A DNA stretch of 64,000 bases from an uncultured Methanosarcinales archaeon (GCA_964556395.1 CAZKVR010000004.1:9025-73024); one strand, 5' to 3'; shown: positions 1 through 64,000, counted from the first letter of the stretch. Made by a program: numbers and translations. The notes: generated by a model from the letters alone, not told the origin.

Positions 1-511
1 GCCGTTGTATGACGAAATAATAATCCCTCATGAGCCTCTCAGCAGGCACCGCGCCTTGCTCGCAGAAGGTTTCCTGTATGATAGAGAGTTGTTCCTTGAG
101 CGAACGCAGGCACCTCACGAGCTCCTTGTCGACGTCGAATCCCATGTCAGGGTCTGTTATCTTTACCCTGAACGTCTTGTCGGTCTGGTCAAGGATGTCC
201 GCTCCGAAGAGGTTTGCGACGAGCTCTTTCACTCGGTCCGCGACTGCCTCATCAGGATAGTTTATCGTCACGTCAGTATATCCATGCCTGTAGGCCCGTC
301 GCAAGTAGGAGTATGCGAAGAGCCAGTCGTCGATGGTGAGAGTGACGCTCTTTTCCTTCCTCGCAGGAGTGTCTGTGGCTACGAGCAGTTGGTGGTCTTG
401 GGCCTCGACATGGACTTCTTGGCCTTTCTTGACACCGTAGCGTTCAACCCATTTCTTGGGAAGACTCACCATGAGGGTGGCCGGGCCTTGTTGTACGACT
501 TTCCTCCGCAT
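1..511 (-). CDS. AbrB/SpoVT-domain plus PhoU-like regulator (C-terminal end runs off the window)
   Basis: Absent from the ORF track because it has no stop in the window. Reverse translation from the ATG at 511 gives MRRKVVQQGPATLMVSLPKKWVERYGVKKGQEVHVEAQDHQLLV..., a typical AbrB/SpoVT N-terminus followed by a helical PhoU-like part. The + ORF 5..529 is its antisense shadow. Confidence 0.7.
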   Translation of the reverse strand, partial: MRRKVVQQGPATLMVSLPKKWVERYGVKKGQEVHVEAQDHQLLVATDTPARKEKSVTLTIDDWLFAYSYLRRAYRHGYTDVTINYPDEAVADRVKELVANLFGADILDQTDKTFRVKITDPDMGFDVDKELVRCLRSLKEQLSIIQETFCEQGAVPAERLMRDYYFVIQR

Positions 512-762
512 GACATCACCAAAATATGAACATTCGAATTTTATTATTTATTATTATAATATTATGATTAAATATATATAAAATTTTCGGTTTGTTCGGA
601 ATATGCCCGCATCAGAACGAAAACAATTACCCGAACTATTTAATTTTTTCCAAAATAAATACATAATTACCAATAATAATTATAATTGAAAAAAGTATAT
701 ATAATTTTCCGGATATATCCATAACCATTCCGGACACCAACGGAAAAACGGAGGCGAACCCC
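512..762. promoter_or_regulatory. Very A/T-rich divergent promoter spacer between two regulator genes
   Basis: This 250-bp spacer is the most A/T-rich tract in the window. It has several TATA-like runs, a GGATATATCC palindrome at 711-720 and TCCGGA repeats. Confidence 0.6.
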
Positions 763-1233
763 ATGAAAGACAAGGACCTGCTACTCATCAGCCACCTGCG
801 CAAGGACGCACGGACCCCGATGACGACCATCAGCAAGAACACCCGCATACCGGTCAGCACGATCTTCGACAAGCTCAAGACGTACAAGGACAACGTCATC
901 GACAAGCACACCTGCCTCCTCAACTTCAAGGAACTCGGCTACGAGGTGAAAGCCCACCTCCTCTTCAAAGTGCAAAAAGAACAACGCGAAGACTTCCTCA
1001 TGTACATCCGGACGCACGGCAGCACGAACAACATCTTCAGGGTCAACAACGGCTACGACTACCTCGTCGAAGCGGTCTTCAGGAACCTACACGAACTGCA
1101 GGAGTTCTACGAGGAGACAGAACAACGAGGAGCGGAAGACAAGCAAGAACACTTCGTACTGGAAGACGTGGCGCGAGAACAATTCCTCAACCACACACCA
1201 GGGTTCGAGATCATGAACGGACTACGAAAGTGA
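763..1233 (+). CDS. Lrp/AsnC family transcriptional regulator
   Basis: It has an N-terminal HTH (DLLLISHLRKDARTPMTTISKNTRIPVSTIFDKLK) followed by a RAM-like ligand domain. The size, 156 aa, is typical of the family. Confidence 0.85.
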   Translation: MKDKDLLLISHLRKDARTPMTTISKNTRIPVSTIFDKLKTYKDNVIDKHTCLLNFKELGYEVKAHLLFKVQKEQREDFLMYIRTHGSTNNIFRVNNGYDYLVEAVFRNLHELQEFYEETEQRGAEDKQEHFVLEDVAREQFLNHTPGFEIMNGLRK

Positions 1234-1375
1234 CGGAAGGAATCCGGACAACAAAGAGAGAAGCCGGAACGACTACGGAAAACACGTAGAAAGGCAGTTT
1301 AAAACGAGACCCCCGACGTAGAGGGAGAAGACAACAACACCAGAGGTACGAGAGCGATATCAAAAGGAGATAAGT

Positions 1376-2314
1376 ATGGAAGACCAAATAAAAGACGACA
1401 AACAGCTATTTGGAAACCATAGGGAATTCCGTTATATAATCACGCAAGCATGCAACTACGACTGCTTCTTCTGTCACCAGGAAGGAATATCAGAAAACCA
1501 GAAACCAGCACTTGATGCAGATGATTACAAATTCTTTTTCACAACGACGAAGAAGCATTTTGGGTCGACAACCACCACTATCAGCGGCGGAGAACCACTC
1601 ATTCGCAAAGACATCGTAGATATCACAAGAAAGCTCCAAGAAGAAGGAGCAGACACCACCATACTCACAAACGGATACCTCCTCGACAATAATATGGATA
1701 TTGGAAACCATATCAAAAGACTTAACGTATCAATCCATAGCCTAGAAAAAAATCAATACGAAGACATAGTAAGGACAGAGAACACATACGAAAAAGCAAT
1801 CCAGAACATCCGCGAATTCAGAGAAAATCATCCAAATGTTGAGGTGAGAATAAACACCGCGTTCGTCAAGGATGTTAACACATCCCCCGAACAAGTACAA
1901 CAATACCTCAACTTTGCCAAAGATATAGAAGCATCCATTAAATATATGGAAATCTATCCTAAAAATAACGAGGTTTACGAGCCGCTCGAAAAATTAGAAT
2001 CAATATTAGAAGACAAAGGATATCACTTCAAAAAGAACATCTCTAGGAAGAAGATATACAGCAAGGATGGATTTGACGTACACATAACAAAAATATTCTG
2101 CTCATCAGCAAGTGAACAAGAAAACCCCGCCGAATACTGCAAGAGAGAGAACGACATCTTCATCACACCAGAAGGATTCCTCAAACCTTGTAGAAACAAC
2201 GATTCACAAAATAACGTAAGAAACGAGACAAAACAACGGAATGAGAGCAAGCTCGTTGAAAAAATATCTGAGACAATCAACAACATCGGAGAAAAATGTT
2301 ACTTGTGCAGGTAA
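1376..2314 (+). CDS. Radical SAM enzyme, MoaA/twitch-like
   Basis: It carries the CNYDCFFC cluster motif (CxxxCxxC), a GGEPL motif, and C-terminal cysteines (FCSS..YCK..KPC..CYLC) suggestive of an auxiliary cluster. A GGAG SD lies 6-7 nt before the ATG. Codons are lower in GC than in neighbouring genes. Confidence 0.8.
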   Translation: MEDQIKDDKQLFGNHREFRYIITQACNYDCFFCHQEGISENQKPALDADDYKFFFTTTKKHFGSTTTTISGGEPLIRKDIVDITRKLQEEGADTTILTNGYLLDNNMDIGNHIKRLNVSIHSLEKNQYEDIVRTENTYEKAIQNIREFRENHPNVEVRINTAFVKDVNTSPEQVQQYLNFAKDIEASIKYMEIYPKNNEVYEPLEKLESILEDKGYHFKKNISRKKIYSKDGFDVHITKIFCSSASEQENPAEYCKRENDIFITPEGFLKPCRNNDSQNNVRNETKQRNESKLVEKISETINNIGEKCYLCR

Positions 2315-2320
2315 AAAAAA

Positions 2321-3553
2321 ATGAGGCTGGCGATAAGAGGAGGGGAAAAAACAGTCAAAAAACGAGAATCACATTACACCTGGCCAAAAATCACGGAGAA
2401 AACAAAAAAAGCCGTGATCAGTCAGTTAGAAGAGAGCATATCAATCTATGACCGATCAGGGATAATAAAAAGATTTGAAGATAAATTCGGAGAATATCAT
2501 GGACGACAATACGCGCTTCTTACGAATTCAGGAACTTCAGCTATACACTCACTTTTCACAGGCGCAAACCTCAAAAAGAATGACGAGATAATCATTCCAG
2601 CATATACGTTTCACGCCACAGCCACACCATTATTCTTCACAGGAGCCAACCCCGTTCTCGTTGATAGCGACAGGAACGGAAACATCGACCCCAATAAGAT
2701 TGAGGACTCTATCAATAGGAGAACAAAAGGCATCATGATAACGCACATGTGGGGGCAACCCTGCGAGATGGATAAAATCAACACCCTAGCCAAGAAACAT
2801 GGACTTGAATTATATGAAGATTGTTCCCACGCTCACGGAGCCACATACCAAGGAAAGAAAGTAGGAAAATTCGGAAGAGCGGCAGCCTTCAGCCTTCAAG
2901 GGAAAAAGACCATCAGTGGTGGAGAAGGAGGAATTCTCATAACAGATGACAAGGAGTTGTATCACAACGCATTGATGTTCGGACACTATAACAAACGATG
3001 CAAACAAGAAATACCACAAAATAACTTTTGGTATGATTTCGCTGTGACAGGTATGGGATTAAAATTGAGAGCCCACCCACTTGCCGTCGCTATCGCAGAA
3101 GAACAGTTCAACAACATCGACGAGATTCTCGAAGGACGAAGAAAAACCGCAGAACATCTTTCGGAAGAACTCGAAAAACTTCCTGGAATTACAACACCAA
3201 AAATAAGAGAGGGCAAAGCATCGTGGTACGCATTCGTCATGCAATACCAACCGCAAGAACTCGACAATTTACCAATAGAGAAATTCTACGCAGCATTGAA
3301 AGCAGAAGGATGCGAAGAAATAGACAGACCAGAATCAACAGGACCCCTCAACTACCAGCCATTGTTCCAGAAACCAGAAATACTCTTCCCCGACTACAAA
3401 GGACCACGATATAAACCAGGCGACTTTCCCCAAGCAGAACATTTTTATAAAAACGCCCTAAAACTACCAGTCTGGGAAACACAAGAAAGTATTATAGAAG
3501 ATTATATACAGGCCATTAAAAAAGTCGTCAATAATTATAAACAAATAATATAG
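2321..3553 (+). CDS. DegT/DnrJ/EryC1/StrS-family PLP-dependent aminotransferase
   Basis: The sequence shows SGTSAIH, the FSLQGKKTISGGEGG lysine motif, and the length and layout of sugar or aminocyclitol aminotransferases. Confidence 0.85.
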   Translation: MRLAIRGGEKTVKKRESHYTWPKITEKTKKAVISQLEESISIYDRSGIIKRFEDKFGEYHGRQYALLTNSGTSAIHSLFTGANLKKNDEIIIPAYTFHATATPLFFTGANPVLVDSDRNGNIDPNKIEDSINRRTKGIMITHMWGQPCEMDKINTLAKKHGLELYEDCSHAHGATYQGKKVGKFGRAAAFSLQGKKTISGGEGGILITDDKELYHNALMFGHYNKRCKQEIPQNNFWYDFAVTGMGLKLRAHPLAVAIAEEQFNNIDEILEGRRKTAEHLSEELEKLPGITTPKIREGKASWYAFVMQYQPQELDNLPIEKFYAALKAEGCEEIDRPESTGPLNYQPLFQKPEILFPDYKGPRYKPGDFPQAEHFYKNALKLPVWETQESIIEDYIQAIKKVVNNYKQII

Positions 3554-3562
3554 GTGAAACCA

Positions 3563-4087
3563 ATGATTGAACTTGAGAAGACCTTTTTGGCAAGAAACAT
3601 ACCTGAGAACATAAGAACATGTGAAAAGAAAGAAATAATCGACATATACATCCCGAAAGAAGAAAAACACCCTCGGCTACGCGTACGGAAAAATGGCGAC
3701 AAATACGAGATGACAAAAAAACTACCTTTAGACAACTCAGACGCCTCGAGACAAGAAGAAACAACCATCAACCTCACAGAGAAAGAATTCAAAGCCCTTG
3801 AGAGAATAGAGGGAAAAAAAGTGAAAAAGACCAGGTATTATTACCCTCACGAAGGGCAAATCGCAGAGATAGATATCTTTGAAGAAGCACTAGAAGGACT
3901 CGTTGTAATTGACTTTGAATTTGCCACCATCAAAGCACAAGAATCATTCCAAATGCCAGAATTCTGTCTGGCAGACATTACCCAAGAAGACTTCATAGCA
4001 GGAGGAATTCTTGCTGGCAAGAGCTATAAAGATATAAACAGCGAACTTGAGAAATTCAACTATAAGAAGCTGACAACACCAAAGTAG
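3563..4087 (+). CDS. CYTH-domain (triphosphate tunnel metalloenzyme) protein
   Basis: The N-terminus has the ExExK-like motif (MIELEKTFL), a later RVRKNGDKYEMTKK segment, and the size of CyaB/ThTPase-like proteins. I chose the ATG at 3563, preceded by AGGTGA, over the track's GTG at 3554. Confidence 0.7.
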   Translation: MIELEKTFLARNIPENIRTCEKKEIIDIYIPKEEKHPRLRVRKNGDKYEMTKKLPLDNSDASRQEETTINLTEKEFKALERIEGKKVKKTRYYYPHEGQIAEIDIFEEALEGLVVIDFEFATIKAQESFQMPEFCLADITQEDFIAGGILAGKSYKDINSELEKFNYKKLTTPK

Positions 4088-4448
4088 AAAGATTAAACCA
4101 AAAAACAACACCTCCAAGCGGCGACGGAACTGCTCAACTTCTAGAAGATATTATGGAAGAAACAGAAAAGTATAAAAAAACAATACAATATCTGAAACAT
4201 CATGCGAGGAACAACCACACAAAGTGATTGCCGGTGGCCACGCCACGTTCTCTAAGATAGCATCCTCGCTGTCACGACAACAAACCCTCTTCAAGCTCCT
4301 CTGCCTAGAGGACAAGCTCATCGTGTTCTGGCGCTGACGAGTTCTACAACAAACACGAACCAATTTGCGCCGACAGTAGAGGTGCGAGTGAAGGAACACC
4401 CCTCACAAAATTATCAAGAACGCAAAAAAAACATCAGAGGCTTACACG

Positions 4449-5255
4449 ATGAAACGAGAACAAAGCATGGAGCGACTCCTCATAGGAGCATACAAGATAG
4501 ATATCATAGACGAACCTCGGAAGACGCTGACGAAGGCAGAGCTCGACCAGCTAGGAACGGCAGCCATCCCAATCGTCAGGAAAGGGTTTCGGAACGACAA
4601 CATCACAGAAAGCGACATCCGGACGCACGCGCTTGACGTCGACACCGGCATCTACATCAGAGGAGAAGACGGAGAACTCATCGGCTTCGGAGGAAGCGGC
4701 CTGGAAGAGATCGACGGAAGGAGCGTCGTACACCTCAAAGGAGCGGCAATACTCCCAGAATACCAAGGAAAAGGACTGTACAACATCCTCACACCACTCC
4801 GAGCAATCCGAGAAGCGGAGAAGAATGGACCGGAAGTGTACGTCGGTACCAGAACCCAAAACCCGCGCGTGTTCGAATACATGACCGGAAAGCTAGGACT
4901 ACACCCGCACATCAACGAGGCACCGGCGAAAGACTTGGAAGACCTGGCGGAGAGCTACGCACAGCTCGTCCGCGACAAGCACAGCGACTTCAGATCACGA
5001 GAAGGAGCAGGGTTCGAGAAGGACACCTTCGTCGTCAAGAGAGCCTACGGCTTCATCGATAAACAAGGAGTGGAAAGAGGCTTCTGCATGTACGGCGACA
5101 ACCTCCCGCACGCGAAAGACAAGAACATAGACGACTACCTGAACAAGAACCTCGACTTCGACAACGGCGACGCGATGATACTCATCGGAAGGCACGACGA
5201 GGAAAGATGCGCGAGAGCATACCAGCAAGGCATAGAACGCCTCAAACAAGCATGA
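4449..5255 (+). CDS. GNAT-family N-acyltransferase-like protein
   Basis: It has the acetyl-CoA motif A-like string LPEYQGKGLY. A TATA-like AAATTATCAAG lies about 35 nt upstream. Confidence 0.6.
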   Translation: MKREQSMERLLIGAYKIDIIDEPRKTLTKAELDQLGTAAIPIVRKGFRNDNITESDIRTHALDVDTGIYIRGEDGELIGFGGSGLEEIDGRSVVHLKGAAILPEYQGKGLYNILTPLRAIREAEKNGPEVYVGTRTQNPRVFEYMTGKLGLHPHINEAPAKDLEDLAESYAQLVRDKHSDFRSREGAGFEKDTFVVKRAYGFIDKQGVERGFCMYGDNLPHAKDKNIDDYLNKNLDFDNGDAMILIGRHDEERCARAYQQGIERLKQA

Positions 5256-5295
5256 GGAAAAAGTATAAGAACAACGACAGCAAGACAGATGCAAC

Positions 5296-6123
5296 ATGAC
5301 ACTCCAACTCGAGAACAGCGAAATCATCACTAAAGACAGCGGCCGGTCAGGCCCGCACCTCGTCATCATAGGAGGGGTCCACGGCGACGAGCACTGCGGA
5401 GTACGAGCCATCGAGGACCTTGCGCCGACGTTCCAGCCGGACAAGGGTGAGGTGACGTTCATCATCGCGAACAAGAAAGCCCTCGCCCAGGACGTCCGGT
5501 TCGTCGAGAGCAACCTGAACCGGGCGTTCAACACCGACCAGCCAAAAACGCTCGAAGAACGGACAGCAGCCCAGCTCAAGCCACTCCTGGACGAGGCGGA
5601 CGCACTCCTAGACCTCCACGCCAGCAACACGGAAGGCTCGGAGCCGTTCGCTATCTGCGACGACCGGAGCGTGGACGCCGCCAAGTCGCTGCCCGTCCTC
5701 AGGATAGTCACTGGCCTGCAAGAAGGACACCCAGGCAGCACCGACGAGTATGTGAACAGGCAAGGCAAGACGGGCGTGTGCGTGGAGTGCGGCTACACGA
5801 AGGACCTCGAAGGCACGACCGCAGTGGCGAAACAAGCCATAAAAGAGTTCTGCACCAGCCAAGGAATCCTCGAAGGACAAACGACAAGGAGAGACGTCCC
5901 AGTCCTCAAGGCCGACAAGCACTACAAGAACAAACACGACACGTTCAAGCCGGCGAAGGAGTTCAAGGACTTCCAAAAGCTCAAGAAAGGAGAACTCATC
6001 GGACACGACGGCGACGAGGAAGTCCGGGCGGCCGAAGACAGCCGCATACTCTTCGTCCGGGAAACACAAGAGAAAGGCAAGGAATGCTTCCTCATCGCAC
6101 GACGACATGAGAAACACATTTAA
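5296..6123 (+). CDS. Succinylglutamate desuccinylase/aspartoacylase (AstE/AspA) family zinc hydrolase
   Basis: It has the GGVHGDEHCG zinc motif, NLNRAF, and LDLHAS. A TATA (AAAGTATAAGAAC) is centred 28 nt upstream of the ATG. Confidence 0.8.
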   Translation: MTLQLENSEIITKDSGRSGPHLVIIGGVHGDEHCGVRAIEDLAPTFQPDKGEVTFIIANKKALAQDVRFVESNLNRAFNTDQPKTLEERTAAQLKPLLDEADALLDLHASNTEGSEPFAICDDRSVDAAKSLPVLRIVTGLQEGHPGSTDEYVNRQGKTGVCVECGYTKDLEGTTAVAKQAIKEFCTSQGILEGQTTRRDVPVLKADKHYKNKHDTFKPAKEFKDFQKLKKGELIGHDGDEEVRAAEDSRILFVRETQEKGKECFLIARRHEKHI

Positions 6124-6148
6124 GCAACCACCAACCAGAACATCCAAC

Positions 6149-6739
6149 ATGGCACGAGACCAACCACCAAACCTCATCCTAGCAACCACTTCCGCCAGGG
6201 AGAAAAAAGCGTTCGAACAGCTCCACGTACCGTCCGAGGCGGTGGAGAGCGAGGTCGACGAAACAACGTACAGGACCGACGACCCAGACATCCTCGTCGC
6301 CGAATTGTCCAAGCGCAAAGCACGAGAGGTGGCCGGGAAGCACCGCAAGAAGACTATCATAGCTACGCATACCGTCGGCCACCACCGCAGGGACATCCTC
6401 GAGCAACCCCTGACCAAGGAGCGGGCCCGGCGCAAGCTGCAGGAACTGTCAGGCGAGACCCACGAAGTCCTGACAGGAGTCACCGTCATCCGAGAAGGAA
6501 TAGAAAAGACGGAGGTCGTCACGACCACGGTCGCGTTCAGGGAACTAGGCGACGAGGAGATTGACGCCTACCTCGAAGAGGACAACCAAGCAGTCAAACG
6601 AACGCTTGGGTACGACCCGCTCAAGCACCGGAGCGCGACATTCATCAAAGCCATCGAAGGCAGCCCGCACAACCTCCTCTCAGGCATGCCGTTGGAGACC
6701 GTCAAGGAGATGCTCGAGAATAAAATGTCTAAGGACTAG
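6149..6739 (+). CDS. maf: Maf-like nucleoside triphosphate pyrophosphatase
   Basis: The overall Maf layout is present (LILATTSAREKKAFEQL..., SGETHEVLTGVTV). The start is moved to the ATG at 6149, 29 nt after ACATTTAAGCA. The track start at 6107 overlaps the upstream gene. Confidence 0.75.
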   Translation: MARDQPPNLILATTSAREKKAFEQLHVPSEAVESEVDETTYRTDDPDILVAELSKRKAREVAGKHRKKTIIATHTVGHHRRDILEQPLTKERARRKLQELSGETHEVLTGVTVIREGIEKTEVVTTTVAFRELGDEEIDAYLEEDNQAVKRTLGYDPLKHRSATFIKAIEGSPHNLLSGMPLETVKEMLENKMSKD

Positions 6740-6743
6740 AGGC

Positions 6744-6911
6744 TCACCACACGATGAGCGCGACTATGACGAGCAATAGTCCGAGGCCGACGCCGCCCCA
6801 CGCGACCTGCTGGTAGAGCGTGATGGACTCGAAATAGGATATTATCTTCTCCCAGGTGTCGGTGAACCATTGCTGGACCTTCTCGAGCGAGATGTCGACC
6901 GTCTTCGCCAT
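6744..6911 (-). CDS. Small membrane protein (55 aa), unannotated in the track
   Basis: It translates as MAKTVDISLEKVQQWFTDTWEKIISYFESITLYQQVAWGGVGLGLLLVIVALIVW. G/C-ending codons match the host style and there is a C-terminal TM helix. It fills an otherwise empty 210-bp gap. Confidence 0.5.
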   Translation of the reverse strand: MAKTVDISLEKVQQWFTDTWEKIISYFESITLYQQVAWGGVGLGLLLVIVALIVW

Positions 6912-6949
6912 ATGACCACTCATTATCTCAAGAGTTTAAAAGCTTTTTC

Positions 6950-8047
6950 CTAGAAGAGGTGGAGCTCCAAGATGTCACCGTCCCGGAGGCCGTGGTGGAG
7001 CATGTGCTTCTGGCCGGGGAACTTGGCCGACTTCCCCCAGACGCGGGAGTAGCGGAACCGCTTGACGAAATCCTTGTGGAGCTTCCGGCACACATCCCTG
7101 ATGGTGGAGCCCTTCGGCATGATGAGCGGCTCCTCCAGGTCGGCGTCCTTGTTCGGCTCCTTCATGAAGATACGGATGAGATCGAGCTTCTCGAAAATGA
7201 GCTCTTTGAGGTCCTCCAGATGGTCGCGCTTCTGAGCGCTGACGAGCATGTCGGCATCCAACTCACGACCGACGGCCTCGGCCCGCTCCGACGACACCTG
7301 GTCGACCTTGTTGACGACGGTGATGGCGGGTACGTAGTGCTTGTTACCCTCGATCACGTCGATGAGCTGGTCGGCGGAGATGTCATCCCTGATGACGACG
7401 TCGGCGTTGTTGATGCGGAACTCCTTGAGGATGCTCTCGATCGTCTCGTCATCGAGCCTGGTCAAGCGGCACGTCTTGCCGATCTTGATGCCATCCTTGC
7501 TCGTCTTGCGGATCTTCACGACAGGGGGACGCTCGTTCACCCTGATGTGGGCGTCCCGGACCTCCTTCAACAGGATGTCCTTGTGCTCGGGGTGGTGGAC
7601 GTCCACCAACAATAGTATGAGGTCAGCGTTACGCAACACGGAGAACACCTCGGTGCCGCGGCCCTTGCCGGAAGCCGCGCCGTGGACGACGCCGGGGACG
7701 TCCAACACCTGTATGCGGGCGTGGGCGTACTCCATCATGCCAGGGATGACATGGAGGGTTGTGAAGGCGTAGCTCCCCACCTCGCTCTCAGCGTTGGTCA
7801 GGCCGTTGAGCAAGGTGCTCTTGCCCACGGACGGGAAGCCGAGGAGGACGACGGTGCCGTCGCCGGTCTTCCGCACGCTATAGCCGCCGCCGGACGCGGC
7901 GGAGCCAGCCCTACGGGCCTCCTCCTTCTCCTTCAAGCGGGCGAGCTGGGCCTTGTACAGGCCTATGGCATGCTGTGTCCGCTTGTTGTACTGGCTGTTG
8001 CTGATGAGGTCCTCCAACTCCTTGATACGCTCCTCAGTGCTCGCCAT
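6950..8047 (-). CDS. DRG/Obg-family GTPase with C-terminal TGS domain
   Basis: It has GFPSVGKST (G1), DVPG (G3), NKVD (G4) and a TGS-like tail. The start is trimmed to MASTEERIKELE, 26 nt downstream of a GTTAAAAACG box. Confidence 0.9.
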   Translation of the reverse strand: MASTEERIKELEDLISNSQYNKRTQHAIGLYKAQLARLKEKEEARRAGSAASGGGYSVRKTGDGTVVLLGFPSVGKSTLLNGLTNAESEVGSYAFTTLHVIPGMMEYAHARIQVLDVPGVVHGAASGKGRGTEVFSVLRNADLILLLVDVHHPEHKDILLKEVRDAHIRVNERPPVVKIRKTSKDGIKIGKTCRLTRLDDETIESILKEFRINNADVVIRDDISADQLIDVIEGNKHYVPAITVVNKVDQVSSERAEAVGRELDADMLVSAQKRDHLEDLKELIFEKLDLIRIFMKEPNKDADLEEPLIMPKGSTIRDVCRKLHKDFVKRFRYSRVWGKSAKFPGQKHMLHHGLRDGDILELHLF

Positions 8048-8091
8048 ACCGAGGAAGGGGAGAAGACTCGTTTTTAACACTTGCGCCGGAC

Positions 8092-9045
8092 TCAGAACCA
8101 GTCGTGTCGCCGGAAGTACCATACGAGGAAGACGACGCTGAGGATGATGACCCCCCATGCGAAGAGGTAGCCGTACTTCCACGAGAGTTCGGGCATGAAA
8201 CGGAAGTTCATACCGTACAGGCCGGTGATGAACGTGGGCAAGAGGATTATAGTGCCGTACGCGGCCATCTTCTTCATGACAGCGTTCATGTTGAGGCTCA
8301 CGGATGAGAGGTAGATGTCAAGGGTTCCGGTGAGGATGTCCCTGTAGGTGGCGACGACGTCGATGAGCTGGACCACGTCGTAATAGAGCTGGCTGAGACG
8401 CTTCCGGACGGGGTGCTTGATGTGCCTCACCTCCTCATCCTTCTGGAGGTTGACGAGGACGTCCCGGTTGGCCGACAACGACTTGTGGAAGTAGATGAGC
8501 GTCCGCTTCAAGGAGAAGATGCGCTTGACGGTCCGCTGGTCGGGCTTGGAGAACACGGAATCCTCTATCCTATCGATGTGGTCTTCGACCTCATTGAGGC
8601 GGGTGAAGAAGTCCCCGATGATACTCTCGAGAAGCCTGTAGAACAGGCTGCTCGTACCCTCCTTCAAGACTGCTTGGAGGTCGTCGTCAGGCATGGCGAG
8701 CGTGTCGGAGATGCTCTTCACCTCGTCCTTGTGGAGAGTGATGAGGAGCCGCTCGCTGATGAGGAACGCGACTGCCGTGGTGGAGACGCCCTTGCCGTGG
8801 TTGGAGGTGCGCGGGCTGCGGCACACGACGACCGAGAAGTGTCCGGACTCGCCCACGCGCGGCAGCTCGTCGCGGTCGAGGAAGGTCTTGAGGTCGTGCT
8901 TGGGCAGCTTGACCAACGAAGCGACCTTTGTCAGGTCAGCTTCGGACGGGTTGTTGAGGTCGAGCCACTTGATGCGGTGATAGTCCATCCCCTCCAAGGA
9001 GGAGCGGTAGAGTCCGTGGCTGCCCGCCTCGAGAAGGATGGTCAT
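8092..9045 (-). CDS. corA: CorA-family magnesium/cobalt transporter
   Basis: The YGMNF signature is present, followed by two C-terminal TM helices. The start is set at MTILLEAG (9045), 27-28 nt from the TTTTTTATAT box at 9068-9077. Confidence 0.9.
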   Translation of the reverse strand: MTILLEAGSHGLYRSSLEGMDYHRIKWLDLNNPSEADLTKVASLVKLPKHDLKTFLDRDELPRVGESGHFSVVVCRSPRTSNHGKGVSTTAVAFLISERLLITLHKDEVKSISDTLAMPDDDLQAVLKEGTSSLFYRLLESIIGDFFTRLNEVEDHIDRIEDSVFSKPDQRTVKRIFSLKRTLIYFHKSLSANRDVLVNLQKDEEVRHIKHPVRKRLSQLYYDVVQLIDVVATYRDILTGTLDIYLSSVSLNMNAVMKKMAAYGTIILLPTFITGLYGMNFRFMPELSWKYGYLFAWGVIILSVVFLVWYFRRHDWF

Positions 9046-9152
9046 ACAACGCCTGTCGCCCGGAGGCATATAAAAAAGTTTATCCTCTCCCGAGAGTGAT
9101 GAAAAGGCAGAAGACAGAAACATTTAAATACGCGTCAGGGCATGGCAGGCAC

Positions 9153-10115
9153 ATGCACGTACGCACAGTCCTCATAGCACTAGGGATTCTCATCGCCCTC
9201 GGCGCAGGCGCGACATTCATCCAAGCGGACTCCCAGAACGGCGTCGACAGTGGTTCGTGCATCGACATAACAGGAAGCAAGAAGACGGCGTGCTACCAGC
9301 GCAGCGTGGAGTCGGAAGACGGCTTCGGAGCGGTAGAGCTGTGCGGCGACTGCTTCGCCTGCGGGTACGACGACGGCGTGTGCCCCGAAGACTTCACCTC
9401 GGACGGCGTGACCGCGAACTGCACGATGTGCCCAGACCCGGACTGCCTCGTCACCCTCGAAGGATACGTGTACGAGGAAGGCGGAAACCCTGCGGACGAC
9501 GGCATCAACGACGTCACCATCACGGCAGAACTCCCCCACACGGACACCCCGTTCACGACGACGACCGACTACAATTCCGACGATGGTCAGAACGGCTACT
9601 ACAGCTTCCAAGTGCCACGCGGAGACTACGAGTTCAGCTTCCAGAAAGACCCGTACGCCACCCAATACGCAGAGTTCCCACTCGAAGGCTCAGAACCCTA
9701 CGAGAAAGACGTGGAACTCAATTATCCGAGCTGCAACGCAGACCCGACATGCACGATGGACACAGCCCTCGGCCCCAGGTGCGACGCGAGCTGCGACGGG
9801 AAGAAAGGGTGCGACTACCCCTCAGGCACGTACACCGGCGGCGATTACGGCGACATCGTCTACGACCTCGCCGTGAACTGCTCGGGCAAGTCACCCTCGC
9901 GGAACATCTTCCTCGGACTCATCAACGAGACCCACCAATTGAGAGGCACGTGCTGCGACGGCGCGGTCCAAGCGGTGTTCAGGCCGAAAGCCAAGGTTGA
10001 CACGAACGTGACGAACATCGTGGTGGAGGAGGACGGCGGGCCGCTCATCAACGACAGGGGAGAAGTGGAAGAGCCGTACGTGAAGGTCAAGTACTACTTC
10101 TACAAGAAGGACTGA
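9153..10115 (+). CDS. Secreted or membrane-anchored Cys-rich protein with a carboxypeptidase-regulatory-like beta-sandwich segment
   Basis: The N-terminus is hydrophobic (MHVRTVLIALGILIALGAGA). I count 17 cysteines. The segment LEGYVYEEGG..YYSFQVPRGDYEFSF resembles CarboxypepD_reg. TTTAAATA at 9123-9130 lies 26-27 nt upstream of the ATG at 9153. Confidence 0.7.
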   Translation: MHVRTVLIALGILIALGAGATFIQADSQNGVDSGSCIDITGSKKTACYQRSVESEDGFGAVELCGDCFACGYDDGVCPEDFTSDGVTANCTMCPDPDCLVTLEGYVYEEGGNPADDGINDVTITAELPHTDTPFTTTTDYNSDDGQNGYYSFQVPRGDYEFSFQKDPYATQYAEFPLEGSEPYEKDVELNYPSCNADPTCTMDTALGPRCDASCDGKKGCDYPSGTYTGGDYGDIVYDLAVNCSGKSPSRNIFLGLINETHQLRGTCCDGAVQAVFRPKAKVDTNVTNIVVEEDGGPLINDRGEVEEPYVKVKYYFYKKD

Positions 10116-10155
10116 GAACGAAAGAGTTTTATACCCGCACCGCCGACGAGGAGGT

Positions 10156-10830
10156 ATGAGAAAGAGGGGAGCATTGTTCTACATCATCGACGCCTTCGTA
10201 GCCGCAGGCATCATCGCCCTCACCCTCACCATAGTCCTCACGACCAAGCTCAACCAGCCCACCACGGAAGCGCCGACGAGGGAGATCCAAGACTACCTCG
10301 GATACCTGGAGGCCACGAGGCTGAAGGATGTCGAACAGGTCCAGAGCCTGCCGACCGCCGAAGAGGTCATCCGGACGGGAAAGGCGAGCAGCCAGGAACT
10401 CACACTCCTCGAAGCCCTGGCAGAACTCTCGACAAGCCACCACTCAGATGCGGCCGACCTGGCGGCAGAGACGGCCAACCTCGTCCTACCACCACAGTAC
10501 GGGGTGAACGTGAGCGTGCACACGACCAGCGACATGACGACGCTGTACACGAGAGGCACCGACCGCCTGTCCACGGCCAGGCACCACCTCACGTTGAGCA
10601 AGCCGTTCAGCTTCGCCACACGCGCCAGCCTTGAAAGGACCTGGGAGGCCATCAGCTCTACAGGAACCGACGCGTGCGACCCTGCGACGTGCCTGTTCGT
10701 CACCAACACGACCGAGTACGACGCCTACAGCTGCGACCGGTCGCTTGATGCGACGTGGCGTGCGCGATGCGAGTCGTACAACGCCTCAGAAGCCCTCAGC
10801 GGCACCGTGGAGGTGAGGATATGGCCCTGA
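10156..10830 (+). CDS. Pilin-like protein with class III (type IV prepilin-like) signal peptide
   Basis: MRKRG/ALFYIIDAFVAAGIIALTL is a short basic N-terminus followed by G and a hydrophobic helix. A TTTTATA box lies about 27 nt upstream. Confidence 0.65.
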   Translation: MRKRGALFYIIDAFVAAGIIALTLTIVLTTKLNQPTTEAPTREIQDYLGYLEATRLKDVEQVQSLPTAEEVIRTGKASSQELTLLEALAELSTSHHSDAADLAAETANLVLPPQYGVNVSVHTTSDMTTLYTRGTDRLSTARHHLTLSKPFSFATRASLERTWEAISSTGTDACDPATCLFVTNTTEYDAYSCDRSLDATWRARCESYNASEALSGTVEVRIWP

Positions 10831-11822
10831 ACAAGAAAGGCATCATCTTCTCGCTCATCGCCATCGCATTGTCAGGATTGTTCGTCGTGCTCTTCGCATC
10901 CACGTACGAGCAGGAGACCGACGACCGGAACAGCATCGTACGCACACGCGTCCTCGCCCTGGACGACGCGATCACCGGCCTGTACAGCTACGCGGAGAGC
11001 GCCCACCAGCAGGCAGCGGAGGGCGCCCTCGAAGGACTGTACGACGAGGTCGATAGCAATGGGTTCCTCGCGGATTTCAACCAGAGCTTCACCGACTGTC
11101 TCCAGCGGACGAGCGGGACGTGCACGAACCCCCACAACCTCACAGGACTCCTCCACAACTACACCGAACTCCTCGAAGGGGCCTTGGGCACGGATATCAA
11201 CGCGACGGTCAACGGCGCGAGGCTCGTCTCGGAAGGCTACTGGAGGTTCACGCTCGAGAGCAACATCACGGTGACGGTGGACGACAAGTACGCGTCGTGG
11301 AGCCTGAGCAAGAACGTCACGGCGAGGGTGAGCACGCTCGGCACGCCCGACCCGGCCTACATCAAGATCAATAATGATTACGGGGGGTCGGTGAAGCGGC
11401 CGATCAAGAAGAACGAGATCGTCGGAGGAGGTTGGAACATCTCGACGTTCACAGAGTACTTCACCGGCCGGGACCACCACGCGTCAGGAGAAGGACCTTG
11501 CCTCAGCCAGCGGTATGAGGGTGACTTCGGCAACCCGTGGAGCAGTTGCGGCCTGGAGAGCGTCGTGGACCCCGACGAACATCCAGACCTGAAAGACTCT
11601 GCCAACGAAGACATAGTGCACCTCGACTGGCAGGTGCTCAACGGCGAGACGCACGGTTGCGACGGCGAGGAGGCGGACTTCCGCGTCAGCGTCAACGCGG
11701 TGAACAAGAACCTCACCCTCGCCAAGAGCGACGCCCAACGGTTCGGCCTGTGGGACGACCACGTATGGTACAACCCCTCGGTGGGCAAGTACACGGCGAG
11801 AGGGTGCGACGGCTTCAGCTGA
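10821..11822 (+). CDS. Pilin-like surface protein, rich in N-glycosylation sequons
   Basis: MALNKKG/IIFSLIAIALSGLFVVLF is a class III-like signal. There are at least eight N-x-S/T sequons. The start overlaps the upstream stop by 10 nt. Confidence 0.65.
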   Translation: MALNKKGIIFSLIAIALSGLFVVLFASTYEQETDDRNSIVRTRVLALDDAITGLYSYAESAHQQAAEGALEGLYDEVDSNGFLADFNQSFTDCLQRTSGTCTNPHNLTGLLHNYTELLEGALGTDINATVNGARLVSEGYWRFTLESNITVTVDDKYASWSLSKNVTARVSTLGTPDPAYIKINNDYGGSVKRPIKKNEIVGGGWNISTFTEYFTGRDHHASGEGPCLSQRYEGDFGNPWSSCGLESVVDPDEHPDLKDSANEDIVHLDWQVLNGETHGCDGEEADFRVSVNAVNKNLTLAKSDAQRFGLWDDHVWYNPSVGKYTARGCDGFS

Positions 11823-11964
11823 GGAGTCACCAAGAGGTGAAGAAAAACACGAGGACCACTCGAGAATAATGAACAAACTTTAAATAGGCTCGGACGAGGA
11901 AAGAGACTTAAAAAGAGAGGGGACTATCACATTCTCCACCGACGAGAAAAAAAAGAGGGATGAG

Positions 11965-12426
11965 ATGGGTCAAGACCAAGACAGCGTGAAGACGGACGTG
12001 GACTCCCTGTTGGAACTCCTCAAACAAAACGAGAAGCTCTCCATGACCGACGCGGCGAAGAAGCTCGGCCTCAAGGAAGACATCGTCAAGATGTGGGTGG
12101 ACTTCCTCGTCGAGGAGAAAGTCGTCGGTGTGGAGTACAAGTTCACCAAACCCTACATCTACCTCAACAAGCCCAAGGAAGAGAAGAAAGGGCGCATCAT
12201 CAAGGAAGAGGAGATAGGACTCGACAACTTCAAGCAAGACTTCAAGCAACGAGCCGAGAAGAGCAACATCTCACAACAACAGGCGAGCTTCCTCTGGAAA
12301 GACCACATCCTCAACCAGCTCGAGCTCGAGAAACCGTTCTTCTACCGCGAGGCGAAGAAACGCGGCCTGAAGAACATCGAACACCTGTGGGAAGCCTACA
12401 GGCGAGAACTGACTAAGAAGGAATGA
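11965..12426 (+). CDS. Hypothetical winged-helix-like protein of the pilus locus
   Basis: Codon style is consistent with the host. The segment LSMTDAAKKLGLKEDIVKMWVDFLVEEKVV looks like a wHTH. The gene lies directly upstream of the pilus ATPase module. Confidence 0.6.
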   Translation: MGQDQDSVKTDVDSLLELLKQNEKLSMTDAAKKLGLKEDIVKMWVDFLVEEKVVGVEYKFTKPYIYLNKPKEEKKGRIIKEEEIGLDNFKQDFKQRAEKSNISQQQASFLWKDHILNQLELEKPFFYREAKKRGLKNIEHLWEAYRRELTKKE

Positions 12427-12430
12427 CACC

Positions 12431-13687
12431 ATGGAATTAAGCAAGTTCCTCGAACAGGACATCATCGACTTCCTCGACAAGATAGCGGCGGAGCAACGCA
12501 ACAAGAAAGGCCTGCTGCGCAGCGAGGAGTTCACCCTGTTCAACGTCGACCGAGACTACGCCGAAGAAGCCGAGAAGGCCTTGCAAGAGCACAACCCAGG
12601 CAAGGCGAAAGGCATCTTCAAAGAGCTGAAAGAGGCGTACGACGAGCTCGAAGGACGTGAAGAGGAACAAGAGAAGGTCCGCTCGATCCTCAAGGAAGTG
12701 TACGAGAAGATAAAGAAGTCCTCCGAGGACGAGACCCAACTGGAGGAAGACCTCAAAGAGGTCGGCCTCATGGGAGAAGAGAAGGCCAAGGAAGAGAAAG
12801 ACCTCACACCCGAAGAGAAAGAGCTCGAGAAAGCCGACAAGGAGATGGAGGAAGTCGTGAAGCGCGTGAACGACGCCCTTGAGAAGAGAGACCTCGACAA
12901 CGCCATCAAAGGATACCACGAACTCAAGGAGAAGTTCAAGGATTACCCAGAACACGACCAGCAACGAAAGGTGCGATGGTACAACCACGTCCTCGGCACG
13001 TACGAGATGATACGACGCCTCAAGCAGAAACACCACGCCGCGGAGAAAGAACAACAAGAAGAAGAGGAAGAGGCGAAACGAGAGGAAGCCAAGAAACAAA
13101 CCGCGGAAGAGGAAGCCAAGAAACGACAAGAGGAGGAATCCCAACGACAACGGGCCGCAGAAGAGGCGAAGCGCAAACAACGCGAGGACGCCAAGCAGGC
13201 CGTCAGGGCAGTCCTCCTCTCACTAGGACAAGACGACCGCCACAAGACCACACAACTACTAGTCACCGCCAAGCACAAGGTCGCAAAGCTCCCCCAACAA
13301 CCGCAGAAGGCCACGTTCGAGCAGATACTCTCCACGGCGACGCACAGGTTGGAGTTCCTCAAGCGCAACGCCGAGAGGGAACGACGGGCCGCAGAAGAGC
13401 GCAAGCGCAAAGAAGCGGAAATAGCCGCCAAGCGCAACAAGCAAGCACAACAGGAATCATCGCTCGCCCAGACAGCGGCAAAGGCCAAGAACCAGGGACG
13501 CACGGCGAAGAACAAGCAGAACGCGGAAGAGCTCTACCGACAGGCAGTCAAGCACCAGCACGCAGGGGACGAGGACAAGGCCAAGGAAGCGTACCGCAAG
13601 GTGCTCGAGCTCAACCCAGACCACCTCCCCGCCAGGATCAGGCTCCAAGACCTCCAGGACGGGAAGACAAAGGGTGAATCGGCATGA
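12431..13687 (+). CDS. Charged coiled-coil protein with a C-terminal TPR-like repeat
   Basis: It has long E/K/R/A-rich heptad-like stretches and a TPR-like C-terminus (AEELYRQAVKHQHAGDEDKAKEAYRKVLELNPDH). The stop overlaps the ATPase start (ATGA). Confidence 0.7.
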   Translation: MELSKFLEQDIIDFLDKIAAEQRNKKGLLRSEEFTLFNVDRDYAEEAEKALQEHNPGKAKGIFKELKEAYDELEGREEEQEKVRSILKEVYEKIKKSSEDETQLEEDLKEVGLMGEEKAKEEKDLTPEEKELEKADKEMEEVVKRVNDALEKRDLDNAIKGYHELKEKFKDYPEHDQQRKVRWYNHVLGTYEMIRRLKQKHHAAEKEQQEEEEEAKREEAKKQTAEEEAKKRQEEESQRQRAAEEAKRKQREDAKQAVRAVLLSLGQDDRHKTTQLLVTAKHKVAKLPQQPQKATFEQILSTATHRLEFLKRNAERERRAAEERKRKEAEIAAKRNKQAQQESSLAQTAAKAKNQGRTAKNKQNAEELYRQAVKHQHAGDEDKAKEAYRKVLELNPDHLPARIRLQDLQDGKTKGESA

Positions 13688-15150
13688 CCACTTCCAAGAA
13701 AGACCTCATCGACAAGTACAGCATCGAGATCAACAACATCATCGTAGACGTCAACATCACCGCCAACGACGAGGAGCCAGTGCCCTTCTACGCCGTGTCC
13801 ATCACGAACATCAGCGACACGACCAAGCTCATCCTCGAGAAGATCAGGCAGGAGTTCATCTCAAGGCTCGACCTGGCAGACCTGGAGAAGTCGCAGGAGC
13901 GCGACGTAGAGGACGTACGGGAACGATTCAAGAAGGAGATCCGAGGGCTCATCCACAAATACTTCCCCAACACGGACGAGAAGACGGCGGACATGCTGAT
14001 CAACTACCTCATCGAGGAGAACCTCGGCCTCGGCAAGATCGAGATACTCCTGAAAGACCCGTCGCTAGAGGAGATCGTCATCAACAACCACAAGGAGCCG
14101 GTATGGGTCTACCATAGGAAGCACGGCTGGCTCAAGACGAACATCCGAATCTTCACCGAGGCACGTATCAGGCACTACGCCACCATGATCGGGCGTGACG
14201 TGAACAAGGAGATCACCACGCTCAACCCCCTCATGGACGCCCACCTCACGACGGGCGACCGTGTCAACGCGACGCTCAACCCCATCAGCACGAAAGGCAA
14301 CACCATCACTATCAGGAAGTTCGCAGAAGACCCGTGGACTATCACCAAGTTCATCAAGCAGGGCACGATCAACGTCGAGGCGGCGGCGTTCATCTGGCTC
14401 GCCATCCAGAACGAGATGTCAGTACTCATCGCCGGCGGCACGGGCTCTGGCAAGACGAGCATGCTCAACGTGGTGAGCAACTTCTTCCCCGCCAACCAGC
14501 GCATCCTCAGCATCGAGGACACGCGAGAATTGACGTTACCGAGCAACCTGCACTGGGTGCCCATGGAGACCCGGCTGCCCAACCCTGAAGGCAAGGGCGG
14601 CGTGACCATGCTCGACCTGTTGGTGAACAGCCTCCGCATGAGGCCTGACCGCATACTCGTGGGCGAGATCCGTAGGAAGAAGGAGGCAGAGGTTTTATTG
14701 GAGGCGATGCACACGGGCCACTCGGTGTACGCGACCATCCACGCGAACAACGCGGACGAGGTCATCACCAGGCTGACCAACCCGCCCATCGACATCCCCA
14801 AGCCCATGATCTCGTCACTATCGCTGATCATCGTCCAGAACAGGAACAGGAGGACTGGGAAGCGACGCACCCTCCAAGTGGCAGAGGTCCTGCCGAACGG
14901 AGACCCCAACACGCTGCTCCAGCTCAACGTCAAGGACGACATGCTCGAGAAGGTGAAGGATTCGAAGATGGTCATCAAACGGCTGGAGCTGTACACGGGC
15001 ATGGGCAAGGAGGAGATCGAGGAGGACCTGCGCAAGAAGATGCGCATCCTGAGCTGGATGGTGAAGACCGGTGTCGAAGGTATTGACAACATCGGCCAGA
15101 CCATGACCAAGTACTACATGGACAAGCTCGACATCGACTCGCAACTATGA
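13684..15150 (+). CDS. Type II/IV secretion-family ATPase (ArlI/FlaI/TadA/PilB-like)
   Basis: Walker A (AGGTGSGKTS), Asp box, Walker B and His box are arranged as in VirB11/FlaI-type hexameric ATPases. Confidence 0.9.
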   Translation: MTTSKKDLIDKYSIEINNIIVDVNITANDEEPVPFYAVSITNISDTTKLILEKIRQEFISRLDLADLEKSQERDVEDVRERFKKEIRGLIHKYFPNTDEKTADMLINYLIEENLGLGKIEILLKDPSLEEIVINNHKEPVWVYHRKHGWLKTNIRIFTEARIRHYATMIGRDVNKEITTLNPLMDAHLTTGDRVNATLNPISTKGNTITIRKFAEDPWTITKFIKQGTINVEAAAFIWLAIQNEMSVLIAGGTGSGKTSMLNVVSNFFPANQRILSIEDTRELTLPSNLHWVPMETRLPNPEGKGGVTMLDLLVNSLRMRPDRILVGEIRRKKEAEVLLEAMHTGHSVYATIHANNADEVITRLTNPPIDIPKPMISSLSLIIVQNRNRRTGKRRTLQVAEVLPNGDPNTLLQLNVKDDMLEKVKDSKMVIKRLELYTGMGKEEIEEDLRKKMRILSWMVKTGVEGIDNIGQTMTKYYMDKLDIDSQL

Positions 15151-15163
15151 GGACTACCACATA

Positions 15164-15973
15164 ATGGGCATCGTCGGCAACATCGTGAGGAAGCACCCGG
15201 AACTCAAGCACAAGCTCTACATGGCAGGCATCAGACAGACGCCTGAAGAGTACGTCAAGCAGAAGGTGATGGGCTCGTTCTGGATGGCCCTCATGGTAGG
15301 CGTCCTCGTCTTCCTCATGGTGGACAAGCAGGGCGGAAACCCGGTGGTCGCGTTGTTCGCGTTCGCCGTCGTCTACCTCATGCTGAAAGCCCTGTTGATG
15401 AAGCAGGCCGACATCAAGATCAGCAAGCGGGCCAAGCGGATCGACAAGGACGTGCTCTTCGCGGGGCGCTTCCTCCTGGTCAAGCTGAACAGCGGCCGGC
15501 CGCTCATCAACGCGATCGAGGACGCGACGAAGAGCTATGGCGTGAGCAACGAGTACTTCAAGGAGATCATGCGTGACGTCAACCTCGGCACGCCGCTGGA
15601 GCAGGCGTTGGAGAAGGCGACGCAGGACTGTCCTTCCGCCAAGCTGAAGAAGATACTGTTCCAGATCACCAACGCCCTCAAGATAGGGACTGACGTGACG
15701 AACTTCCTCGACGCCATCCTGGACGACATCGCCGACCAACAGCTCATCGAGATCCAGCGTTACGGGAAGAAGCTGAACAGCCTGACCATGTTCTACATGC
15801 TCTTCGCCGTGGTGCTGCCGTCCTTGGGCATGACGATGATCGTCATCGTGATCAGTCTCGTCAACCTCAACATCGGAGGCGCCGACTTCATGCTCATCAT
15901 CGGCGGCCTCATCTTCATGCAGTACATCTTCCTCAACCTGTTCAGGAGCATCCGACCCAACGTCCACATCTGA
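15164..15973 (+). CDS. T2SSF-domain membrane protein (TadB/TadC/FlaJ-like), first of two
   Basis: It is a polytopic membrane protein with a cytoplasmic helical T2SSF-like domain, immediately after the ATPase. Confidence 0.75.
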   Translation: MGIVGNIVRKHPELKHKLYMAGIRQTPEEYVKQKVMGSFWMALMVGVLVFLMVDKQGGNPVVALFAFAVVYLMLKALLMKQADIKISKRAKRIDKDVLFAGRFLLVKLNSGRPLINAIEDATKSYGVSNEYFKEIMRDVNLGTPLEQALEKATQDCPSAKLKKILFQITNALKIGTDVTNFLDAILDDIADQQLIEIQRYGKKLNSLTMFYMLFAVVLPSLGMTMIVIVISLVNLNIGGADFMLIIGGLIFMQYIFLNLFRSIRPNVHI

Positions 15974-15980
15974 TGATACC

Positions 15981-17009
15981 ATGGCACTCGACTTCCTCAC
16001 CGACATCGGACGCGCGTTCGTGCCCAAGCGGTTCCGGCCGAACCTGCGCAGCTACCTCTTGATGGCGGGCTATGACGAGGTCCCTTACAAGTTCTTCGGA
16101 GGGTTGTTCTTCAGCACCATCTTCGTGACGATCGTGACCCACTTCGCCGCTATCCAGCCGTTGATCCAGGATCGGAGCCTTCTCATCATAGGCTTGACGG
16201 CGTTCGGGTTCATCGCAGGGGTCGCGTTGATATTGAGCGCGCTCATCATCCTCGGGATATATTTCTTCCTCAACATCAAGATCTACAACCGTACGAAGAG
16301 GCTCGAGGACAAGCTGGTGGACTACCTGACGTTGGTGAGCACGAACCTGAAGGGCGGCATGTCGTTCGAGAAGTCGTTGTGGGTGTCCATCAAGCCGGAC
16401 TTCGGGATATTGGCGAAGGAGATAGGCTTGGTGTCGAAGAAGGTGATGACGGGCAATGACCTGACCGAGGCTTTGATCGAGTTCTCGATGAAGTACGACT
16501 CTCCCATCCTGCGACGGAGCATGAACCTCATCATCGGCGAGGTTGAGAGCGGCGGGCGCGTCGTCGAGGTTATCGACAAGGTGATCCAGAACCTGCGCAA
16601 GACGCGGATGCTGAAGGACGAGATGGCCGCTTCGACGGTGACGTACATGATATTCATCGGCGCGATCGTCATGGTGATCAGCCCGGCATTGTTCGCGTTG
16701 TCGGCGCAGCTCCTACAGGTCGTGATAGGGTTCACGGGCAAGATCAGCGGTAGCATCGGCGGCGCGGCTGCGGGTTTCTTGCCGATCAGCATCAACGAGG
16801 TGAGCATCGACCCCAAACAGTTCGTCTGGTTCTCGCGAGGGGCGATCGCTTCTATCGCCGTGTCGTCGGCGTTCATAGTCAGCATCATCGAGAAGGGCAA
16901 CATCAAGAGCGGGCTCAAGTACGTCCCGTTGTTCCTCCTCGTCAGCCTCGTAGTCTACACCATCCTCAACGAGGTGTTGTCGGGCGTGTTCGCGGGCATC
17001 ATGGGTTGA
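15981..17009 (+). CDS. T2SSF-domain membrane protein (TadB/TadC/FlaJ-like), second of two
   Basis: Its architecture matches the previous gene. Together the two resemble a split FlaJ/PilC platform protein. Confidence 0.75.
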   Translation: MALDFLTDIGRAFVPKRFRPNLRSYLLMAGYDEVPYKFFGGLFFSTIFVTIVTHFAAIQPLIQDRSLLIIGLTAFGFIAGVALILSALIILGIYFFLNIKIYNRTKRLEDKLVDYLTLVSTNLKGGMSFEKSLWVSIKPDFGILAKEIGLVSKKVMTGNDLTEALIEFSMKYDSPILRRSMNLIIGEVESGGRVVEVIDKVIQNLRKTRMLKDEMAASTVTYMIFIGAIVMVISPALFALSAQLLQVVIGFTGKISGSIGGAAAGFLPISINEVSIDPKQFVWFSRGAIASIAVSSAFIVSIIEKGNIKSGLKYVPLFLLVSLVVYTILNEVLSGVFAGIMG

Positions 17010-17174
17010 GAGCCGTTCGGGGTTTCATCCTTGCAGGGCGTCAGGTATTCCTTTGCTATAGAAGGTAGAGAAAAAGAATAAAAAAAGCTCCCGGGGCTTG
17101 GGTGGTTGTTAGGGGTGGGGGAGTTAGGTGGTTTTTGACCAGAAGTCAAAAAGCCGCCGGGAGCCTTGTGAGCG

Positions 17175-17603
17175 TCATGATTTCATGGTGAGCTGTCGTG
17201 GGGGTTTGCGTATCTCCTGGAGCCACATGAGGCCTATCTTCATCATGTTCTTGTTGAACTTCTCGCTGACCTTGTAGGTCTTCTTGTACAGGTCGTAGTC
17301 GATGAGGCCCATGGTCTTCATCGGGGTGAGGATGCGGTCGTAGAACTGCCGCTTGTTGTAGCTGAGCTTGACCTTCTGCTTCTTGGCGACGGGTCCGCGC
17401 TCGTCCTTGGCCTCGATGATGGTCCCTTCGTGGAGGGAGGTGGCGAACATGGACATCTCTGTCTTGCCGATCTCGCCGTCCTTCGCTTTCATCTGCTCGA
17501 GCAGCAGCTGTGCTACCATGACCTGCTGTTTCGTCGCGAAGATGATCTCGAAGATGCTCTCCGGCATGTTGAACTGGTCGAACAGGATGACCATGTAGGG
17601 CAC
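17175..17603 (-). CDS. Hypothetical protein
   Basis: It has host-like codon usage. An ATTTATATAT box at 17623-17632 lies upstream. The in-frame ATG at 17594 is an alternative to the GTG at 17603. Confidence 0.55.
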   Translation of the reverse strand: MPYMVILFDQFNMPESIFEIIFATKQQVMVAQLLLEQMKAKDGEIGKTEMSMFATSLHEGTIIEAKDERGPVAKKQKVKLSYNKRQFYDRILTPMKTMGLIDYDLYKKTYKVSEKFNKNMMKIGLMWLQEIRKPPRQLTMKS

Positions 17604-17785
17604 AATACCCCTACCGATATATAAATGTTTCGATTTGTATACGTATTAGTATACTGAGAGCCCTTATACATACGGCTTTTCAGACATATTTCACAACGAG
17701 ACCCTGCACCTTCAAAACACGCCAACAGGTAAAGCACAAAAAAGAAGGCTTAAAAAACCCCACTCCTCAAAATAAGAAAAGCACC

Positions 17786-18799
17786 ATGAAACTCATCCAT
17801 GCATCAGGCGATCACCACGACTTCGGAAAGCAAATAGGACTCCAGACAGCAGAAGAAATCAGAAACAGCATCCGTAACACCCCATACCTCCAACGACAGA
17901 CGAGAAAACTCAAGGACACCCTCAGACGATACGAAGCAACCATCAAGGAAACATACCCAGCATACCTCGAAGAAATCAAAGGCATAGCCGAAGGAGCAGG
18001 CGTCGCGTACGAGGACATCCTAGCGCTGAACATACGGGAGCTCGTCAAGGTAAAAAGGAACACACAGAGCAAGCACGACGACAACTGCACGACACTCACC
18101 CTCGTCAAGGACAAAAGGACAATCATCAACCATAATGAGGACGGAGGGCTCCAGGATGAAGCGATCATCATCAAGGGCACGCTGCCATCAGGCGTACGCA
18201 TACTCGCCACGACCTATCCCGGACAGCTACCAGGATTCGCCACGGCAATCACATCCAACAACACATTCCTGGCAGCCAACACGCTGAGCTGCAACCACTG
18301 GCGCAAGGACGGCATCCCGAAACGATTCATCACGCGACAAGCCCTGGAAGCAAAAGACCTGGCAACCCTCAAGCGCGCAGTCCTCGACCCACGACGGGCG
18401 CAAGGCCAGAACTACACATTCCACCACGACGGCGAGACGTACAACATCGAAGCCTCAACGAGAGAAGCCAGCATCCAACGAATCAAAGACAAGTACGCCC
18501 ACTGCAACAACTTCCTCAACAGGAAACTCCTCAGATACGAGGCGCGCAAGCCGAGTAACGCGACGTTCTACAGGAACAAGGTCGCTCAAGAAAGAATATG
18601 GGATGCCGAAGACGAGAAAGACCTGAAACTAATCCTATCCAGCCACGAGTACGCGCCGAAGTGCATCTGCATGCATCGGGAAACCCAGAAGAACATGCAC
18701 ACCATGGCCAACGTCATCTTCGACAGCTCAAAGCCACGGACGCTGAGAATTGCCGAAGGCCCGACGTGCACCGGCCACCACGAAGACTACATACTATAG
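17786..18799 (+). CDS. Peptidase C45 / acyl-CoA:6-APA acyltransferase-like Ntn hydrolase
   Basis: A DDNCTTLT segment supplies a candidate nucleophile Cys. Length and conserved blocks (NHNEDG, YPGQLPG) fit the C45/AAT family. Confidence 0.65.
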   Translation: MKLIHASGDHHDFGKQIGLQTAEEIRNSIRNTPYLQRQTRKLKDTLRRYEATIKETYPAYLEEIKGIAEGAGVAYEDILALNIRELVKVKRNTQSKHDDNCTTLTLVKDKRTIINHNEDGGLQDEAIIIKGTLPSGVRILATTYPGQLPGFATAITSNNTFLAANTLSCNHWRKDGIPKRFITRQALEAKDLATLKRAVLDPRRAQGQNYTFHHDGETYNIEASTREASIQRIKDKYAHCNNFLNRKLLRYEARKPSNATFYRNKVAQERIWDAEDEKDLKLILSSHEYAPKCICMHRETQKNMHTMANVIFDSSKPRTLRIAEGPTCTGHHEDYIL

Positions 18800-20166
18800 G
18801 AAGCCACCGATTGGATAGCTTCCGGGACGCGACGACGCTCGACATCCTCCACGGCGGAAAGCGCCTTCTCACGCGACGATCCGACGGCAGTCAACTTACC
18901 AACCCCATGCCCACGAGACAACTCTTCACCAGGGGCAGGGAGGCCAAGAACGGAGTAGAACACCTCACCGCTGCCAGCGAGGAAGCGACTGTAGATGCTA
19001 CGTTCGTCCACAGAACTCATATCATGGTGGGAAGCGATAGGACCATCTCCAGAAAAGACACCACTATACGGCAAGGAGATACGCTTCCGGACAGAAGAGT
19101 ATCCATCGGGAAGCGTCCACAACCGACCGTCAGAGAGGTAATCCGACAAATCACCACCCATCTTGGAATGTATGAGAAGCTCGACTATCGAAGGAGCTCC
19201 CTCAGGCCTGGCAGCGTCGTACATCGCCACGACGTTAGCCCAACTCGCCCCCCCACGAGGATTCATCTCGCCGAGATAGAGGCGAGGACCGTCGGGCGTG
19301 TTGACGACAGGGAAGTCGAAGTTGAGGATGCCACGGGCGCCGGCGTCCCGATAGACCGCAGCCTCTTTGAGCCCTGCAGAGACCGCGAGGGGGGCGAGCA
19401 CCCCATACTCAGGGGCGACAGGGTAGACGCTACCGACGCACGCCTGCTTCTTGTCCTGGCTGAACAACGACTGGGTGACCGCAAAAGGAACGAGTACGTC
19501 GTCCGCGACGAGAACATCGAGGCTAAGCGTGTCTGCCACGTCAAGGCCTACCTGCATGAGGACTTCCTCATCAGGGCTGCAATGCTGCTCGACGAAGGAC
19601 CTGAGGATTTCCGGATCCGAAGTGACACAGACACCCTTGCCGCCACTGCCGGTGGCGCGGGTGAGGTAGACACCCTTCCCACGATCGTACTCCTGCATAC
19701 GCTCCATCGCCTGCCTTGCAGGGAAAGTGCCGAACGGTGCGAGACTGAACCCATGCTCCTCGAGGAGAGGGAACTGCTCGAGCTTACTCTCATACCTCTT
19801 CGCGAAGGAGGGAGAGACGCCGAGGTCAACTATACGGCCAGGGTGGTGGCCGTAGGATTCAGGGAACTCTCCAGCATTGTAACTCCAGGCGAATATCCTG
19901 TCATGGGTTCGGAGGAGACCTTCAACGAGCCTGTCTAGACCAGGGTCAGAGGAGAGGGAGCTGTAGAAACCATCCCCTCGAGGATGCGGCAAGTAAGAAG
20001 TGGGTTCACGGTAGAGCTCGGCGTCGTGGATGCGGATGGGACGATAAGTGGCGTTCTCCCCAAACATGCCGAGGGTGTTGGCGAAGTTCTTCGCACTGAA
20101 CACGAGCGGCGTACGGCTATCCGCCTCTGCGGAGCGCACTATATCATCTATCCGTTCACGTTCCAT
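18787..20166 (-). CDS. ATP-grasp-fold ligase-like protein
   Basis: The central region (GKGVYLTRATGSGGKGV..., NFDFPV..., LGEMNPRGG) resembles ATP-grasp nucleotide-binding blocks. The start is set at MERERIDD (20166). Its 3' end overlaps the C45 gene by 13 nt. Confidence 0.6.
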   Translation of the reverse strand: MERERIDDIVRSAEADSRTPLVFSAKNFANTLGMFGENATYRPIRIHDAELYREPTSYLPHPRGDGFYSSLSSDPGLDRLVEGLLRTHDRIFAWSYNAGEFPESYGHHPGRIVDLGVSPSFAKRYESKLEQFPLLEEHGFSLAPFGTFPARQAMERMQEYDRGKGVYLTRATGSGGKGVCVTSDPEILRSFVEQHCSPDEEVLMQVGLDVADTLSLDVLVADDVLVPFAVTQSLFSQDKKQACVGSVYPVAPEYGVLAPLAVSAGLKEAAVYRDAGARGILNFDFPVVNTPDGPRLYLGEMNPRGGASWANVVAMYDAARPEGAPSIVELLIHSKMGGDLSDYLSDGRLWTLPDGYSSVRKRISLPYSGVFSGDGPIASHHDMSSVDERSIYSRFLAGSGEVFYSVLGLPAPGEELSRGHGVGKLTAVGSSREKALSAVEDVERRRVPEAIQSVASYSM

Positions 20167-20273
20167 ACCTCTACACCTCAACACCACCTTACCAAGAGAG
20201 TCTTATAAAAACCGAGCATAAGTTTTTAGGTAAAACAGAAGTTTTTTATAATATACATCCTATTATTACAAGA

Positions 20274-21242
20274 ATGAACGATAAAAAATTGTACAGATTT
20301 CTCTTCGAGGTCTCCGGAGATTCGCGCATAACAACCAAAGGATTAGCCACTGCCCTGAGCACAAGCCAGCAGACAGCCAGCTACACCACGCAGAAGCTCC
20401 TCAAGGACAAGACTATCCAAAACTACCAAACAATAGCAGACCCTGCGAAGCTCGGCCTGATGAACATCATCGTGCTCTACCACTACCTCGACTTCGACCC
20501 GAACAGGAAGAGCAGCACACGGAAAGCGCTACGGGACCACCCCGACGTGACGCGCGTGGAAGAGGTCAGTCAGGGCGCGGACCTCCTCGTCGAATACTGC
20601 ATCCCCAACCTGTCCCACTTCAACAAACAGCACACCAGCCTCATCTTCAGCCAAAAGGACACCCTCAGCCTCAAGGAGACCTACGTCGTCATCGTCAAGC
20701 ACCTCTACACGAGAAACTACCTCCACAAGCGACACCCGAAGATCCGGGAAGCAGTCATCTGCGGCGACCGCGACGTCGCAAATATGGACGGACAGCAACG
20801 GGCGACGCTCGACGCCCTCGCCAAGAACCCCAAAGCAGGGCTGGCGGCCATCGCCCGGAAGCTGAACAAGGACCCGAAGACGATAACGAAGACCAAGAAG
20901 TGGCTTGAGAAGAAGAAAATCATCAGGGGGTACGGCGCAGTGCTCGACCACCGGAAGCTCGACATCAGCAGGGAACACATCCTCCTCAGCCTCCAGCTGG
21001 ACGACAAAGCCGACGACGCCAGGCTGAGGGAGCACTGCAAGCAGGACAAGAACATCACCGGCCTGACCAAGACTATCGGCCCGTACGACCTCATCATCAC
21101 GACGGAACGATTGGAAGGAGACCCTCACCCCATCGACCAGCTCCGGCGAGATTTCCATGTCAAGGACTACCGCATCCTCCACTCCGACCGGGTAGACAAG
21201 CACGAGTACCTTCCTACGACGAACGGCAAAGAGAACACTTAA
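20274..21242 (+). CDS. Tandem-duplicated Lrp/AsnC-like regulator (two HTH plus RAM-like modules)
   Basis: There are two HTH segments (ITTKGLATALSTSQQTASYTTQKLLKDKTI and AGLAAIARKLNKDPKTITKTKKWLEKKKII), each followed by a RAM-like domain. A TTTTTTATAAT box lies 25 nt upstream. Confidence 0.7.
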   Translation: MNDKKLYRFLFEVSGDSRITTKGLATALSTSQQTASYTTQKLLKDKTIQNYQTIADPAKLGLMNIIVLYHYLDFDPNRKSSTRKALRDHPDVTRVEEVSQGADLLVEYCIPNLSHFNKQHTSLIFSQKDTLSLKETYVVIVKHLYTRNYLHKRHPKIREAVICGDRDVANMDGQQRATLDALAKNPKAGLAAIARKLNKDPKTITKTKKWLEKKKIIRGYGAVLDHRKLDISREHILLSLQLDDKADDARLREHCKQDKNITGLTKTIGPYDLIITTERLEGDPHPIDQLRRDFHVKDYRILHSDRVDKHEYLPTTNGKENT

Positions 21243-21268
21243 AAAACATGAGAGGGCCCACCAAGACC

Positions 21269-22780
21269 ATGACACTCAAGCCAACACCCCTCCACATCGA
21301 CGAGGACAAGCTCAAAACCGTCGACAAAGACCTCCTCAGACACCTCCTCAAGGCGACGGACGTCATGGGACGATTGTTCCTCAAGCAAAGCTATCACGGC
21401 AACGAGAAAGTCTTGGAAGAATTGGAGGCCGAGGGCGACGAGGAGACGTTGGAACGTTTCTGGACGCACTACGGCCCGTTCGACCGTCTCAAGCACGACG
21501 AGCCGTTCATCCCCGGCCACGAGAAGCCGGCCGGAGCGGGGTTCTACCCCGACGACCTGACAAAGGAGGAGTTCGAAGCATGGGTTGACGAACACCCGGA
21601 ACGCAAGGAAGCGTTCGAGAAGCCGACGACCGTCATCAAAAGGGACGAGGACGGGCTCGTCGCAACGCCTTATCACGAGGAGTATCAGGAAGAGCTGGAA
21701 GAAGCGTCCAGACACGTCGCGGAGGCGGCGAGGCACGCGGATGACGAGAGCCTCAAGGACTATCTGGAGAAGCTGTCACGAGCCCTGGTGACAGACGCGT
21801 ACGAGGAGGCCGACGAGGCGTGGCTCAAGCTCGACGGAGACCTCGAGGTCACGATCGGGCCGTACGAGGTGTACGAGGACAAGCTCCTCGGCATCAAGGC
21901 GGCATACGAGGGCAGCGTGTGCCTCGTCGACCATGACGAGACGGAGAAGCTCGAACACCTGGAAGGACGACGGGGACTCATGGAAGAAGCTTTGCCTTTA
22001 GACGAGGAGTACGGGAAGGCCGGGAGCCGTAGCCCTATCAGGATCTGCAACCTCCTCCACAGCTCCGGCGACGCCCGGGCCGGCGTGCACTACACAGCCT
22101 TCAACCTGCCCAACGACGATAAGATACGCGCCAAGCACGGGAGCAAGAACGTCCTGCTCAAGAACGTCGCCCACGCCAAGTTCGACGCGTGCTGGACCGC
22201 CATCGCGGACGAGCTCCTCGACGAGGAAGACAAGGAAGAGGCGTCGTTCGACGCGTACTACACCCACATCCTGTTGCACGAGCTCAGCCACGGCCTCGGG
22301 CCGGGAGCGACGAAGGACGGGGTGCCGGTGGCGAAGGCGTTGGGGACGGCGCACTCGTTCCTCGAAGAGGCGAAGGCCGACCTGCTAGGAGTATACTACG
22401 CCAAGGTGTTGGAAGACGCCGGAGCCCTGGAGACAGGGATGGCGGACAGCATGCTAGTGACGTTCGTGACGGGCATCTTCCGGAGCGCGCGGTTCGGCAT
22501 CGGGGAAGCCCACGGCGGGGCGAACATCATGGCGTACAACCGGCTCAAGGAGGACGGCGGAGCGTACTTGCAAGACGGGAAGCTCGTCATCCATAAGGAA
22601 ATATCCCGGGGGTCCATCACAGCCATGGCGCGCGACATCCTCAATATCCAGCACCACGGGGACAAGGAAGAGGCGGACAGGCTCGTCAACAAGTACAAGC
22701 ACCTGTCCAAAGACGTAGAGGACGCGCTCGAACGACTGGAAGACGTCCCAATCGACATCAAACCGGTGATGCCCCTGTGA
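21269..22780 (+). CDS. Zinc metallopeptidase, DPP III (M49)-like
   Basis: It has HELSH followed by EEAKAD (HExxH ... EExxAD), which resembles the pentapeptide-motif M49 variants. The start is moved to MTLKPTP (21269), 27 nt from CTTAAAAAAC. Confidence 0.55.
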   Translation: MTLKPTPLHIDEDKLKTVDKDLLRHLLKATDVMGRLFLKQSYHGNEKVLEELEAEGDEETLERFWTHYGPFDRLKHDEPFIPGHEKPAGAGFYPDDLTKEEFEAWVDEHPERKEAFEKPTTVIKRDEDGLVATPYHEEYQEELEEASRHVAEAARHADDESLKDYLEKLSRALVTDAYEEADEAWLKLDGDLEVTIGPYEVYEDKLLGIKAAYEGSVCLVDHDETEKLEHLEGRRGLMEEALPLDEEYGKAGSRSPIRICNLLHSSGDARAGVHYTAFNLPNDDKIRAKHGSKNVLLKNVAHAKFDACWTAIADELLDEEDKEEASFDAYYTHILLHELSHGLGPGATKDGVPVAKALGTAHSFLEEAKADLLGVYYAKVLEDAGALETGMADSMLVTFVTGIFRSARFGIGEAHGGANIMAYNRLKEDGGAYLQDGKLVIHKEISRGSITAMARDILNIQHHGDKEEADRLVNKYKHLSKDVEDALERLEDVPIDIKPVMPL

Positions 22781-23370
22781 AGGTCTACGCGCTGTCAGAC
22801 TACCACAACGAGGAGGAATTGCTGCCGGAGATGCGGAAGCGGGCGCGGCAGGCCGACCTCGTCGTGATAGCAGGCGACCTCAGCGTGTTCGAGTTCGACC
22901 TGGACAAGAACCTCGCGGCGTTCAACGAGTGGGGGAAGCCGGTCCTGGTGGTACACGGCAACCACGAGGACGACGTCACACTGCAGGAGGCGGTGAAGAA
23001 GTACGACAACATCGAGTTCGTCCACGGACAAGAGGTCGTCAAGGACAAGGTACGGATACTCGCCTGGGGCGGAGGCGGCTTCACCACCACCGATAGAGGC
23101 CTCATCCGGCAGGCGAAGGAGTGGGCGGGGAGCGAGCACAAGGACGAGCCGACACTCCTGGTGACGCACCCGCCGCCGCACGGGACGGCGCTGGACGTCA
23201 TCCACTCGGGAGCGCACGTGGGGAACAAGAGCGTGCGACACGCGATCAAGAAGCTCCAGCCACGGTACGCGGTGTCAGGGCACATCCACGAGTGCGAAGG
23301 GGCTGAAGACAACATCGGGCCGACGACGTGCTACAACCTGGGGCCGCTAGGGAAGATATTGGAATTCTAG
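22777..23370 (+). CDS. Calcineurin-like metallophosphoesterase
   Basis: The motifs SDYH, GDLS, GNHED and GHIHE are present. The GTG start overlaps the upstream stop (GTGA). Confidence 0.85.
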   Translation: MKVYALSDYHNEEELLPEMRKRARQADLVVIAGDLSVFEFDLDKNLAAFNEWGKPVLVVHGNHEDDVTLQEAVKKYDNIEFVHGQEVVKDKVRILAWGGGGFTTTDRGLIRQAKEWAGSEHKDEPTLLVTHPPPHGTALDVIHSGAHVGNKSVRHAIKKLQPRYAVSGHIHECEGAEDNIGPTTCYNLGPLGKILEF

Positions 23371-23406
23371 CAACAGCAACAACAAAAGAGTAAAAAAATA
23401 AGGAGT

Positions 23407-23598
23407 CTACTTCTCCATGTAGCCGCACTTGCCGCACGTCCAGCGGTCCTTATGCTTGGCCATGAACACGCCGCCACCGCACTTGGGGCACGACTTGTTC
23501 TTCCTCTTCAGGGCTTCGCCTGAGACCTCGTAGACCTGTGAGTACTTGTAAGCGGGCTTCTTCTCCTGGGATGCTTTCTTGTCTGCCATGGTGTTCAC
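23407..23598 (-). CDS. rps27ae: Ribosomal protein S27ae (eS31)
   Basis: It has a [24 protein letters not shown] zinc ribbon, is 63 aa long, and is adjacent to rps24e. Confidence 0.95.
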
Positions 23599-23972
23599 TC
23601 CTTCTTCTCCTCGGCGGCGCCGTCCTGCTCGTCCGAGGAGTCCTTCTTCTCAGAGGTTTCATCCTTCTGCTCTTCGGAGGCTTCTTCGGCGGGCTTCTCA
23701 GCCGGGGCGTGCTTGGCCATGAGGCTCTTGTGCTCGACCGCCTTGGCGTCGTCGAGCTTCTTGTAGACCGCCGCGTCGATGTCGAGCTCTCGCTCTCCGA
23801 AGCCGCTCTTCATGGAGCGTACGATGAGCTGTTCTTCCTTCACCTTCGCCGCCTTGGCGAGCTCTGCGCGGACCTTCTTGCGGTCGGGCGTGGCTCCCTC
23901 GAAGGCCATCCTCGCGGTGAGGAGTGTCCGTCCGAGGAGGGGCTGCTCTTCCTTGTTGAGTATCTCTACCAT
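23595..23972 (-). CDS. rps24e: Ribosomal protein S24e (eS24)
   Basis: The sequence starts [37 protein letters not shown]... and has an acidic tail. It sits in conserved synteny with rps27ae and spt4. Confidence 0.9.
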
Positions 23973-23982
23973 TTGTGTTCCC

Positions 23983-24168
23983 TTATCGTACTTTGATCGC
24001 GTACTCGCCGTTCATCGTCACGTCCATCTCGTGCGCGACGCGGCTGTTCTTGACGTCCAGGAAGTAGATTCGTCCCTGGGTGTTCGTGGTGAACGAGTCC
24101 TTCTTGCAGATGGGGCAGAGGTCGTCGTCCGTGAACATCTTGCACTTCTTGCATGCCTTCTTCTTCAT
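23983..24168 (-). CDS. spt4: Transcription elongation factor Spt4 (RpoE'')
   Basis: It has a CKKCKMFTDDDLCPIC zinc ribbon, is 61 aa long, and lies downstream of rpoE'. Confidence 0.9.
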   Translation of the reverse strand: MKKKACKKCKMFTDDDLCPICKKDSFTTNTQGRIYFLDVKNSRVAHEMDVTMNGEYAIKVR

Positions 24169-24185
24169 AGGATATCACCTGATTG

Positions 24186-24575
24186 TCAGCCAGCCATGAG
24201 CTGGAGGAGGTCCCTCGACGTTATGATACCGATCATCTTGTCCTTCTCCGTCACGACGATGCGCCTGAGGAGGTTCTTGCTCATGATCTTGCTGATCTCG
24301 AGGAGGGAGGTGTCGACGTCGACCGTGACGACCTTCTTCGTCATGATGTCCTCGACCTTCGTGGCTTCCGGGTCCTTCTTGTTCGCGATGATCTTGCGGA
24401 GGACGTCGCGTTCGGTGACGATGCCGTCGGGCCGCTTGCCGTCCTTGCTGACGACGAGGCTTCCGACGCTGTGCTTGCTCATCGTCGTGGCGGCTTCCTG
24501 CACGGTGGTGTCGGGCTTGACGTTCATGACGGGCTTGCTCATCCAGTCCTTGACGGTTATCACGTGGGTTCTCAC
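24186..24575 (-). CDS. CBS-domain pair protein
   Basis: Two CBS repeats are present (VMNVKPDTTVQEAATTMSKHSVGSLVV and VVTVDVDTSLLEISKIMSKNLLRRIVV). Confidence 0.85.
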   Translation of the reverse strand: MRTHVITVKDWMSKPVMNVKPDTTVQEAATTMSKHSVGSLVVSKDGKRPDGIVTERDVLRKIIANKKDPEATKVEDIMTKKVVTVDVDTSLLEISKIMSKNLLRRIVVTEKDKMIGIITSRDLLQLMAG

Positions 24576-25121
24576 CTATTTTTTCTTCTCCAAGTCCGCT
24601 ACGACCCAGTCATCCTTGCCGAGGCCTTCCTGGCGCATCGTGAGGCCGAGCTTGGGGTTGGCGATGTCCTTGTAGGAGACCGCGATGATGCGGGCGCGGC
24701 ACACGTCGGCGACGTGAAGGGTGCGCTTGCTCTCCTTGCCCGCGAGGGCTTTGTCCTTGTTGAAGGAGACGAAGTCGTTCATGGCCTGGCTGATGTGGAT
24801 CATGCCGTCCATGGGGCCGAGGTTGATGAAGGCTCCGAAGTCGGCGATGTCCTTGATGGAACCGTACACGACTTCCTGGAGCTCGGGTATGAAGCAGACG
24901 AGGTCGAACGTGGTCTCATAGTAGCACGCGCCGTCTCCCGGGATGATGATGCCTTCCTCGATGTCGTGGACCTGCTCCACGTCGATGACGAGCCCCAGTT
25001 CCTTGGAGATGTAGCCGTCGTACTTCTTCTTGACCTCTCCTATGAGGGCTTCGTCGATCTCCTTGCCGAACTGCTCCGGCGGGAGCCGGATGAAATCCTT
25101 GACCTTGACCTTGTAGTACAT
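24576..25121 (-). CDS. rpoE: DNA-directed RNA polymerase subunit E' (Rpo7)
   Basis: It begins MYYKVKVKDFIRLPPEQFG and has an S1-like C-terminal domain. The track ORF 24576..25634 carries a spurious Arg-rich N-terminal extension, which I trimmed to the ATG at 25121. Confidence 0.9.
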   Translation of the reverse strand: MYYKVKVKDFIRLPPEQFGKEIDEALIGEVKKKYDGYISKELGLVIDVEQVHDIEEGIIIPGDGACYYETTFDLVCFIPELQEVVYGSIKDIADFGAFINLGPMDGMIHISQAMNDFVSFNKDKALAGKESKRTLHVADVCRARIIAVSYKDIANPKLGLTMRQEGLGKDDWVVADLEKKK

Positions 25122-25135
25122 TGAGCGGTTCCCCC

Positions 25136-25528
25136 TTATGCCTCGAAAATGAGCTTGCCTTGGTGGTAGGTGAGGACGCGGACGCCTTTCTCCTTGAGGC
25201 GTTTCTTGAGCGCCTTGTCCTGCGTGACGACGACCGCCTTGCCGGGTTTGGCGTGCTCGACGATGGCGTCGTCCGTGTGCTCTGCTGAGGAACGGCCGAT
25301 GGTTTTTAAAGCTTTTTGTTTGGCGAGGATGTAGCCGAGCTTGGCGTTGAAGCTCTGCTTCTTCTTGCCTTGCATGAGCCTTTCGAGCTCTGCCAGGACG
25401 TTGGCGTGTGTTACGAGCCTGTAGGGCTCGTCCATGGCGTCGTGGACGAGGGTGAAGACGTCTACGGCCTTGCCTGGCAGGAGGAGGGCGTTGGTGTCGA
25501 GGATGACTTCGGTCTTCTTCTTGAACAT
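25136..25528 (-). CDS. PIN-domain protein (Fcf1/Utp24-like) of the rpoE' cluster
   Basis: It has VILDTNALLLP, a TDDAIV acidic motif and VVVTQDKALKKRL. The start is set at MFKKKTEV (25528), 27 nt from CTTTATAAAC. Confidence 0.8.
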   Translation of the reverse strand: MFKKKTEVILDTNALLLPGKAVDVFTLVHDAMDEPYRLVTHANVLAELERLMQGKKKQSFNAKLGYILAKQKALKTIGRSSAEHTDDAIVEHAKPGKAVVVTQDKALKKRLKEKGVRVLTYHQGKLIFEA

Positions 25529-25680
25529 GATAATGGTCGTCGAGAGACGGTCGTTTATAAAGGTTCGTTCTCTGATGTGGAGATTGTTGATATTCGCCTT
25601 GGTTGAGGCCGTCTTCTTGGCAACCATAAGACAATCACGAGGAAGAAAGTTTAAAAGCCTCTGATTGTCTGTAGAGGTGT

Positions 25681-26064
25681 ATGGAACCGGATGAACTGTT
25701 GGATGAGAAGTACGTGTACGCGATCGTCGGGGCTTCCCGCGACGAGAGCAAGTACGGCCACAAGGTCTTGGCAGACCTGAAGGGGGCGGGTTATCGTGTC
25801 GTGCCGGTCAACCCCCACGCGGACGAGGTGCTTGGTCTGAAGGCCTACCCGTCGTTGGAAGACCTGCCTGAGAGGCCTGACGTCGTGGTGTGCGTGGTGC
25901 CGCCGCGCGTGACGGAGCAGGTCGTGGAGGAGGCCGCGTCGCTAGGTGTCAGGAAGGTGTGGATGCAGCCAGGGTCTTCTTCCGAGAAAGCTATACGGTC
26001 ATGCGAGGAGCACGGCATCGGCTGCGTGCACGACGCGTGCGTGATGATAGAACGCAAGTCCTAG
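25681..26064 (+). CDS. CoA-binding domain protein (YccU/YneT-like)
   Basis: YAIVGASRDESKYGHKV and GYRVVPVNP motifs are present. A GTTTAAAAG box lies 27 nt upstream. Confidence 0.8.
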   Translation: MEPDELLDEKYVYAIVGASRDESKYGHKVLADLKGAGYRVVPVNPHADEVLGLKAYPSLEDLPERPDVVVCVVPPRVTEQVVEEAASLGVRKVWMQPGSSSEKAIRSCEEHGIGCVHDACVMIERKS

Positions 26065-26852
26065 GCGGTCGAGGGTATCTGGTCGAGGACGTCGCTTGAG
26101 GCAGGCCGGATCTCGTCTCCGAGGACGAGCCTGACGAGGGCGGCGTAGTCCTTCGCGCCGCGGCTGCTCGGCGCGTACCTGAAGATGCTCTTCATCTCCT
26201 GGGGCGCTTCCTTGAGCTTGCTGTTGATTCTGATGGGGTCCGCCAGGGTCTCGTAGTGGTCGTTCTGGAGGTGCTGGAGGGCTTGCCGGCACGCCTTGAG
26301 CCGGGCGTCGTACTGCGTGGGTACGATGCGGGTGACGCGGAGTTCGTGTCCGAAGTGGTCGTTGAAGTTGGCGATGGCCTCGCGCATCTTGGCGAGGGCG
26401 TCGAGCCCGAGGTGGTCTGTCGAGACGGGGATGATCGCCTCGTCGGCGTAGAGCATGGCGTTCTGGTTGAGGATGCCTAGGCTGGGGGCGCAGTCGATGA
26501 GGACGTAGTCGTACCCTTCCAGGGGTTGGAGGCTTTCCTTGAGGACGAGGGTGTTGTCTTCCGGGAGCTTTGCGATGAGCTGCTCCGCCTTGGTGAGGCT
26601 CTCCTCGCTGCGGAGGATGTCGAGGTTCTTGCCGAGCTTGCTGATGCACTCCTTGGGCTGGGCGTTCTCGATGAGGAGGTCGTACAGGCTCTTCTGGCTG
26701 GTGGCGCCGACGCTGGTCTGGACGTTGCCCTGGGCGTCGAGGTCGATGAGCAGGACCTTCTTGCCTTCCCGGCTGAGGCCTGCGGCGAGGCTGATGGCGG
26801 TGGTCGTCTTGCCGACGCCGCCTTTCTGGTTGATGATGCATATCTTTCTCAT
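26061..26852 (-). CDS. ParA/Soj/MinD-family P-loop ATPase, with no ParB partner in the window
   Basis: It has the deviant Walker A KGGVGKTT and the LLIDLDAQGN motif. The start is trimmed to MRKICIIN (26852). Confidence 0.9.
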   Translation of the reverse strand: MRKICIINQKGGVGKTTTAISLAAGLSREGKKVLLIDLDAQGNVQTSVGATSQKSLYDLLIENAQPKECISKLGKNLDILRSEESLTKAEQLIAKLPEDNTLVLKESLQPLEGYDYVLIDCAPSLGILNQNAMLYADEAIIPVSTDHLGLDALAKMREAIANFNDHFGHELRVTRIVPTQYDARLKACRQALQHLQNDHYETLADPIRINSKLKEAPQEMKSIFRYAPSSRGAKDYAALVRLVLGDEIRPASSDVLDQIPSTA

Positions 26853-27092
26853 GTAGTGACCCTCACAAAAAAAGCTGATTTTCGTATAAGGGGAGGGGGA
26901 TTTCCACACTGATTTATAAGGTTTGTTGTTTTATAGCAAAATAAGAGGAAAACAAGACAACAAGAGGCAGATGCAGACAACCCCCACGTCCAAAGGAACC
27001 ACGAGAAGACACAAACAACCAGAAGACAGACCCCATAGGAACACCCCAACATATAAAAACGGGAAACACCACGGAACAATAGGTGAACGACA

Positions 27093-27374
27093 ATGATACA
27101 CGAAGACAGGAAGCAATTGACCGCCAAAACGCTCGACCTCAAACGAGCCCTCGACTCACTGAAAGAAGAGCTTGAAGCCACGGACTGGTACAACCAACGA
27201 GCAGACGCGTGCACAGACGAGAACCTCAAGAAGATCCTGCTCCACAACGCAGCCGAAGAGAAAGAACACGCAGCCATGCTCATCGAATGGATCCGAAAGC
27301 ACGATACCGAGTTCGAGGGCGAGTTGAAAGAATACCTCTTCTCAGACAAAGAAGACATCACGCACCACGAGTAA
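27093..27374 (+). CDS. Small ferritin-like protein resembling encapsulated ferritin (EncFtn)
   Basis: It is 93 aa. ELEATDWYNQRA...HNAAEEKEHAAMLIEWIRKHD carries the ExxH di-iron half-site pattern of EncFtn/rubrerythrin-like two-helix proteins. Confidence 0.6.
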   Translation: MIHEDRKQLTAKTLDLKRALDSLKEELEATDWYNQRADACTDENLKKILLHNAAEEKEHAAMLIEWIRKHDTEFEGELKEYLFSDKEDITHHE

Positions 27375-27550
27375 AAACAAGATGTCTTTAGAAAAAAAAA
27401 CAACTTTTTTCTTACAGATTCTCCTCACCCCACAACCACTATTATACCAAGAAAAACTCTAGAACCACAACCACACGAGCACCCGTGAACAAGACGCAAA
27501 CACTTAAAAAAGACAGTGATAAAGGAGAGAAGAAGAGGTGAACACACACC

Positions 27551-28240
27551 ATGGCCATGAACATCCAGCTCAAGAAGAAACCCCAGAACCCGACGATCAT
27601 CCAAGGATTCCCAGGATTCGGACTCATAGGAACCATAGCGACAGAATTCCTCATCGACCACCTCGACGCGGAACTCATCGGAGAATTCATCTACGACGAC
27701 CTCCCAGCGACGGTAGCCATCCACCAGGGCAAGCTCGTCAAACCCATGGAAGTCTACTACGCGAAGAAAGAGAACCTCGTCATACTACACGCCATCATGG
27801 CACCGAAAGGCAAGGAATGGGAGGTCACCGACCAGGTCATAGACCTCACCAAGAAGCTCAAGGCCAAGAAAGTCGTCTGCCTGGAAGGCGTGATGAGCCC
27901 TGAGAGCGAGAACATCTACAGCTGGGGCGACCCCAAACTGGAGAAGCAAGGAGTCAAGCCCATCAAGGAAAGCATCGTGCTAGGCGTCACGGCAGCGCTC
28001 ATGGCGAGGCACCCGAAGAAGACCGCCTGCCTGTTCGCGGAGTCACACTCGCAACTACCCGACAGCAAGGCTGCGGCGAGGCTGATAAAAGTCCTCGACA
28101 AATACCTCGGCCTCAAAGTGGACCCGAAACCGCTGTACACCCAAGCCCAAGCCTTCGAAGACAAGCTCAAAGGCATCCTCCAACAGGCCAGCAAGGCGAA
28201 CACGGAGAAGGAACGCAAAGACCTCACCTACCTGGGCTGA
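27551..28240 (+). CDS. PAC2-family (proteasome assembly chaperone-like) protein
   Basis: IIQGFPGFGLIGTIATEFLI is a typical PAC2/DUF75 N-terminus, and the 229-aa size fits. Confidence 0.7.
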   Translation: MAMNIQLKKKPQNPTIIQGFPGFGLIGTIATEFLIDHLDAELIGEFIYDDLPATVAIHQGKLVKPMEVYYAKKENLVILHAIMAPKGKEWEVTDQVIDLTKKLKAKKVVCLEGVMSPESENIYSWGDPKLEKQGVKPIKESIVLGVTAALMARHPKKTACLFAESHSQLPDSKAAARLIKVLDKYLGLKVDPKPLYTQAQAFEDKLKGILQQASKANTEKERKDLTYLG

Positions 28241-28259
28241 GAAAAAAAAAGTTTTTTTC
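28241..28259. terminator. Bidirectional oligo-A/oligo-T terminator between convergent genes
   Basis: GAAAAAAAAAGTTTTTTTC lies between the stops at 28240 (+) and 28260 (-). It presents a T-run on both strands, the usual archaeal termination signal. Confidence 0.6.
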
Positions 28260-29501
28260 TTATTGCTTGTTCTCCTCCAACTTGACGCGGATGAGCCGCT
28301 GGCTGTACCGGTCGATGACCGTGCTCAAGAGGATTGAATACACCATCTCCAGGACGATGAGCTGGACGACGACATCCATGAACGGCTCCAAGGAAGCCGG
28401 GATGGCGAAGACGGAGAGGGAGAAGGCGACGACCGCGACGGCGATGCCCTTGGGCATCGAACACGCCATGAACAACCGCTCCTTCAGGTTGAAACGCTTG
28501 TCGCCCTTCCCCTTGCTGAAGAAGATGGAGAAGGTGGTGAACCTGGTAGCCAGGAGCAGGAGGAAGATGAGGATTGAGACGAGGAAGAGGTGGAGTGAGA
28601 ACTGGACGCGGATGATGAGACCTATGAGGAGGAAGACAAGCACGGTGAGGCTGTTGCTGAGCATGCTGTTGAACTCCTGCAACGACTCCTTCTCCTTGAC
28701 GTAGACGTTGCCGAAGAACAAGCCGAGCGTGGCGACGGCGAGGACGCCATTACCCTGGAGGTTCTCAGCCAGGATGTAGGTGAGCAAGGAAGCGGTGATG
28801 AGACCGACCGGGCTGAAACGCTGGCTGTAAGCATGCCTCATGGTCTTGATCACCACGATGCCAACGATGACACCGGCCCCCACGCCGACGACGACCTCCT
28901 GTAACAAGGGGATGAACTGGCCGGCGATGGCGTCCGCCACACCGACGCTCACGTTCTGCAGGACGTCGAGGATGATGAACGGCAAGACGACCATGATAGG
29001 CGTGTTGAGGATGGCCTCGACCTCGAGGAACTCGATGACACGGTTCGTCTTGCTCTTCAGCATGATGAACACGCTGCCAGGGTCTGTGCCCGAGAGGACG
29101 AACGACAACAACACCGCGAACAGGACGCTCTCAGCGCTGAAAGACCCGAAGAGGAGCCAAGAGGAAACAGGAGCTATGACAAGGATGTTGAGAAAGATGA
29201 ACAACAAGGTCACCTTCAAGGCGCCTGAAGAGAAACGGTTCACGCTACGCAGCTCGAAACGGCTCGCGCCGTCAAAGATCACCATGACGAGGGTGAGGAC
29301 CGCGAGGGAGACGAGGAAGGAAGAGGAGAATGAGAAGCGCTCCGCACCCTCAGGGAGGAAGACGCCCAACAAGATACCGGCGACGACGAGGAACAAGATG
29401 TTGTTCACGTTAAGCTTCTTGGCGAGGAGGGAGAGGACGAGGCCGAGGAGCAAGAGCAAGGCCAAGTCGGTCAGGAAGAACGTCGCAGCATCAACACCCA
29501 C
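28260..29501 (-). CDS. Cation:proton antiporter (CPA1/NhaP-like Na+/H+ exchanger)
   Basis: It is polytopic, with 10 or more hydrophobic segments, and has a Na_H_exchanger-like layout. The start is trimmed to the GTG at 29501, preceded by GGAGAGGTGAT. The track's upstream 76 codons look non-coding. Confidence 0.75.
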   Translation of the reverse strand: MGVDAATFFLTDLALLLLLGLVLSLLAKKLNVNNILFLVVAGILLGVFLPEGAERFSFSSSFLVSLAVLTLVMVIFDGASRFELRSVNRFSSGALKVTLLFIFLNILVIAPVSSWLLFGSFSAESVLFAVLLSFVLSGTDPGSVFIMLKSKTNRVIEFLEVEAILNTPIMVVLPFIILDVLQNVSVGVADAIAGQFIPLLQEVVVGVGAGVIVGIVVIKTMRHAYSQRFSPVGLITASLLTYILAENLQGNGVLAVATLGLFFGNVYVKEKESLQEFNSMLSNSLTVLVFLLIGLIIRVQFSLHLFLVSILIFLLLLATRFTTFSIFFSKGKGDKRFNLKERLFMACSMPKGIAVAVVAFSLSVFAIPASLEPFMDVVVQLIVLEMVYSILLSTVIDRYSQRLIRVKLEENKQ

Positions 29502-29687
29502 TCTATGATCACCTCTCCAGACCAGACTAGGAAAGAGACTGTTTATTAATGTTTCTCTTAAAAAGATAGGTTTGAAGGAAGACGAGGAAGAAGAATCCTT
29601 GACGAGACATCCGCAGCACCAGGGAAGAACAGGTCTCTGGCCAGGAAAGAAGAAAACGTTTAAATACGACGACCGTCGAGGAAGGGC

Positions 29688-31055
29688 GTGATGAAGAGCA
29701 TCCGAGAACACGTCACGGGCGAGAAACACAAGAACCGCGTGTTATTGGCGCTGAGCGACCACATCTCAAAACTCGTCCACACCAAGCTCTGGCTCAAAGT
29801 CCTCATAGCACTAGGACTCGGAAGCGTCATCGGAATACTACTCGGACCTGACATGGGGCTGGTGACGAAGGAAGCGGCGGCGACCATCACGGACTGGCTG
29901 GCATTGCCGGGACACCTCTTCCTAGCAGTCATCAAGATGATCATCATACCGCTCATCTTCTCATCAATCATCGTAGGCCTCGTGTCGAGCGGGAGCTCGG
30001 CTTTCCTGAAGAAGATCGGGCCACGCATGGCAGTATACTTCGTCATCACGACCACGGTGGCGATCATGATAGGATTCGGCATCACCGAGCTCATACAACC
30101 AGGGGCGTACATCGACCCGGCCAGCTTCGACACCACCAGCGAAGCGGAGATGCCAGACGTCTCCGCGACAGAAGGAGGGTCCGTCCCGGAACGGATCGTC
30201 AGCCTGGTACCGAGCAACCCGGTCGAGACGATGGTGAAAGGAGACCTGTTAGGAGTGGTGATACTCTCCATCGTCGCGGGCATCGCCATGCTCTCGCTGT
30301 CGAAGAAACACTTCGAAAGCATGGTCAACCTCCTCGAAGGAATCCAAGAAGTCACGATGAGGATCATCAAATGGGTGATGCACATCGTACCGCTGGCCGT
30401 ACTCGGACTGATAGCCCAAGTCACCTCCAAGATAGGACTGTCAGTCCTGGCAGGACTAGGTGTGTACGTCATCACCGTGCTGGCAGGGTTATTGCTGCTC
30501 GTCGTGTTCTACAACATGATAGTGTTCTTCTTCAGCAACACCACGCCGCGGGAATTCATGAAGAACATCAAAGAAGCACAGCTACTAGCGTTCTCGACCT
30601 CGAGCTCGGCAGCCGTCATGCCATTGTCGATAAAGATAGGCGAGGAACGGTTGAAAGTCCGGAAAGCCATCAGCGAATTCCTCATACCAGTCGGCGCGAC
30701 GGTGAACATGGACGGCACCGCGCTGTACCAAGCCGTCGCGACGATATTCCTCGCGCAAGCATTCGGCGTCACGCTGACGATGGGAGCGCTGGTGACAATC
30801 ATCGCCATCACCGTCGGGGCATCGATAGGGACGCCGTCAGTGCCGGGAGTCGGCATCGTGGTGTTGGCGACGATACTACAGACAGCAGGGATACCAGCGG
30901 CAGGGATAGCGCTGATACTCGGCGTGGACCGCATCCTCGACATGTCACGGACGACGATCAACGTGACGGGGAACCTCGCGGCGTGCCTGTACTTCGACAA
31001 GGAACTAGCGCACCTGTTGGACGCGGCGCCGGCAGTACAAGAAGCGACGGCGTGA
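29688..31055 (+). CDS. gltP: Dicarboxylate/amino acid:cation symporter (GltP/GltPh family)
   Basis: SSSAAVMP (HP1-like), NMDGTALYQ and GIPAAGIALILGVDRILDM (HP2 and TM8) motifs are present. A GTTTAAATAC box lies 27 nt upstream. Confidence 0.9.
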   Translation: MMKSIREHVTGEKHKNRVLLALSDHISKLVHTKLWLKVLIALGLGSVIGILLGPDMGLVTKEAAATITDWLALPGHLFLAVIKMIIIPLIFSSIIVGLVSSGSSAFLKKIGPRMAVYFVITTTVAIMIGFGITELIQPGAYIDPASFDTTSEAEMPDVSATEGGSVPERIVSLVPSNPVETMVKGDLLGVVILSIVAGIAMLSLSKKHFESMVNLLEGIQEVTMRIIKWVMHIVPLAVLGLIAQVTSKIGLSVLAGLGVYVITVLAGLLLLVVFYNMIVFFFSNTTPREFMKNIKEAQLLAFSTSSSAAVMPLSIKIGEERLKVRKAISEFLIPVGATVNMDGTALYQAVATIFLAQAFGVTLTMGALVTIIAITVGASIGTPSVPGVGIVVLATILQTAGIPAAGIALILGVDRILDMSRTTINVTGNLAACLYFDKELAHLLDAAPAVQEATA

Positions 31056-31082
31056 AACACGCACGAGGACGACCCACACCAG

Positions 31083-32030
31083 TCAACCGCCACTCGCCTT
31101 CCGAAGCTTGTCCATCAAGGCATACCCGAAACCATCCTCAGACACCTCGCGGACGACGATGAGGCCATAACCTTCCTTGTCGGCCAGCCTGAAGTCGCGG
31201 AACAGGTTGCGGGCCATGTCAGCCTCACCCTCATAATCCAGGACCTTCACCTTCTCGCCAGGATGATCTTTCAAGACCCGCTCGACGGCGGCCCGGTCCT
31301 TCACGACGATAATCCTGGCATCAGGCGAGTAGTGCTTATACTTCATACCAGGCGACCGCGGCTTGTCGCCAACCGCCTGCTCGTACTGGCGCACCTCACC
31401 GACGACGGCCTCGAGCTGCTCCCGAGTGACCTTCCCAGGCCTGAGGACCCGCGGGACGCCGCCCGACAAGTCGACCACGGTGGACTCGATACCGATATCC
31501 ACCACGCCGCCATCGAGGACGGCGTCGACCCGGCCGTCCAAGTCCTCCACGACGTGCTCCGCGGCGGTCGGGCTAGGCCTGCCGGAAAGGTTGGCAGAAG
31601 GCGCGGCCAACGGGCGGCCGACAGCGGAGATGAGCGCGGAGGCGACCGCGTTGGCAGGCATCCGGACAGCCACGGAATCAAGGCCGGCGGAGACGACGTC
31701 GGGGACGACGCCGGACTTCTTCAAGACGAGGGTGAGCGGGCCGGGCCAGAAAGCATCCATGAGCAGCTCAGCAGCGTCAGGGATGAAGTCCACGAGACGG
31801 CCGACCTGACCCCTCCCAGAGACGTGGAGGATGAGCGGGTTGTCCTGCGGACGGCCCTTGGCGACGAAGATCCGCCGCACCGCTTCGCCGTCCAAGCCGT
31901 CAGCGCCCAAGCCGTAGACGGTCTCGGTCGGGAACGCCACCAAGCCACCACGCTTCAGGATGGCAGCCACCTCCTCGATGACACGAGGAGAAGGGCTCAC
32001 GGGGTCGACAGGGAAGACACGGGTAACCAT
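31083..32030 (-). CDS. sua5: L-threonylcarbamoyladenylate synthase, Sua5 type (YrdC domain plus Sua5 C-terminal domain)
   Basis: It has FPTETVYGLGADG, KGRPQDNPLILHV and SANLSGRPSPT. The start is trimmed to MVTRVFPV (32030), 30 nt from GTTTTTAAAC. Confidence 0.9.
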   Translation of the reverse strand: MVTRVFPVDPVSPSPRVIEEVAAILKRGGLVAFPTETVYGLGADGLDGEAVRRIFVAKGRPQDNPLILHVSGRGQVGRLVDFIPDAAELLMDAFWPGPLTLVLKKSGVVPDVVSAGLDSVAVRMPANAVASALISAVGRPLAAPSANLSGRPSPTAAEHVVEDLDGRVDAVLDGGVVDIGIESTVVDLSGGVPRVLRPGKVTREQLEAVVGEVRQYEQAVGDKPRSPGMKYKHYSPDARIIVVKDRAAVERVLKDHPGEKVKVLDYEGEADMARNLFRDFRLADKEGYGLIVVREVSEDGFGYALMDKLRKASGG

Positions 32031-32228
32031 GGGAAAAAAACCTGATGGAAGAACCAGTTTAAAAACTTTCTGAGAAAAAAGGATGTCAAGGGAGGAAAAC
32101 CGAAAAACACCATAAAAGAGCCTACGAAGCATAGAGCGACTTTAGGTGATTTTCGAGTCGGCCCACCACACGCCAAAAAACCATTTAAAAAAGGCCGATT
32201 GAGCATAATCCTTGTTAAATGAGGGTGA

Positions 32229-32441
32229 GCAAAGCGAAAGGCTGCCAGGATAAGCAAGAAGGTCCACCCGCACATGCTCCGGCACTCCTTCACCACCCAC
32301 CTCCTCGAATCAGGACTCGACGTCACGACAGTCCAATCGCTCCTCGGCCACGCCCGTCCTGAGACCACGCTCGGCTACTCGCACGCCGCCAAGCCGAAGC
32401 TCATCACGGTGAAGAGCCCGCTGGACCCGCCAGGATTATAA
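32229..32441 (+). pseudogene. C-terminal fragment of a tyrosine recombinase/integrase
   Basis: The open frame reads [58 protein letters not shown].... This is the HxLRH box, the LLGH box and the catalytic Tyr region of XerC/D-like integrases. About 70 codons remain, with in-frame stops just upstream. Confidence 0.75.
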
Positions 32442-32491
32442 AAATGACTCCCGAAACCGTTATAAACTCCTGTTGCCTATCCTCACATAAC

Positions 32492-32662
32492 ATGTCAACT
32501 GACATCGAACGCCTCTCAGAAAAGCTCGATACGATTAAAACAGACCTCGATTTCATCAAGAAAAGACTCGTCGATGTAGACACAATCTTCACGGACGATG
32601 ATGCAGAGTCCCTGCGAGAAGCCGAAGAGGACTACAAGGCCGGAAAGACGGAGTTGTTATGA
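32492..32662 (+). CDS. Putative antitoxin of a RelE-type toxin-antitoxin pair
   Basis: It is a small acidic helical protein (MSTDIERLSEKLDTIKTDLDFIKKRL...). Its stop overlaps the toxin start (ATGA). A TATAAAC box lies 29 nt upstream of the ATG at 32492. Confidence 0.55.
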   Translation: MSTDIERLSEKLDTIKTDLDFIKKRLVDVDTIFTDDDAESLREAEEDYKAGKTELL

Positions 32663-32928
32663 GAGTGCACGAGGTCCACCTCTCCCAACGAACCCAGAAA
32701 TTCTTAGAAAAACTGGACGAACACATTAGAATAAGGATTAAGAGCGCTTTGAAGAAACTGAAAGACAACCCCATACCTTCCGACGCGAAGTTCATCACAC
32801 GAGAAGGAGACGACAAGGTGTTCCGCTACCGTATAGGAGACTATCGGGCGTTGTACAACGTCAAAGAGAGGGACGAGATACTACTCGTCACCAAGATAGA
32901 TAAACGCCCGAGAGTATATCACCGCTAA
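32659..32928 (+). CDS. relE: RelE/ParE-family toxin (mRNA interferase)
   Basis: It is 89 aa. The KVFRYRIGDYRALYNVKERDEILLVTKIDKRPRVY core is typical of RelE/StbE. Confidence 0.8.
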   Translation: MRVHEVHLSQRTQKFLEKLDEHIRIRIKSALKKLKDNPIPSDAKFITREGDDKVFRYRIGDYRALYNVKERDEILLVTKIDKRPRVYHR

Positions 32929-32996
32929 AGAGTTCTAGCTGAGATGATATCACTCGCCGACAGACTAATAAACCCCTCGTTTCTAACAACCCCATC

Positions 32997-34241
32997 ATGG
33001 ACCCCCAGACCATCATCGACGGCCTCCGGGAGAAAGTCACACCCACGACCGGTACTGACGTCCCGGAGCGTTTCGCACGGCGGCTCGACGAGAACCTCAA
33101 GGCCAATAACATCAGGGCAGAGGTCTTGCTGGGCGGATCCTTCGCCAAGGGAACCTACCTGGAGGGCGACCATGACGTCGACGTGTTCGTCAGGTTCGAC
33201 CCAAGATACAATGACGAGGAGATGCCCGACCTGACGGCGAAAGCGTTGCAACCCTTCGAGGGCGTGGAGCGCGTCCACGGCAGCAGGGATTACTTCCAAC
33301 TCGACCACCAAGGCTTCAGCTTCGAGGTCGTCCCCGTCCTGCACGTCACCGAGGCAGGGGAAGCCAGGAACGTGACTGACGTCAGCCCCCTCCACGTCAA
33401 CCACGTCCAGCGAGCGGTAAAAGACAATCCATCGATAGCGAGCGACATCCGACTCGCAAAGCTGTTCTGCAAGGCGGCGAAGGTGTACGGCGCCGAGTCA
33501 TACCTCAACGGGTTCTCAGGCCACGTCCTGGACAACCTCATCATCCATTACGGCTCACTACTGGAGTTGTTGCGAGCCGCGGCCGAGTGGCCTGACGAGC
33601 TCTTCCTAGACCCGTCAGGACAGCACGAGGACGCGTCGTTCCTCAACCCCGCCAAGAGAGCAGGGCCGCTCGTCCTCCTCGACCCCATCCAGCCTGAGCG
33701 CAACGCCGCGGCGGCCCTGTCGAGGGAGCGGTACGACGCGTTCCGGAAGCAGGCGAGGGTGTTCCTCGACCATCCGGATGAGTCCTTCTTCACACCCAAG
33801 CCCCTGACGAAAGATGATATCATAAGGCATAACCCCGACAAGAACGTGCTGTGCTACCGACTCCAGCCGTTGGAAGGCAGCAAGGACGTCGCTGGCACCA
33901 AATTGCTCAAGGCGCACGAACACCTCGTCAAGCAGGCCGAGAAGGAAGGCTTCACCATCCATGATGAGGGTTTCGAGTTCGATGGGGACAAGGCGTTAGC
34001 GTTCATAGCGACAGAGGAGCGAGCATTGCCGGCGTATAGGGAGATGCAAGGACCGCCGACGAGAGTGGAAAAAGCCGCAAAAAGATTCAGGGAAGCCCAC
34101 GAAGGGGAAGAAGTCACAGAAAGGGATGGCCGGCTCTACGCCAACGTCAAAAGAAAGCATACCACCCTCGCGTCGCTCTTCGAAGCCGTCGAGAACGGTT
34201 CGTACTGGCAGAAGAGGGTTGCAGGGGCGAAAATTATTTAA
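32997..34241 (+). CDS. cca: CCA-adding tRNA nucleotidyltransferase (archaeal class I)
   Basis: It has the GGSFAKGTYLEGDHDVDVFVRF nucleotidyltransferase motif and the archaeal CCA enzyme length. Confidence 0.9.
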   Translation: MDPQTIIDGLREKVTPTTGTDVPERFARRLDENLKANNIRAEVLLGGSFAKGTYLEGDHDVDVFVRFDPRYNDEEMPDLTAKALQPFEGVERVHGSRDYFQLDHQGFSFEVVPVLHVTEAGEARNVTDVSPLHVNHVQRAVKDNPSIASDIRLAKLFCKAAKVYGAESYLNGFSGHVLDNLIIHYGSLLELLRAAAEWPDELFLDPSGQHEDASFLNPAKRAGPLVLLDPIQPERNAAAALSRERYDAFRKQARVFLDHPDESFFTPKPLTKDDIIRHNPDKNVLCYRLQPLEGSKDVAGTKLLKAHEHLVKQAEKEGFTIHDEGFEFDGDKALAFIATEERALPAYREMQGPPTRVEKAAKRFREAHEGEEVTERDGRLYANVKRKHTTLASLFEAVENGSYWQKRVAGAKII

Positions 34242-34285
34242 AGCCAGCCCTGGCTTTCTGGAAAAGTCCCGAGAGGTATACCACC

Positions 34286-34600
34286 ATGTTTTGTCCGAAA
34301 TGCGGCGCCATGCTCAAGATCAAGCGCGAGAAGAACAAGAAGTACTTCGCCTGCAGCTGCGGCTACACCAACCGTGACATGGGCGCCGTCCAGCTCAAGG
34401 AAGAGGTCAAGAACAAGGACGACAACGTCGACGTGGTGGAAGACGACAAGGAACCCTTGCCGCTGACGGACGCCGAGTGCCCGAAGTGCGGCCACCAGAA
34501 AGCCTACTACTGGCTCGTCCAGACGCGTGCGGGCGACGAGGCTGAGACCAAGTTCTTCAAGTGCGAGAAGTGCAAGCACACGTGGCGTGAGAGCGAGTAG
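34286..34600 (+). CDS. tfs: Transcription factor S (TFS) / RNA polymerase subunit M-like
   Basis: It has two zinc ribbons (CPKCG...CSCG and CPKCGHQKAYYWLVQTRAGDEAETKFFKCEKCKHTW), the second with the acidic-loop context. Confidence 0.9.
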   Translation: MFCPKCGAMLKIKREKNKKYFACSCGYTNRDMGAVQLKEEVKNKDDNVDVVEDDKEPLPLTDAECPKCGHQKAYYWLVQTRAGDEAETKFFKCEKCKHTWRESE

Positions 34601-34602
34601 GG

Positions 34603-34836
34603 ATGATGGACCTGCCGCAGCCGCCAGGGGGTTTCAGGGTGAGGGTGAAGCCAGGCAGCAGGCAGGACCGGATAGTGGGTTTCTCAGAAGGAGTCCTCGC
34701 CGTCGAGGTGTCGGCGCCCGCCGACAAGGGCAAGGCCAACGCCCGGCTCGTCAAGTTCTTATCGAAACGGCTAGGCCACCAGGTCCGGCTGAAGTCAGGG
34801 GCTACGAGCAAGGAGAAGACGCTCGTGTTCACCTGA
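34603..34836 (+). CDS. DUF167/YggU-family protein
   Basis: VRVKPGSRQDRIVG...LAVEVSAPADKGKANARLVKFLSKRLG...KSGATSKEKTL matches the family pattern. Confidence 0.8.
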   Translation: MMDLPQPPGGFRVRVKPGSRQDRIVGFSEGVLAVEVSAPADKGKANARLVKFLSKRLGHQVRLKSGATSKEKTLVFT

Positions 34837-34976
34837 ATCGCTTTTATGAGGCGTGCGCGAAGGAAGGCTTCCTGTGCCACGTGCCTGTATTGGAGGGGAA
34901 GCCCTGTATGCGCGGCCAGGAGATGTGGCTGGGCAATGGCTGACGGGTACTGCGGATCGCCATCCTGGTGGACCTC

Positions 34977-35996
34977 TCACATGTTCTTGTACTTCTCGAC
35001 CGTCTCGTCCTTGACTTCGAGCTTGACGCCGGCGGCCTTGAAGAATTGTCTCGAGAGCTTGCTGGCGTGGTATGCCTTGGCTGCCACGACGCGCTTGATG
35101 CCGGCGTTGATGAGGAGTTTTGCGCAGGTGAAGCATGGTTCCATGTACGTGTAGACCGTGCCTCCTTCGACGGGGATGCCGTTCCGCGCGGCTTGGGCGA
35201 GGGCGTTCTGCTCTGCGTGGACTGTGCGGATGCAGTGCTGCTTGGTCGTGCCGTCGTCGTTGACGACGCGGTGCATGAGGTGTCCGACCTCGTCGCAGTG
35301 CGGCATGCCGACGGCGGAGCCGACGTAGCCTGTCGTCAATATGCGGTTGTCCTTGACGATGACGGCGCCGTTCTTGCCCCGGTCGCACGTGCCTCGTTCG
35401 CGGACGGCGGTCATGATGCCGAGGAAGTAGTCGTCCCATGACGGCCGGTCGGTCTTGAACTTGTACAGGGCTTTCGCGACCTTCTTGTAGAGCTCTTTCA
35501 GCGTCTTGTCGTTGATGATGACGACGTCGGCCCGTCTTTTCGTCTCGTCGAAGGCTCGGTAGTGCTCGCCGCCGCCTCTGGCTTCCTTGGCCTCGTGCTT
35601 CTTGAACTCCTTGAACGTAGTGGGGTCTTGTTCGCGCTTGCGCGCTTTCATGCGTCGGAAGCGGGTCTTCTGGGGTGCGTCGACGAAGATGAGCCTGAAC
35701 TTGGGGTTCTTCCTCAACACCTCGACCTCTCCGGGCGTGCCTATAGAGCTGATCACCCAGTCTTCCTCGTCGTTGATGGTGAGTAGGGCTCGTTGTGCGA
35801 GGTATCCTGGTCCGAAGCGTTTGCGGAGGTCGTTGCCGAGTTCTTGCAGGTTCTTCCTCGTGACCTGTTTCTTACGGCTCTTGAGCTCTTCCCGGAGGAT
35901 GTCCGAGAGGGAGAGGTGCTTGAACCCTTGCTCCATGAGATATTCCACGACCGTATCCTTCCCTGCTGCCAGGTATCCTGTTACTCCGACTATCAT
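34977..35996 (-). CDS. Fusion of a P-loop nucleotide kinase-like domain with dCMP deaminase
   Basis: The N-terminus has GVTGYLAAGKDT (P-loop, dNMP/CoaE-like kinase fold). The C-terminus has HAEQNA and PCFTCAKLLINAG zinc-binding motifs of CMP/dCMP deaminases. Confidence 0.85.
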   Translation of the reverse strand: MIVGVTGYLAAGKDTVVEYLMEQGFKHLSLSDILREELKSRKKQVTRKNLQELGNDLRKRFGPGYLAQRALLTINDEEDWVISSIGTPGEVEVLRKNPKFRLIFVDAPQKTRFRRMKARKREQDPTTFKEFKKHEAKEARGGGEHYRAFDETKRRADVVIINDKTLKELYKKVAKALYKFKTDRPSWDDYFLGIMTAVRERGTCDRGKNGAVIVKDNRILTTGYVGSAVGMPHCDEVGHLMHRVVNDDGTTKQHCIRTVHAEQNALAQAARNGIPVEGGTVYTYMEPCFTCAKLLINAGIKRVVAAKAYHASKLSRQFFKAAGVKLEVKDETVEKYKNM

Positions 35997-36097
35997 AGTG
36001 AACGAACCTCTATTTTCACTAGAGAGTAACTACTACCTATTAAATAATTTAGTTACTAGAACATATATGAAAAAAAACATATTTTGGCTAGCTGCAG

Positions 36098-36178
36098 TCA
36101 CTCCTCTTCCTCGCCGCCGAAGAAGGAGTCGAGCTTCCTGCTGCTCGCCATCGCCTTGTACGACACCTTCTGAGCCAT
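36098..36178 (-). CDS. 26-aa micro-ORF with its own promoter
   Basis: It translates as MAQKVSYKAMASSRKLDSFFGGEEEE. Nearly all codons are G/C-ending, as in host genes. A GTTTTTAAATT box at 36200-36210 is centred 27 nt upstream of the ATG. It is missing from the track, which omits ORFs under 60 aa. Confidence 0.45.
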   Translation of the reverse strand: MAQKVSYKAMASSRKLDSFFGGEEEE

Positions 36179-36255
36179 ACTACCCCCTCTAGAGACAGCG
36201 TTTTTAAATTCTGTTGTGGGCAGACCCATAGCTACCGATAGGTATACCAGACCAT

Positions 36256-36753
36256 TCACGTACGCTCGCCGAGGTTGAGGATGGAATCAATGGACTGGCT
36301 GCGCACCTCACCGGAAGACGCGTGTATGCGAACGTTGATGAGCGAGAACGCCTGGGTGACGAGAGTGAGGTTCCACGTCGGGGCGCCGTCGAGGGTCTGG
36401 AGGATGACGATCGTCTTGTTCACCAACTCCTTAGGATACTTGTCCTGGCGCACCTGCTCGGCGGTCGCCAAGGCGTCGTCCAAGGAGACCTCGACCTCAT
36501 CAGCCTCCAAAGGCGGGACGTGGCCGGACTCGCGGAAAGCCTCGTCCTCATCATGCTTGGACACAGACTCATCAGCGACGAAAGAGACTATACGCTCAGT
36601 ATCCTGGGAGTAGAACCCCACCTGCCACGGCGCCCGGCCAGACTTTTCGACCGTGCAGAACCCGTGGGCGAGGTAGTAGCCCTCGCTGCCCCTCATGAAC
36701 TCCTTATAGACATCGCTGTCCTGGACATGCTCCAAAGCCTCGTGGAATCTCAT
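36256..36753 (-). CDS. Hypothetical protein
   Basis: It has host codon style. The start is set at MRFHEALEH (36753), 28 nt from ACATTTAAAC. Confidence 0.6.
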   Translation of the reverse strand: MRFHEALEHVQDSDVYKEFMRGSEGYYLAHGFCTVEKSGRAPWQVGFYSQDTERIVSFVADESVSKHDEDEAFRESGHVPPLEADEVEVSLDDALATAEQVRQDKYPKELVNKTIVILQTLDGAPTWNLTLVTQAFSLINVRIHASSGEVRSQSIDSILNLGERT

Positions 36754-36792
36754 ACCCAGAGGCCGAGCAAGCACGGTTTAAATGTTTTTTCG

Positions 36793-37038
36793 TCAGTCGA
36801 ACACCATCTTCTTGACGGTGACGCCGAGCCCGCGCAGGCGCTCCTCGAAGGAGAGAAGCTCATCACCGGTGCCGACGAGGTCTAGGAGGATGTAAGCATC
36901 CTTCGTGGCGTGATCGCCGTGGACGTCATGCAAGCCCACACGAGTCTTGATAAGCCCACCATTGTCAGTCAACACCTTCTGCACGTCCGTGGCGAGGGCG
37001 TGGCGGTCCTCCACCCGCAACCCGAGAATAGTCTTCAT
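36793..37038 (-). CDS. Small ACT-like protein (TM1266-like family)
   Basis: MKTILGLRVEDRHALATDVQKVLTDNGGLIKTRVGLHDV... follows the pattern of the TM1266-type small regulators. The start at 37038 lies 29 nt from GTTATATAC. Confidence 0.5.
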   Translation of the reverse strand: MKTILGLRVEDRHALATDVQKVLTDNGGLIKTRVGLHDVHGDHATKDAYILLDLVGTGDELLSFEERLRGLGVTVKKMVFD

Positions 37039-37267
37039 ACCGGCTGCAAAGGAAGAGGAAGTATATAACAGTGACGGTCCACAGAATTGTAGAAAAAGTC
37101 CGAGCATACGGGCCAGGTATTGGTGCTTTCAATAAACAACACCCTCCCTGTTTATAAAAAATTATCCTTGCAAGAGCCATTCAGGTGCCGCCAACCAAGG
37201 TACGAGTGATTCTCTACAAAGCCAACCCACAGAAGTTTTTTAAAAGAACACATATTTGCTTGCGTTC

Positions 37268-38317
37268 ATGCTTCCGCAAGAGGCCGTCGAAGAGCTGGAG
37301 AAACAGCAATACCGCGTCGTCGGAGAGAACAAGCACTCCAGCGTCAAGGTGTGCGGCTGGACGAAGAACAGCCTCACCGGCAAAGGGACGTGCTACAAGC
37401 ACCGGTTCTATGGCATCCGAAGCCACCAATGCCTCCAGATGAGCACTGCGATGAGCTGCGCGAACAGGTGCGTGTTCTGCTGGCGCGGCTACAAGGCGCC
37501 CGTCTCCAAGGAGTGGCCGTGCGGAGTGGACGAGCCGGACGACATCATCGAGGAGAGCATCGAAGCCCACAAGGACCTCCTCACCGGCTACGGCGGCCAC
37601 CACGACAAGGACGAGAAGCTCTTCGCAGAGGCCCAGACGCCGAGGCATGTGGCGTTATCGCTCACCGGAGAACCGATCACCTACCCGAAGATCAACGAAA
37701 TCATCAGGAAGTTCCACGAGCGCGGCATCAGCACGTTCATGGTGACGAACGCGCAATACCCGGACGAGATCGCAGCGCTGGAACCGGTCACCCAACTCTA
37801 CCTCAGCATCGACGCGCCGACGGAAGAACTGCTCAAGCGGGTGGACGCCCCGCTGTTCCAGGACTACTGGGAGCGCATGCTCCGAAGCCTCGACACCCTG
37901 AAGGAGAAGGAAGGCCGGACGACGATCAGGCTGACGATGATCAAAGGCTGGAACATGACCTTGCCGGAGCGGTACGCCGAGCTCATCAGGCGCGGAGACC
38001 CGGACTTCGTCGAGGTGAAAGCGTACATGTTCGTCGGAGCCTCGCGGCAACGGCTCAGCATGGAGAACATGCCCTACCACGCGGACGTGAAAGCGTTCGC
38101 GGACGAGGTCGTCAAGCACCTGCCGGGCTACAGCGTGGCGGACGAGCACGAGCCGAGCAGGGTGGTATTGTTGGCCAAGGACGAGTTCTACGACGACGAG
38201 TGGAAGACGTGGATCGACTTCGACGCGTTCTTCAAGGCCTGGGAACGGCACGAGCAGGACGGCGCCCCGGTACGGAAAGAGGACTGCACGACGCGCCGGA
38301 CCCACCGCAAGGAATAA
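37268..38317 (+). CDS. taw1: tRNA 4-demethylwyosine synthase (Taw1/TYW1), radical SAM
   Basis: It has the CANRCVFCWR cluster motif, an upstream Cys-rich segment (VKVCGW..GTCYKH..HQC) and the archaeal Taw1 length. The ATG at 37268 lies 28 nt from TTTTTTAAAAG. Confidence 0.85.
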   Translation: MLPQEAVEELEKQQYRVVGENKHSSVKVCGWTKNSLTGKGTCYKHRFYGIRSHQCLQMSTAMSCANRCVFCWRGYKAPVSKEWPCGVDEPDDIIEESIEAHKDLLTGYGGHHDKDEKLFAEAQTPRHVALSLTGEPITYPKINEIIRKFHERGISTFMVTNAQYPDEIAALEPVTQLYLSIDAPTEELLKRVDAPLFQDYWERMLRSLDTLKEKEGRTTIRLTMIKGWNMTLPERYAELIRRGDPDFVEVKAYMFVGASRQRLSMENMPYHADVKAFADEVVKHLPGYSVADEHEPSRVVLLAKDEFYDDEWKTWIDFDAFFKAWERHEQDGAPVRKEDCTTRRTHRKE

Positions 38318-38344
38318 AAACACGAGTTCTAGAGAACAGGACCT

Positions 38345-38971
38345 TTGGGACCGCGACAGCTACGACGGCTCGGACAAGCCTTTGAGATACTGCTCGTCTT
38401 CATAGGGCTCCCACTCCTGTTCGCCCTCACCGAACCCATGCCGCGGCTCCTCGCCATAAGCCTGGCAGGGCTCGCCTACCTGGCGGTGTTGCTGAACGAC
38501 AAGACGTTCGACAAGCACCGGTTCGGATTCAACGGGTTCAAGCACTGGAACGTCCTCATACTCCGGTTCAGCGTGTTCGCGCTGCTGTTGACGCCGCTCA
38601 TGCTATTGTTCGCGCCGGAAGCATACCTGCCAGAGCACCTGCGGCAAGGAGCGATGTGGCTCCACCTCCTCGTCGGCTACTCGGTCTTCAGCGTCATCCC
38701 ACAAGCAATCGTCTACAGGGTGTACTTCTTCCACCGGTTCCGAGACCTGTTCAAGAACGACGAAGCGCTGATACTGCTCAACGCGTGCCTGTTCTCATTC
38801 CTCCACATAGTCTACCACAACTGGCTCGCGCTCATCCTCACACTCGTCGGAGGCATCGTGTTCGCCTTCACCTACCTGCACAGCAAGTCGTTCGCAGTCA
38901 CGGCGATAGAACACGCGCTGTACGGGGAGACCCTCTTCATCATAGGCCTGGGAACCTCCTTCACACCCTAA
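38345..38971 (+). CDS. CPBP-family intramembrane protease (CAAX/Abi-like)
   Basis: It is polytopic, with SFLHIVYHNW and EHALYGE motif regions. The TTG start in the track is uncertain. Confidence 0.65.
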   Translation: MGPRQLRRLGQAFEILLVFIGLPLLFALTEPMPRLLAISLAGLAYLAVLLNDKTFDKHRFGFNGFKHWNVLILRFSVFALLLTPLMLLFAPEAYLPEHLRQGAMWLHLLVGYSVFSVIPQAIVYRVYFFHRFRDLFKNDEALILLNACLFSFLHIVYHNWLALILTLVGGIVFAFTYLHSKSFAVTAIEHALYGETLFIIGLGTSFTP

Positions 38972-39016
38972 CACATATAAATGACAGAGACCTGTTCATA
39001 TAAAGGTGATAGGACA

Positions 39017-39502
39017 ATGGGAGACTACGCACGAAAGATAGTCAAGGACGCGGACAAGATCATAGAACTGCTCAACAAGGCTTTGGCCGACGAGTGGCTC
39101 GCATACTACCAGTACTGGATCGCCGCCAAGGTCGTCGAAGGCAAGATGCGACCGAACGTGGAAGCGGAGCTCGACGAGCACGCCAAGGAGGAATTGGAGC
39201 ACGCCGACAAGCTGGCTGACCGAATCGTGGAGCTGGGCGGCACGCCGCTGAAGGACCCGAAGACGTTCGGACAGCACTCCAACTGCGGCTACGACGCGCC
39301 GGAGAAGGAAGACGTCGAGAGCATCCTGGCGGACAACGTCAAGGCGGAGCAGTGCGCCATCCAGGTCTACCACGACCTCATGGACTACTGCAAGGACAGG
39401 GATGCCGTGACATACCACCTGGCGCTGGACATCCTCAAGGACGAGCTCGAGCACGAGCAGGACCTCCAGGACCTCCAGGCAGACCTCTCATACCACAAGT
39501 AA
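39017..39502 (+). CDS. Ferritin/Dps-like four-helix-bundle protein
   Basis: LNKALADEWLAYYQYW...EELEHADKLADRIVELGG...EQCAIQVYHDL...DELEHEQDL are ferroxidase-type E/H ligands. The start is trimmed to MGDYARK. Confidence 0.8.
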   Translation: MGDYARKIVKDADKIIELLNKALADEWLAYYQYWIAAKVVEGKMRPNVEAELDEHAKEELEHADKLADRIVELGGTPLKDPKTFGQHSNCGYDAPEKEDVESILADNVKAEQCAIQVYHDLMDYCKDRDAVTYHLALDILKDELEHEQDLQDLQADLSYHK

Positions 39503-39533
39503 GGAGGACCTTTTCTTTTTTCCTTCTTGAGAA

Positions 39534-40253
39534 CTACCGGCCGTGCACGACGGTGCCCTTGAACGGCTTGCCGGCGACCATCTTATCCAGTTCAGAGTAC
39601 TGGCCTATGAGGAGCGAGAAGCCCTTGTAAGCCCTGCTCTTGCCGACCTGGCACGCCGCAGGGTCCAACGGGTAGTTGCCGCCGGCCACCCACTTGTCAC
39701 CGACGAGCTCGCGCATCTTACCCCACGACATCTCAGGCAAGGGTTGGTACTCCTGCACCTTCTCCTTGTCGAACTTCAAGGCCGGCACGTCGAGGACTAC
39801 CGGGAAGTCGCTCAGCTTGATAGCCTTGTCCGCGTCGAAGCTCTCAGCCAGGACCATCATGTCATAATCCGTGCTGTGGCCGGGCTTGGCGCCCGTGGCG
39901 AGGTAGATGCGATAGCCGGTCGGAGGCCTGGCGTGCGGGTCGATGAGAGGCTCGGGGCAGACGTCATCACCGAAACGGGGTTTGAGCCTCGAGAGGAGGT
40001 AGCGGGCGTTGATCTTCGTCACGGCGATGCCGACCTCGTCGCTGGCGGTGAGCTTCTGGTCCTCCGGGATGACGCCGGTGAGGATGTCCATCGAGGCTTC
40101 CTGGAGCCTGCGGCAGATCTTGCCGCCGCCGATGATGAGGCAGAATATCTCCTTGGGGTGCCGGGCCAAGAGGCCTGCTAGGTGGTCGATGGCCTGCTCG
40201 TCGTACTTGCCGTCCGGGTTGAGGATGCTGCCGCCGTACTTGATGACTATCAT
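39534..40253 (-). CDS. pyrH: Amino-acid-kinase-fold protein, probable archaeal-type UMP kinase
   Basis: It has MIVIKYGGS, IIGGGKICRR and GAKPGHSTDYDMMVLAE. A TTTTAAAC box lies 27 nt upstream. Confidence 0.6.
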   Translation of the reverse strand: MIVIKYGGSILNPDGKYDEQAIDHLAGLLARHPKEIFCLIIGGGKICRRLQEASMDILTGVIPEDQKLTASDEVGIAVTKINARYLLSRLKPRFGDDVCPEPLIDPHARPPTGYRIYLATGAKPGHSTDYDMMVLAESFDADKAIKLSDFPVVLDVPALKFDKEKVQEYQPLPEMSWGKMRELVGDKWVAGGNYPLDPAACQVGKSRAYKGFSLLIGQYSELDKMVAGKPFKGTVVHGR

Positions 40254-40348
40254 ACGAGGTACACCTACAAAAGCTGTTTAAAAGGGCTTCGGTTCTGATG
40301 GAAAGGCTAAAATAGGACCTCTCACCTGGAAAGCGCGGGTGGTTCCAT

Positions 40349-40798
40349 ATGAGAAAGTCATTACGACGGAAAGACAGGGATGAGAAGACTATCAACATCC
40401 TCGTGCAGGAAGGCTTGAAGGAATACTACGAGGACGAGGCGGAGCCGGCCGTGATGGGTGTCTACCACGCGCGAGGGCAGCCGGACACGGACTACGGCCG
40501 CAAGCCGGAAACCATGAGGGAAGGGGACAAGGGTTTCAAGCCGACGCCCAGGCAGGAAGAGGAAAACCCTATCCTGCAGGAATTCGAGGCGTACAGCACC
40601 ACCATGGAACTCCTCAAAGTGCCAGGCAACCATGTGGACGTCATGAGCTTCTCCAACGTCAACCGGAAAGTGGACACGAACTGCCTGAACAACCTGCTCT
40701 ATGGCATGACCGCGCCTCGCTCGACGGCGCTGCCGGAAGAGTCCTACGGCGGCGACGTGACGGCCGATTACAGCCGCACCAAGCAGGAACTGGTGTGA
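40349..40798 (+). CDS. Hypothetical protein
   Basis: It has host-like codon style and no motif I recognise. A CTAAAATAGG box lies about 35 nt upstream. Confidence 0.5.
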   Translation: MRKSLRRKDRDEKTINILVQEGLKEYYEDEAEPAVMGVYHARGQPDTDYGRKPETMREGDKGFKPTPRQEEENPILQEFEAYSTTMELLKVPGNHVDVMSFSNVNRKVDTNCLNNLLYGMTAPRSTALPEESYGGDVTADYSRTKQELV

Positions 40799-41033
40799 AA
40801 GCTTGAGCATGAACCTTTTTCTTGTCCTTTCTCGCATTCTCAGACCGGGCTCCTGAATGGCTCCGGCCAGTATAATCCTTCAGAACGCCATCTCCATACC
40901 TACAGCCACCTAGCGGGTGTTGAGAAGAAAAGAAAAAGCGCGCCCCTGAGGAGCAATGGGGTTGTTGGGGGGTGATGTTGCTCAGGGGGGACAGAGGCGC
41001 GTAAGGAAGAAAGGAGAAAAAAAGTAAACCGCC

Positions 41034-42104
41034 TTATTTGACGATCTCGATGCCGAGCTCCTCGGAGAGCTGTTGTCGGGCCTCGGCCGACTCCTTCGCG
41101 GAGGGCTTGCCGAGGATCCACGGGCTCTTCACGCCGGTGATGATGGTCATCACGGTGAGCTTGCCCTTCATGTCCTCGGCGACGCGAGCGCCCCAGATGA
41201 CGTTGGCGTCGTCATCCATGCTCTCAGTCACCAATTCTCCGGCCTTGGAGATCTCTTCGAGGGTCATCTCGGGTCCGCCTGCGATCTGGATGATGGCTCC
41301 CGTGGCGCCCTCGTAGCTGATGTCGAGGAGCGGGTTGCTCAAGGCGCCCTTGACAGCCTCTTCCACGCGGTTCGCCGTGTCACTGGCGCCCACGCCGATG
41401 GCCGCGACGCCGCCGTCGGTCATGATGGTCTTGACGTCGGCGTAGTCGAGGTTGACCAGGCTGGGGACCGCGATGGTCTCGACGATGCCTTTGATCATGG
41501 TCGCTATGAGCTCGTTCGCCACGGCGAAGGCCTGTTGTACCGGGAGGTTGCCCGCGATCTGGACGAGGCGGTTGTTGTCGATGACGATGACCGTGTCGGA
41601 GACTTTCCGGAGTTGTTGGAGTCCGAACTCGGCCTTGTCGATCCTGGCGCGCTCGATCTTGAACGGCATCGTGACGGTGCCGATGACGATGGAGCCCGCG
41701 TCCTTGGCGACCTGCGCCACGACGGGGGCCGCGCCGGTGCCGGTGCCGCCGCCCATGCCGGCGCACACGAAGACCATGTCCGAGTCCTTGAGTGATTCCT
41801 TGATCGTCTGGATGCTCTCCTGGGCCGCTTCGGCGCCTTTCTCAGGGAAGCCGCCGCATCCCAGTCCTCGCGTGATGTCCTGGCCAAGTAGGAACTTGCG
41901 GTCGGCCTCGACCATCTTGAGGTGCTGCTGGTCCGTGTTGCACGCGATGATCTCGGCACCTTGGATGCCTTTCACGTACAGCCAGTTGACCATGTTGCCG
42001 CCTGCGCCACCTGCGCCGACTACCTTGATGTTCGCTTGTCCGACCTCTACTTCTTCGAAGTTGTTCGGGTTGTTCTTCTTGGCGTTGTCCACAATAAAAT
42101 CCAT
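41034..42104 (-). CDS. ftsZ: Cell division GTPase FtsZ
   Basis: It has GAGGAGGN, the GMGGGTGTGAAPV tubulin signature and a C-terminal linker and tail. Confidence 0.97.
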   Translation of the reverse strand: MDFIVDNAKKNNPNNFEEVEVGQANIKVVGAGGAGGNMVNWLYVKGIQGAEIIACNTDQQHLKMVEADRKFLLGQDITRGLGCGGFPEKGAEAAQESIQTIKESLKDSDMVFVCAGMGGGTGTGAAPVVAQVAKDAGSIVIGTVTMPFKIERARIDKAEFGLQQLRKVSDTVIVIDNNRLVQIAGNLPVQQAFAVANELIATMIKGIVETIAVPSLVNLDYADVKTIMTDGGVAAIGVGASDTANRVEEAVKGALSNPLLDISYEGATGAIIQIAGGPEMTLEEISKAGELVTESMDDDANVIWGARVAEDMKGKLTVMTIITGVKSPWILGKPSAKESAEARQQLSEELGIEIVK

Positions 42105-42303
42105 CTGTCTTTTCCCCCGTTGTTGTTTTATCTTTCGATTGTTGACCCGCGTCGTTTCAGGCGCGAATCAGCGGGATTCTCCACCACACCCACGTTTCTG
42201 AGGAAGTCAAATCCCTATGAGTATACATGATTGCGACGGTTCTATATAAATATTATTGAGATGCTATTTACATACTAGAAAATTATTTTCTACCTGTTGA
42301 AAC

Positions 42304-42834
42304 TTATTGTTCGTAGAGTAGGACCTTCTTGCCAGGGTAGAGCCCCATGCTGCTCATCTGGTTGTACTGGTCGGGAGCGAGCGTGAGGTAGATGATCTTG
42401 AAGCCGTAGGTCTCCTTGGCCCTGTAGGAGGCGTTCCTGATGAGGTCGTGGTCGAGGTCGTTCCCTATTATCAATAGGTTGGCCTTGAGGGATTCCTCCT
42501 TGCCATGGAGGACGACCATCTCGACGTGAGGATCCTGTTTTATCTCTTCGACGAACTCCTGGACAGCTGATTTCCGGTCGGCGAGGATGTCTGCCAGGAA
42601 CCCGGCGTTCTCGTCGTGGAGCTGGTAGAACTTGAAGCGTTTCACCTTGGATTCTGTGATGAGCTCTATCTTGAGGAGTTGTTGGACGACGCGGTAGGTG
42701 GTCGCGGGCGGGACTTTCGCCCGTTTGGCGAGTTCTCGCAGGTAGAATTGCTGGTCTGGGTTGTTGATGAACACCCGGAATATCTTGAGGAGTTGGTTGT
42801 CGATGAGCGCTGCGAGGATGTCTTTCTTTTCCAT
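42304..42834 (-). CDS. Winged-helix transcriptional regulator with a C-terminal alpha/beta domain
   Basis: FYLRELAKRAKVPPATTYRVVQQLLKIELI is a wHTH. The start lies 27 nt from the GTTTAAATAG box at 42857-42866. Confidence 0.7.
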   Translation of the reverse strand: MEKKDILAALIDNQLLKIFRVFINNPDQQFYLRELAKRAKVPPATTYRVVQQLLKIELITESKVKRFKFYQLHDENAGFLADILADRKSAVQEFVEEIKQDPHVEMVVLHGKEESLKANLLIIGNDLDHDLIRNASYRAKETYGFKIIYLTLAPDQYNQMSSMGLYPGKKVLLYEQ

Positions 42835-42884
42835 CTATTCGCCTGTTAGAGCGCTTCTATTTAAACATTTCTGTTTTCTGGAAC

Positions 42885-43205
42885 AGTGTTCCTTTTCAGG
42901 AACGTTGTTTCTATTTTGGAACGTGTGTTTATGAGGGTTTTGGCAGGGTCGCAAGAACATCAAGATGACAGACATCGGAGGAAAAAGGCCGCCCTGCGAG
43001 GAGAATGATTGTGGGGTGTGGTGGGAACAACGAGGTGTTCTGCAGGGCGGAAAAAGTATCGATCCGGTGCATCCGCAAAGGGTGAGTGAGGTGGTGTGAG
43101 GTGTGTGAGGTCGGCAAAGAATATTGCCGCGGACGCACCGGTCGATGATTGATGATGGTTGACGGGTGGAAGACCACACATCTTTCATCACCAACTAGTG
43201 ATACT
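42885..43205 (+). ncRNA. Candidate structured non-coding RNA (identity unknown)
   Basis: The 420-bp spacer has no credible ORF. Two tandem GC-clamped modules are present (42989-42997 pairs with 43042-43050; 43064-43076 pairs with 43129-43141). Each encloses a G/T-rich single strand and a 5-bp inner hairpin. A promoter 13-mer identical to that of the next gene lies upstream at 42853-42865. Confidence 0.35.
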
Positions 43206-43253
43206 GTATGTGGAAGCTTCTATTTAAATGTTTCGGTTATTTAGCACTAATGA

Positions 43254-44078
43254 GTGACAAAAAAAGGAAATGTTATAAATTCCTGGCACCCACCCCCACC
43301 CGTGACAACCCAAGAAGAGCTCGAGACACTCACCAAACAAACCCTCACCAGACTCGCCCAAGACATCTTCCAGGTAGAAAGACCCCCAAACCCGATCGTG
43401 AAGTACGACCCCCACACAGAGTACCCAAACCACCACGAAGGCACCATCACCTACAACACCCCCAACCCGAAAGCGATCTACGAGGAGACCGCACACTACC
43501 TCCACGAACACCACAAGAGAGAAAAGACCAAAGGACTCGACACCCTCACAAGATTCTTCAGAAGGACCAACGAGGAAGCACTCGGCTACTTCAGCAGGCA
43601 CTTCTCAAGACAAGAAAGCAAGGACACCCTGGCTGACGCGCTCGAACACCCCGAACCACACCCCTTCTCGACGAGCCTCGCCAAAGACATCCACGAGAGC
43701 ATCACCACCATCATCTCAGCGGCAGACCAGAAAGACTACGCCACAGCCACAGGCCCCAAGACCCGGAAAGCCATCGACGACTACCTCAACCCACACACCA
43801 GACCGAGAGCGCCACCCGAAGCCCACATGAACCTCGCGCTCCCCCGAGAACTCTCACGACACACCCCAACCATCATGGCAACCCTCAAAGACCTCAAGAC
43901 CTACAGCAAAGCCATACACCTCCTCGGCTACCAGCTCGGAGACGACCTCCACACATACTATGAAGAATCACCAGATCAGGCCAGGAAGCTCGCCAGGAAG
44001 ATGCTCACCGCAACCGAGAAAGACTCCATCAAGACAGTACTCGAAGCCAGCAAAGAAATCTACAGCCGGAAGCGCTAA
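43254..44078 (+). CDS. Hypothetical protein (orphan)
   Basis: It has host codon style. The GTG start lies 28-30 nt from the TATTTAAAT box at 43221-43229. I recognise no domain. Confidence 0.6.
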   Translation: MTKKGNVINSWHPPPPVTTQEELETLTKQTLTRLAQDIFQVERPPNPIVKYDPHTEYPNHHEGTITYNTPNPKAIYEETAHYLHEHHKREKTKGLDTLTRFFRRTNEEALGYFSRHFSRQESKDTLADALEHPEPHPFSTSLAKDIHESITTIISAADQKDYATATGPKTRKAIDDYLNPHTRPRAPPEAHMNLALPRELSRHTPTIMATLKDLKTYSKAIHLLGYQLGDDLHTYYEESPDQARKLARKMLTATEKDSIKTVLEASKEIYSRKR

Positions 44079-45832
44079 CGCCCGCCGCGCTGCTTACGAT
44101 ACGCAGCCTCGACCATGGACAACGTCGTCATATCATCCAAACCCCTATCATCACGGAGCTGGACGAACCGAGGGAAACGCAACGCAAAACCCGAAGAATA
44201 CGAAGGGCTCTTCTGGATCTCCTCGAACCGGACCTCGACGACGACCTCAGGCCGCACCGACACCTCACGACCCTCAGTAGACGTGATGAGAGGCTTGAGA
44301 CGGTCGGTGACCTCCTGGAACGTGATGCCATCCTCGGCAGCGTCCGCCTTCTCCTTGATGCCCGTCCCGAACCGACCAACCGTCACCAACTCCTCGTCGT
44401 GGTCGTCCCAGCAAGCCACGGTGAAAGACGTCAACCACCCGGAACGCTTGCCAGTCCCCCACTCAGCCCCGACGATGGCGAGGTCGAACGTGTCCAAGGA
44501 AGGCTTGAGCTTGAGCATGGTGCCGACACGGCTGCCAGGACGATAGACGCCGTCGAGGTTCTTCACCATCACCCCCTCGTTGCCTGCGTCGAGAGACTCC
44601 TTGTAGAACCGCTCAGCCACCTGGGATTTCTCGACGGACTCGTGACGGGCGAGGACGAGGGAGCGAGACTTCTCATCGACGATGGACTTCAAGAAAGACC
44701 AACGGTCGCGCAACGGCTTCTCCAGATACTCAGAACCGTCATGGTAGAGGACGTCGAACACCGCCACCTCGACGGGAAGCTTCTTCTCCAAGGTGGCGAT
44801 GTCATACTTCCGCCTGATACGCTGGCTGACCTCCTGGAACGGACGGTACGAGCCGGAGGACGGGTCGTAGCCGACGGCCTCGGCATCGAGTATGAACTCA
44901 CCACCCTTCACGTGCTTCCGGACAGCCCTCACCACGTCGGGAAACTGGGCCGTCACCTCCTCCAAGCGACGAGTGAACAGCCGCACGGAGCCATCCTCGA
45001 GCCCGTGCACCTGGAGACGAAAGCCATCGTACTTATATTCTATAGCGCAAGGAGTGCCGACCTTCTCGAAAGCCTCGTCGAAGCCGTCAGCCTTCTGGGC
45101 GAGCATGACCTTCAAAGGCTTGCCAGGCTCGATAGAGACCCTTTTCAGGCCGTCAAGACCCTTCTCCTTGGCGATCTTAGCGACCTTGCCGAAATCGTTG
45201 GAACGGTCGAGCGCCGCCTGGACCGCCGCGAGAGCGTCATCATACGTCTCACGAGCCTCACCCTCCAACGCCTCGTCAGGGCTCCGGTCGACGAGGAACG
45301 CCCACACCAACGAATCCCTAAGAGTCCCTTCAGCCACACCGACGCGGAGGTCTCCGATGACACTCCTGACGACGTACCGGGCCTCGACGCCACGGGCGCT
45401 GGACAACAACTGGGCGACGAGCTTCACCTTGAGGTCCTGGGCCCCCTTGCCCTCAGACGCCGCCACCTTACGCAAGTTATCGAAAACCCGAGCGACGGAG
45501 AGGTCCTCAGCAGTGAGGGTGGCCTGCGTCTTGCCAGCCACCAACTTCTCAGCCACCTTGCCGATATCCCCCAATTCACGCCACTCATCAACCACCCGCC
45601 TCTCAGAGGCGCCGGAAGAAGTGGAGATGGCCTTGACCACCAGCTTCTCAGAAAGCCCGAGGACGCGCTTGTCCCACAACGGGAAGACGCGACCCTGGAG
45701 CAAGAGGATGACCTGTTCCAAGTCATCAGCAGACGTCTGTCTCAGGAAGTCGGCGATGAGCCTAGTCTTCTCCAAACGCTTCGGCGTGGACTCCAACGAC
45801 TCGTACAAGCCAGCCAACTCCTTGTATAACAT
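44075..45832 (-). CDS. lig: ATP-dependent DNA ligase
   Basis: It has the KYDGFR adenylation motif (AIEYKYDGFRLQVH), an EGVMVK motif and an OB-fold C-terminus. The start is trimmed to MLYKELAG (45832), 28 nt from ATTTTATAC. Confidence 0.95.
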   Translation of the reverse strand: MLYKELAGLYESLESTPKRLEKTRLIADFLRQTSADDLEQVILLLQGRVFPLWDKRVLGLSEKLVVKAISTSSGASERRVVDEWRELGDIGKVAEKLVAGKTQATLTAEDLSVARVFDNLRKVAASEGKGAQDLKVKLVAQLLSSARGVEARYVVRSVIGDLRVGVAEGTLRDSLVWAFLVDRSPDEALEGEARETYDDALAAVQAALDRSNDFGKVAKIAKEKGLDGLKRVSIEPGKPLKVMLAQKADGFDEAFEKVGTPCAIEYKYDGFRLQVHGLEDGSVRLFTRRLEEVTAQFPDVVRAVRKHVKGGEFILDAEAVGYDPSSGSYRPFQEVSQRIRRKYDIATLEKKLPVEVAVFDVLYHDGSEYLEKPLRDRWSFLKSIVDEKSRSLVLARHESVEKSQVAERFYKESLDAGNEGVMVKNLDGVYRPGSRVGTMLKLKPSLDTFDLAIVGAEWGTGKRSGWLTSFTVACWDDHDEELVTVGRFGTGIKEKADAAEDGITFQEVTDRLKPLITSTEGREVSVRPEVVVEVRFEEIQKSPSYSSGFALRFPRFVQLRDDRGLDDMTTLSMVEAAYRKQRGGR

Positions 45833-45937
45833 ACTGCAGGCGGAGAGCGGAGAGTATAAAATACTTTTCCCAAAAACCAGAAGCCGTCCGGCAAGACGAC
45901 ACAAACTATATAAAACACAGCCCCGTCCACGAGAGCC

Positions 45938-47005
45938 ATGGGATTGTTCGAGGACGTCCTCAAAGGCGACGAGTCGCTCATCAGGAACGAGAACGCGCTG
46001 GACTACGAGTTCCTACCCAAGATACTGCCTTACAGGGAGCAAGAGCAGAAATACCTGGCGACATGCATCAAGCCATTGTTCCAGAAACGGTCCGGCAGGA
46101 ACCTCCTCATCCACGGACCCCCAGGCATCGGCAAGACCGCGGCGACAAGGTTCGTCCTGAGAGAGCTGGAAGAAGAGACCGACGACATCCACCCAGTCTA
46201 CGTGAACTGCTGGCAGCACAACACGACGTACAAAGTACTCTTGGAAATCTGCGAGCAGGTCGGCTACAAGTTCACCCAGAACAAGAAGACGACGGAACTC
46301 TACGACGTCGTCCAGAGAATAGTGAATAAAGGGGCAGCAGTCTTCGTCCTCGACGAGATCGACAAGGCGGAAGACTTCGACTTCCTCTACTTCATACTCG
46401 AAGAGGTGTTCCACAAGGCGATATTCCTCCTCACCAACTACAAGAGCTGGCTCGTGGAACTGGACGAGCGGATCAAGAGCCGGCTCACGCCCGAGATGAT
46501 CGAGTTCAAACAATACACCGAGACCGAGACGAGAGGCATCCTGAAAGAACGACTGGACTACGCCTTCGCACCAGGCGCGTGGGAGGACAAGGCCTTGGAG
46601 ATGGTGGTCCAGAAGACAGCCAGCCTGAAAGACATACGGTCAGGACTCTTCCTCATGCGGGAAGCGGCACTCCAGGCGGAAGACCAGAGCAAGAAAAGAA
46701 TCCAACCAGAAGACGTGGAGAAGGCCATCAAGAAGCTCGACGACTTCACCGTCAAGAACTCTGCAGAGCTCGCGGCGGACGAGCAACTCATCCTCAAGAC
46801 CATCAAAGCCAACCCTGAAAGCAGGATCGGAGAGGTCTACAAGCAGTACAAGAAAGCAGGCGGGGCGGCGAGCTACAAGACCTTCCAACGAAAGATAAAA
46901 AAACTGGAGGAAGGCAAGTTCATCAGCGCGGAGAAGACGATGGGAGGCACGGAAGGCAACACGACCATCATCCGCCAAGGGAGCAAGAAGCTCACAGACT
47001 ACTAG
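45938..47005 (+). CDS. cdc6: Orc1/Cdc6 replication initiator
   Basis: It has Walker A (HGPPGIGKTAA), Walker B (VFVLDEID) and a C-terminal winged helix. An ACTATATAAAAC box lies 28 nt upstream. Confidence 0.95.
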   Translation: MGLFEDVLKGDESLIRNENALDYEFLPKILPYREQEQKYLATCIKPLFQKRSGRNLLIHGPPGIGKTAATRFVLRELEEETDDIHPVYVNCWQHNTTYKVLLEICEQVGYKFTQNKKTTELYDVVQRIVNKGAAVFVLDEIDKAEDFDFLYFILEEVFHKAIFLLTNYKSWLVELDERIKSRLTPEMIEFKQYTETETRGILKERLDYAFAPGAWEDKALEMVVQKTASLKDIRSGLFLMREAALQAEDQSKKRIQPEDVEKAIKKLDDFTVKNSAELAADEQLILKTIKANPESRIGEVYKQYKKAGGAASYKTFQRKIKKLEEGKFISAEKTMGGTEGNTTIIRQGSKKLTDY

Positions 47006-47194
47006 CCGAACAGATTCTAGGTCCTGAGACCACTGGACACATATTTTCACCACGAACGAAGCGCTGAGACAGCCCCAGAACAACCCTCACCCCAGCACAA
47101 CACTTCTACCGCCCAAATTCTCACACCCACTGGACAACCGCCGTCGCCGACTATAAAAACCACTACGATAATGACAGGGGTAGAGGTGATACGG

Positions 47195-47323
47195 ATGCAT
47201 AACGACCCCGCATACATCAAGGACGTGACGTTCAACCAGATACGCATGCTCACGCAAGCCAGCCAAGCACGGCTGGAGAGCTTCGACCGGCAGTTCAGCG
47301 GCTGCATGGAGGTGATGGCATGA
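47195..47323 (+). CDS. Micro-ORF A (42 aa), first of a coupled trio
   Basis: It translates as MHNDPAYIKDVTFNQIRMLTQASQARLESFDRQFSGCMEVMA, with strong G/C third-position bias. A CTATAAAAAC box lies at 47151-47160 and GAGGTGAT precedes the ATG. Confidence 0.55.
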   Translation: MHNDPAYIKDVTFNQIRMLTQASQARLESFDRQFSGCMEVMA

Positions 47324-47451
47324 GACTGCACGACGAGGACGGGCGGTACACGTACTACGCCGAGCAAGTCGCGACGTTCATGGCGCAGCACGACCTGATA
47401 GGAGAGGACGAGAAGTCAGAATTCGCACAGTACATCAGGGGGTGCGCCTAA
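47320..47451 (+). CDS. Micro-ORF B (43 aa)
   Basis: It translates as MRLHDEDGRYTYYAEQVATFMAQHDLIGEDEKSEFAQYIRGCA. Its ATG overlaps the stop of ORF A (ATGA). Codon bias is host-like. Confidence 0.55.
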   Translation: MRLHDEDGRYTYYAEQVATFMAQHDLIGEDEKSEFAQYIRGCA

Positions 47452-47452
47452 G

Positions 47453-47587
47453 ATGAGGTTCAAGAAACGAGAGGACGAATTCATGAGCTGGGAGGACTAC
47501 GCGCGGCGGAAAGCCATGCTCGAACTGCACGACTGGCAGCAAGCGACGAGGAGGCAGACGCTCAGGAACATGGCCACCGAAGCGTGA
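47453..47587 (+). CDS. Micro-ORF C (44 aa)
   Basis: It translates as MRFKKREDEFMSWEDYARRKAMLELHDWQQATRRQTLRNMATEA. Its ATG lies one nt after the stop of ORF B (TAAGATG). Codon bias is host-like. Confidence 0.55.
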   Translation: MRFKKREDEFMSWEDYARRKAMLELHDWQQATRRQTLRNMATEA

Positions 47588-47628
47588 AAGCACTACTTTT
47601 TTATATCACTCCACCTTCCCCGGAAACC

Positions 47629-48225
47629 ATGAGGGTGCTCAACAAAGAGGAACTGGAACAAGACAAGCCGAAAATTCTCAAAAGCCTCAAGAAAAGCGTG
47701 TTCATCTACCCGACGGACAGCATCTACGGGCTCGGCTGCGACGCCACCAACCCAGACCTCGTCCAGCAAGTCCGTGAAGCGAAGAACAGCACCCTCCAAC
47801 CATTCAGCGTCATCGCACCGAGCAAGGAATGGATCCTAGAACACTGCGAAGTCCCGCCGCACGCCAAGGACTGGGTGGACCAGCTGGGAAGCCTGGTCGA
47901 GATCGACGGCGAGCCGAAAGCGGTCAGCCTCATCCTCAAGCTCAAGAACAAGGACGCGGTCGCGCCGAACGTGACGCAAGGCAAGGAGACCCTCTCGGTC
48001 AGGATACCGGATCACTGGTTCAGCGACGTCGTCGCAGAGATGGGCATACCCGTCATCACGACATCCGCCAACCCCACCGGCGGCGACTTCATGACGAACA
48101 AGGACAACCTCCACCCACGCGTGAAGAAGCACGCGGAGTACTGCATCTACGAAGGCGAGAAAGAAGGAAACCCCTCAACCCTCGTACACCTCCACCAGGA
48201 AGCGGTGGACATCAAGCAGCGGTGA
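47629..48225 (+). CDS. YrdC/YciO-family (TsaC-like) protein without a Sua5 C-terminal domain
   Basis: It has YPTDSIYGLGCDATN and TTSANPTGG motifs. The start is moved to MRVLNKEE (47629), 26 nt from the TTTTTTATAT box. Confidence 0.8.
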   Translation: MRVLNKEELEQDKPKILKSLKKSVFIYPTDSIYGLGCDATNPDLVQQVREAKNSTLQPFSVIAPSKEWILEHCEVPPHAKDWVDQLGSLVEIDGEPKAVSLILKLKNKDAVAPNVTQGKETLSVRIPDHWFSDVVAEMGIPVITTSANPTGGDFMTNKDNLHPRVKKHAEYCIYEGEKEGNPSTLVHLHQEAVDIKQR

Positions 48226-48244
48226 AACGACCACGAACAGCAAA

Positions 48245-48649
48245 ATGAGCTGCGAAAGGCCCCACGTCGGCATCGGAGTCCTCATCACGGACGAAGAAGG
48301 ACGAGTCCTCATGATACGACGGCAAGGAAGCCACGGCGAAGGCACGTGGAGCTTCCCCGGCGGCAAGCTCGAAACAGGAGAACGATGGGAGGACTGCGCC
48401 AAGCGCGAAACGAGAGAGGAAGTCCGCCTCGACATCGACGGCGTGGAATACATGACGGCGACGAACGACGTCTTCCCGGAAGGGCCGCACTACATCACCC
48501 TCTTCGTCAAAGCCAACGAGTTCTCAGGAACACCAAGCATCGGAGAACCCGACAAGGCGACAGACATAGGATGGTTCCACTGGGACGAACTGCCAGAACA
48601 AGTGTTCCTACCCATCAGGAACCTCAAGGAACAAGGATTCAACCCTTGA
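48245..48649 (+). CDS. NUDIX hydrolase
   Basis: The Nudix box GGKLETGERWEDCAKRETREEVRL is present. Confidence 0.9.
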   Translation: MSCERPHVGIGVLITDEEGRVLMIRRQGSHGEGTWSFPGGKLETGERWEDCAKRETREEVRLDIDGVEYMTATNDVFPEGPHYITLFVKANEFSGTPSIGEPDKATDIGWFHWDELPEQVFLPIRNLKEQGFNP

Positions 48650-50078
48650 CCACACCGAGCGGGACGACCTTGACGACGAGGTTGCCGATGCCAGCGTCGT
48701 GAGACACCTTGACCACCTCGTCGACATCCTTGTAAGCCTTAGGAGCCTCCTCGGACACGCCACGCCACGAAGCCGCCTTGACGTAGATCTTCTTCTCCTC
48801 GAGCTCGCGACGGACGTCCTCGCCACGCCAGCTCTGATTGGCCTGCTTGCGAGACATGAGACGTCCGGCGCCGTGAGCCGTACTCCCGAACGACTCAGCC
48901 ATCCCCTTCTCGGTACCGACGAGGACGTACGAAGAAGTACCCATCGAACCAGGGATGAGGATAGGCTGACCCACATCACGGTACGCCTCGGGCACGTCAA
49001 GGTGGCCGGGCGGGAACGCCCTCGTCGCACCCTTACGGTGCACCCACACCTTCCGCTTCTCGCCATCGATGACGTGCTCCTCCAACTTGGCGATGTTATG
49101 AGCCACGTCATACATCGTCCGGACCTCGGTCTCAGCGCCGAAGACCTCCTGCAACCCCTCACGAACCCAATGCCCTATCATGTGGCGGTTCGCCCAAGCG
49201 AAGTTGGCGGCGGCGCACATCGCGGCGAAGTAATCCGACGCGAGCTGGCTCTTGGCAGGCGCGTAGATGAGGTCCTTCTCGGGCAGCTCCGCCATGACCT
49301 CAGGGAACGACTCCTCCATGCGACGGAGGTAGTCGGAACACACCTGGTGGCCGAGGCCACGGGAGCCGCAGTGGATCATGACGACGACCTGGTCCTTACG
49401 GGTGAAGCCGAACGCCTTCGCAGTAGCCTCGTCGAAGACCTCCTCGACGGTCTGGACCTCGAGGAAATGGTTGCCGGCACCGAGAGTGCCGAGCTGTTTG
49501 CGGCCACGAGCCTTCGCCCGTGGCGAGACCTTGCGCGGATCCGACAACCCCTCGAGAGAGCCGTTCTCCTCGCAATGCTCGAGGTCATCCACAACGCCAT
49601 ACCCTTGGGAGACGCACCACGAAGCCCCCTTGCGGAGGACCTCGTCGACCTGGGAGTCATTGAGCCGGAGCCGGGACTGGCCGCCCACACCGGACGGGAC
49701 CTTCTCGAACAAGACGTCGAGGAGCTCCCGGATACGCGGCTCGACGTCACTCCGCGTCAAGTCCGTCGTGAGGAGCCGTACGCCGCAGTTGATGTCGAAG
49801 CCGATACCGCCCGGGCTGATACACCCCTCCTCGGCGTCGATGGCGGCGACGCCGCCGATGCTGAAGCCGTAGCCCTGGTGGGCGTCAGGCATCATGATAC
49901 TCTTGCCGTAGATACCCGGGAGGCACGCCACGTTGACGCCCTGCTGGAGGGAGTTGTCCTGCCGCATCTTCTCGATGAGAGGCTCGGAAGCGAAGATCTT
50001 GACAGGGACTTTCATCTTGCCGTTCTTGGGAATCTCGTAGGAATAATCGTTCAATTTGCGGACGTCCATGATATGCAC
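48639..50078 (-). CDS. rtcB: RNA-splicing ligase RtcB
   Basis: It has MPDAHQGYGFSIGG, GIGFDINCG and HCGSRGLGHQV motifs. The ATG at 50069 is an alternative to the GTG at 50078. Confidence 0.95.
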   Translation of the reverse strand: MHIMDVRKLNDYSYEIPKNGKMKVPVKIFASEPLIEKMRQDNSLQQGVNVACLPGIYGKSIMMPDAHQGYGFSIGGVAAIDAEEGCISPGGIGFDINCGVRLLTTDLTRSDVEPRIRELLDVLFEKVPSGVGGQSRLRLNDSQVDEVLRKGASWCVSQGYGVVDDLEHCEENGSLEGLSDPRKVSPRAKARGRKQLGTLGAGNHFLEVQTVEEVFDEATAKAFGFTRKDQVVVMIHCGSRGLGHQVCSDYLRRMEESFPEVMAELPEKDLIYAPAKSQLASDYFAAMCAAANFAWANRHMIGHWVREGLQEVFGAETEVRTMYDVAHNIAKLEEHVIDGEKRKVWVHRKGATRAFPPGHLDVPEAYRDVGQPILIPGSMGTSSYVLVGTEKGMAESFGSTAHGAGRLMSRKQANQSWRGEDVRRELEEKKIYVKAASWRGVSEEAPKAYKDVDEVVKVSHDAGIGNLVVKVVPLGVVKG

Positions 50079-50116
50079 CGAGGAGGACGAACATGAAGGC
50101 GTTTAAATATGTTTCT

Positions 50117-50542
50117 TCAGATGTCGAGGACTGCCTGGATGAAGAACACCCCACCCTCCTCGCCGAGCAGCATCTCATGATAGGTGGGAGCCTTGATGTC
50201 ACCCTCCACCTCGTAAGACGAGATGTCAGCATCCCCCTGCAACGTCACGGAAGCCTCCAAGGACCCGTCCTTCTCAGACACGGACAACGACGACACCTCA
50301 CGGCACAGGAACCCCTCGGTATCCAGCAAGAACAACAACTCCTCGAACACGTCGTACACCAAGGACTCCCGCTTGGACGACGAGACGGTGAACGACCGCT
50401 CAGACCTCGAAGCAACCTTCTCCGTATCCGTGATGACGTTGTAGACGGCCAGGACGGCGTTGGACAACGCCTCCTCGAAATCCTTGCCGTAAGCCCGGAA
50501 CATGACGTCAGCCGTGTGGTCGAAGTACTCGAAACGCTCCAT
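50117..50542 (-). CDS. Archease (RtcB activator)
   Basis: It begins MERFEYFDHTADVMFRAYG. It is 141 aa and lies directly upstream of rtcB. Confidence 0.9.
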   Translation of the reverse strand: MERFEYFDHTADVMFRAYGKDFEEALSNAVLAVYNVITDTEKVASRSERSFTVSSSKRESLVYDVFEELLFLLDTEGFLCREVSSLSVSEKDGSLEASVTLQGDADISSYEVEGDIKAPTYHEMLLGEEGGVFFIQAVLDI

Positions 50543-50578
50543 AAGAGAGAAGAGGAAGAGAGGGAAATAAAAAGGTAT

Positions 50579-50872
50579 CTAGTAAGGCACGATCTCGATA
50601 CGCTCCGGAGAGCCATCACCGGAATCCTCGGGAGAACGGTCATCAGACCCCTCAGAAGAGGACTCCTGCGAAGAGGGACCGGAAGACTGGCCGTCATTGC
50701 CGAACATGCCGAAAAGCCCCGGCTGCGGCGCAGGCTCGGAAGAAGGCTGGCCGGAAGAGCCCACACCCACCCCTGACGAGTCAGAGTAACCCTCCAAGAA
50801 ACCTTTCAAGAACTCGACAGCCCTACGGATGTCATCCTTCGAATCCCGCTTCGTATCAATCGTGATCTCCAT
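50579..50872 (-). CDS. Small protein with a structured N-terminus and a long S/G/P/E-rich disordered tail
   Basis: MEITIDTKRDSKDDIRRAVEFLKGFLE is followed by low-complexity sequence ending RIEIVPY. The start overlaps the upstream radical SAM gene by 17 nt. Confidence 0.45.
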   Translation of the reverse strand: MEITIDTKRDSKDDIRRAVEFLKGFLEGYSDSSGVGVGSSGQPSSEPAPQPGLFGMFGNDGQSSGPSSQESSSEGSDDRSPEDSGDGSPERIEIVPY

Positions 50873-52028
50873 GGTCAAGCCTCCGCAACACCTCAGCCTC
50901 CACGAGGAAGCAATCATGCGTCGGGTACTCCTTCACCAACGCCACGGTGGTATTTAACTCTTCCGCAGCAGCCTCGGCCACGGACGTGGTGGTGAGGAGC
51001 CGCAACCGGTCACGGTCCAAGGCTACAAGCTCTTCCGGGACGCCCCACTCGTCGAGGAGCAAGCGTCGCAACGACTCCAAGCGCTTCAAAGAAGACCTCT
51101 TCTCATGCTCAGACAATCCTTCCAAAGACTCGCCATACCCCTCGTCAGCGATGGACACCACGTCGTAGATAGCACCCCTCGTGAGCAAGCCCTCGTCATC
51201 CACGGCGTCGTAAGGGGCCGCGGCCCGCTCAGCCCGGCGCTTCAGACGCGTCGCGAGCTGGACGGCATCCTTGGACTTCGCGGTGCAGAGGTGGGCCGAC
51301 AACCCCAAGGAGGAGGCGAGCCCCAAGAGCTCCTGGCCGAGCTCGACGCTACCCTTCACGCCGTAGCTGAGAGAATCCTTAGGCTCGAAGTGCTTGCCGG
51401 CCCGTTCGAAGACCTCGTTGTCGGCGTACTCGAACTCGTTCAGGTTGATGAAATCGACTGCGTCGTGCTCGGCGAGGTACTGCAACAGCTTTTTCAGATT
51501 CTCCACGTGCTCGGGGATGACAGGGACCTCGACGCCGACAGCCCAAGAATACTCTCTGGCGAGGAGGAGCCGCTCCCACTCGCGGTCGTCATCAAGGCGT
51601 GGGTGGAACCGGATCTCGTCCAAGCCAGCGTCGGCCAACCGCCGCAAGGAGGACTCGCCGACGCGCAACAGAGGAGTATAAAGGTGTATGTGGAAATCCT
51701 CACCAAACTTTTCCTTGAACAACCGGATGTACTCGACGGTGCGATCCAGCACGGCGAGAGGATCGCCGCCCGTGACGCCGGCGCCGGTCGCCCGCATGAG
51801 ACGCGCCTCCTCCAAGACATCCTCTTCAGAAGACACCTCCCACTCATTGGCAAAGGTGACGTCGCGCATGTTCTTCGCATCAGAGACCGGACAGTACGGG
51901 CAACCGTTCCCGCACACGCCAGTGACGAAGAGTACGAGCTTCTCGCCACGGACGCAACGCTTGCAACCCTCCGCCAACTCTCCGGAAGCGGTCTTCCAAT
52001 TGCAATGTCCGGTCTCGACGAAAGCCAT
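50856..52028 (-). CDS. Radical SAM protein (PflA-related, COG2108-like)
   Basis: It has a CGNGCPYC cluster motif preceded by a Cys-rich N-terminus (HCNW..CKRC). Confidence 0.75.
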   Translation of the reverse strand: MAFVETGHCNWKTASGELAEGCKRCVRGEKLVLFVTGVCGNGCPYCPVSDAKNMRDVTFANEWEVSSEEDVLEEARLMRATGAGVTGGDPLAVLDRTVEYIRLFKEKFGEDFHIHLYTPLLRVGESSLRRLADAGLDEIRFHPRLDDDREWERLLLAREYSWAVGVEVPVIPEHVENLKKLLQYLAEHDAVDFINLNEFEYADNEVFERAGKHFEPKDSLSYGVKGSVELGQELLGLASSLGLSAHLCTAKSKDAVQLATRLKRRAERAAAPYDAVDDEGLLTRGAIYDVVSIADEGYGESLEGLSEHEKRSSLKRLESLRRLLLDEWGVPEELVALDRDRLRLLTTTSVAEAAAEELNTTVALVKEYPTHDCFLVEAEVLRRLDHGDHD

Positions 52029-52034
52029 GGTGAA

Positions 52035-52793
52035 TCACAGGAACAAGCGCTGATAGTTCATGAAGAGGACGTTCGCCACCTCTGAAGGGTCCATGCCCTT
52101 GAGCTCGGCGACCTTCTCGACGGCGATCCTGACGTTGCGCGGGTCGTTACGCTCACCCCTGACAGGGCCGAGGTAGGGGCTGTCGGTCTCTGTCAAGAGC
52201 TGCTTGAGCGGGACGTGCCTGACAAGCCACTGGAGCTGCTCGAGCTTCGCCACGGTGACGGGGACGCTGAACGAATACCCGAGCCCGGCGGCGCGCTCCA
52301 CGAGACGCTTCTTACCCATGAAGCAATGCAGCACGACCTTGGACGCCCCTTCCTCCTCGAGGATGTCGAGGACGTCCTCCTCAGCCTTGCGCGAATGCAC
52401 GATGATAGGGACGTCGAGCTCTTTCGCCAGGCGTATGAACTCGCGGAACGCCTCCTGCTGGACGTCCTCGTGGCAGTCGCCATCCTCGCCGCACTCCTTG
52501 TAATCCAGGCCGACCTCGCCGAGAGCGACGGGCGCCTCACGCCTCATCACGTCAAGCTCAGCCCTGACAGCCCCCAAGCCGTCCTCCCAGACATGGACCG
52601 GGTAGTAGCCCAAGGCGGGCTTGACGATACCGTACTCGCGCGACAGCCTGATGACGTGGCGGTTGCTCTCAGGACCAATACCATTGGCCACGACCGCCTT
52701 GACGCCGGCAGCCTCACAACCTTCGAGGACCTCGTCCAGGTCGTCGTGGAAGTCGTCGAAATCCAGGTGTGCGTGCACGTCGAACAAAATCAT
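52035..52793 (-). CDS. tatD: TatD-family metal-dependent hydrolase
   Basis: It has MILFDVHAHLDF, GEVGLDY, VHSR and TDSPYL motifs. The start is at the ATG at 52793, 29 nt from GGTTTAAAAG. Confidence 0.9.
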   Translation of the reverse strand: MILFDVHAHLDFDDFHDDLDEVLEGCEAAGVKAVVANGIGPESNRHVIRLSREYGIVKPALGYYPVHVWEDGLGAVRAELDVMRREAPVALGEVGLDYKECGEDGDCHEDVQQEAFREFIRLAKELDVPIIVHSRKAEEDVLDILEEEGASKVVLHCFMGKKRLVERAAGLGYSFSVPVTVAKLEQLQWLVRHVPLKQLLTETDSPYLGPVRGERNDPRNVRIAVEKVAELKGMDPSEVANVLFMNYQRLFL

Positions 52794-52846
52794 CAAGGAA
52801 GAAACCAAGAACTATCTTTTAAACCTTTTCCAGCAACAAAAAAAAC

Positions 52847-53236
52847 CTACTTCTCGCGACGCATCTTCTTGAAGCTCTCGGCCAGGTCGACCATGTACTT
52901 GCCGTCCTCAAGCTTGTAGATGAGCGGCTGCTTCTGCTGGAACAAGTTGACCAGGTCGAGCTCGTACTGGCCGGGCTTGAGGATCTTCACGCTCTCCAGG
53001 TCGAGGATGACGGGCTGGTCCTCCTCGGAGCGGGCGCCGATGATCTCGAACACGTCCTTCTCGATCCGCTCCTTATCCTGCTTGGAAAGCTTGAGCTTCT
53101 CGACCTCCTTCTTGGCGTCCTCGAGCTTCTCCTTCTTCACGTAGAAGAACAACCGCCCGCCGCAAGAGCAACCCTTGAGTATCTCGGAAGCACCGTCGTC
53201 GTAGAACGTGCCGCATTTGACGCATTGATGAGGAAT
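52847..53236 (-). CDS. Zn-ribbon protein (DUF2072/OapC-like), start codon unresolved
   Basis: The frame is open from 53242 and reads Y V I PHQCVKCGTFYDDGASEILKGCSCGGRLFFYVKKEKLED.... The CxxC...CxC ribbon lies upstream of the track's TTG start at 53152. No ATG, GTG or TTG is in frame before it, so ATT at 53236 is the nearest near-cognate start. Confidence 0.6.
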   Translation of the reverse strand: MPHQCVKCGTFYDDGASEILKGCSCGGRLFFYVKKEKLEDAKKEVEKLKLSKQDKERIEKDVFEIIGARSEEDQPVILDLESVKILKPGQYELDLVNLFQQKQPLIYKLEDGKYMVDLAESFKKMRREK

Positions 53237-53242
53237 GACATA

Positions 53243-53644
53243 TCACCTTCGCTTCTTCTTATGGACGGCACCCATGTTCTGCATGAGGAGCTGCACCTTG
53301 TCAGGGTCCTGCTTGATCTCACGGACGATGGACGCGGGGCCGATGATAGTGAAACCTGTCCGGTTGCCGAGGAGGAGGTTGACGAGCGCGGACCTGATGC
53401 GTTTGAAGAACGCGGCGCCGACCGTCTCAGGGTTGATGACTGCGAGCTCGATGCCCTTGAACTTGTCGCTGATCTGCTCCATCGTCTTGCGGATGAGCTC
53501 TGCCTCCTCATGGCTTCTCAGACGCCCCTCGAGGAGGAGTATCTTCTCGCGCTTCACCAGGTTGAGGAGCTTCTGGATGCGCTTGACAGAGCTCAAGCCC
53601 TCAATCTCATGGTAGGGGATGAATTGTAATGTGAGTGAATCCAT
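53243..53644 (-). CDS. DUF2073/OapB-like protein
   Basis: LEGRLRSHEEAELIRKTMEQISDKFKGIE matches the pattern I recall for DUF2073. It sits between the GTPase and the Zn-ribbon gene. Confidence 0.6.
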   Translation of the reverse strand: MDSLTLQFIPYHEIEGLSSVKRIQKLLNLVKREKILLLEGRLRSHEEAELIRKTMEQISDKFKGIELAVINPETVGAAFFKRIRSALVNLLLGNRTGFTIIGPASIVREIKQDPDKVQLLMQNMGAVHKKKRR

Positions 53645-53655
53645 GCATAACCACC

Positions 53656-54291
53656 TTAGGATGTGAGCTCGAACAGCGCCTCGTAAAAGTCATCGACGTG
53701 CTTGCCGTACTTCGCGCTGATACCGATGACGTTGTACTGCGGGAACGCCGACTGGATCTTCTTGATGTCGGCCTTCTTCAAATCAACCTTGTTGGCGACG
53801 ACGAGTACGGGGATGTCCCTCGCCTCGAGGTTTCCGATGATGGTGACGTTGACCTGACTGTAAGGGTCCTTCGTCGCATCGAGCACGACGATGACGGTGT
53901 CCATGTCATCCAACCACTTGATAGCGTCGATGACACCCTTCGTAGCCTCCTTGGCGCGGGACTTCGCCTCCGCCTCCTTCATGCCGACCTGGAGGAACTC
54001 CTCATAATCGATCTTGGTCGCGATGCCAGGCGTGTCCACCAGGTTGAACTTGAGCTCGTTGCCCTTCTTGTTCTTCATCACGATCTCCTCCTTCATCTGG
54101 ATCTCGCGAGTCTCGTGAGCGACGTTGGAGACGGACCCCATCTCCTCACCGAGCCAATCCTTGCAGACACGGTTGGCGAGCGTGGTCTTGCCGCCGTTAG
54201 GAGGGCCGTAGAGCCCGAGCTTGACATCCTTCTTCTTCTTGAAGATGTTCTTGAAGAAGCGTTTGAGGAACTTCTGGAACAGTTTCATCAT
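53656..54291 (-). CDS. Small GTPase (OapA-like)
   Basis: G1 (GPPNGGKT), G3 (DTPG) and G4 (NKVD) are present. A CTTTAAATAAAC box lies 28 nt upstream. Confidence 0.8.
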   Translation of the reverse strand: MMKLFQKFLKRFFKNIFKKKKDVKLGLYGPPNGGKTTLANRVCKDWLGEEMGSVSNVAHETREIQMKEEIVMKNKKGNELKFNLVDTPGIATKIDYEEFLQVGMKEAEAKSRAKEATKGVIDAIKWLDDMDTVIVVLDATKDPYSQVNVTIIGNLEARDIPVLVVANKVDLKKADIKKIQSAFPQYNVIGISAKYGKHVDDFYEALFELTS

Positions 54292-54340
54292 GCGAAGACG
54301 AAAGAATGAGAGGTTTATTTAAAGGTTTCGTTCATTCCTG

Positions 54341-54712
54341 TCAGGGGTTGACGACGACGTTCCGGCCAGGCCTCAAAGGAGTGGCGTTGGTGAGGTTGGC
54401 GTCGAGGAAGAAGACGTGCTCGCGCCCACGATAATCGATGACGAGGTCCTGATGCTCGTAGAGCTCCAAGGAATAATCAGACCCGTCGAGGAGGACCGGC
54501 AGGTAAAAAGTCCGCTCATACCCCTCATGCACGTTAGCAGCGAGGACGGCCTCGTTGTTCAACACGCTGGCGAGCTGTCCGGCGAGCTCCGCATTGCGGT
54601 CGTCCTGTACGCCGACCATCCGGTTCTGGATGCCGGCGACGACGAGGATGAAGAAGAGGAGCATGAAGCCCGTCAAGACGACGAACTCGGTGCTCGCCTG
54701 CGCCCGCCTCAA
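54341..54712 (-). CDS. Pilin-like protein with class III signal peptide
   Basis: MRRAQ/ASTEFVVLTGFMLLFFILVV is a class III-like signal. The TTG start overlaps the upstream stop. Confidence 0.65.
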   Translation of the reverse strand: MRRAQASTEFVVLTGFMLLFFILVVAGIQNRMVGVQDDRNAELAGQLASVLNNEAVLAANVHEGYERTFYLPVLLDGSDYSLELYEHQDLVIDYRGREHVFFLDANLTNATPLRPGRNVVVNP

Positions 54713-55155
54713 GTGCGCACGACGGATACGGCATCACCCTCCGATTCCACACGGACCGCGTTCGCGCCCGGACTGACGTCGATAGGGCAAGGCCCGGGGT
54801 CGCAATTGGTCGCAGTCCCATTGGTCATGTTGATGTCGCTGAAGAACAACGCCTGGGTCAGGCCAGTCTGGGTGTAATAGGAGACGACGAGCTCTCGACC
54901 ACCGTATATCTCCACAGACTCCAAAGAGTCAGGCATGACGAGGTCGAGCGTGACGCGGGAATCCCTTCCGAGGACGTACATCTCCTCGGCGCTGGAGACT
55001 ATCCGGTTGCCGATCCGGTTCACCTGCGAGGAGACCACGGCGTCCTCGGAACCCTTGGAGAAGTCGAAGAAAAGGAAGCTGGCAGGCAGGATGAGGGCTA
55101 GCGAGAGCACGACGACGAACAGGTACTCCATAGACGACTGGCCGCGACGTGACAC
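54709..55155 (-). CDS. Pilin-like protein with class III signal peptide
   Basis: MSRRGQ/SSMEYLFVVVLSLALIL is a canonical archaeal prepilin-type N-terminus (RGQ then SxxEY). The start is GTG. Confidence 0.7.
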   Translation of the reverse strand: MSRRGQSSMEYLFVVVLSLALILPASFLFFDFSKGSEDAVVSSQVNRIGNRIVSSAEEMYVLGRDSRVTLDLVMPDSLESVEIYGGRELVVSYYTQTGLTQALFFSDINMTNGTATNCDPGPCPIDVSPGANAVRVESEGDAVSVVRT

Positions 55156-55306
55156 CGGTGCAACACCTCTTTATCCTCCTACCATCACACGTCAACTTTA
55201 TAAAGATTATGTCCGTGGCACGAGCAGGAAAGACCGGTCCGGACGGGAACAACCCGAAACCTTTATTAAGGCCTGGGCAACCCAGCCGCCAAGGGGAACC
55301 AACCAG

Positions 55307-56431
55307 ATGAGACGCTCAGAACGCATCAGGAAGAAGCAACGACGACCAGTCGTCCCCACGAAGAAGAAAGCAGCAGCGCAAGAGACAGGCACCAAGGCCT
55401 CGAAGGCCGAAAGCACCGGCTGGTACTACACCCACTACAAGAAACTTCTCATCATCCCCTTCGCACTCCTCATCATCTCCATACTCGCATTGGCGTTGCA
55501 CGCAGTCCAGACAGGCGACGTCATCAACCGCGACGTCTCCCTCGCAGGAGGAGTCATGGTGACTATCCCCTCAGAGTCGGTCGACCCCGACAGCCTCGTA
55601 GCGGAGATCCAACCATCCTACCCGGACACCAACCTCGAGACGAGAGTCCTGGAAGAAGCAGGGAGGCAGATCGCGGTGACGGTGAGCGCGAACCTCGAAG
55701 ACACGAGCGAGGAGAACGTCAACCAGTTCCTCGACGCCATCGAGCAATACACCAGCGTGGACCAGGAGGAGTACTCGGTCGAGACCATCGGATCGACCCT
55801 CGGAGCGTCATTCTTCCAGCAGACCGTCAAAGCGTTGTTCATAGCATTCCTGTTCATGGGCTTCGTCGTCTTCCTCTACTTCGGCGAAGGGGCGCGGGTG
55901 AAAGCCCTCGCAGGACTCGCAACCCTGGTGGCAGGCTTCATGATGTACAGCACGATCCTCGCGCTCGACCTCATAGCACTCGCCATCGGCATCGGCCTCA
56001 TAGTCCTGTACGCCAAGAAGAGCGTGCCGAGCGTGGCGGTCATCCTAGCAGCGTTCTCGGACATCGTCATCACCCTAGCGGTCACGACCGTGGCGGGCAT
56101 CGAGATCAGCACTGCCGGCATCGCGGCGTTCCTCATGCTCATAGGCTACTCCGTAGACACCGATATCCTCCTCTCCACAAGGGTCCTGAAAAGGACTAAA
56201 GGGACGGTGTACACCAGACTGGTCGGAGCCGTCAAGACAGGCCTGACGATGAACTTCACCACACTGGCAGCCATCACCGTGGCGCTGCTCGTGGCGCAGT
56301 CAGCAGTCATCACCCAGATCATGACGATACTCCTCATCGGACTCGTCGTGGATATGATCAATACGTGGTTCCAGAACGCAGGCATCCTCCGCTGGTACCT
56401 TGAGAAGAAGCACGAGAGGGAGCGCTCATGA
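55307..56431 (+). CDS. secF: Protein-export membrane protein SecF
   Basis: It has an N-terminal TM, a periplasmic domain and then six TMs, including the IGSTLGASFF region. The start is trimmed to MRRSERIRKK (55307). The track's upstream 124 codons overlap the pilin gene on the opposite strand. Confidence 0.85.
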   Translation: MRRSERIRKKQRRPVVPTKKKAAAQETGTKASKAESTGWYYTHYKKLLIIPFALLIISILALALHAVQTGDVINRDVSLAGGVMVTIPSESVDPDSLVAEIQPSYPDTNLETRVLEEAGRQIAVTVSANLEDTSEENVNQFLDAIEQYTSVDQEEYSVETIGSTLGASFFQQTVKALFIAFLFMGFVVFLYFGEGARVKALAGLATLVAGFMMYSTILALDLIALAIGIGLIVLYAKKSVPSVAVILAAFSDIVITLAVTTVAGIEISTAGIAAFLMLIGYSVDTDILLSTRVLKRTKGTVYTRLVGAVKTGLTMNFTTLAAITVALLVAQSAVITQIMTILLIGLVVDMINTWFQNAGILRWYLEKKHERERS

Positions 56432-58137
56432 GCAAGGCTAAGAAGCTGTTCATCAACACCCGGATGATCATCCTCATGCTTGCGATAGTACTCGCATTGC
56501 TCGCCATCCAACCAATATTCCAGGACGACGGCGTGGCCATCAGGAACGTCGCGCGGAACAGCACGGCCGCCGAGGCAGGCATCGAGAGCCCCGGACCGAC
56601 CATCAGGCCGATGCAACGGGAAGTCATCCTAGAGATCAACAACCGGCCAGTGGCGGACGTGGAAGCCTACCACGACATCATATCGGGACTCGAGGTCGAC
56701 GACCAGGTCTCAATCAAGACTAACAAGCAGACCTACTTCATGGAGGTCGAACCACGGTATAACGTCACAATCCTCAACGAGACCGAGAGGGTGACGAAAG
56801 AAGTCTTCAATGAGACGCTCAACAAGACCGTCAACACCACTGTGGAACAACCCAAGGTGGAACGAGAGATCATCGGGGCGAAAGACCTCGGGCTCACCGT
56901 CTACGAAAGGCCGCGGAACAACATCCAGAAAGGCCTCGACCTCGAAGGAGGGACGAGAGTCCTCCTCAAGCCCGAAGAAGCCATCACGGAAGACGAGCTT
57001 GACCTCGTCGTCGAGAACATCAATCAACGACTCAACGTGTACGGCGTGAGCGATGTGGTCGTCAGGCCTACGACAGACCTCGAAGGCAGCCGGTTCATCT
57101 CGGTGGAGATAGCAGGCGTGAACGAGGAAGAGGTCCGAGAACTACTCGGACAACAAGGCAAGTTCGAAGCCAAGATCGGCAACGAGACAGTCTTCCTGGG
57201 CGGCAACGACATCGCCTCGGTCTGCAGGACGCCTGACTGTTCAGGACTAGACCCGGATCGGCGCTGCGGCAAGACCCCTTCAGACGACCAATGGGCGTGC
57301 AGCTTCAGGTTCAGCATCACCCTGTCGCCGGAAGCGGCCCAACGGCAAGCGGCCGCGACGGAAGACCTCGAAGTCATCATCGACGAGACCGGCCAAGGCG
57401 GCGGCTACCTCTCCGAGAACCTGTCGCTCTACCTCGATGACCAGCTCGTGGACGAGCTCCAGATCAGCGCGGACCTGAAAGGAAGTTCGACGACACAGAT
57501 CAGCATCACCGGCTCAGGTACCGGCGAGAGCGAACAAGTAGCCCAACAGAACACCCTTGAGGAGATGAAACAGCTCCAGACGGTCCTGGTGACGGGCAGC
57601 CTGCCGGTCAAGCTCGACATCGTCAAGACCGACGCCATCAGCCCCCTGCTCGGACAAGCGTTCCTCAAGAACGTCATGCTCGTCGGCATCCTCGCCATGC
57701 TCGCAGTAGTCCTCGTGGTCTTCGCACGCTACCGTGAGTGGCGCGTCTCCATCCCCATGGTAGTCACCATGGTGAGCGAGGTCATCATACTCCTAGGGGT
57801 AGCGGCGCTCATCGGATGGAGGCTCGACCTCGCAGCCATCGCAGGCATCATCATCGCCGTAGGAACGGGCGTGGACGACCAGATCGTCATCGCGGACGAG
57901 ACGCTCCGGAAGGAGCGGAAGGAGAAGACGCTCGGCTGGGCGGAAAGGCTGAAAAGGGCGTTCTTCATCATCATGGCGGCCTACTTCACCACGGTCGTGG
58001 CGATGCTGCCGTTATGGTTCGCAGGCGCAGGGTTACTGAAAGGATTCGCGCTTACCACCATCCTCGGCGTGAGCATCGGCGTGTTCATCACGCGGCCGGC
58101 GTACGCGAAGATGCTCGATTACAGCATCAACAAGTAA
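56428..58137 (+). CDS. secD: Protein-export membrane protein SecD
   Basis: It has a large extracytoplasmic domain and a C-terminal six-TM bundle with AIAGIIIAVGTGVDDQIVI. The start overlaps the secF stop (ATGA). Confidence 0.9.
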   Translation: MSKAKKLFINTRMIILMLAIVLALLAIQPIFQDDGVAIRNVARNSTAAEAGIESPGPTIRPMQREVILEINNRPVADVEAYHDIISGLEVDDQVSIKTNKQTYFMEVEPRYNVTILNETERVTKEVFNETLNKTVNTTVEQPKVEREIIGAKDLGLTVYERPRNNIQKGLDLEGGTRVLLKPEEAITEDELDLVVENINQRLNVYGVSDVVVRPTTDLEGSRFISVEIAGVNEEEVRELLGQQGKFEAKIGNETVFLGGNDIASVCRTPDCSGLDPDRRCGKTPSDDQWACSFRFSITLSPEAAQRQAAATEDLEVIIDETGQGGGYLSENLSLYLDDQLVDELQISADLKGSSTTQISITGSGTGESEQVAQQNTLEEMKQLQTVLVTGSLPVKLDIVKTDAISPLLGQAFLKNVMLVGILAMLAVVLVVFARYREWRVSIPMVVTMVSEVIILLGVAALIGWRLDLAAIAGIIIAVGTGVDDQIVIADETLRKERKEKTLGWAERLKRAFFIIMAAYFTTVVAMLPLWFAGAGLLKGFALTTILGVSIGVFITRPAYAKMLDYSINK

Positions 58138-58178
58138 AGGAAAGCTTTTTAAGAGGGCCGTTGTTCGTCACTCCTCGT

Positions 58179-58255
<77 letters not shown>

Positions 58256-58309
58256 CTTCTCACAACCCAGAAAAGGATAAATAGGAGTAGTTCCTGGCCG
58301 AGAGTGACT

Positions 58310-59323
58310 ATGGCCAAAGAAGACTATCCGATAGGAGGAGGATTCCGGCAGGAAGACTACGAGGAAGGGAGTGTCCTGCCACGAGCCGACCCCAAGGCCC
58401 TCCGACTCCTCTACAACCCGCCGGCGGAGAAGCCGTACCAGGATGCGGGCCAGAAAATCGATGAAGACCTCCTCGCGACGGAAGTCCAAGGGGCTGATGA
58501 TGCAATCCTCACCCTCGACACCCTACAGGAAGAGGAACCAGCATTCGACAACCTCAACCTAGACCTCGAATACTACATCCTCAAGGAGCACGGGCCGCAG
58601 AAACCCCTGATGCTCACGGTCGCGGAAGAGTACCGGAACTTCAACGAAGCGCTGAAAAGATGGGCGACCATGCACGACGACCCGTACGCCTACGACGTCT
58701 ACAGCGCACACCTGAGAGAGTTCGCAGGATACCTCGAAGAGGACCCGTTCTACCCTGAGAACCAATCAGACCACGCACGGCTCGTGCCTTATCTCTCCAC
58801 ACTCTACAAAGAAGGCATGGACACCAAGAGACGCCTACTCATAGCGGATCCTGAGAATTGGCAACGCACCATCAGGGAACACCTTCCGCTCCTGCTCTCG
58901 CTCAACACCCATGCGCAGAACGAAGCGGTAGTCAACAAGGCCCTCAAGGATTTCAAGATACTCGAACGAGGAGGCCTCACACCAGAGGACCACGAGTTGG
59001 GAGGCCACATCTACGCGGCTCTCACCGACTACGACATCCCTCCAGCACAGAAGATGGAGTATTACAGGAAAGGCATCCAACATTACGAAGACACCCTGAC
59101 CACGTCAGGGCATGGCATAAGCGTAGCAGGCCAGTACGTAGACCTGGTGAACGACTACATACAAAGCATGAACCCTTACGGAACCATAGCCGAAGAAACC
59201 CTCGGGAGGGCGAGGAACATCCTCGACTACGCCATCAGGAACGCGCCAAAAGAGCACCAGGACCACATCAAGGATGTCAAGGAAGACCTAGGGAACCACG
59301 ACGAAGACGACATGGACTTCTAA
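58310..59323 (+). CDS. Hypothetical acidic protein (orphan)
   Basis: It has host codon style. The start is trimmed to MAKEDYPIGG (58310), 30 nt from GGATAAATAGG, because the track ORF begins inside the tRNA. I recognise no domain. Confidence 0.6.
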   Translation: MAKEDYPIGGGFRQEDYEEGSVLPRADPKALRLLYNPPAEKPYQDAGQKIDEDLLATEVQGADDAILTLDTLQEEEPAFDNLNLDLEYYILKEHGPQKPLMLTVAEEYRNFNEALKRWATMHDDPYAYDVYSAHLREFAGYLEEDPFYPENQSDHARLVPYLSTLYKEGMDTKRRLLIADPENWQRTIREHLPLLLSLNTHAQNEAVVNKALKDFKILERGGLTPEDHELGGHIYAALTDYDIPPAQKMEYYRKGIQHYEDTLTTSGHGISVAGQYVDLVNDYIQSMNPYGTIAEETLGRARNILDYAIRNAPKEHQDHIKDVKEDLGNHDEDDMDF

Positions 59324-59742
59324 CCCCGCCCTGCCCGCTTCATGAGGGAGCTCTTGAAACGCTCGGGAGAATGAGGCTCCAGCCTGACTACTCTGGTGTT
59401 CTTCAACCCGTAGGAATCGAGTTTCTCTCGCAATCCGTCGGTGAAAGAGGTCTGGTCGTAACCCAAAGCCACGACGTCAGGCCTCGCCCGTTTCAGGACC
59501 CGGTAGACGTCTTTCCGCTCACCGAGCAACGCCTCGTCCACCAACGATTCCTCCTGTACGGAGCGTAGACGTTCCTGCTCGCCATGCAACGGCTCCTGAC
59601 CCCTCAAGGAACGGTAGGTGTCATCCCTGGCCACCACGACGACGAGGCGGTCGCCAAGCCTACGGGCCTGCCTGAAGAGGGAGCGGTGGCCGTCGTGGAG
59701 GACGTCGAAGGAGCCGAACACCATCACGGTCTTCATGCTCAT
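59320..59742 (-). CDS. ribL: Cytidylyltransferase-fold FAD synthase (RibL-like)
   Basis: VMVFGSFDVLHDGHRSLFRQARRLGDRLVVVVARDD and a later ...ALGYDQ segment parallel the archaeal RibL layout. The start at 59742 lies 24 nt from CTTTTTTAACC. Confidence 0.7.
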   Translation of the reverse strand: MSMKTVMVFGSFDVLHDGHRSLFRQARRLGDRLVVVVARDDTYRSLRGQEPLHGEQERLRSVQEESLVDEALLGERKDVYRVLKRARPDVVALGYDQTSFTDGLREKLDSYGLKNTRVVRLEPHSPERFKSSLMKRAGRG

Positions 59743-59967
59743 AGTTGAAGAGGCGGTGGTTAAAAAAGGTATGGCTCGTCCCGAGCTGCAGGTCCATTCG
59801 TATCCCGTCCTATCTCGAGAAGTGGCGCCCACAGTATCTTCGGAGCCAACGCAGTTGACGCACTTTGAGGCAAGGGAGGATACCTGACAGGGTATGCTGC
59901 CGGGATTGAGAAGGCAGACCTATCAATGTGGTGGTCACAACCAATAAAGGATAAGAAAAAAAAGGTT

Positions 59968-61815
59968 TCAGCAGCTGCCTTGGTCCGGGGCGTTTGTAGC
60001 TGCTTCGAGGGCTTCGTCGCACTCCGCGGGAGGCTGGTCGAACTCGGCGCACAACGCCTCCTTCAAGCTGTTCGCGTCCCTGCCGTCGGCGTAGGTCTCG
60101 CCGTTGATAAGGTAGGTAGGCGAGGCTGACGGGCTGACGAGCTGTCCCTGACGCTCGGTCTTGAGACTCTCGAGGAGGCTGCCCTGTTCCTCGGCGTAGT
60201 CGAGCCTGTGCTCCTCGAAGCACTCTTTGATGGGTTCTGTGGCGACGCCTGCGGCTTCCGCAGCGTCAGTCCAGCAACTGTCCGCATTCTCGGAGGAGCA
60301 CTCCTCGTTCACCTCGAGGGTGAAGTCGAAGAACGCGTCCTTGCCGAGCTCTTCGAGGGCGCATAGTTCGCGGACGCCTTGGTTGCCTTCCTGCTCGCCG
60401 TGGAGGGATTGTATCGTGTCTCCGGAGACGCTGATGATGTAGTGCGGGACTATATCCACCTTATCTCCGAAGAGGTCGTGGAGCTTGCTTGCCGCCTCGT
60501 CGGCTGGGTTGCCGTAGGGGCAGAACGCCATGACGAAGTAGTCGAGGCGGGGCTTGTCGCCCGTGGCGCCGAGGGAGTCCAGGTTGTCTTCAGGGTAGGA
60601 CTCCATTTTCTGATCTTGCTCCTGGCGTTTCTCCTCTGAGAAGTACCACGTCGCTCCTACGGCTTGCGGGTCGAGGCGGTAGCCGTCGCTCGTCTCGATG
60701 AATGATTGCTTGAGGTTGGGCTGGTTCTGCCAACTGCTCGTGTCGGCGACGGCTGCGGGGAAGAGGTAGGCGGGTCCGAAGGTGAGGTCGTGCTCCTCGA
60801 TGAGGGCTTCCCCTTCGGGCGTGGAGGCGTCGACCGTCTCGAAGCTCGCTCCAGGGAAGAGGTCTTTTGTGACTGACCGGACCTGTCCGGTGTCACATCC
60901 GGTGCATCGTTCGTCGTCCACGATGGTGACGGTGAACTCCTGCGGCGGTTCGATGTCGGCGCACGGCTCGCTGTCGGGTGCGATGCCGCAGATGATCTGC
61001 TGGAACTTGTCGAACGGCTGGGCTCCTGTTACGGTCTGTCCGTTGATGACGAAGCCAGGCGTGCCGGTGATGCCTTGCTGCCTGGCGGCTTCCGCGTCAG
61101 CCTGGACTTCTTCAGCGTGCTTGCCGGAGTCGAGGCACTCGTTGAACTCCTGGACGTCGAGTCCGAGGTCTGCAGCGTGCTTCTTCAGGCTGTCGGTGCC
61201 GAGTCCGTCCGGGTTTGCGAAGAGCTTGTCGTGGTACTCCCAGAACGCGCCTTGGTCGTGAGCGCACTCAGCGGCTTCCGCGGCTTTCTGCGCGTTGCGG
61301 TGATTCAGTTGGGGGAGTGGTAGGTCGCGGTAGACGAACTTGACGAGTCCAGTGTCGACGAATTCCTCCTTTATCTTAGGCAGGGTCTCCTCCCAGAAAC
61401 GAGTGCAGAATGGGCATTCGAAGTCTGAGAACTCCACTATCGTGATAGGAGCGTCCTCCGCACCCATGAATGGGTCGTCGTCCGCGAGTTCCTTCATGGT
61501 CTGGAGGGTCTGCTCGTCCACGTCGACTCCTGATAGGGCGACGACACCCCCTGTGGCGCCTTCCTTGTCGGGGACGTCGCCGTTGGTGAACGCCCAGACG
61601 AGGACTGCGATGAGGGCCAGGGAGAGGACTACGATGGCGGCGTTCTTGATGGACTCGTTCGAACCCGTTGACGTCTTCTTGGCCCTGTGCTGGCGCTCTT
61701 CGTGGCCGTGCCCTTTATGGGTCTTGGCTTGTTCGTCGTGATTGTGCTTCGCCGCCTTGTGGGTGTGGCTGGCGTGCTTCTTCTTGGTCTTGTGTCCGGA
61801 GTGTTTCTTGGCCAT
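59968..61815 (-). CDS. Membrane-anchored multidomain DsbA-like thiol:disulfide oxidoreductase
   Basis: It has a His/Lys-rich N-terminus and one TM (AAIVVLSLALIAVLVWAF). The DsbA-like domain carries a CPFC active site. The long Cys-containing C-terminal region includes a second thioredoxin-like segment (FCPYG). The start is trimmed to MAKKHSGHK (61815). Confidence 0.8.
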   Translation of the reverse strand: MAKKHSGHKTKKKHASHTHKAAKHNHDEQAKTHKGHGHEERQHRAKKTSTGSNESIKNAAIVVLSLALIAVLVWAFTNGDVPDKEGATGGVVALSGVDVDEQTLQTMKELADDDPFMGAEDAPITIVEFSDFECPFCTRFWEETLPKIKEEFVDTGLVKFVYRDLPLPQLNHRNAQKAAEAAECAHDQGAFWEYHDKLFANPDGLGTDSLKKHAADLGLDVQEFNECLDSGKHAEEVQADAEAARQQGITGTPGFVINGQTVTGAQPFDKFQQIICGIAPDSEPCADIEPPQEFTVTIVDDERCTGCDTGQVRSVTKDLFPGASFETVDASTPEGEALIEEHDLTFGPAYLFPAAVADTSSWQNQPNLKQSFIETSDGYRLDPQAVGATWYFSEEKRQEQDQKMESYPEDNLDSLGATGDKPRLDYFVMAFCPYGNPADEAASKLHDLFGDKVDIVPHYIISVSGDTIQSLHGEQEGNQGVRELCALEELGKDAFFDFTLEVNEECSSENADSCWTDAAEAAGVATEPIKECFEEHRLDYAEEQGSLLESLKTERQGQLVSPSASPTYLINGETYADGRDANSLKEALCAEFDQPPAECDEALEAATNAPDQGSC

Positions 61816-61847
61816 GGTGTCTCTTCCTCTGGTTGGCTTTTTCATCC

Positions 61848-62234
61848 TTATAGTTCGCATCCTGCGATCCGAGCGAGGGCGGGGAGCTTCTGGACTCCCG
61901 GGATATTGTTGCCTTCGGGCGTCACCCACGTCTGGTAGGCTTCGACTCCTGCTTCTTCGCACCATCGCTTGTCGTGGTCGCAGTCCTTGTACGCCCCTTC
62001 GTGTCTCATGACGTCGTCGAAGGCTCCTCTGAACATGCTTTTCTGGTCGGCGCAGTACGAGCACCACTCGGTGCCTGCCATGACGTAGCCTTCGTCGGCG
62101 AGGCATTGGGCGAACCCTTCGTGGTCCTGCTGGTTGGCGAAGATGAGCGTCAGCAACCCTCCTGCGATGATGATTCCTATGGTGATGAAGATGTAGGTCG
62201 AGGTCGGTTTCTTCTGGGCCCGCTTCCTTGTCAT
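61848..62234 (-). CDS. Membrane-anchored thioredoxin-fold protein (CSYC active site)
   Basis: It has an N-terminal TM (YIFITIGIIIAGGLLTLIF) followed by GTEWCSYCADQK. This resembles the Trx-like domains found with VKOR/DsbB-type systems. Confidence 0.7.
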   Translation of the reverse strand: MTRKRAQKKPTSTYIFITIGIIIAGGLLTLIFANQQDHEGFAQCLADEGYVMAGTEWCSYCADQKSMFRGAFDDVMRHEGAYKDCDHDKRWCEEAGVEAYQTWVTPEGNNIPGVQKLPALARIAGCEL

Positions 62235-62367
62235 GACACCACCGATAGTATGAAACTTTCTTCAATCGAACAAGAGGTCCTATTTAAAGGTTATGGAACG
62301 CCCCATCATCCCATCCGAGAGGCGGAACACGAGGATTTTTATAAAGATTATGATTGCCCGGAACACT

Positions 62368-62889
62368 ATGGGCTACTACGACGACCTCGCACCAGGGTAT
62401 GACGAACTCCACCAGGAAGAGCAGGAGCGGAAGCTCGACATCATCCTCGAAGAATTGGCGAAGATGGATGTGGAGGGCGACATCCTCGATGTGGGGTGCG
62501 GCACAGGCTTCAGCCTCGACGCGTTGGCAAAGGCGTTTCCAGACAGCAAGTGCATCGGCGTGGAGCCGAGCAGCGGGATGCGCGAGCAGTACAAGGGAAA
62601 AGAGAAACTCGTGGCGGGCGAGGCCGAATGCCTGCCGTTTCCTGACGACAGGTTCGGCGCGACGGTGAGCCTGACCGCCATCCAGAACTTCGCCGACGTG
62701 AGCCGTGGCGTGGCGGAGATGGTCCGTGTCACGCAGTCCGGCGGGGCGCTCGTCGTGACGTGCCTGAAGAAGAGCCGCAAGCTCAAGGAGGTGTCGCGCG
62801 AGTTGGCGGAGCAGGCGGTCGTCGAGGACGTCATCGAGGAGGAGAAGGACCTCGTCTTCAGGTGCCGGGCGCCAGACCACACATTTTAA
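62368..62889 (+). CDS. Class I SAM-dependent methyltransferase
   Basis: It has motif I (ILDVGCGTG) and a post-I acidic residue. The start is moved to MGYYDDLAPGYD (62368), 28 nt from TTTTTATAAAG. Confidence 0.85.
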   Translation: MGYYDDLAPGYDELHQEEQERKLDIILEELAKMDVEGDILDVGCGTGFSLDALAKAFPDSKCIGVEPSSGMREQYKGKEKLVAGEAECLPFPDDRFGATVSLTAIQNFADVSRGVAEMVRVTQSGGALVVTCLKKSRKLKEVSRELAEQAVVEDVIEEEKDLVFRCRAPDHTF

Positions 62890-62914
62890 ATACTGCTTCT
62901 TCCGATGAGAGACC

Positions 62915-63664
62915 ATGAGGTTCAGCGAGCGCGTCGGCCGGATGTTCCAGTCGTTCCTGCCGCAGCGCTACCGCAACCTGACGGCGGCGCCGTTGAAAGA
63001 TGTGATGCGGACGGCGATGGTCGCGTTTCTCCTCATCCTCTTGCTGTCCGTCTTGTCGGCGGTGCCGCAGATACTGCAGATGCCCGACCGCCTGGCGGCG
63101 CGGGCAGCCCCCTTGTCGGAGGCGAACTTCTCAGCCAACCTGACAGTGACAGAGCCAGTCGTGCTGAACGAGCGGCCGCTGGTCGTGGTCGAGACCGACA
63201 AGGAGAACCTCACTGATGAAAGAGTGCTGATCAACGAGGACGGCATGCAATTCCGACGACCATTCTGGCAGGGCGTGAAGCGGACGTCGTGGGAGGCGTT
63301 CGACAACCCGTCAGGGCTGGTGCGACAGCATGAGGGCGTGCTGGTCACGCTGGCGCTCCTGCTCCTCCCGTCGGCAATCATCGCGTTGGGCCTAGCAGGG
63401 GCGGCCGTGATGATAACTCTCGTGGTGGCAACATTCCTCTTGGGCCGCCTGGTGACCAAGCTGGCACGGTTCCGGATACGAACGAAGCCGTTCCTCAAGG
63501 TGTGCGTCATCGCGAGCACGCCGTTCGTCGCAATCCTCCTGTTGCCGTTCTTCTACCTTAAATGGATCCTAGTGCCTGTGGCCGCGTACCTCCTCCTCGT
63601 CTTCTTGGGGACGTGGCTCGTCGGTGAAGGGAAGCATGAGCACAAGCCTTCTTCGAACGAATGA
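62915..63664 (+). CDS. Hypothetical polytopic membrane protein
   Basis: It has several hydrophobic helices and host codon style. An ATTTTAAATAC box lies 27 nt upstream. Confidence 0.65.
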   Translation: MRFSERVGRMFQSFLPQRYRNLTAAPLKDVMRTAMVAFLLILLLSVLSAVPQILQMPDRLAARAAPLSEANFSANLTVTEPVVLNERPLVVVETDKENLTDERVLINEDGMQFRRPFWQGVKRTSWEAFDNPSGLVRQHEGVLVTLALLLLPSAIIALGLAGAAVMITLVVATFLLGRLVTKLARFRIRTKPFLKVCVIASTPFVAILLLPFFYLKWILVPVAAYLLLVFLGTWLVGEGKHEHKPSSNE

Positions 63665-63886
63665 GGACTCGTGAGTATGAGACACACAAACAGCTCTGTC
63701 CAGAAAGGAACAGATTTGTATACTGCAGCAAAGCCACAATATTTCTTCTCGAAGAGAAAAAGCATACTTTGATGGGCGCTCACATACTCATTGCATTATT
63801 CTGGACAGAGCTACACAAACAAAATATTTATATAGTAGTATCTTTTTTTGTATACTCACGTACGTTTTACATGTAAGGTGACAGAT

Positions 63887-64000
63887 ATGGAATTCAGAAA
63901 TATCAAGAACGCAAAAGTACGGGAACTCGCCCAGACCCTCAAGCAGAACGGCCTCGCAGCCTCCGAAACCGAAGCGATCAGGATGGCCGAGAACATGACA
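63887..64000 (+). CDS. Hypothetical protein, N-terminal fragment (continues past the window)
   Basis: It begins MEFRNIKNAKVRELAQTLKQNGLAASETEAIRMAENMT.... AAGGTGA precedes the ATG and codons are host-like. Confidence 0.45.
   Translation, partial: MEFRNIKNAKVRELAQTLKQNGLAASETEAIRMAENMT

What the first reader, a model, noticed from the sequence alone, without database searches (positions are those of the whole stretch)
763..4448. Lower-GC, SD-led cassette of radical SAM, DegT aminotransferase and CYTH next to an Lrp regulator
Genes 1376-2314, 2321-3553 and 3563-4087 are separated by only 6 and 9 nt, so they look like one operon. They use mainly A/T-ending codons (AAA, GAA, ATA, AAT), whereas almost every other gene in the window prefers AAG, GAG, ATC and AAC. 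The first gene has a leader of about 70 nt and a GGAG SD, in contrast to the leaderless layout elsewhere. Together these point to foreign origin. The radical SAM protein has CNYDCFFC plus C-terminal cysteines, a possible auxiliary (twitch/MoaA-like) cluster. A radical SAM oxidoreductase paired with a DegT aminotransferase recalls the BtrN/BtrS logic of 2-deoxystreptamine-type aminocyclitol or amino-sugar synthesis. A CYTH triphosphate-tunnel enzyme added to that pair is not a combination I recognise. The product could be a modified sugar, aminocyclitol or nucleotide-derived small molecule, for surface glycans or a conflict function. That is inference only.
Basis: partly seen in the sequence, partly recalled or inferred. 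Interest (0 to 1): 0.7.

Follow-up and report, generated by a model that had tools for sequence, protein, structure and literature searches.

The report
Radical-SAM aminonucleotide cassette in Woesearchaeote
A small, low-GC three-gene operon in a DPANN archaeon most likely converts an ordinary nucleotide into an amino-sugar nucleotide analogue (a potential chain terminator), using a MoaA-derived radical SAM enzyme where known pathways such as puromycin's use an NAD-dependent dehydrogenase; neither this enzyme family nor the cassette appears to have been described.

Summary
Genes 1376-2314 (radical SAM), 2321-3553 (DegT aminotransferase) and 3563-4087 (CYTH) are 6 and 9 nt apart. They lie in a ~3 kb low-GC island (GC3 0.41-0.46 versus 0.76±0.10 for other ORFs) in a Woesearchaeote.

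The radical SAM protein is not MoaA. It belongs to a rare family (~100 clusters among 1.84 billion representatives) with a MoaA-like fold and four conserved C-terminal cysteines. In about 40 related core-family loci this gene almost always sits next to a nucleotide phosphohydrolase gene (NUDIX, HD or CYTH) and often next to pyrimidine-nucleotide kinase genes. In about half it is adjacent or fused to the same DegT subfamily. The same three-gene order recurs in a CPR bacterium (L021).

That DegT subfamily more often pairs with a GFO/IDH/MocA dehydrogenase plus NUDIX and kinase genes, the layout of the puromycin/ADG 3'-aminonucleoside module (Pur10-Pur4-Pur7).

Best reading (confidence about 0.55): the radical SAM enzyme oxidises a ribose hydroxyl of an NTP, DegT aminates the ketone, and CYTH removes phosphates. 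Chemistry, substrate and biological role are inferred, not shown. NDP-sugar and aminocyclitol substrates remain possible. I class it as a new variant of a known kind.

The parts
1250..4400 (.). Low-GC island holding the cassette; approximate boundaries taken from the GC profile.
   Evidence: GC is 0.37-0.45 here against a window mean of 0.568. GC3 z-scores are -3.2 to -3.7. No tRNA, integrase or convincing flanking repeats were found.
1298..1304 (+). TATA-like box TTTAAAA, a putative archaeal promoter element for the operon (inferred).
   Evidence: Read directly from the sequence. It lies 78 nt upstream of ATG 1376, whereas similar boxes at other window genes lie about 25-35 nt upstream of the start codon.
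1364..1369 (+). Shine-Dalgarno-like AAGGAG for the first gene.
   Evidence: Read directly from the sequence.
1376..2314 (+). MoaA-derived radical SAM enzyme (312 aa). It has CX3CX2C at C26/C30/C33 and four conserved C-terminal cysteines (C242, C255, C272, C308). Proposed nucleotide ribose dehydrogenase (inferred).
   Evidence: PF04055 scores 72 bits. moaA_archaeal scores 147 bits against a cutoff of 325. The family is sharply separated from true MoaA. The AF2 model has pLDDT 88.7 and the best PDB fold match is MoaA at TM 0.72.
2321..3553 (+). DegT/DnrJ/EryC1/StrS-family PLP aminotransferase (410 aa) with the Schiff-base lysine retained (SLQGKK...GGEGG).
   Evidence: PF01041 scores 263 bits, and no NCBIfam equivalog cutoff is reached. 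It is 56-57% identical to radical SAM-linked DegTs of other DPANN archaea and 46-51% to the DegT domains of radical SAM-DegT fusions. It is 58-59% identical to DegTs whose GFO-dehydrogenase linkage was verified and 50-55% to GFO-linked metagenome copies.
3563..4087 (+). CYTH / triphosphate-tunnel (NeuTTM-like) phosphohydrolase (174 aa; an alternative in-frame GTG start lies at 3554). Proposed to remove phosphates from the modified NTP (inferred).
   Evidence: phmmer against the PDB hits NeuTTM 2fbl/3typ at E = 5e-10, and a profile gives 3.3e-14. ExExK and the tunnel acidic and basic residues are invariant in four cassette-linked homologues. Homologues follow the radical SAM gene directly in L023 and L038, and follow radical SAM and DegT in L021. 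AGGTGA lies upstream of ATG 3563.
763..1233 (+). Lrp/AsnC-family regulator with host-type composition; a neighbour and possible regulator, not shown to belong to the cassette.
   Evidence: PF01037 scores 26 bits and TranRegLrp_Halo 37 bits. GC3 is 0.79. No Lrp homologue was found in any related locus, although other regulators (an ArsR-type HTH protein, HTH_3, LysR) do neighbour relatives.

Best explanation
Genes 1376-4087 form a horizontally acquired operon that tailors a nucleotide.

Step 1 (inferred): the MoaA-derived radical SAM enzyme abstracts a ribose hydrogen, most likely H-3' as MoaA does on GTP. It then oxidises the hydroxyl-bearing carbon of a nucleoside triphosphate to a ketone. 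Its fully cysteine-ligated auxiliary [4Fe-4S] cluster would act as electron acceptor, as in BtrN-type radical SAM dehydrogenases. The substrate is probably a pyrimidine NTP such as CTP.

Step 2 (inferred from the family): the DegT-family PLP aminotransferase converts the keto-nucleotide to an amino-deoxy-nucleotide.

Step 3 (inferred): the CYTH triphosphate-tunnel enzyme removes phosphates from the product. This either detoxifies a chain-terminating amino-NTP in the producer or matures it towards the nucleoside.

The cassette is therefore a radical SAM/CYTH version of the Pur10 (NAD dehydrogenase) - Pur4 (aminotransferase) - Pur7 (Nudix) module. That module makes the 3'-amino-3'-deoxynucleoside core of puromycin, A201A, cystocin and 3'-amino-3'-deoxyguanosine (ADG).

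Shown here: the operon structure, the compositional anomaly, the family assignments, the recurrent gene linkage and fusions, and the radical SAM/GFO-dehydrogenase swap. Inferred: the substrate, the regiochemistry, the order of steps and the biological role (antibiotic or antagonistic nucleoside, or antiviral chain terminator).
For: 1. The radical SAM protein is not MoaA but a distinct family.
- It scores 147 bits against a cutoff of 325 for moaA_archaeal, and PF06463 is absent.
- Scores drop from at least 115 bits to at most 85 bits at the boundary with true MoaA. There are about 100 clusters among 1.84e9 representatives.
- The fold is closest to MoaA (TM 0.72). Other sequence or fold relatives are DesII, AbmM, BlsE and viperin-like enzymes, which by their entry descriptions and my own knowledge act on nucleotide, nucleoside or NDP-sugar substrates.
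- Four C-terminal cysteines are conserved in the core family. The fourth is absent from the MoaA-like outgroup, and the first is not conserved there.

2. Gene context.
- In about 40 independent core-family loci the radical SAM gene is next to a NUDIX, HD or CYTH gene in nearly all.
- Fusion proteins exist: radical SAM-NUDIX (P0268), radical SAM-HD (P0241), radical SAM-DegT (P0213, P0283 and at least 14 genomic loci) and (d)CMP kinase-radical SAM. P0231's kinase domain passes the cmk equivalog cutoff, 140.7 against 135.55.
- Accessory genes are dTMP-kinase-like, UMP kinase, NDK-like, PfkB, NT5C 5'-nucleotidase, and EamA or MFS exporters.

3. The three window domains co-occur elsewhere: L021 has radical SAM, DegT and CYTH in the same order. 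L025 has the radical SAM-DegT fusion followed by NUDIX, CYTH and NUDIX.

4. Swap evidence.
- The window DegT is 58-59% identical to DegTs verified to sit in GFO_IDH_MocA - DegT - (Tmk-like) - (amidinotransferase) - NUDIX cassettes, and 50-55% identical to further GFO-linked copies.
- Woesearchaeotal loci L179 (GFO version) and L019 (radical SAM version) share the DegT, Tmk-like, amidinotransferase and NUDIX genes and differ in the oxidoreductase.
- In a rough NJ tree, DegTs linked to either partner form one subfamily that retains the catalytic lysine.

5. Precedent. [quoted passage not shown] The adgA-E low-GC operon is proposed to oxidise GTP at 3', dephosphorylate and aminate it, and ADG-TP blocks RNA elongation (PMC9239236).
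Against: - There are no biochemical data for any member, so substrate and product are unknown.
- By sequence, the DegT is about equally distant from NDP-sugar and aminocyclitol aminotransferases: QdtB 158 bits, perosamine synthase 150 bits, BtrR-type about 130 bits.
- The GFO partner in sister cassettes is closest to 3q2k/3q2i (WlbA-type NDP-sugar 3-dehydrogenases, by my recollection) and to inositol dehydrogenases.
- About half of the radical SAM family cassettes have no DegT nearby. That is awkward if the radical SAM product is always an unstable keto-nucleotide. Those clades may do different chemistry, for example viperin-like dehydration.
- By my recollection of MoaA's triphosphate-binding residues, the MoaA residues K69 and R71 align to threonines in the window protein.
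- Direct similarity of these proteins to Pur10, Pur4 or Pur7 was not tested because no sequences were available here.
- The window cassette lacks a kinase, a monophosphatase and an exporter.
- The amidinotransferase in DPANN relatives also fits the streptidine (aminocyclitol) pathway logic.
Confidence: 0.55

Rival explanations
1. Same cassette logic but different radical chemistry. The radical SAM enzyme would be a dehydratase of the BlsE, DesII or viperin type that makes a deoxy-keto (or didehydro) nucleotide, which DegT then aminates. The product would be an amino-dideoxy nucleotide rather than a simple amino-deoxy one.
For: BlsE, DesII and viperin-like enzymes are among the closest sequence and fold relatives. 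NCBIfam viperin_w_prok scores 81 bits and PADLOC pVip 82 bits over the radical SAM core. Kinase fusions mirror the pVip-kinase pairing. Clades of the family that lack DegT need a stable radical SAM product.
Against: The one-for-one replacement of an NAD-dependent dehydrogenase in otherwise matching cassettes argues for net two-electron oxidation, not dehydration. Four conserved auxiliary-cluster cysteines fit an electron-accepting cluster. To my knowledge viperins have no auxiliary cluster.
Confidence: 0.15
2. An amino-sugar pathway acting on an NDP-sugar for a cell-surface glycan. It would involve C-3 or C-4 oxidation followed by transamination, as in WbpB/WbpE, GnnA/GnnB or DesI/DesII, with the phosphohydrolase acting on the NDP-sugar.
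For: The best NCBIfam and PDB matches of the DegT are NDP-sugar aminotransferases such as PseC, QdtB and perosamine synthase. The GFO partner in sister cassettes matches 3q2k/3q2i (WlbA, by my recollection) and the archaeal UDP-GlcNAc 3-dehydrogenase model. To my knowledge NUDIX enzymes can hydrolyse NDP-sugars.
Against: None of these matches reaches a curated cutoff. Apart from one GT8 gene upstream in L054 (a divergent Saccharibacteria-group locus), no glycosyltransferase, sugar nucleotidyltransferase, flippase or sugar dehydratase/epimerase was seen among the annotated neighbours in about 45 neighbourhoods. The neighbours are instead NMP kinases, NUDIX/HD/CYTH genes, NT5C and exporters. (d)CMP kinase is fused to the radical SAM domain.
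Confidence: 0.12
3. An aminocyclitol or guanidino-cyclitol pathway with streptidine- or 2-deoxystreptamine-like logic: dehydrogenase or BtrN-like radical SAM enzyme, DegT aminotransferase, kinase, amidinotransferase, phosphatase.
For: As I recall the streptidine pathway, L179's gene set (GFO - DegT - kinase - amidinotransferase - phosphohydrolases) maps one-to-one onto its first half-cycle. The amidinotransferase matches StrB1 at E = 8e-47. The GFO partner's best NCBIfam hit is inositol 2-dehydrogenase at 105 bits. To my knowledge, BtrN replacing an NAD-dependent dehydrogenase is the classic precedent in 2-DOS pathways.
Against: The kinases are P-loop NMP kinases (dTMP-, CMP- and UMP-kinase types), not aminoglycoside-type kinases. 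The phosphohydrolases are of NUDIX, HD, CYTH and NT5C types. No inositol-phosphate synthase or glycosyltransferase was seen. The window cassette has no amidinotransferase or kinase. The closest relatives of the radical SAM protein act on nucleotide-type substrates.
Confidence: 0.1
4. An ordinary MoaA (molybdenum cofactor synthesis) that merely happens to lie next to unrelated aminotransferase and CYTH genes.
For: The best NCBIfam hit is moaA_archaeal and the best structural match is MoaA.
Against: The score is less than half the equivalog cutoff, and PF06463 is absent. The auxiliary motif is CX12CX16C plus a fourth cysteine, instead of CX2CX13C as I recall for MoaA. No conserved arginine pair occupies the R266/R268 position, and there is no C-terminal GG. 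The linkage and fusions with DegT, NUDIX, HD and CMP kinase are conserved across phyla.
Confidence: 0.02

Closest known systems
Pur10-Pur4-Pur7(-Pur3) 3'-aminonucleoside module of puromycin, A201A and cystocin, and AdgB-E of Photorhabdus (3'-amino-3'-deoxyguanosine)
   Same: The three-step logic on an NTP is the same: oxidise a ribose hydroxyl, transaminate, hydrolyse the triphosphate (PMC11641026, PMC9239236). Sister cassettes of the window's DegT subfamily have a matching domain set, GFO-type dehydrogenase + DegT + NUDIX with or without an MFS exporter. The ADG operon is also a small low-GC island.
   Different: In the window the NAD-dependent dehydrogenase is replaced by a radical SAM enzyme and the Nudix hydrolase by a CYTH enzyme. 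There is no monophosphatase, exporter or downstream tailoring gene. The accessory kinases in relatives are pyrimidine-type, whereas the known pathways start from ATP or GTP. Direct sequence similarity to Pur4, Pur7 or Pur10 was not tested. That Pur10 belongs to the GFO/IDH/MocA family and Pur4 to the DegT family rests on my own knowledge, plus the RifL similarity noted in PMC11641026.
BtrN / BtrR(S) in butirosin 2-deoxystreptamine synthesis
   Same: A radical SAM dehydrogenase with an auxiliary cluster feeds a DegT-family aminotransferase, and it substitutes for an NAD-dependent dehydrogenase used in sister pathways (established knowledge). The analogous swap is seen here between L019 and L179. 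BtrR-type aminotransferases match the window DegT at about 130 bits.
   Different: No BtrN entry appears among the PDB sequence hits at E <= 0.001 or among the top 50 Foldseek matches. The scaffold is MoaA-like and the inferred substrate is a nucleotide rather than a cyclitol.
MoaA (GTP 3',8-cyclase)
   Same: It is the closest fold (TM 0.72) and the best HMM match. The two share CX3CX2C, GGEPL, the NxSxH region, R17/R19 and a C-terminal iron-sulfur cysteine cluster. MoaA abstracts H-3' of an NTP (established knowledge), which suggests the site of attack here.
   Different: The protein scores below all MoaA equivalog cutoffs and lacks PF06463. Cysteine spacing differs and a fourth conserved cysteine is present. 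There is no R266/R268 pair, no GG tail and no Moco genes nearby, and the gene context is entirely different.
Viperin / prokaryotic viperins with CMPK2-type kinases
   Same: Both are radical SAM enzymes that modify NTP ribose, and both are linked or fused to a cytidylate kinase. The product of both would be a chain-terminating nucleotide.
   Different: The viperin_w_prok model scores 81 bits against a cutoff of 180 and matches the core only. The family has an auxiliary cluster that, to my knowledge, viperins lack. It is coupled to an aminotransferase and to phosphohydrolases.
BlsE/BlsH (blasticidin S) and DesII/DesI (desosamine)
   Same: These are radical SAM enzymes paired with PLP aminotransferases that act on a cytosine nucleoside or an NDP-sugar (pairing from established knowledge). 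BlsE and DesII appear among the sequence and fold hits.
   Different: They perform dehydratase, decarboxylase or deaminase chemistry on hexose moieties, and the homology is distant (E = 1.5e-5 for BlsE, over the core only).
NeuTTM (NE1496) and other CYTH triphosphate-tunnel metalloenzymes
   Same: Sequence homology over about 140 residues, the ExExK motif and conserved tunnel residues.
   Different: Pfam's CYTH model does not detect the protein. It has a C-terminal extension of about 30 aa. The substrate is unknown; to my knowledge NeuTTM is specific for inorganic triphosphate. The cassette context is new.

Membership tests
Radical SAM superfamily | CX3CX2C motif and a PF04055 match above the gathering score. 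| tested here: met
   C26/C30/C33 are invariant. PF04055 scores 71.9 bits against a cutoff of 29.5.
MoaA (GTP 3',8-cyclase) | Score above the curated equivalog cutoffs (TIGR02668, TIGR02666, NF001199). | tested here: not met
   Scores are 147/325, 108/284 and 132/231 bits (score/cutoff).
MoaA (GTP 3',8-cyclase) | C-terminal Mob_synth_C domain (PF06463). | tested here: not met
   PF06463 is absent from the window protein and from the roughly 31 close family members, but present in the true MoaA hits.
MoaA (GTP 3',8-cyclase) | Auxiliary cluster bound by three cysteines (CX2CX13C) with an open iron site, guanine-binding R266/R268, and a C-terminal Gly-Gly. The motif is from my knowledge of S. aureus MoaA; R17, R266 and R268 are named in the title of PDB 2fb2. 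| tested here: not met
   The family motif is C242-X12-C255-X16-C272 plus a conserved C308. N259 and D260 occupy the place of the arginine pair. C-termini vary and lack GG.
MoaA (GTP 3',8-cyclase) | Overall fold. | tested here: met
   Foldseek's best hits are 2fb2 and 1tv7 at TM 0.72-0.73, using a model with pLDDT 88.7.
Viperin / pVip | Score above the viperin_w_prok cutoff, with a match to the viperin C-terminal domain. | tested here: not met
   The score is 81 bits against a cutoff of 180, and only residues 20-172 align. PADLOC pVip scores 82 bits over residues 20-182.
BtrN-type (twitch) radical SAM dehydrogenases | Detectable homology to BtrN. | tested here: not met
   No BtrN entry is among the PDB sequence hits at E <= 0.001 or the top 50 Foldseek matches.
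BtrN-type (twitch) radical SAM dehydrogenases | Works like one: an auxiliary cluster fully ligated by cysteines, a DegT aminotransferase partner, and interchangeability with an NAD-dependent dehydrogenase. | tested here: inconclusive
   Four conserved C-terminal cysteines, DegT linkage and fusions and the GFO swap are all consistent with this. Cluster ligation and activity cannot be tested in silico.
DegT/DnrJ/EryC1/StrS aminotransferases | A PF01041 match and a retained Schiff-base lysine (as opposed to the histidine of the ColD/E1 dehydratases). | tested here: met
   PF01041 scores 263 bits. The SLQGKK-TISGGEGG motif has lysine conserved in all cassette-linked homologues. No specific equivalog (PseC, LegC, WecE, ArnB, DesI, RfbH) reaches its cutoff.
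CYTH / triphosphate tunnel metalloenzymes | N-terminal ExExK motif and conserved acidic and basic tunnel residues. | tested here: met
   The protein starts M-I-E-L-E-K. E3, E5, R40, R42, K52, K53, E102, D104 and E119 are invariant in four homologues.
CYTH / triphosphate tunnel metalloenzymes | Significant sequence homology to an established member. | tested here: met
   NeuTTM 2fbl/3typ matches at E = 4.9e-10 with the single sequence and 3.3e-14 with a profile.
CYTH / triphosphate tunnel metalloenzymes | A match to Pfam PF01928, and an eight-stranded beta-barrel tunnel fold. | tested here: inconclusive
   PF01928 gives no hit for the window protein or its three close homologues. The AF2 run was made without an alignment and gave pLDDT 37, which is unusable.
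Pur10-Pur4-Pur7 aminonucleoside module | An NAD-dependent (GFO/IDH/MocA-type) NTP 3'-dehydrogenase. | tested here: not met
   No GFO gene is in the window. A radical SAM gene occupies that position. Sister cassettes of the same DegT subfamily do carry GFO_IDH_MocA.
Pur10-Pur4-Pur7 aminonucleoside module | A DegT-type aminotransferase orthologous to Pur4. | not tested
   The family-level match is met. Neither Pur4 nor AdgC sequences were available for direct comparison.
Pur10-Pur4-Pur7 aminonucleoside module | A Nudix NTP pyrophosphohydrolase (Pur7). | tested here: not met
   The window has a CYTH gene instead. NUDIX genes occupy this slot in most related loci.
Pur10-Pur4-Pur7 aminonucleoside module | The product is a 3'-amino-3'-deoxynucleotide or nucleoside. 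| not testable with these tools
   This requires enzymology or metabolomics.

The most novel reading that the evidence does not exclude
The MoaA-derived family is a previously unrecognised class of radical SAM nucleoside-triphosphate dehydrogenases. The cassette would make 3'-amino-3'-deoxy pyrimidine nucleotides, chain terminators not known as natural products. In some DPANN relatives, which also carry an amidinotransferase, the products would be 3'-guanidino derivatives. In DPANN archaea, CPR bacteria and gut Clostridia these compounds would serve as a viperin-like antiviral defence or as an inter-microbial weapon.
Probability: 0.3. Interest if true: 0.85.

Novelty: new variant of a known kind. 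Interest (0 to 1): 0.62.

Why it matters
If the reading is right, it defines a new radical SAM activity: oxidation of an NTP ribose hydroxyl by an enzyme evolved from the MoaA scaffold. It would also be a second natural case, after BtrN, in which a radical SAM enzyme replaces an NAD-dependent dehydrogenase upstream of a DegT aminotransferase.

It would extend aminonucleoside biosynthesis, so far known from actinomycetes and Photorhabdus, to DPANN archaea, CPR bacteria and uncultured gut Clostridia. It predicts new pyrimidine amino- or guanidino-nucleosides with chain-terminating potential, useful as antibiotic or antiviral leads or as tools.

It also supplies a concrete, testable function for about 100 clusters of 'MoaA-like' proteins. 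Some of these may be mis-annotated in genomes that lack molybdenum cofactor pathways.

Tried and rejected
- Pfam and NCBIfam for the third gene gave no CYTH hit even at E <= 10. The assignment came only from phmmer and profile searches against the PDB.
- The AF2 run on the CYTH protein was submitted by mistake without its alignment.
- PADLOC gave only a partial pVip match for the radical SAM core and nothing for the other genes. The cassette is not a catalogued defence system.
- Mobile-element scars were looked for: no tRNA (the only one is tRNA-Val at 58179), no integrase, no convincing terminal repeats. A 15-nt exact direct repeat flanks the cassette, but it lies inside two coding genes and is probably chance.
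- The viral contig scan found no true family member, only distant radical SAM cores at 23-31% identity. A phage origin is rejected.
- The downstream GNAT, AstE/AspA and Maf genes were tested as possible resistance or house-cleaning components, by analogy with puromycin acetyltransferase and hydrolase. They have host composition and do not recur in related loci, apart from AstE in one genome. They are rejected as cassette parts.
- PDB comparisons of the DegT and of the GFO partner were made to discriminate nucleotide, NDP-sugar and cyclitol substrates. They were not discriminating.
- Literature searches for the cassette, for radical SAM plus aminonucleoside, and for the PDB code 8WM2 found no description. 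Foldseek later identified 8wm2 as AbmM.
- The window's own genome was not found among the species-representative genomes. Host identity was inferred from a DRG GTPase instead.
- The bona fide MoaA reading is rejected; see the membership test.

Full report
**Observation.** The intergenic gaps are 6 and 9 nt. GC falls to 0.37-0.45 over about 1250-4400 against a window mean of 0.568. GC3 of the three genes is 0.455, 0.405 and 0.412, against 0.765 +/- 0.098 for 54 other ORFs (z = -3.2 to -3.7). AAA, GAA and ATA/ATT are preferred as stated, but AAC still outnumbers AAT, so that detail is wrong.

An AAGGAG lies at 1364-1369, and the only TATA-like box (TTTAAAA, 1298-1304) lies 78 nt upstream of ATG 1376. 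Many other window genes have such a box about 25-35 nt upstream of the start codon, which is the leaderless layout. An SD is not exclusive to the cassette: the host-GC Lrp gene has GGAGG, and about a third of window genes have SD-like motifs. No tRNA, integrase or convincing terminal repeat marks the island borders. The host is a high-GC Woesearchaeote: its DRG GTPase is 94-75% identical to proteins labelled Candidatus Woesearchaeota.

**The three proteins.**

Gene 1 matches Radical_SAM at 72 bits. Its best NCBIfam hits are the MoaA models, at less than half their cutoffs (147/325, 132/231, 108/284), followed by prokaryotic viperin (81/180). PADLOC gives only a partial pVip match over the radical SAM core. 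An AF2 model built on 27 homologues is confident (pLDDT 88.7). Its closest solved fold is MoaA (TM 0.72), followed by SuiB, DesII, AbmM (8wm2), BlsE and viperin-like enzymes. By sequence the PDB hits are AbmM, MoaA, BlsE and a viperin-like enzyme. Apart from SuiB, these relatives act on nucleotides, nucleosides or NDP-sugars, going by their entry descriptions and my own knowledge.

Gene 2 is a DegT-family enzyme (263 bits) with the Schiff-base lysine retained. It reaches none of the curated equivalog cutoffs.

Gene 3 has no Pfam or NCBIfam hit. It is nevertheless homologous to the CYTH/triphosphate-tunnel enzyme NeuTTM (2fbl/3typ), at E = 5e-10 alone and 3.3e-14 as a profile of four cassette-linked homologues. 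It begins with ExExK, and its tunnel acidic and basic residues are invariant. A structure prediction for it failed because I submitted it without the alignment.

**A distinct radical SAM family.** Against 5.8 billion clustered proteins, gene 1 has about 31 relatives at 115-299 bits (at most 45% identity). Scores then drop to 85 bits or less, where proteins carrying the MoaA C-terminal domain PF06463 begin. A profile search of 1.84 billion representatives finds roughly 100 clusters before scores fall into the MoaA range. Invariant family residues include R19, CX3CX2C, GGEPL, N99/G100, NxSxH, N160, K189 and three C-terminal cysteines, C242, C255 and C272. A fourth cysteine, C308, is conserved across the core family. 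It is absent from a MoaA-like outgroup, where the first cysteine is also not conserved. The spacing is CX12CX16C, compared with CX2CX13C as I recall for MoaA, and no arginine pair occupies the R266/R268 position. Four cysteine ligands predict a closed auxiliary cluster suited to electron transfer, rather than MoaA's open, substrate-binding iron site. This is an inference.

**Gene neighbourhoods.** I examined about 45 independent loci from exact-protein look-ups and from a scan of species-representative genomes. They were annotated by seed searches and by Pfam and NCBIfam.
- The family occurs in Woesearchaeota, Pacearchaeota, Moraniibacteriota, a code-25 CPR bacterium, Saccharibacteria, Coxiellaceae, an alphaproteobacterium and many uncultured gut Clostridia, Bacillales and Muribaculaceae.
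- In nearly every core locus the radical SAM gene is adjacent to a nucleotide phosphohydrolase gene (NUDIX, HD or CYTH).
- Frequent additional neighbours are nucleotide kinases (dTMP-kinase-like, a bona fide UMP kinase, NDK-like, AAA_28, PfkB), an NT5C 5'-nucleotidase, EamA or MFS exporters and, in one lineage, a NodU-type carbamoyltransferase.
- Fusion proteins make the links explicit: radical SAM-NUDIX (P0268), radical SAM-HD (P0241), radical SAM-DegT (P0213, P0283 and at least 14 genomic loci of about 715 aa) and (d)CMP kinase-radical SAM. In P0231 the kinase domain passes NCBI's cmk equivalog cutoff.
- The window's exact gene order recurs in L021: radical SAM 6001-6870, DegT 6955-8187, CYTH 8750-9223. 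L025 has the radical SAM-DegT fusion followed by NUDIX, CYTH and NUDIX.
- L023 and L038 have radical SAM followed by a 57% or 45% identical homologue of the window's CYTH.
- The Pfam-type CYTH of L024 and L025 shows no pairwise similarity to the window's NeuTTM-like CYTH. Two branches of the superfamily were therefore recruited.

The refutation criterion 'the three genes never co-occur elsewhere' is thus not met.

**The decisive comparison.** The window's DegT has many more close homologues than the radical SAM family has members: hundreds of clusters at 55-63% identity in DPANN, CPR, Anaerolineales and Nostocales. In every such locus I could read, the DegT gene is preceded by a GFO/IDH/MocA NAD-dependent dehydrogenase gene, and in all but one (where the contig ends just after DegT) NUDIX genes are nearby.
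- L179/L180 (Woesearchaeota): GFO - DegT - Tmk-like - 362-aa protein - NUDIX - NUDIX.
- L177/L178 (Anaerolineales): NUDIX - GFO - DegT - MFS - AAA_28.
- L097-L099 (metagenomes): GFO - DegT, followed by NUDIX in L097 and L098.

The 362-aa protein is an amidinotransferase (SxtG, HsvA, AGAT and StrB1 at E = 4e-58 to 8e-47). It has E of about 1e-173 homologues in the radical SAM-type DPANN loci L001, L016 and L019. So L179 and L019, both Woesearchaeota, share the DegT, Tmk-like, amidinotransferase and NUDIX genes and differ in GFO versus radical SAM. This is a non-orthologous replacement of the oxidoreductase. In rough NJ trees, radical SAM-linked and GFO-linked DegTs form one subfamily. The window's radical SAM protein groups with the DegT-linked DPANN sequences. 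The likely donor is therefore another, low-GC, DPANN archaeon.

**Mechanistic reading.** A GFO-type dehydrogenase, a DegT aminotransferase and a Nudix hydrolase, with or without a phosphatase and an MFS exporter, make up the module that builds the 3'-amino-3'-deoxyribose of puromycin, A201A, cystocin and ADG.
- In Photorhabdus, the low-GC adgA-E operon is proposed to oxidise GTP at 3', dephosphorylate and aminate it. ADG triphosphate is incorporated by RNA polymerase and blocks elongation (PMC9239236).

I therefore read the window cassette as a variant of that module. In it, a MoaA-derived radical SAM enzyme performs the oxidation. By analogy with MoaA's H-3' abstraction the site would be C-3', and by analogy with BtrN the closed auxiliary cluster would accept the electron. 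DegT then aminates the ketone, and CYTH replaces Nudix in removing phosphates. The kinases point to pyrimidine nucleotides, possibly CTP. The fusion of the radical SAM and DegT domains would make sense for channelling a labile keto-nucleotide.

None of the chemistry is demonstrated. My confidence is about 0.55 in this specific reading and about 0.75 that the cassette acts on a nucleotide-like substrate.

**Rivals and caveats.**
- Sequence similarity does not discriminate the substrate. The DegT is about equally distant from NDP-sugar and cyclitol aminotransferases. The GFO partner is closest to 3q2k/3q2i (WlbA, by my recollection) and to inositol dehydrogenases.
- L179's gene set also maps, as I recall that pathway, onto the streptidine pathway.
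- About half of the family's cassettes lack DegT, so some clades may perform different, for example viperin-like, chemistry.
- Against the glycan and cyclitol readings: apart from one GT8 gene upstream in the divergent Saccharibacteria-group locus L054, glycosyltransferase, nucleotidyltransferase and inositol-synthase genes were not seen among the annotated neighbours. NMP kinases, NT5C and NTP-type hydrolases are consistently present. CMP kinase is fused to the radical SAM domain.
- The bona fide MoaA reading fails every specific test.
- The family is absent from IMG/VR viral contigs and is not in PADLOC.
- The adjacent Lrp, GNAT, AstE/AspA and Maf genes have host composition and, apart from AstE in one genome, do not recur.

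**Novelty.** Searches of PMC and bioRxiv found no description of this radical SAM family or of the cassette. I classify it as a new variant of a known kind: an aminonucleoside-type module with a radical SAM oxidoreductase and a CYTH hydrolase. Interest is moderately high, and the prediction can be tested directly in vitro.

Noticed in passing
L179:5449-6537, L001:4761-5849, L016:2784-3881, L019:6869-8002: A 362-aa protein with no precomputed Pfam hit is an amidinotransferase (SxtG, HsvA, AGAT and StrB1 at E = 4e-58 to 8e-47). It is conserved in both the GFO-type and the radical SAM-type DPANN cassettes. The implied product carries a guanidino group on the newly installed amine. No homologue is present in this window.
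   Followed up: partly
window 1004-1018 and 4615-4629: An exact 15-nt direct repeat, ACATCCGGACGCACG, brackets the low-GC cassette. One copy lies inside the Lrp ORF and the other inside the GNAT ORF. It is probably chance, but it is the only exact repeat flanking the island.
   Followed up: no
window 4449-6739: Directly downstream of the cassette lie a GNAT-like acetyltransferase, an AstE/AspA-type deacylase and a Maf nucleotide pyrophosphatase. All have host-type GC3 (0.66-0.76). They recall puromycin acetyltransferase/hydrolase self-resistance and, to my knowledge, house-cleaning of modified NTPs. However, only AstE recurs, and only next to the radical SAM gene in L003/L018.
   Followed up: yes
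L021:6001-9223 and L038:3109-4523: These CPR loci give higher identities when translated with genetic code 25 (TGA as a sense codon), which explains why their cassette genes appeared fragmented under code 11. L021 is labelled Peribacteria in the record.
   Followed up: partly
L041:98-5196 and L043: This Clostridia variant of the cassette has radical SAM - HD (348 aa) - dTMP/CMP-kinase-like - NodU/TobZ-type carbamoyltransferase - PfkB kinase. The gene set looks like a nucleoside-antibiotic cluster and is reminiscent of the kinase and carbamoyltransferase steps I recall from albomycin biosynthesis.
   Followed up: no
P0229, P0252, P0237, P0351 (representatives): These proteins combine a full LysR regulator (HTH_1 + LysR_substrate) with a C-terminal radical SAM domain of this family. 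They are either real regulator-enzyme fusions or merged gene calls. Either way, a regulator is adjacent to the radical SAM gene, as the Lrp gene is in the window.
   Followed up: no
L046, L047, L048, L050, L054: A divergent subgroup, mostly Saccharibacteria (about 210 bits to the family HMM), lacks the auxiliary-cluster cysteines C255, C272 and C308, and some members also lack C242. Three of the five loci have NUDIX directly upstream of the radical SAM gene. The chemistry may differ.
   Followed up: no
L023:7553-8869 and L025:7904-8689 (minus strand): A second radical SAM gene lies next to the cassette in two Clostridia loci. L023 has a 438-aa protein with PF04055. L025 has a paralogue 30% identical to the window protein.
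   Followed up: no
window 530-760: A very AT-rich (about 75% A+T) intergenic region lies upstream of the Lrp gene. It contains an AT palindrome (545-576) and repeated TTCCGGA-like motifs, and may hold divergent promoters or regulator-binding sites.
   Followed up: no
window 17001-18000, 27001-28000, 32001-33000, 42001-43000: Four further 1-kb bins have GC of about 0.49-0.50, well below the window mean of 0.57. They were not examined.
   Followed up: no
window 48245-48649: This is the only other NUDIX-like ORF in the window, with weak matches (E = 7e-07 at best) to the cassette-linked NUDIX proteins. It is far from the cassette and is presumably a housekeeping gene.
   Followed up: no
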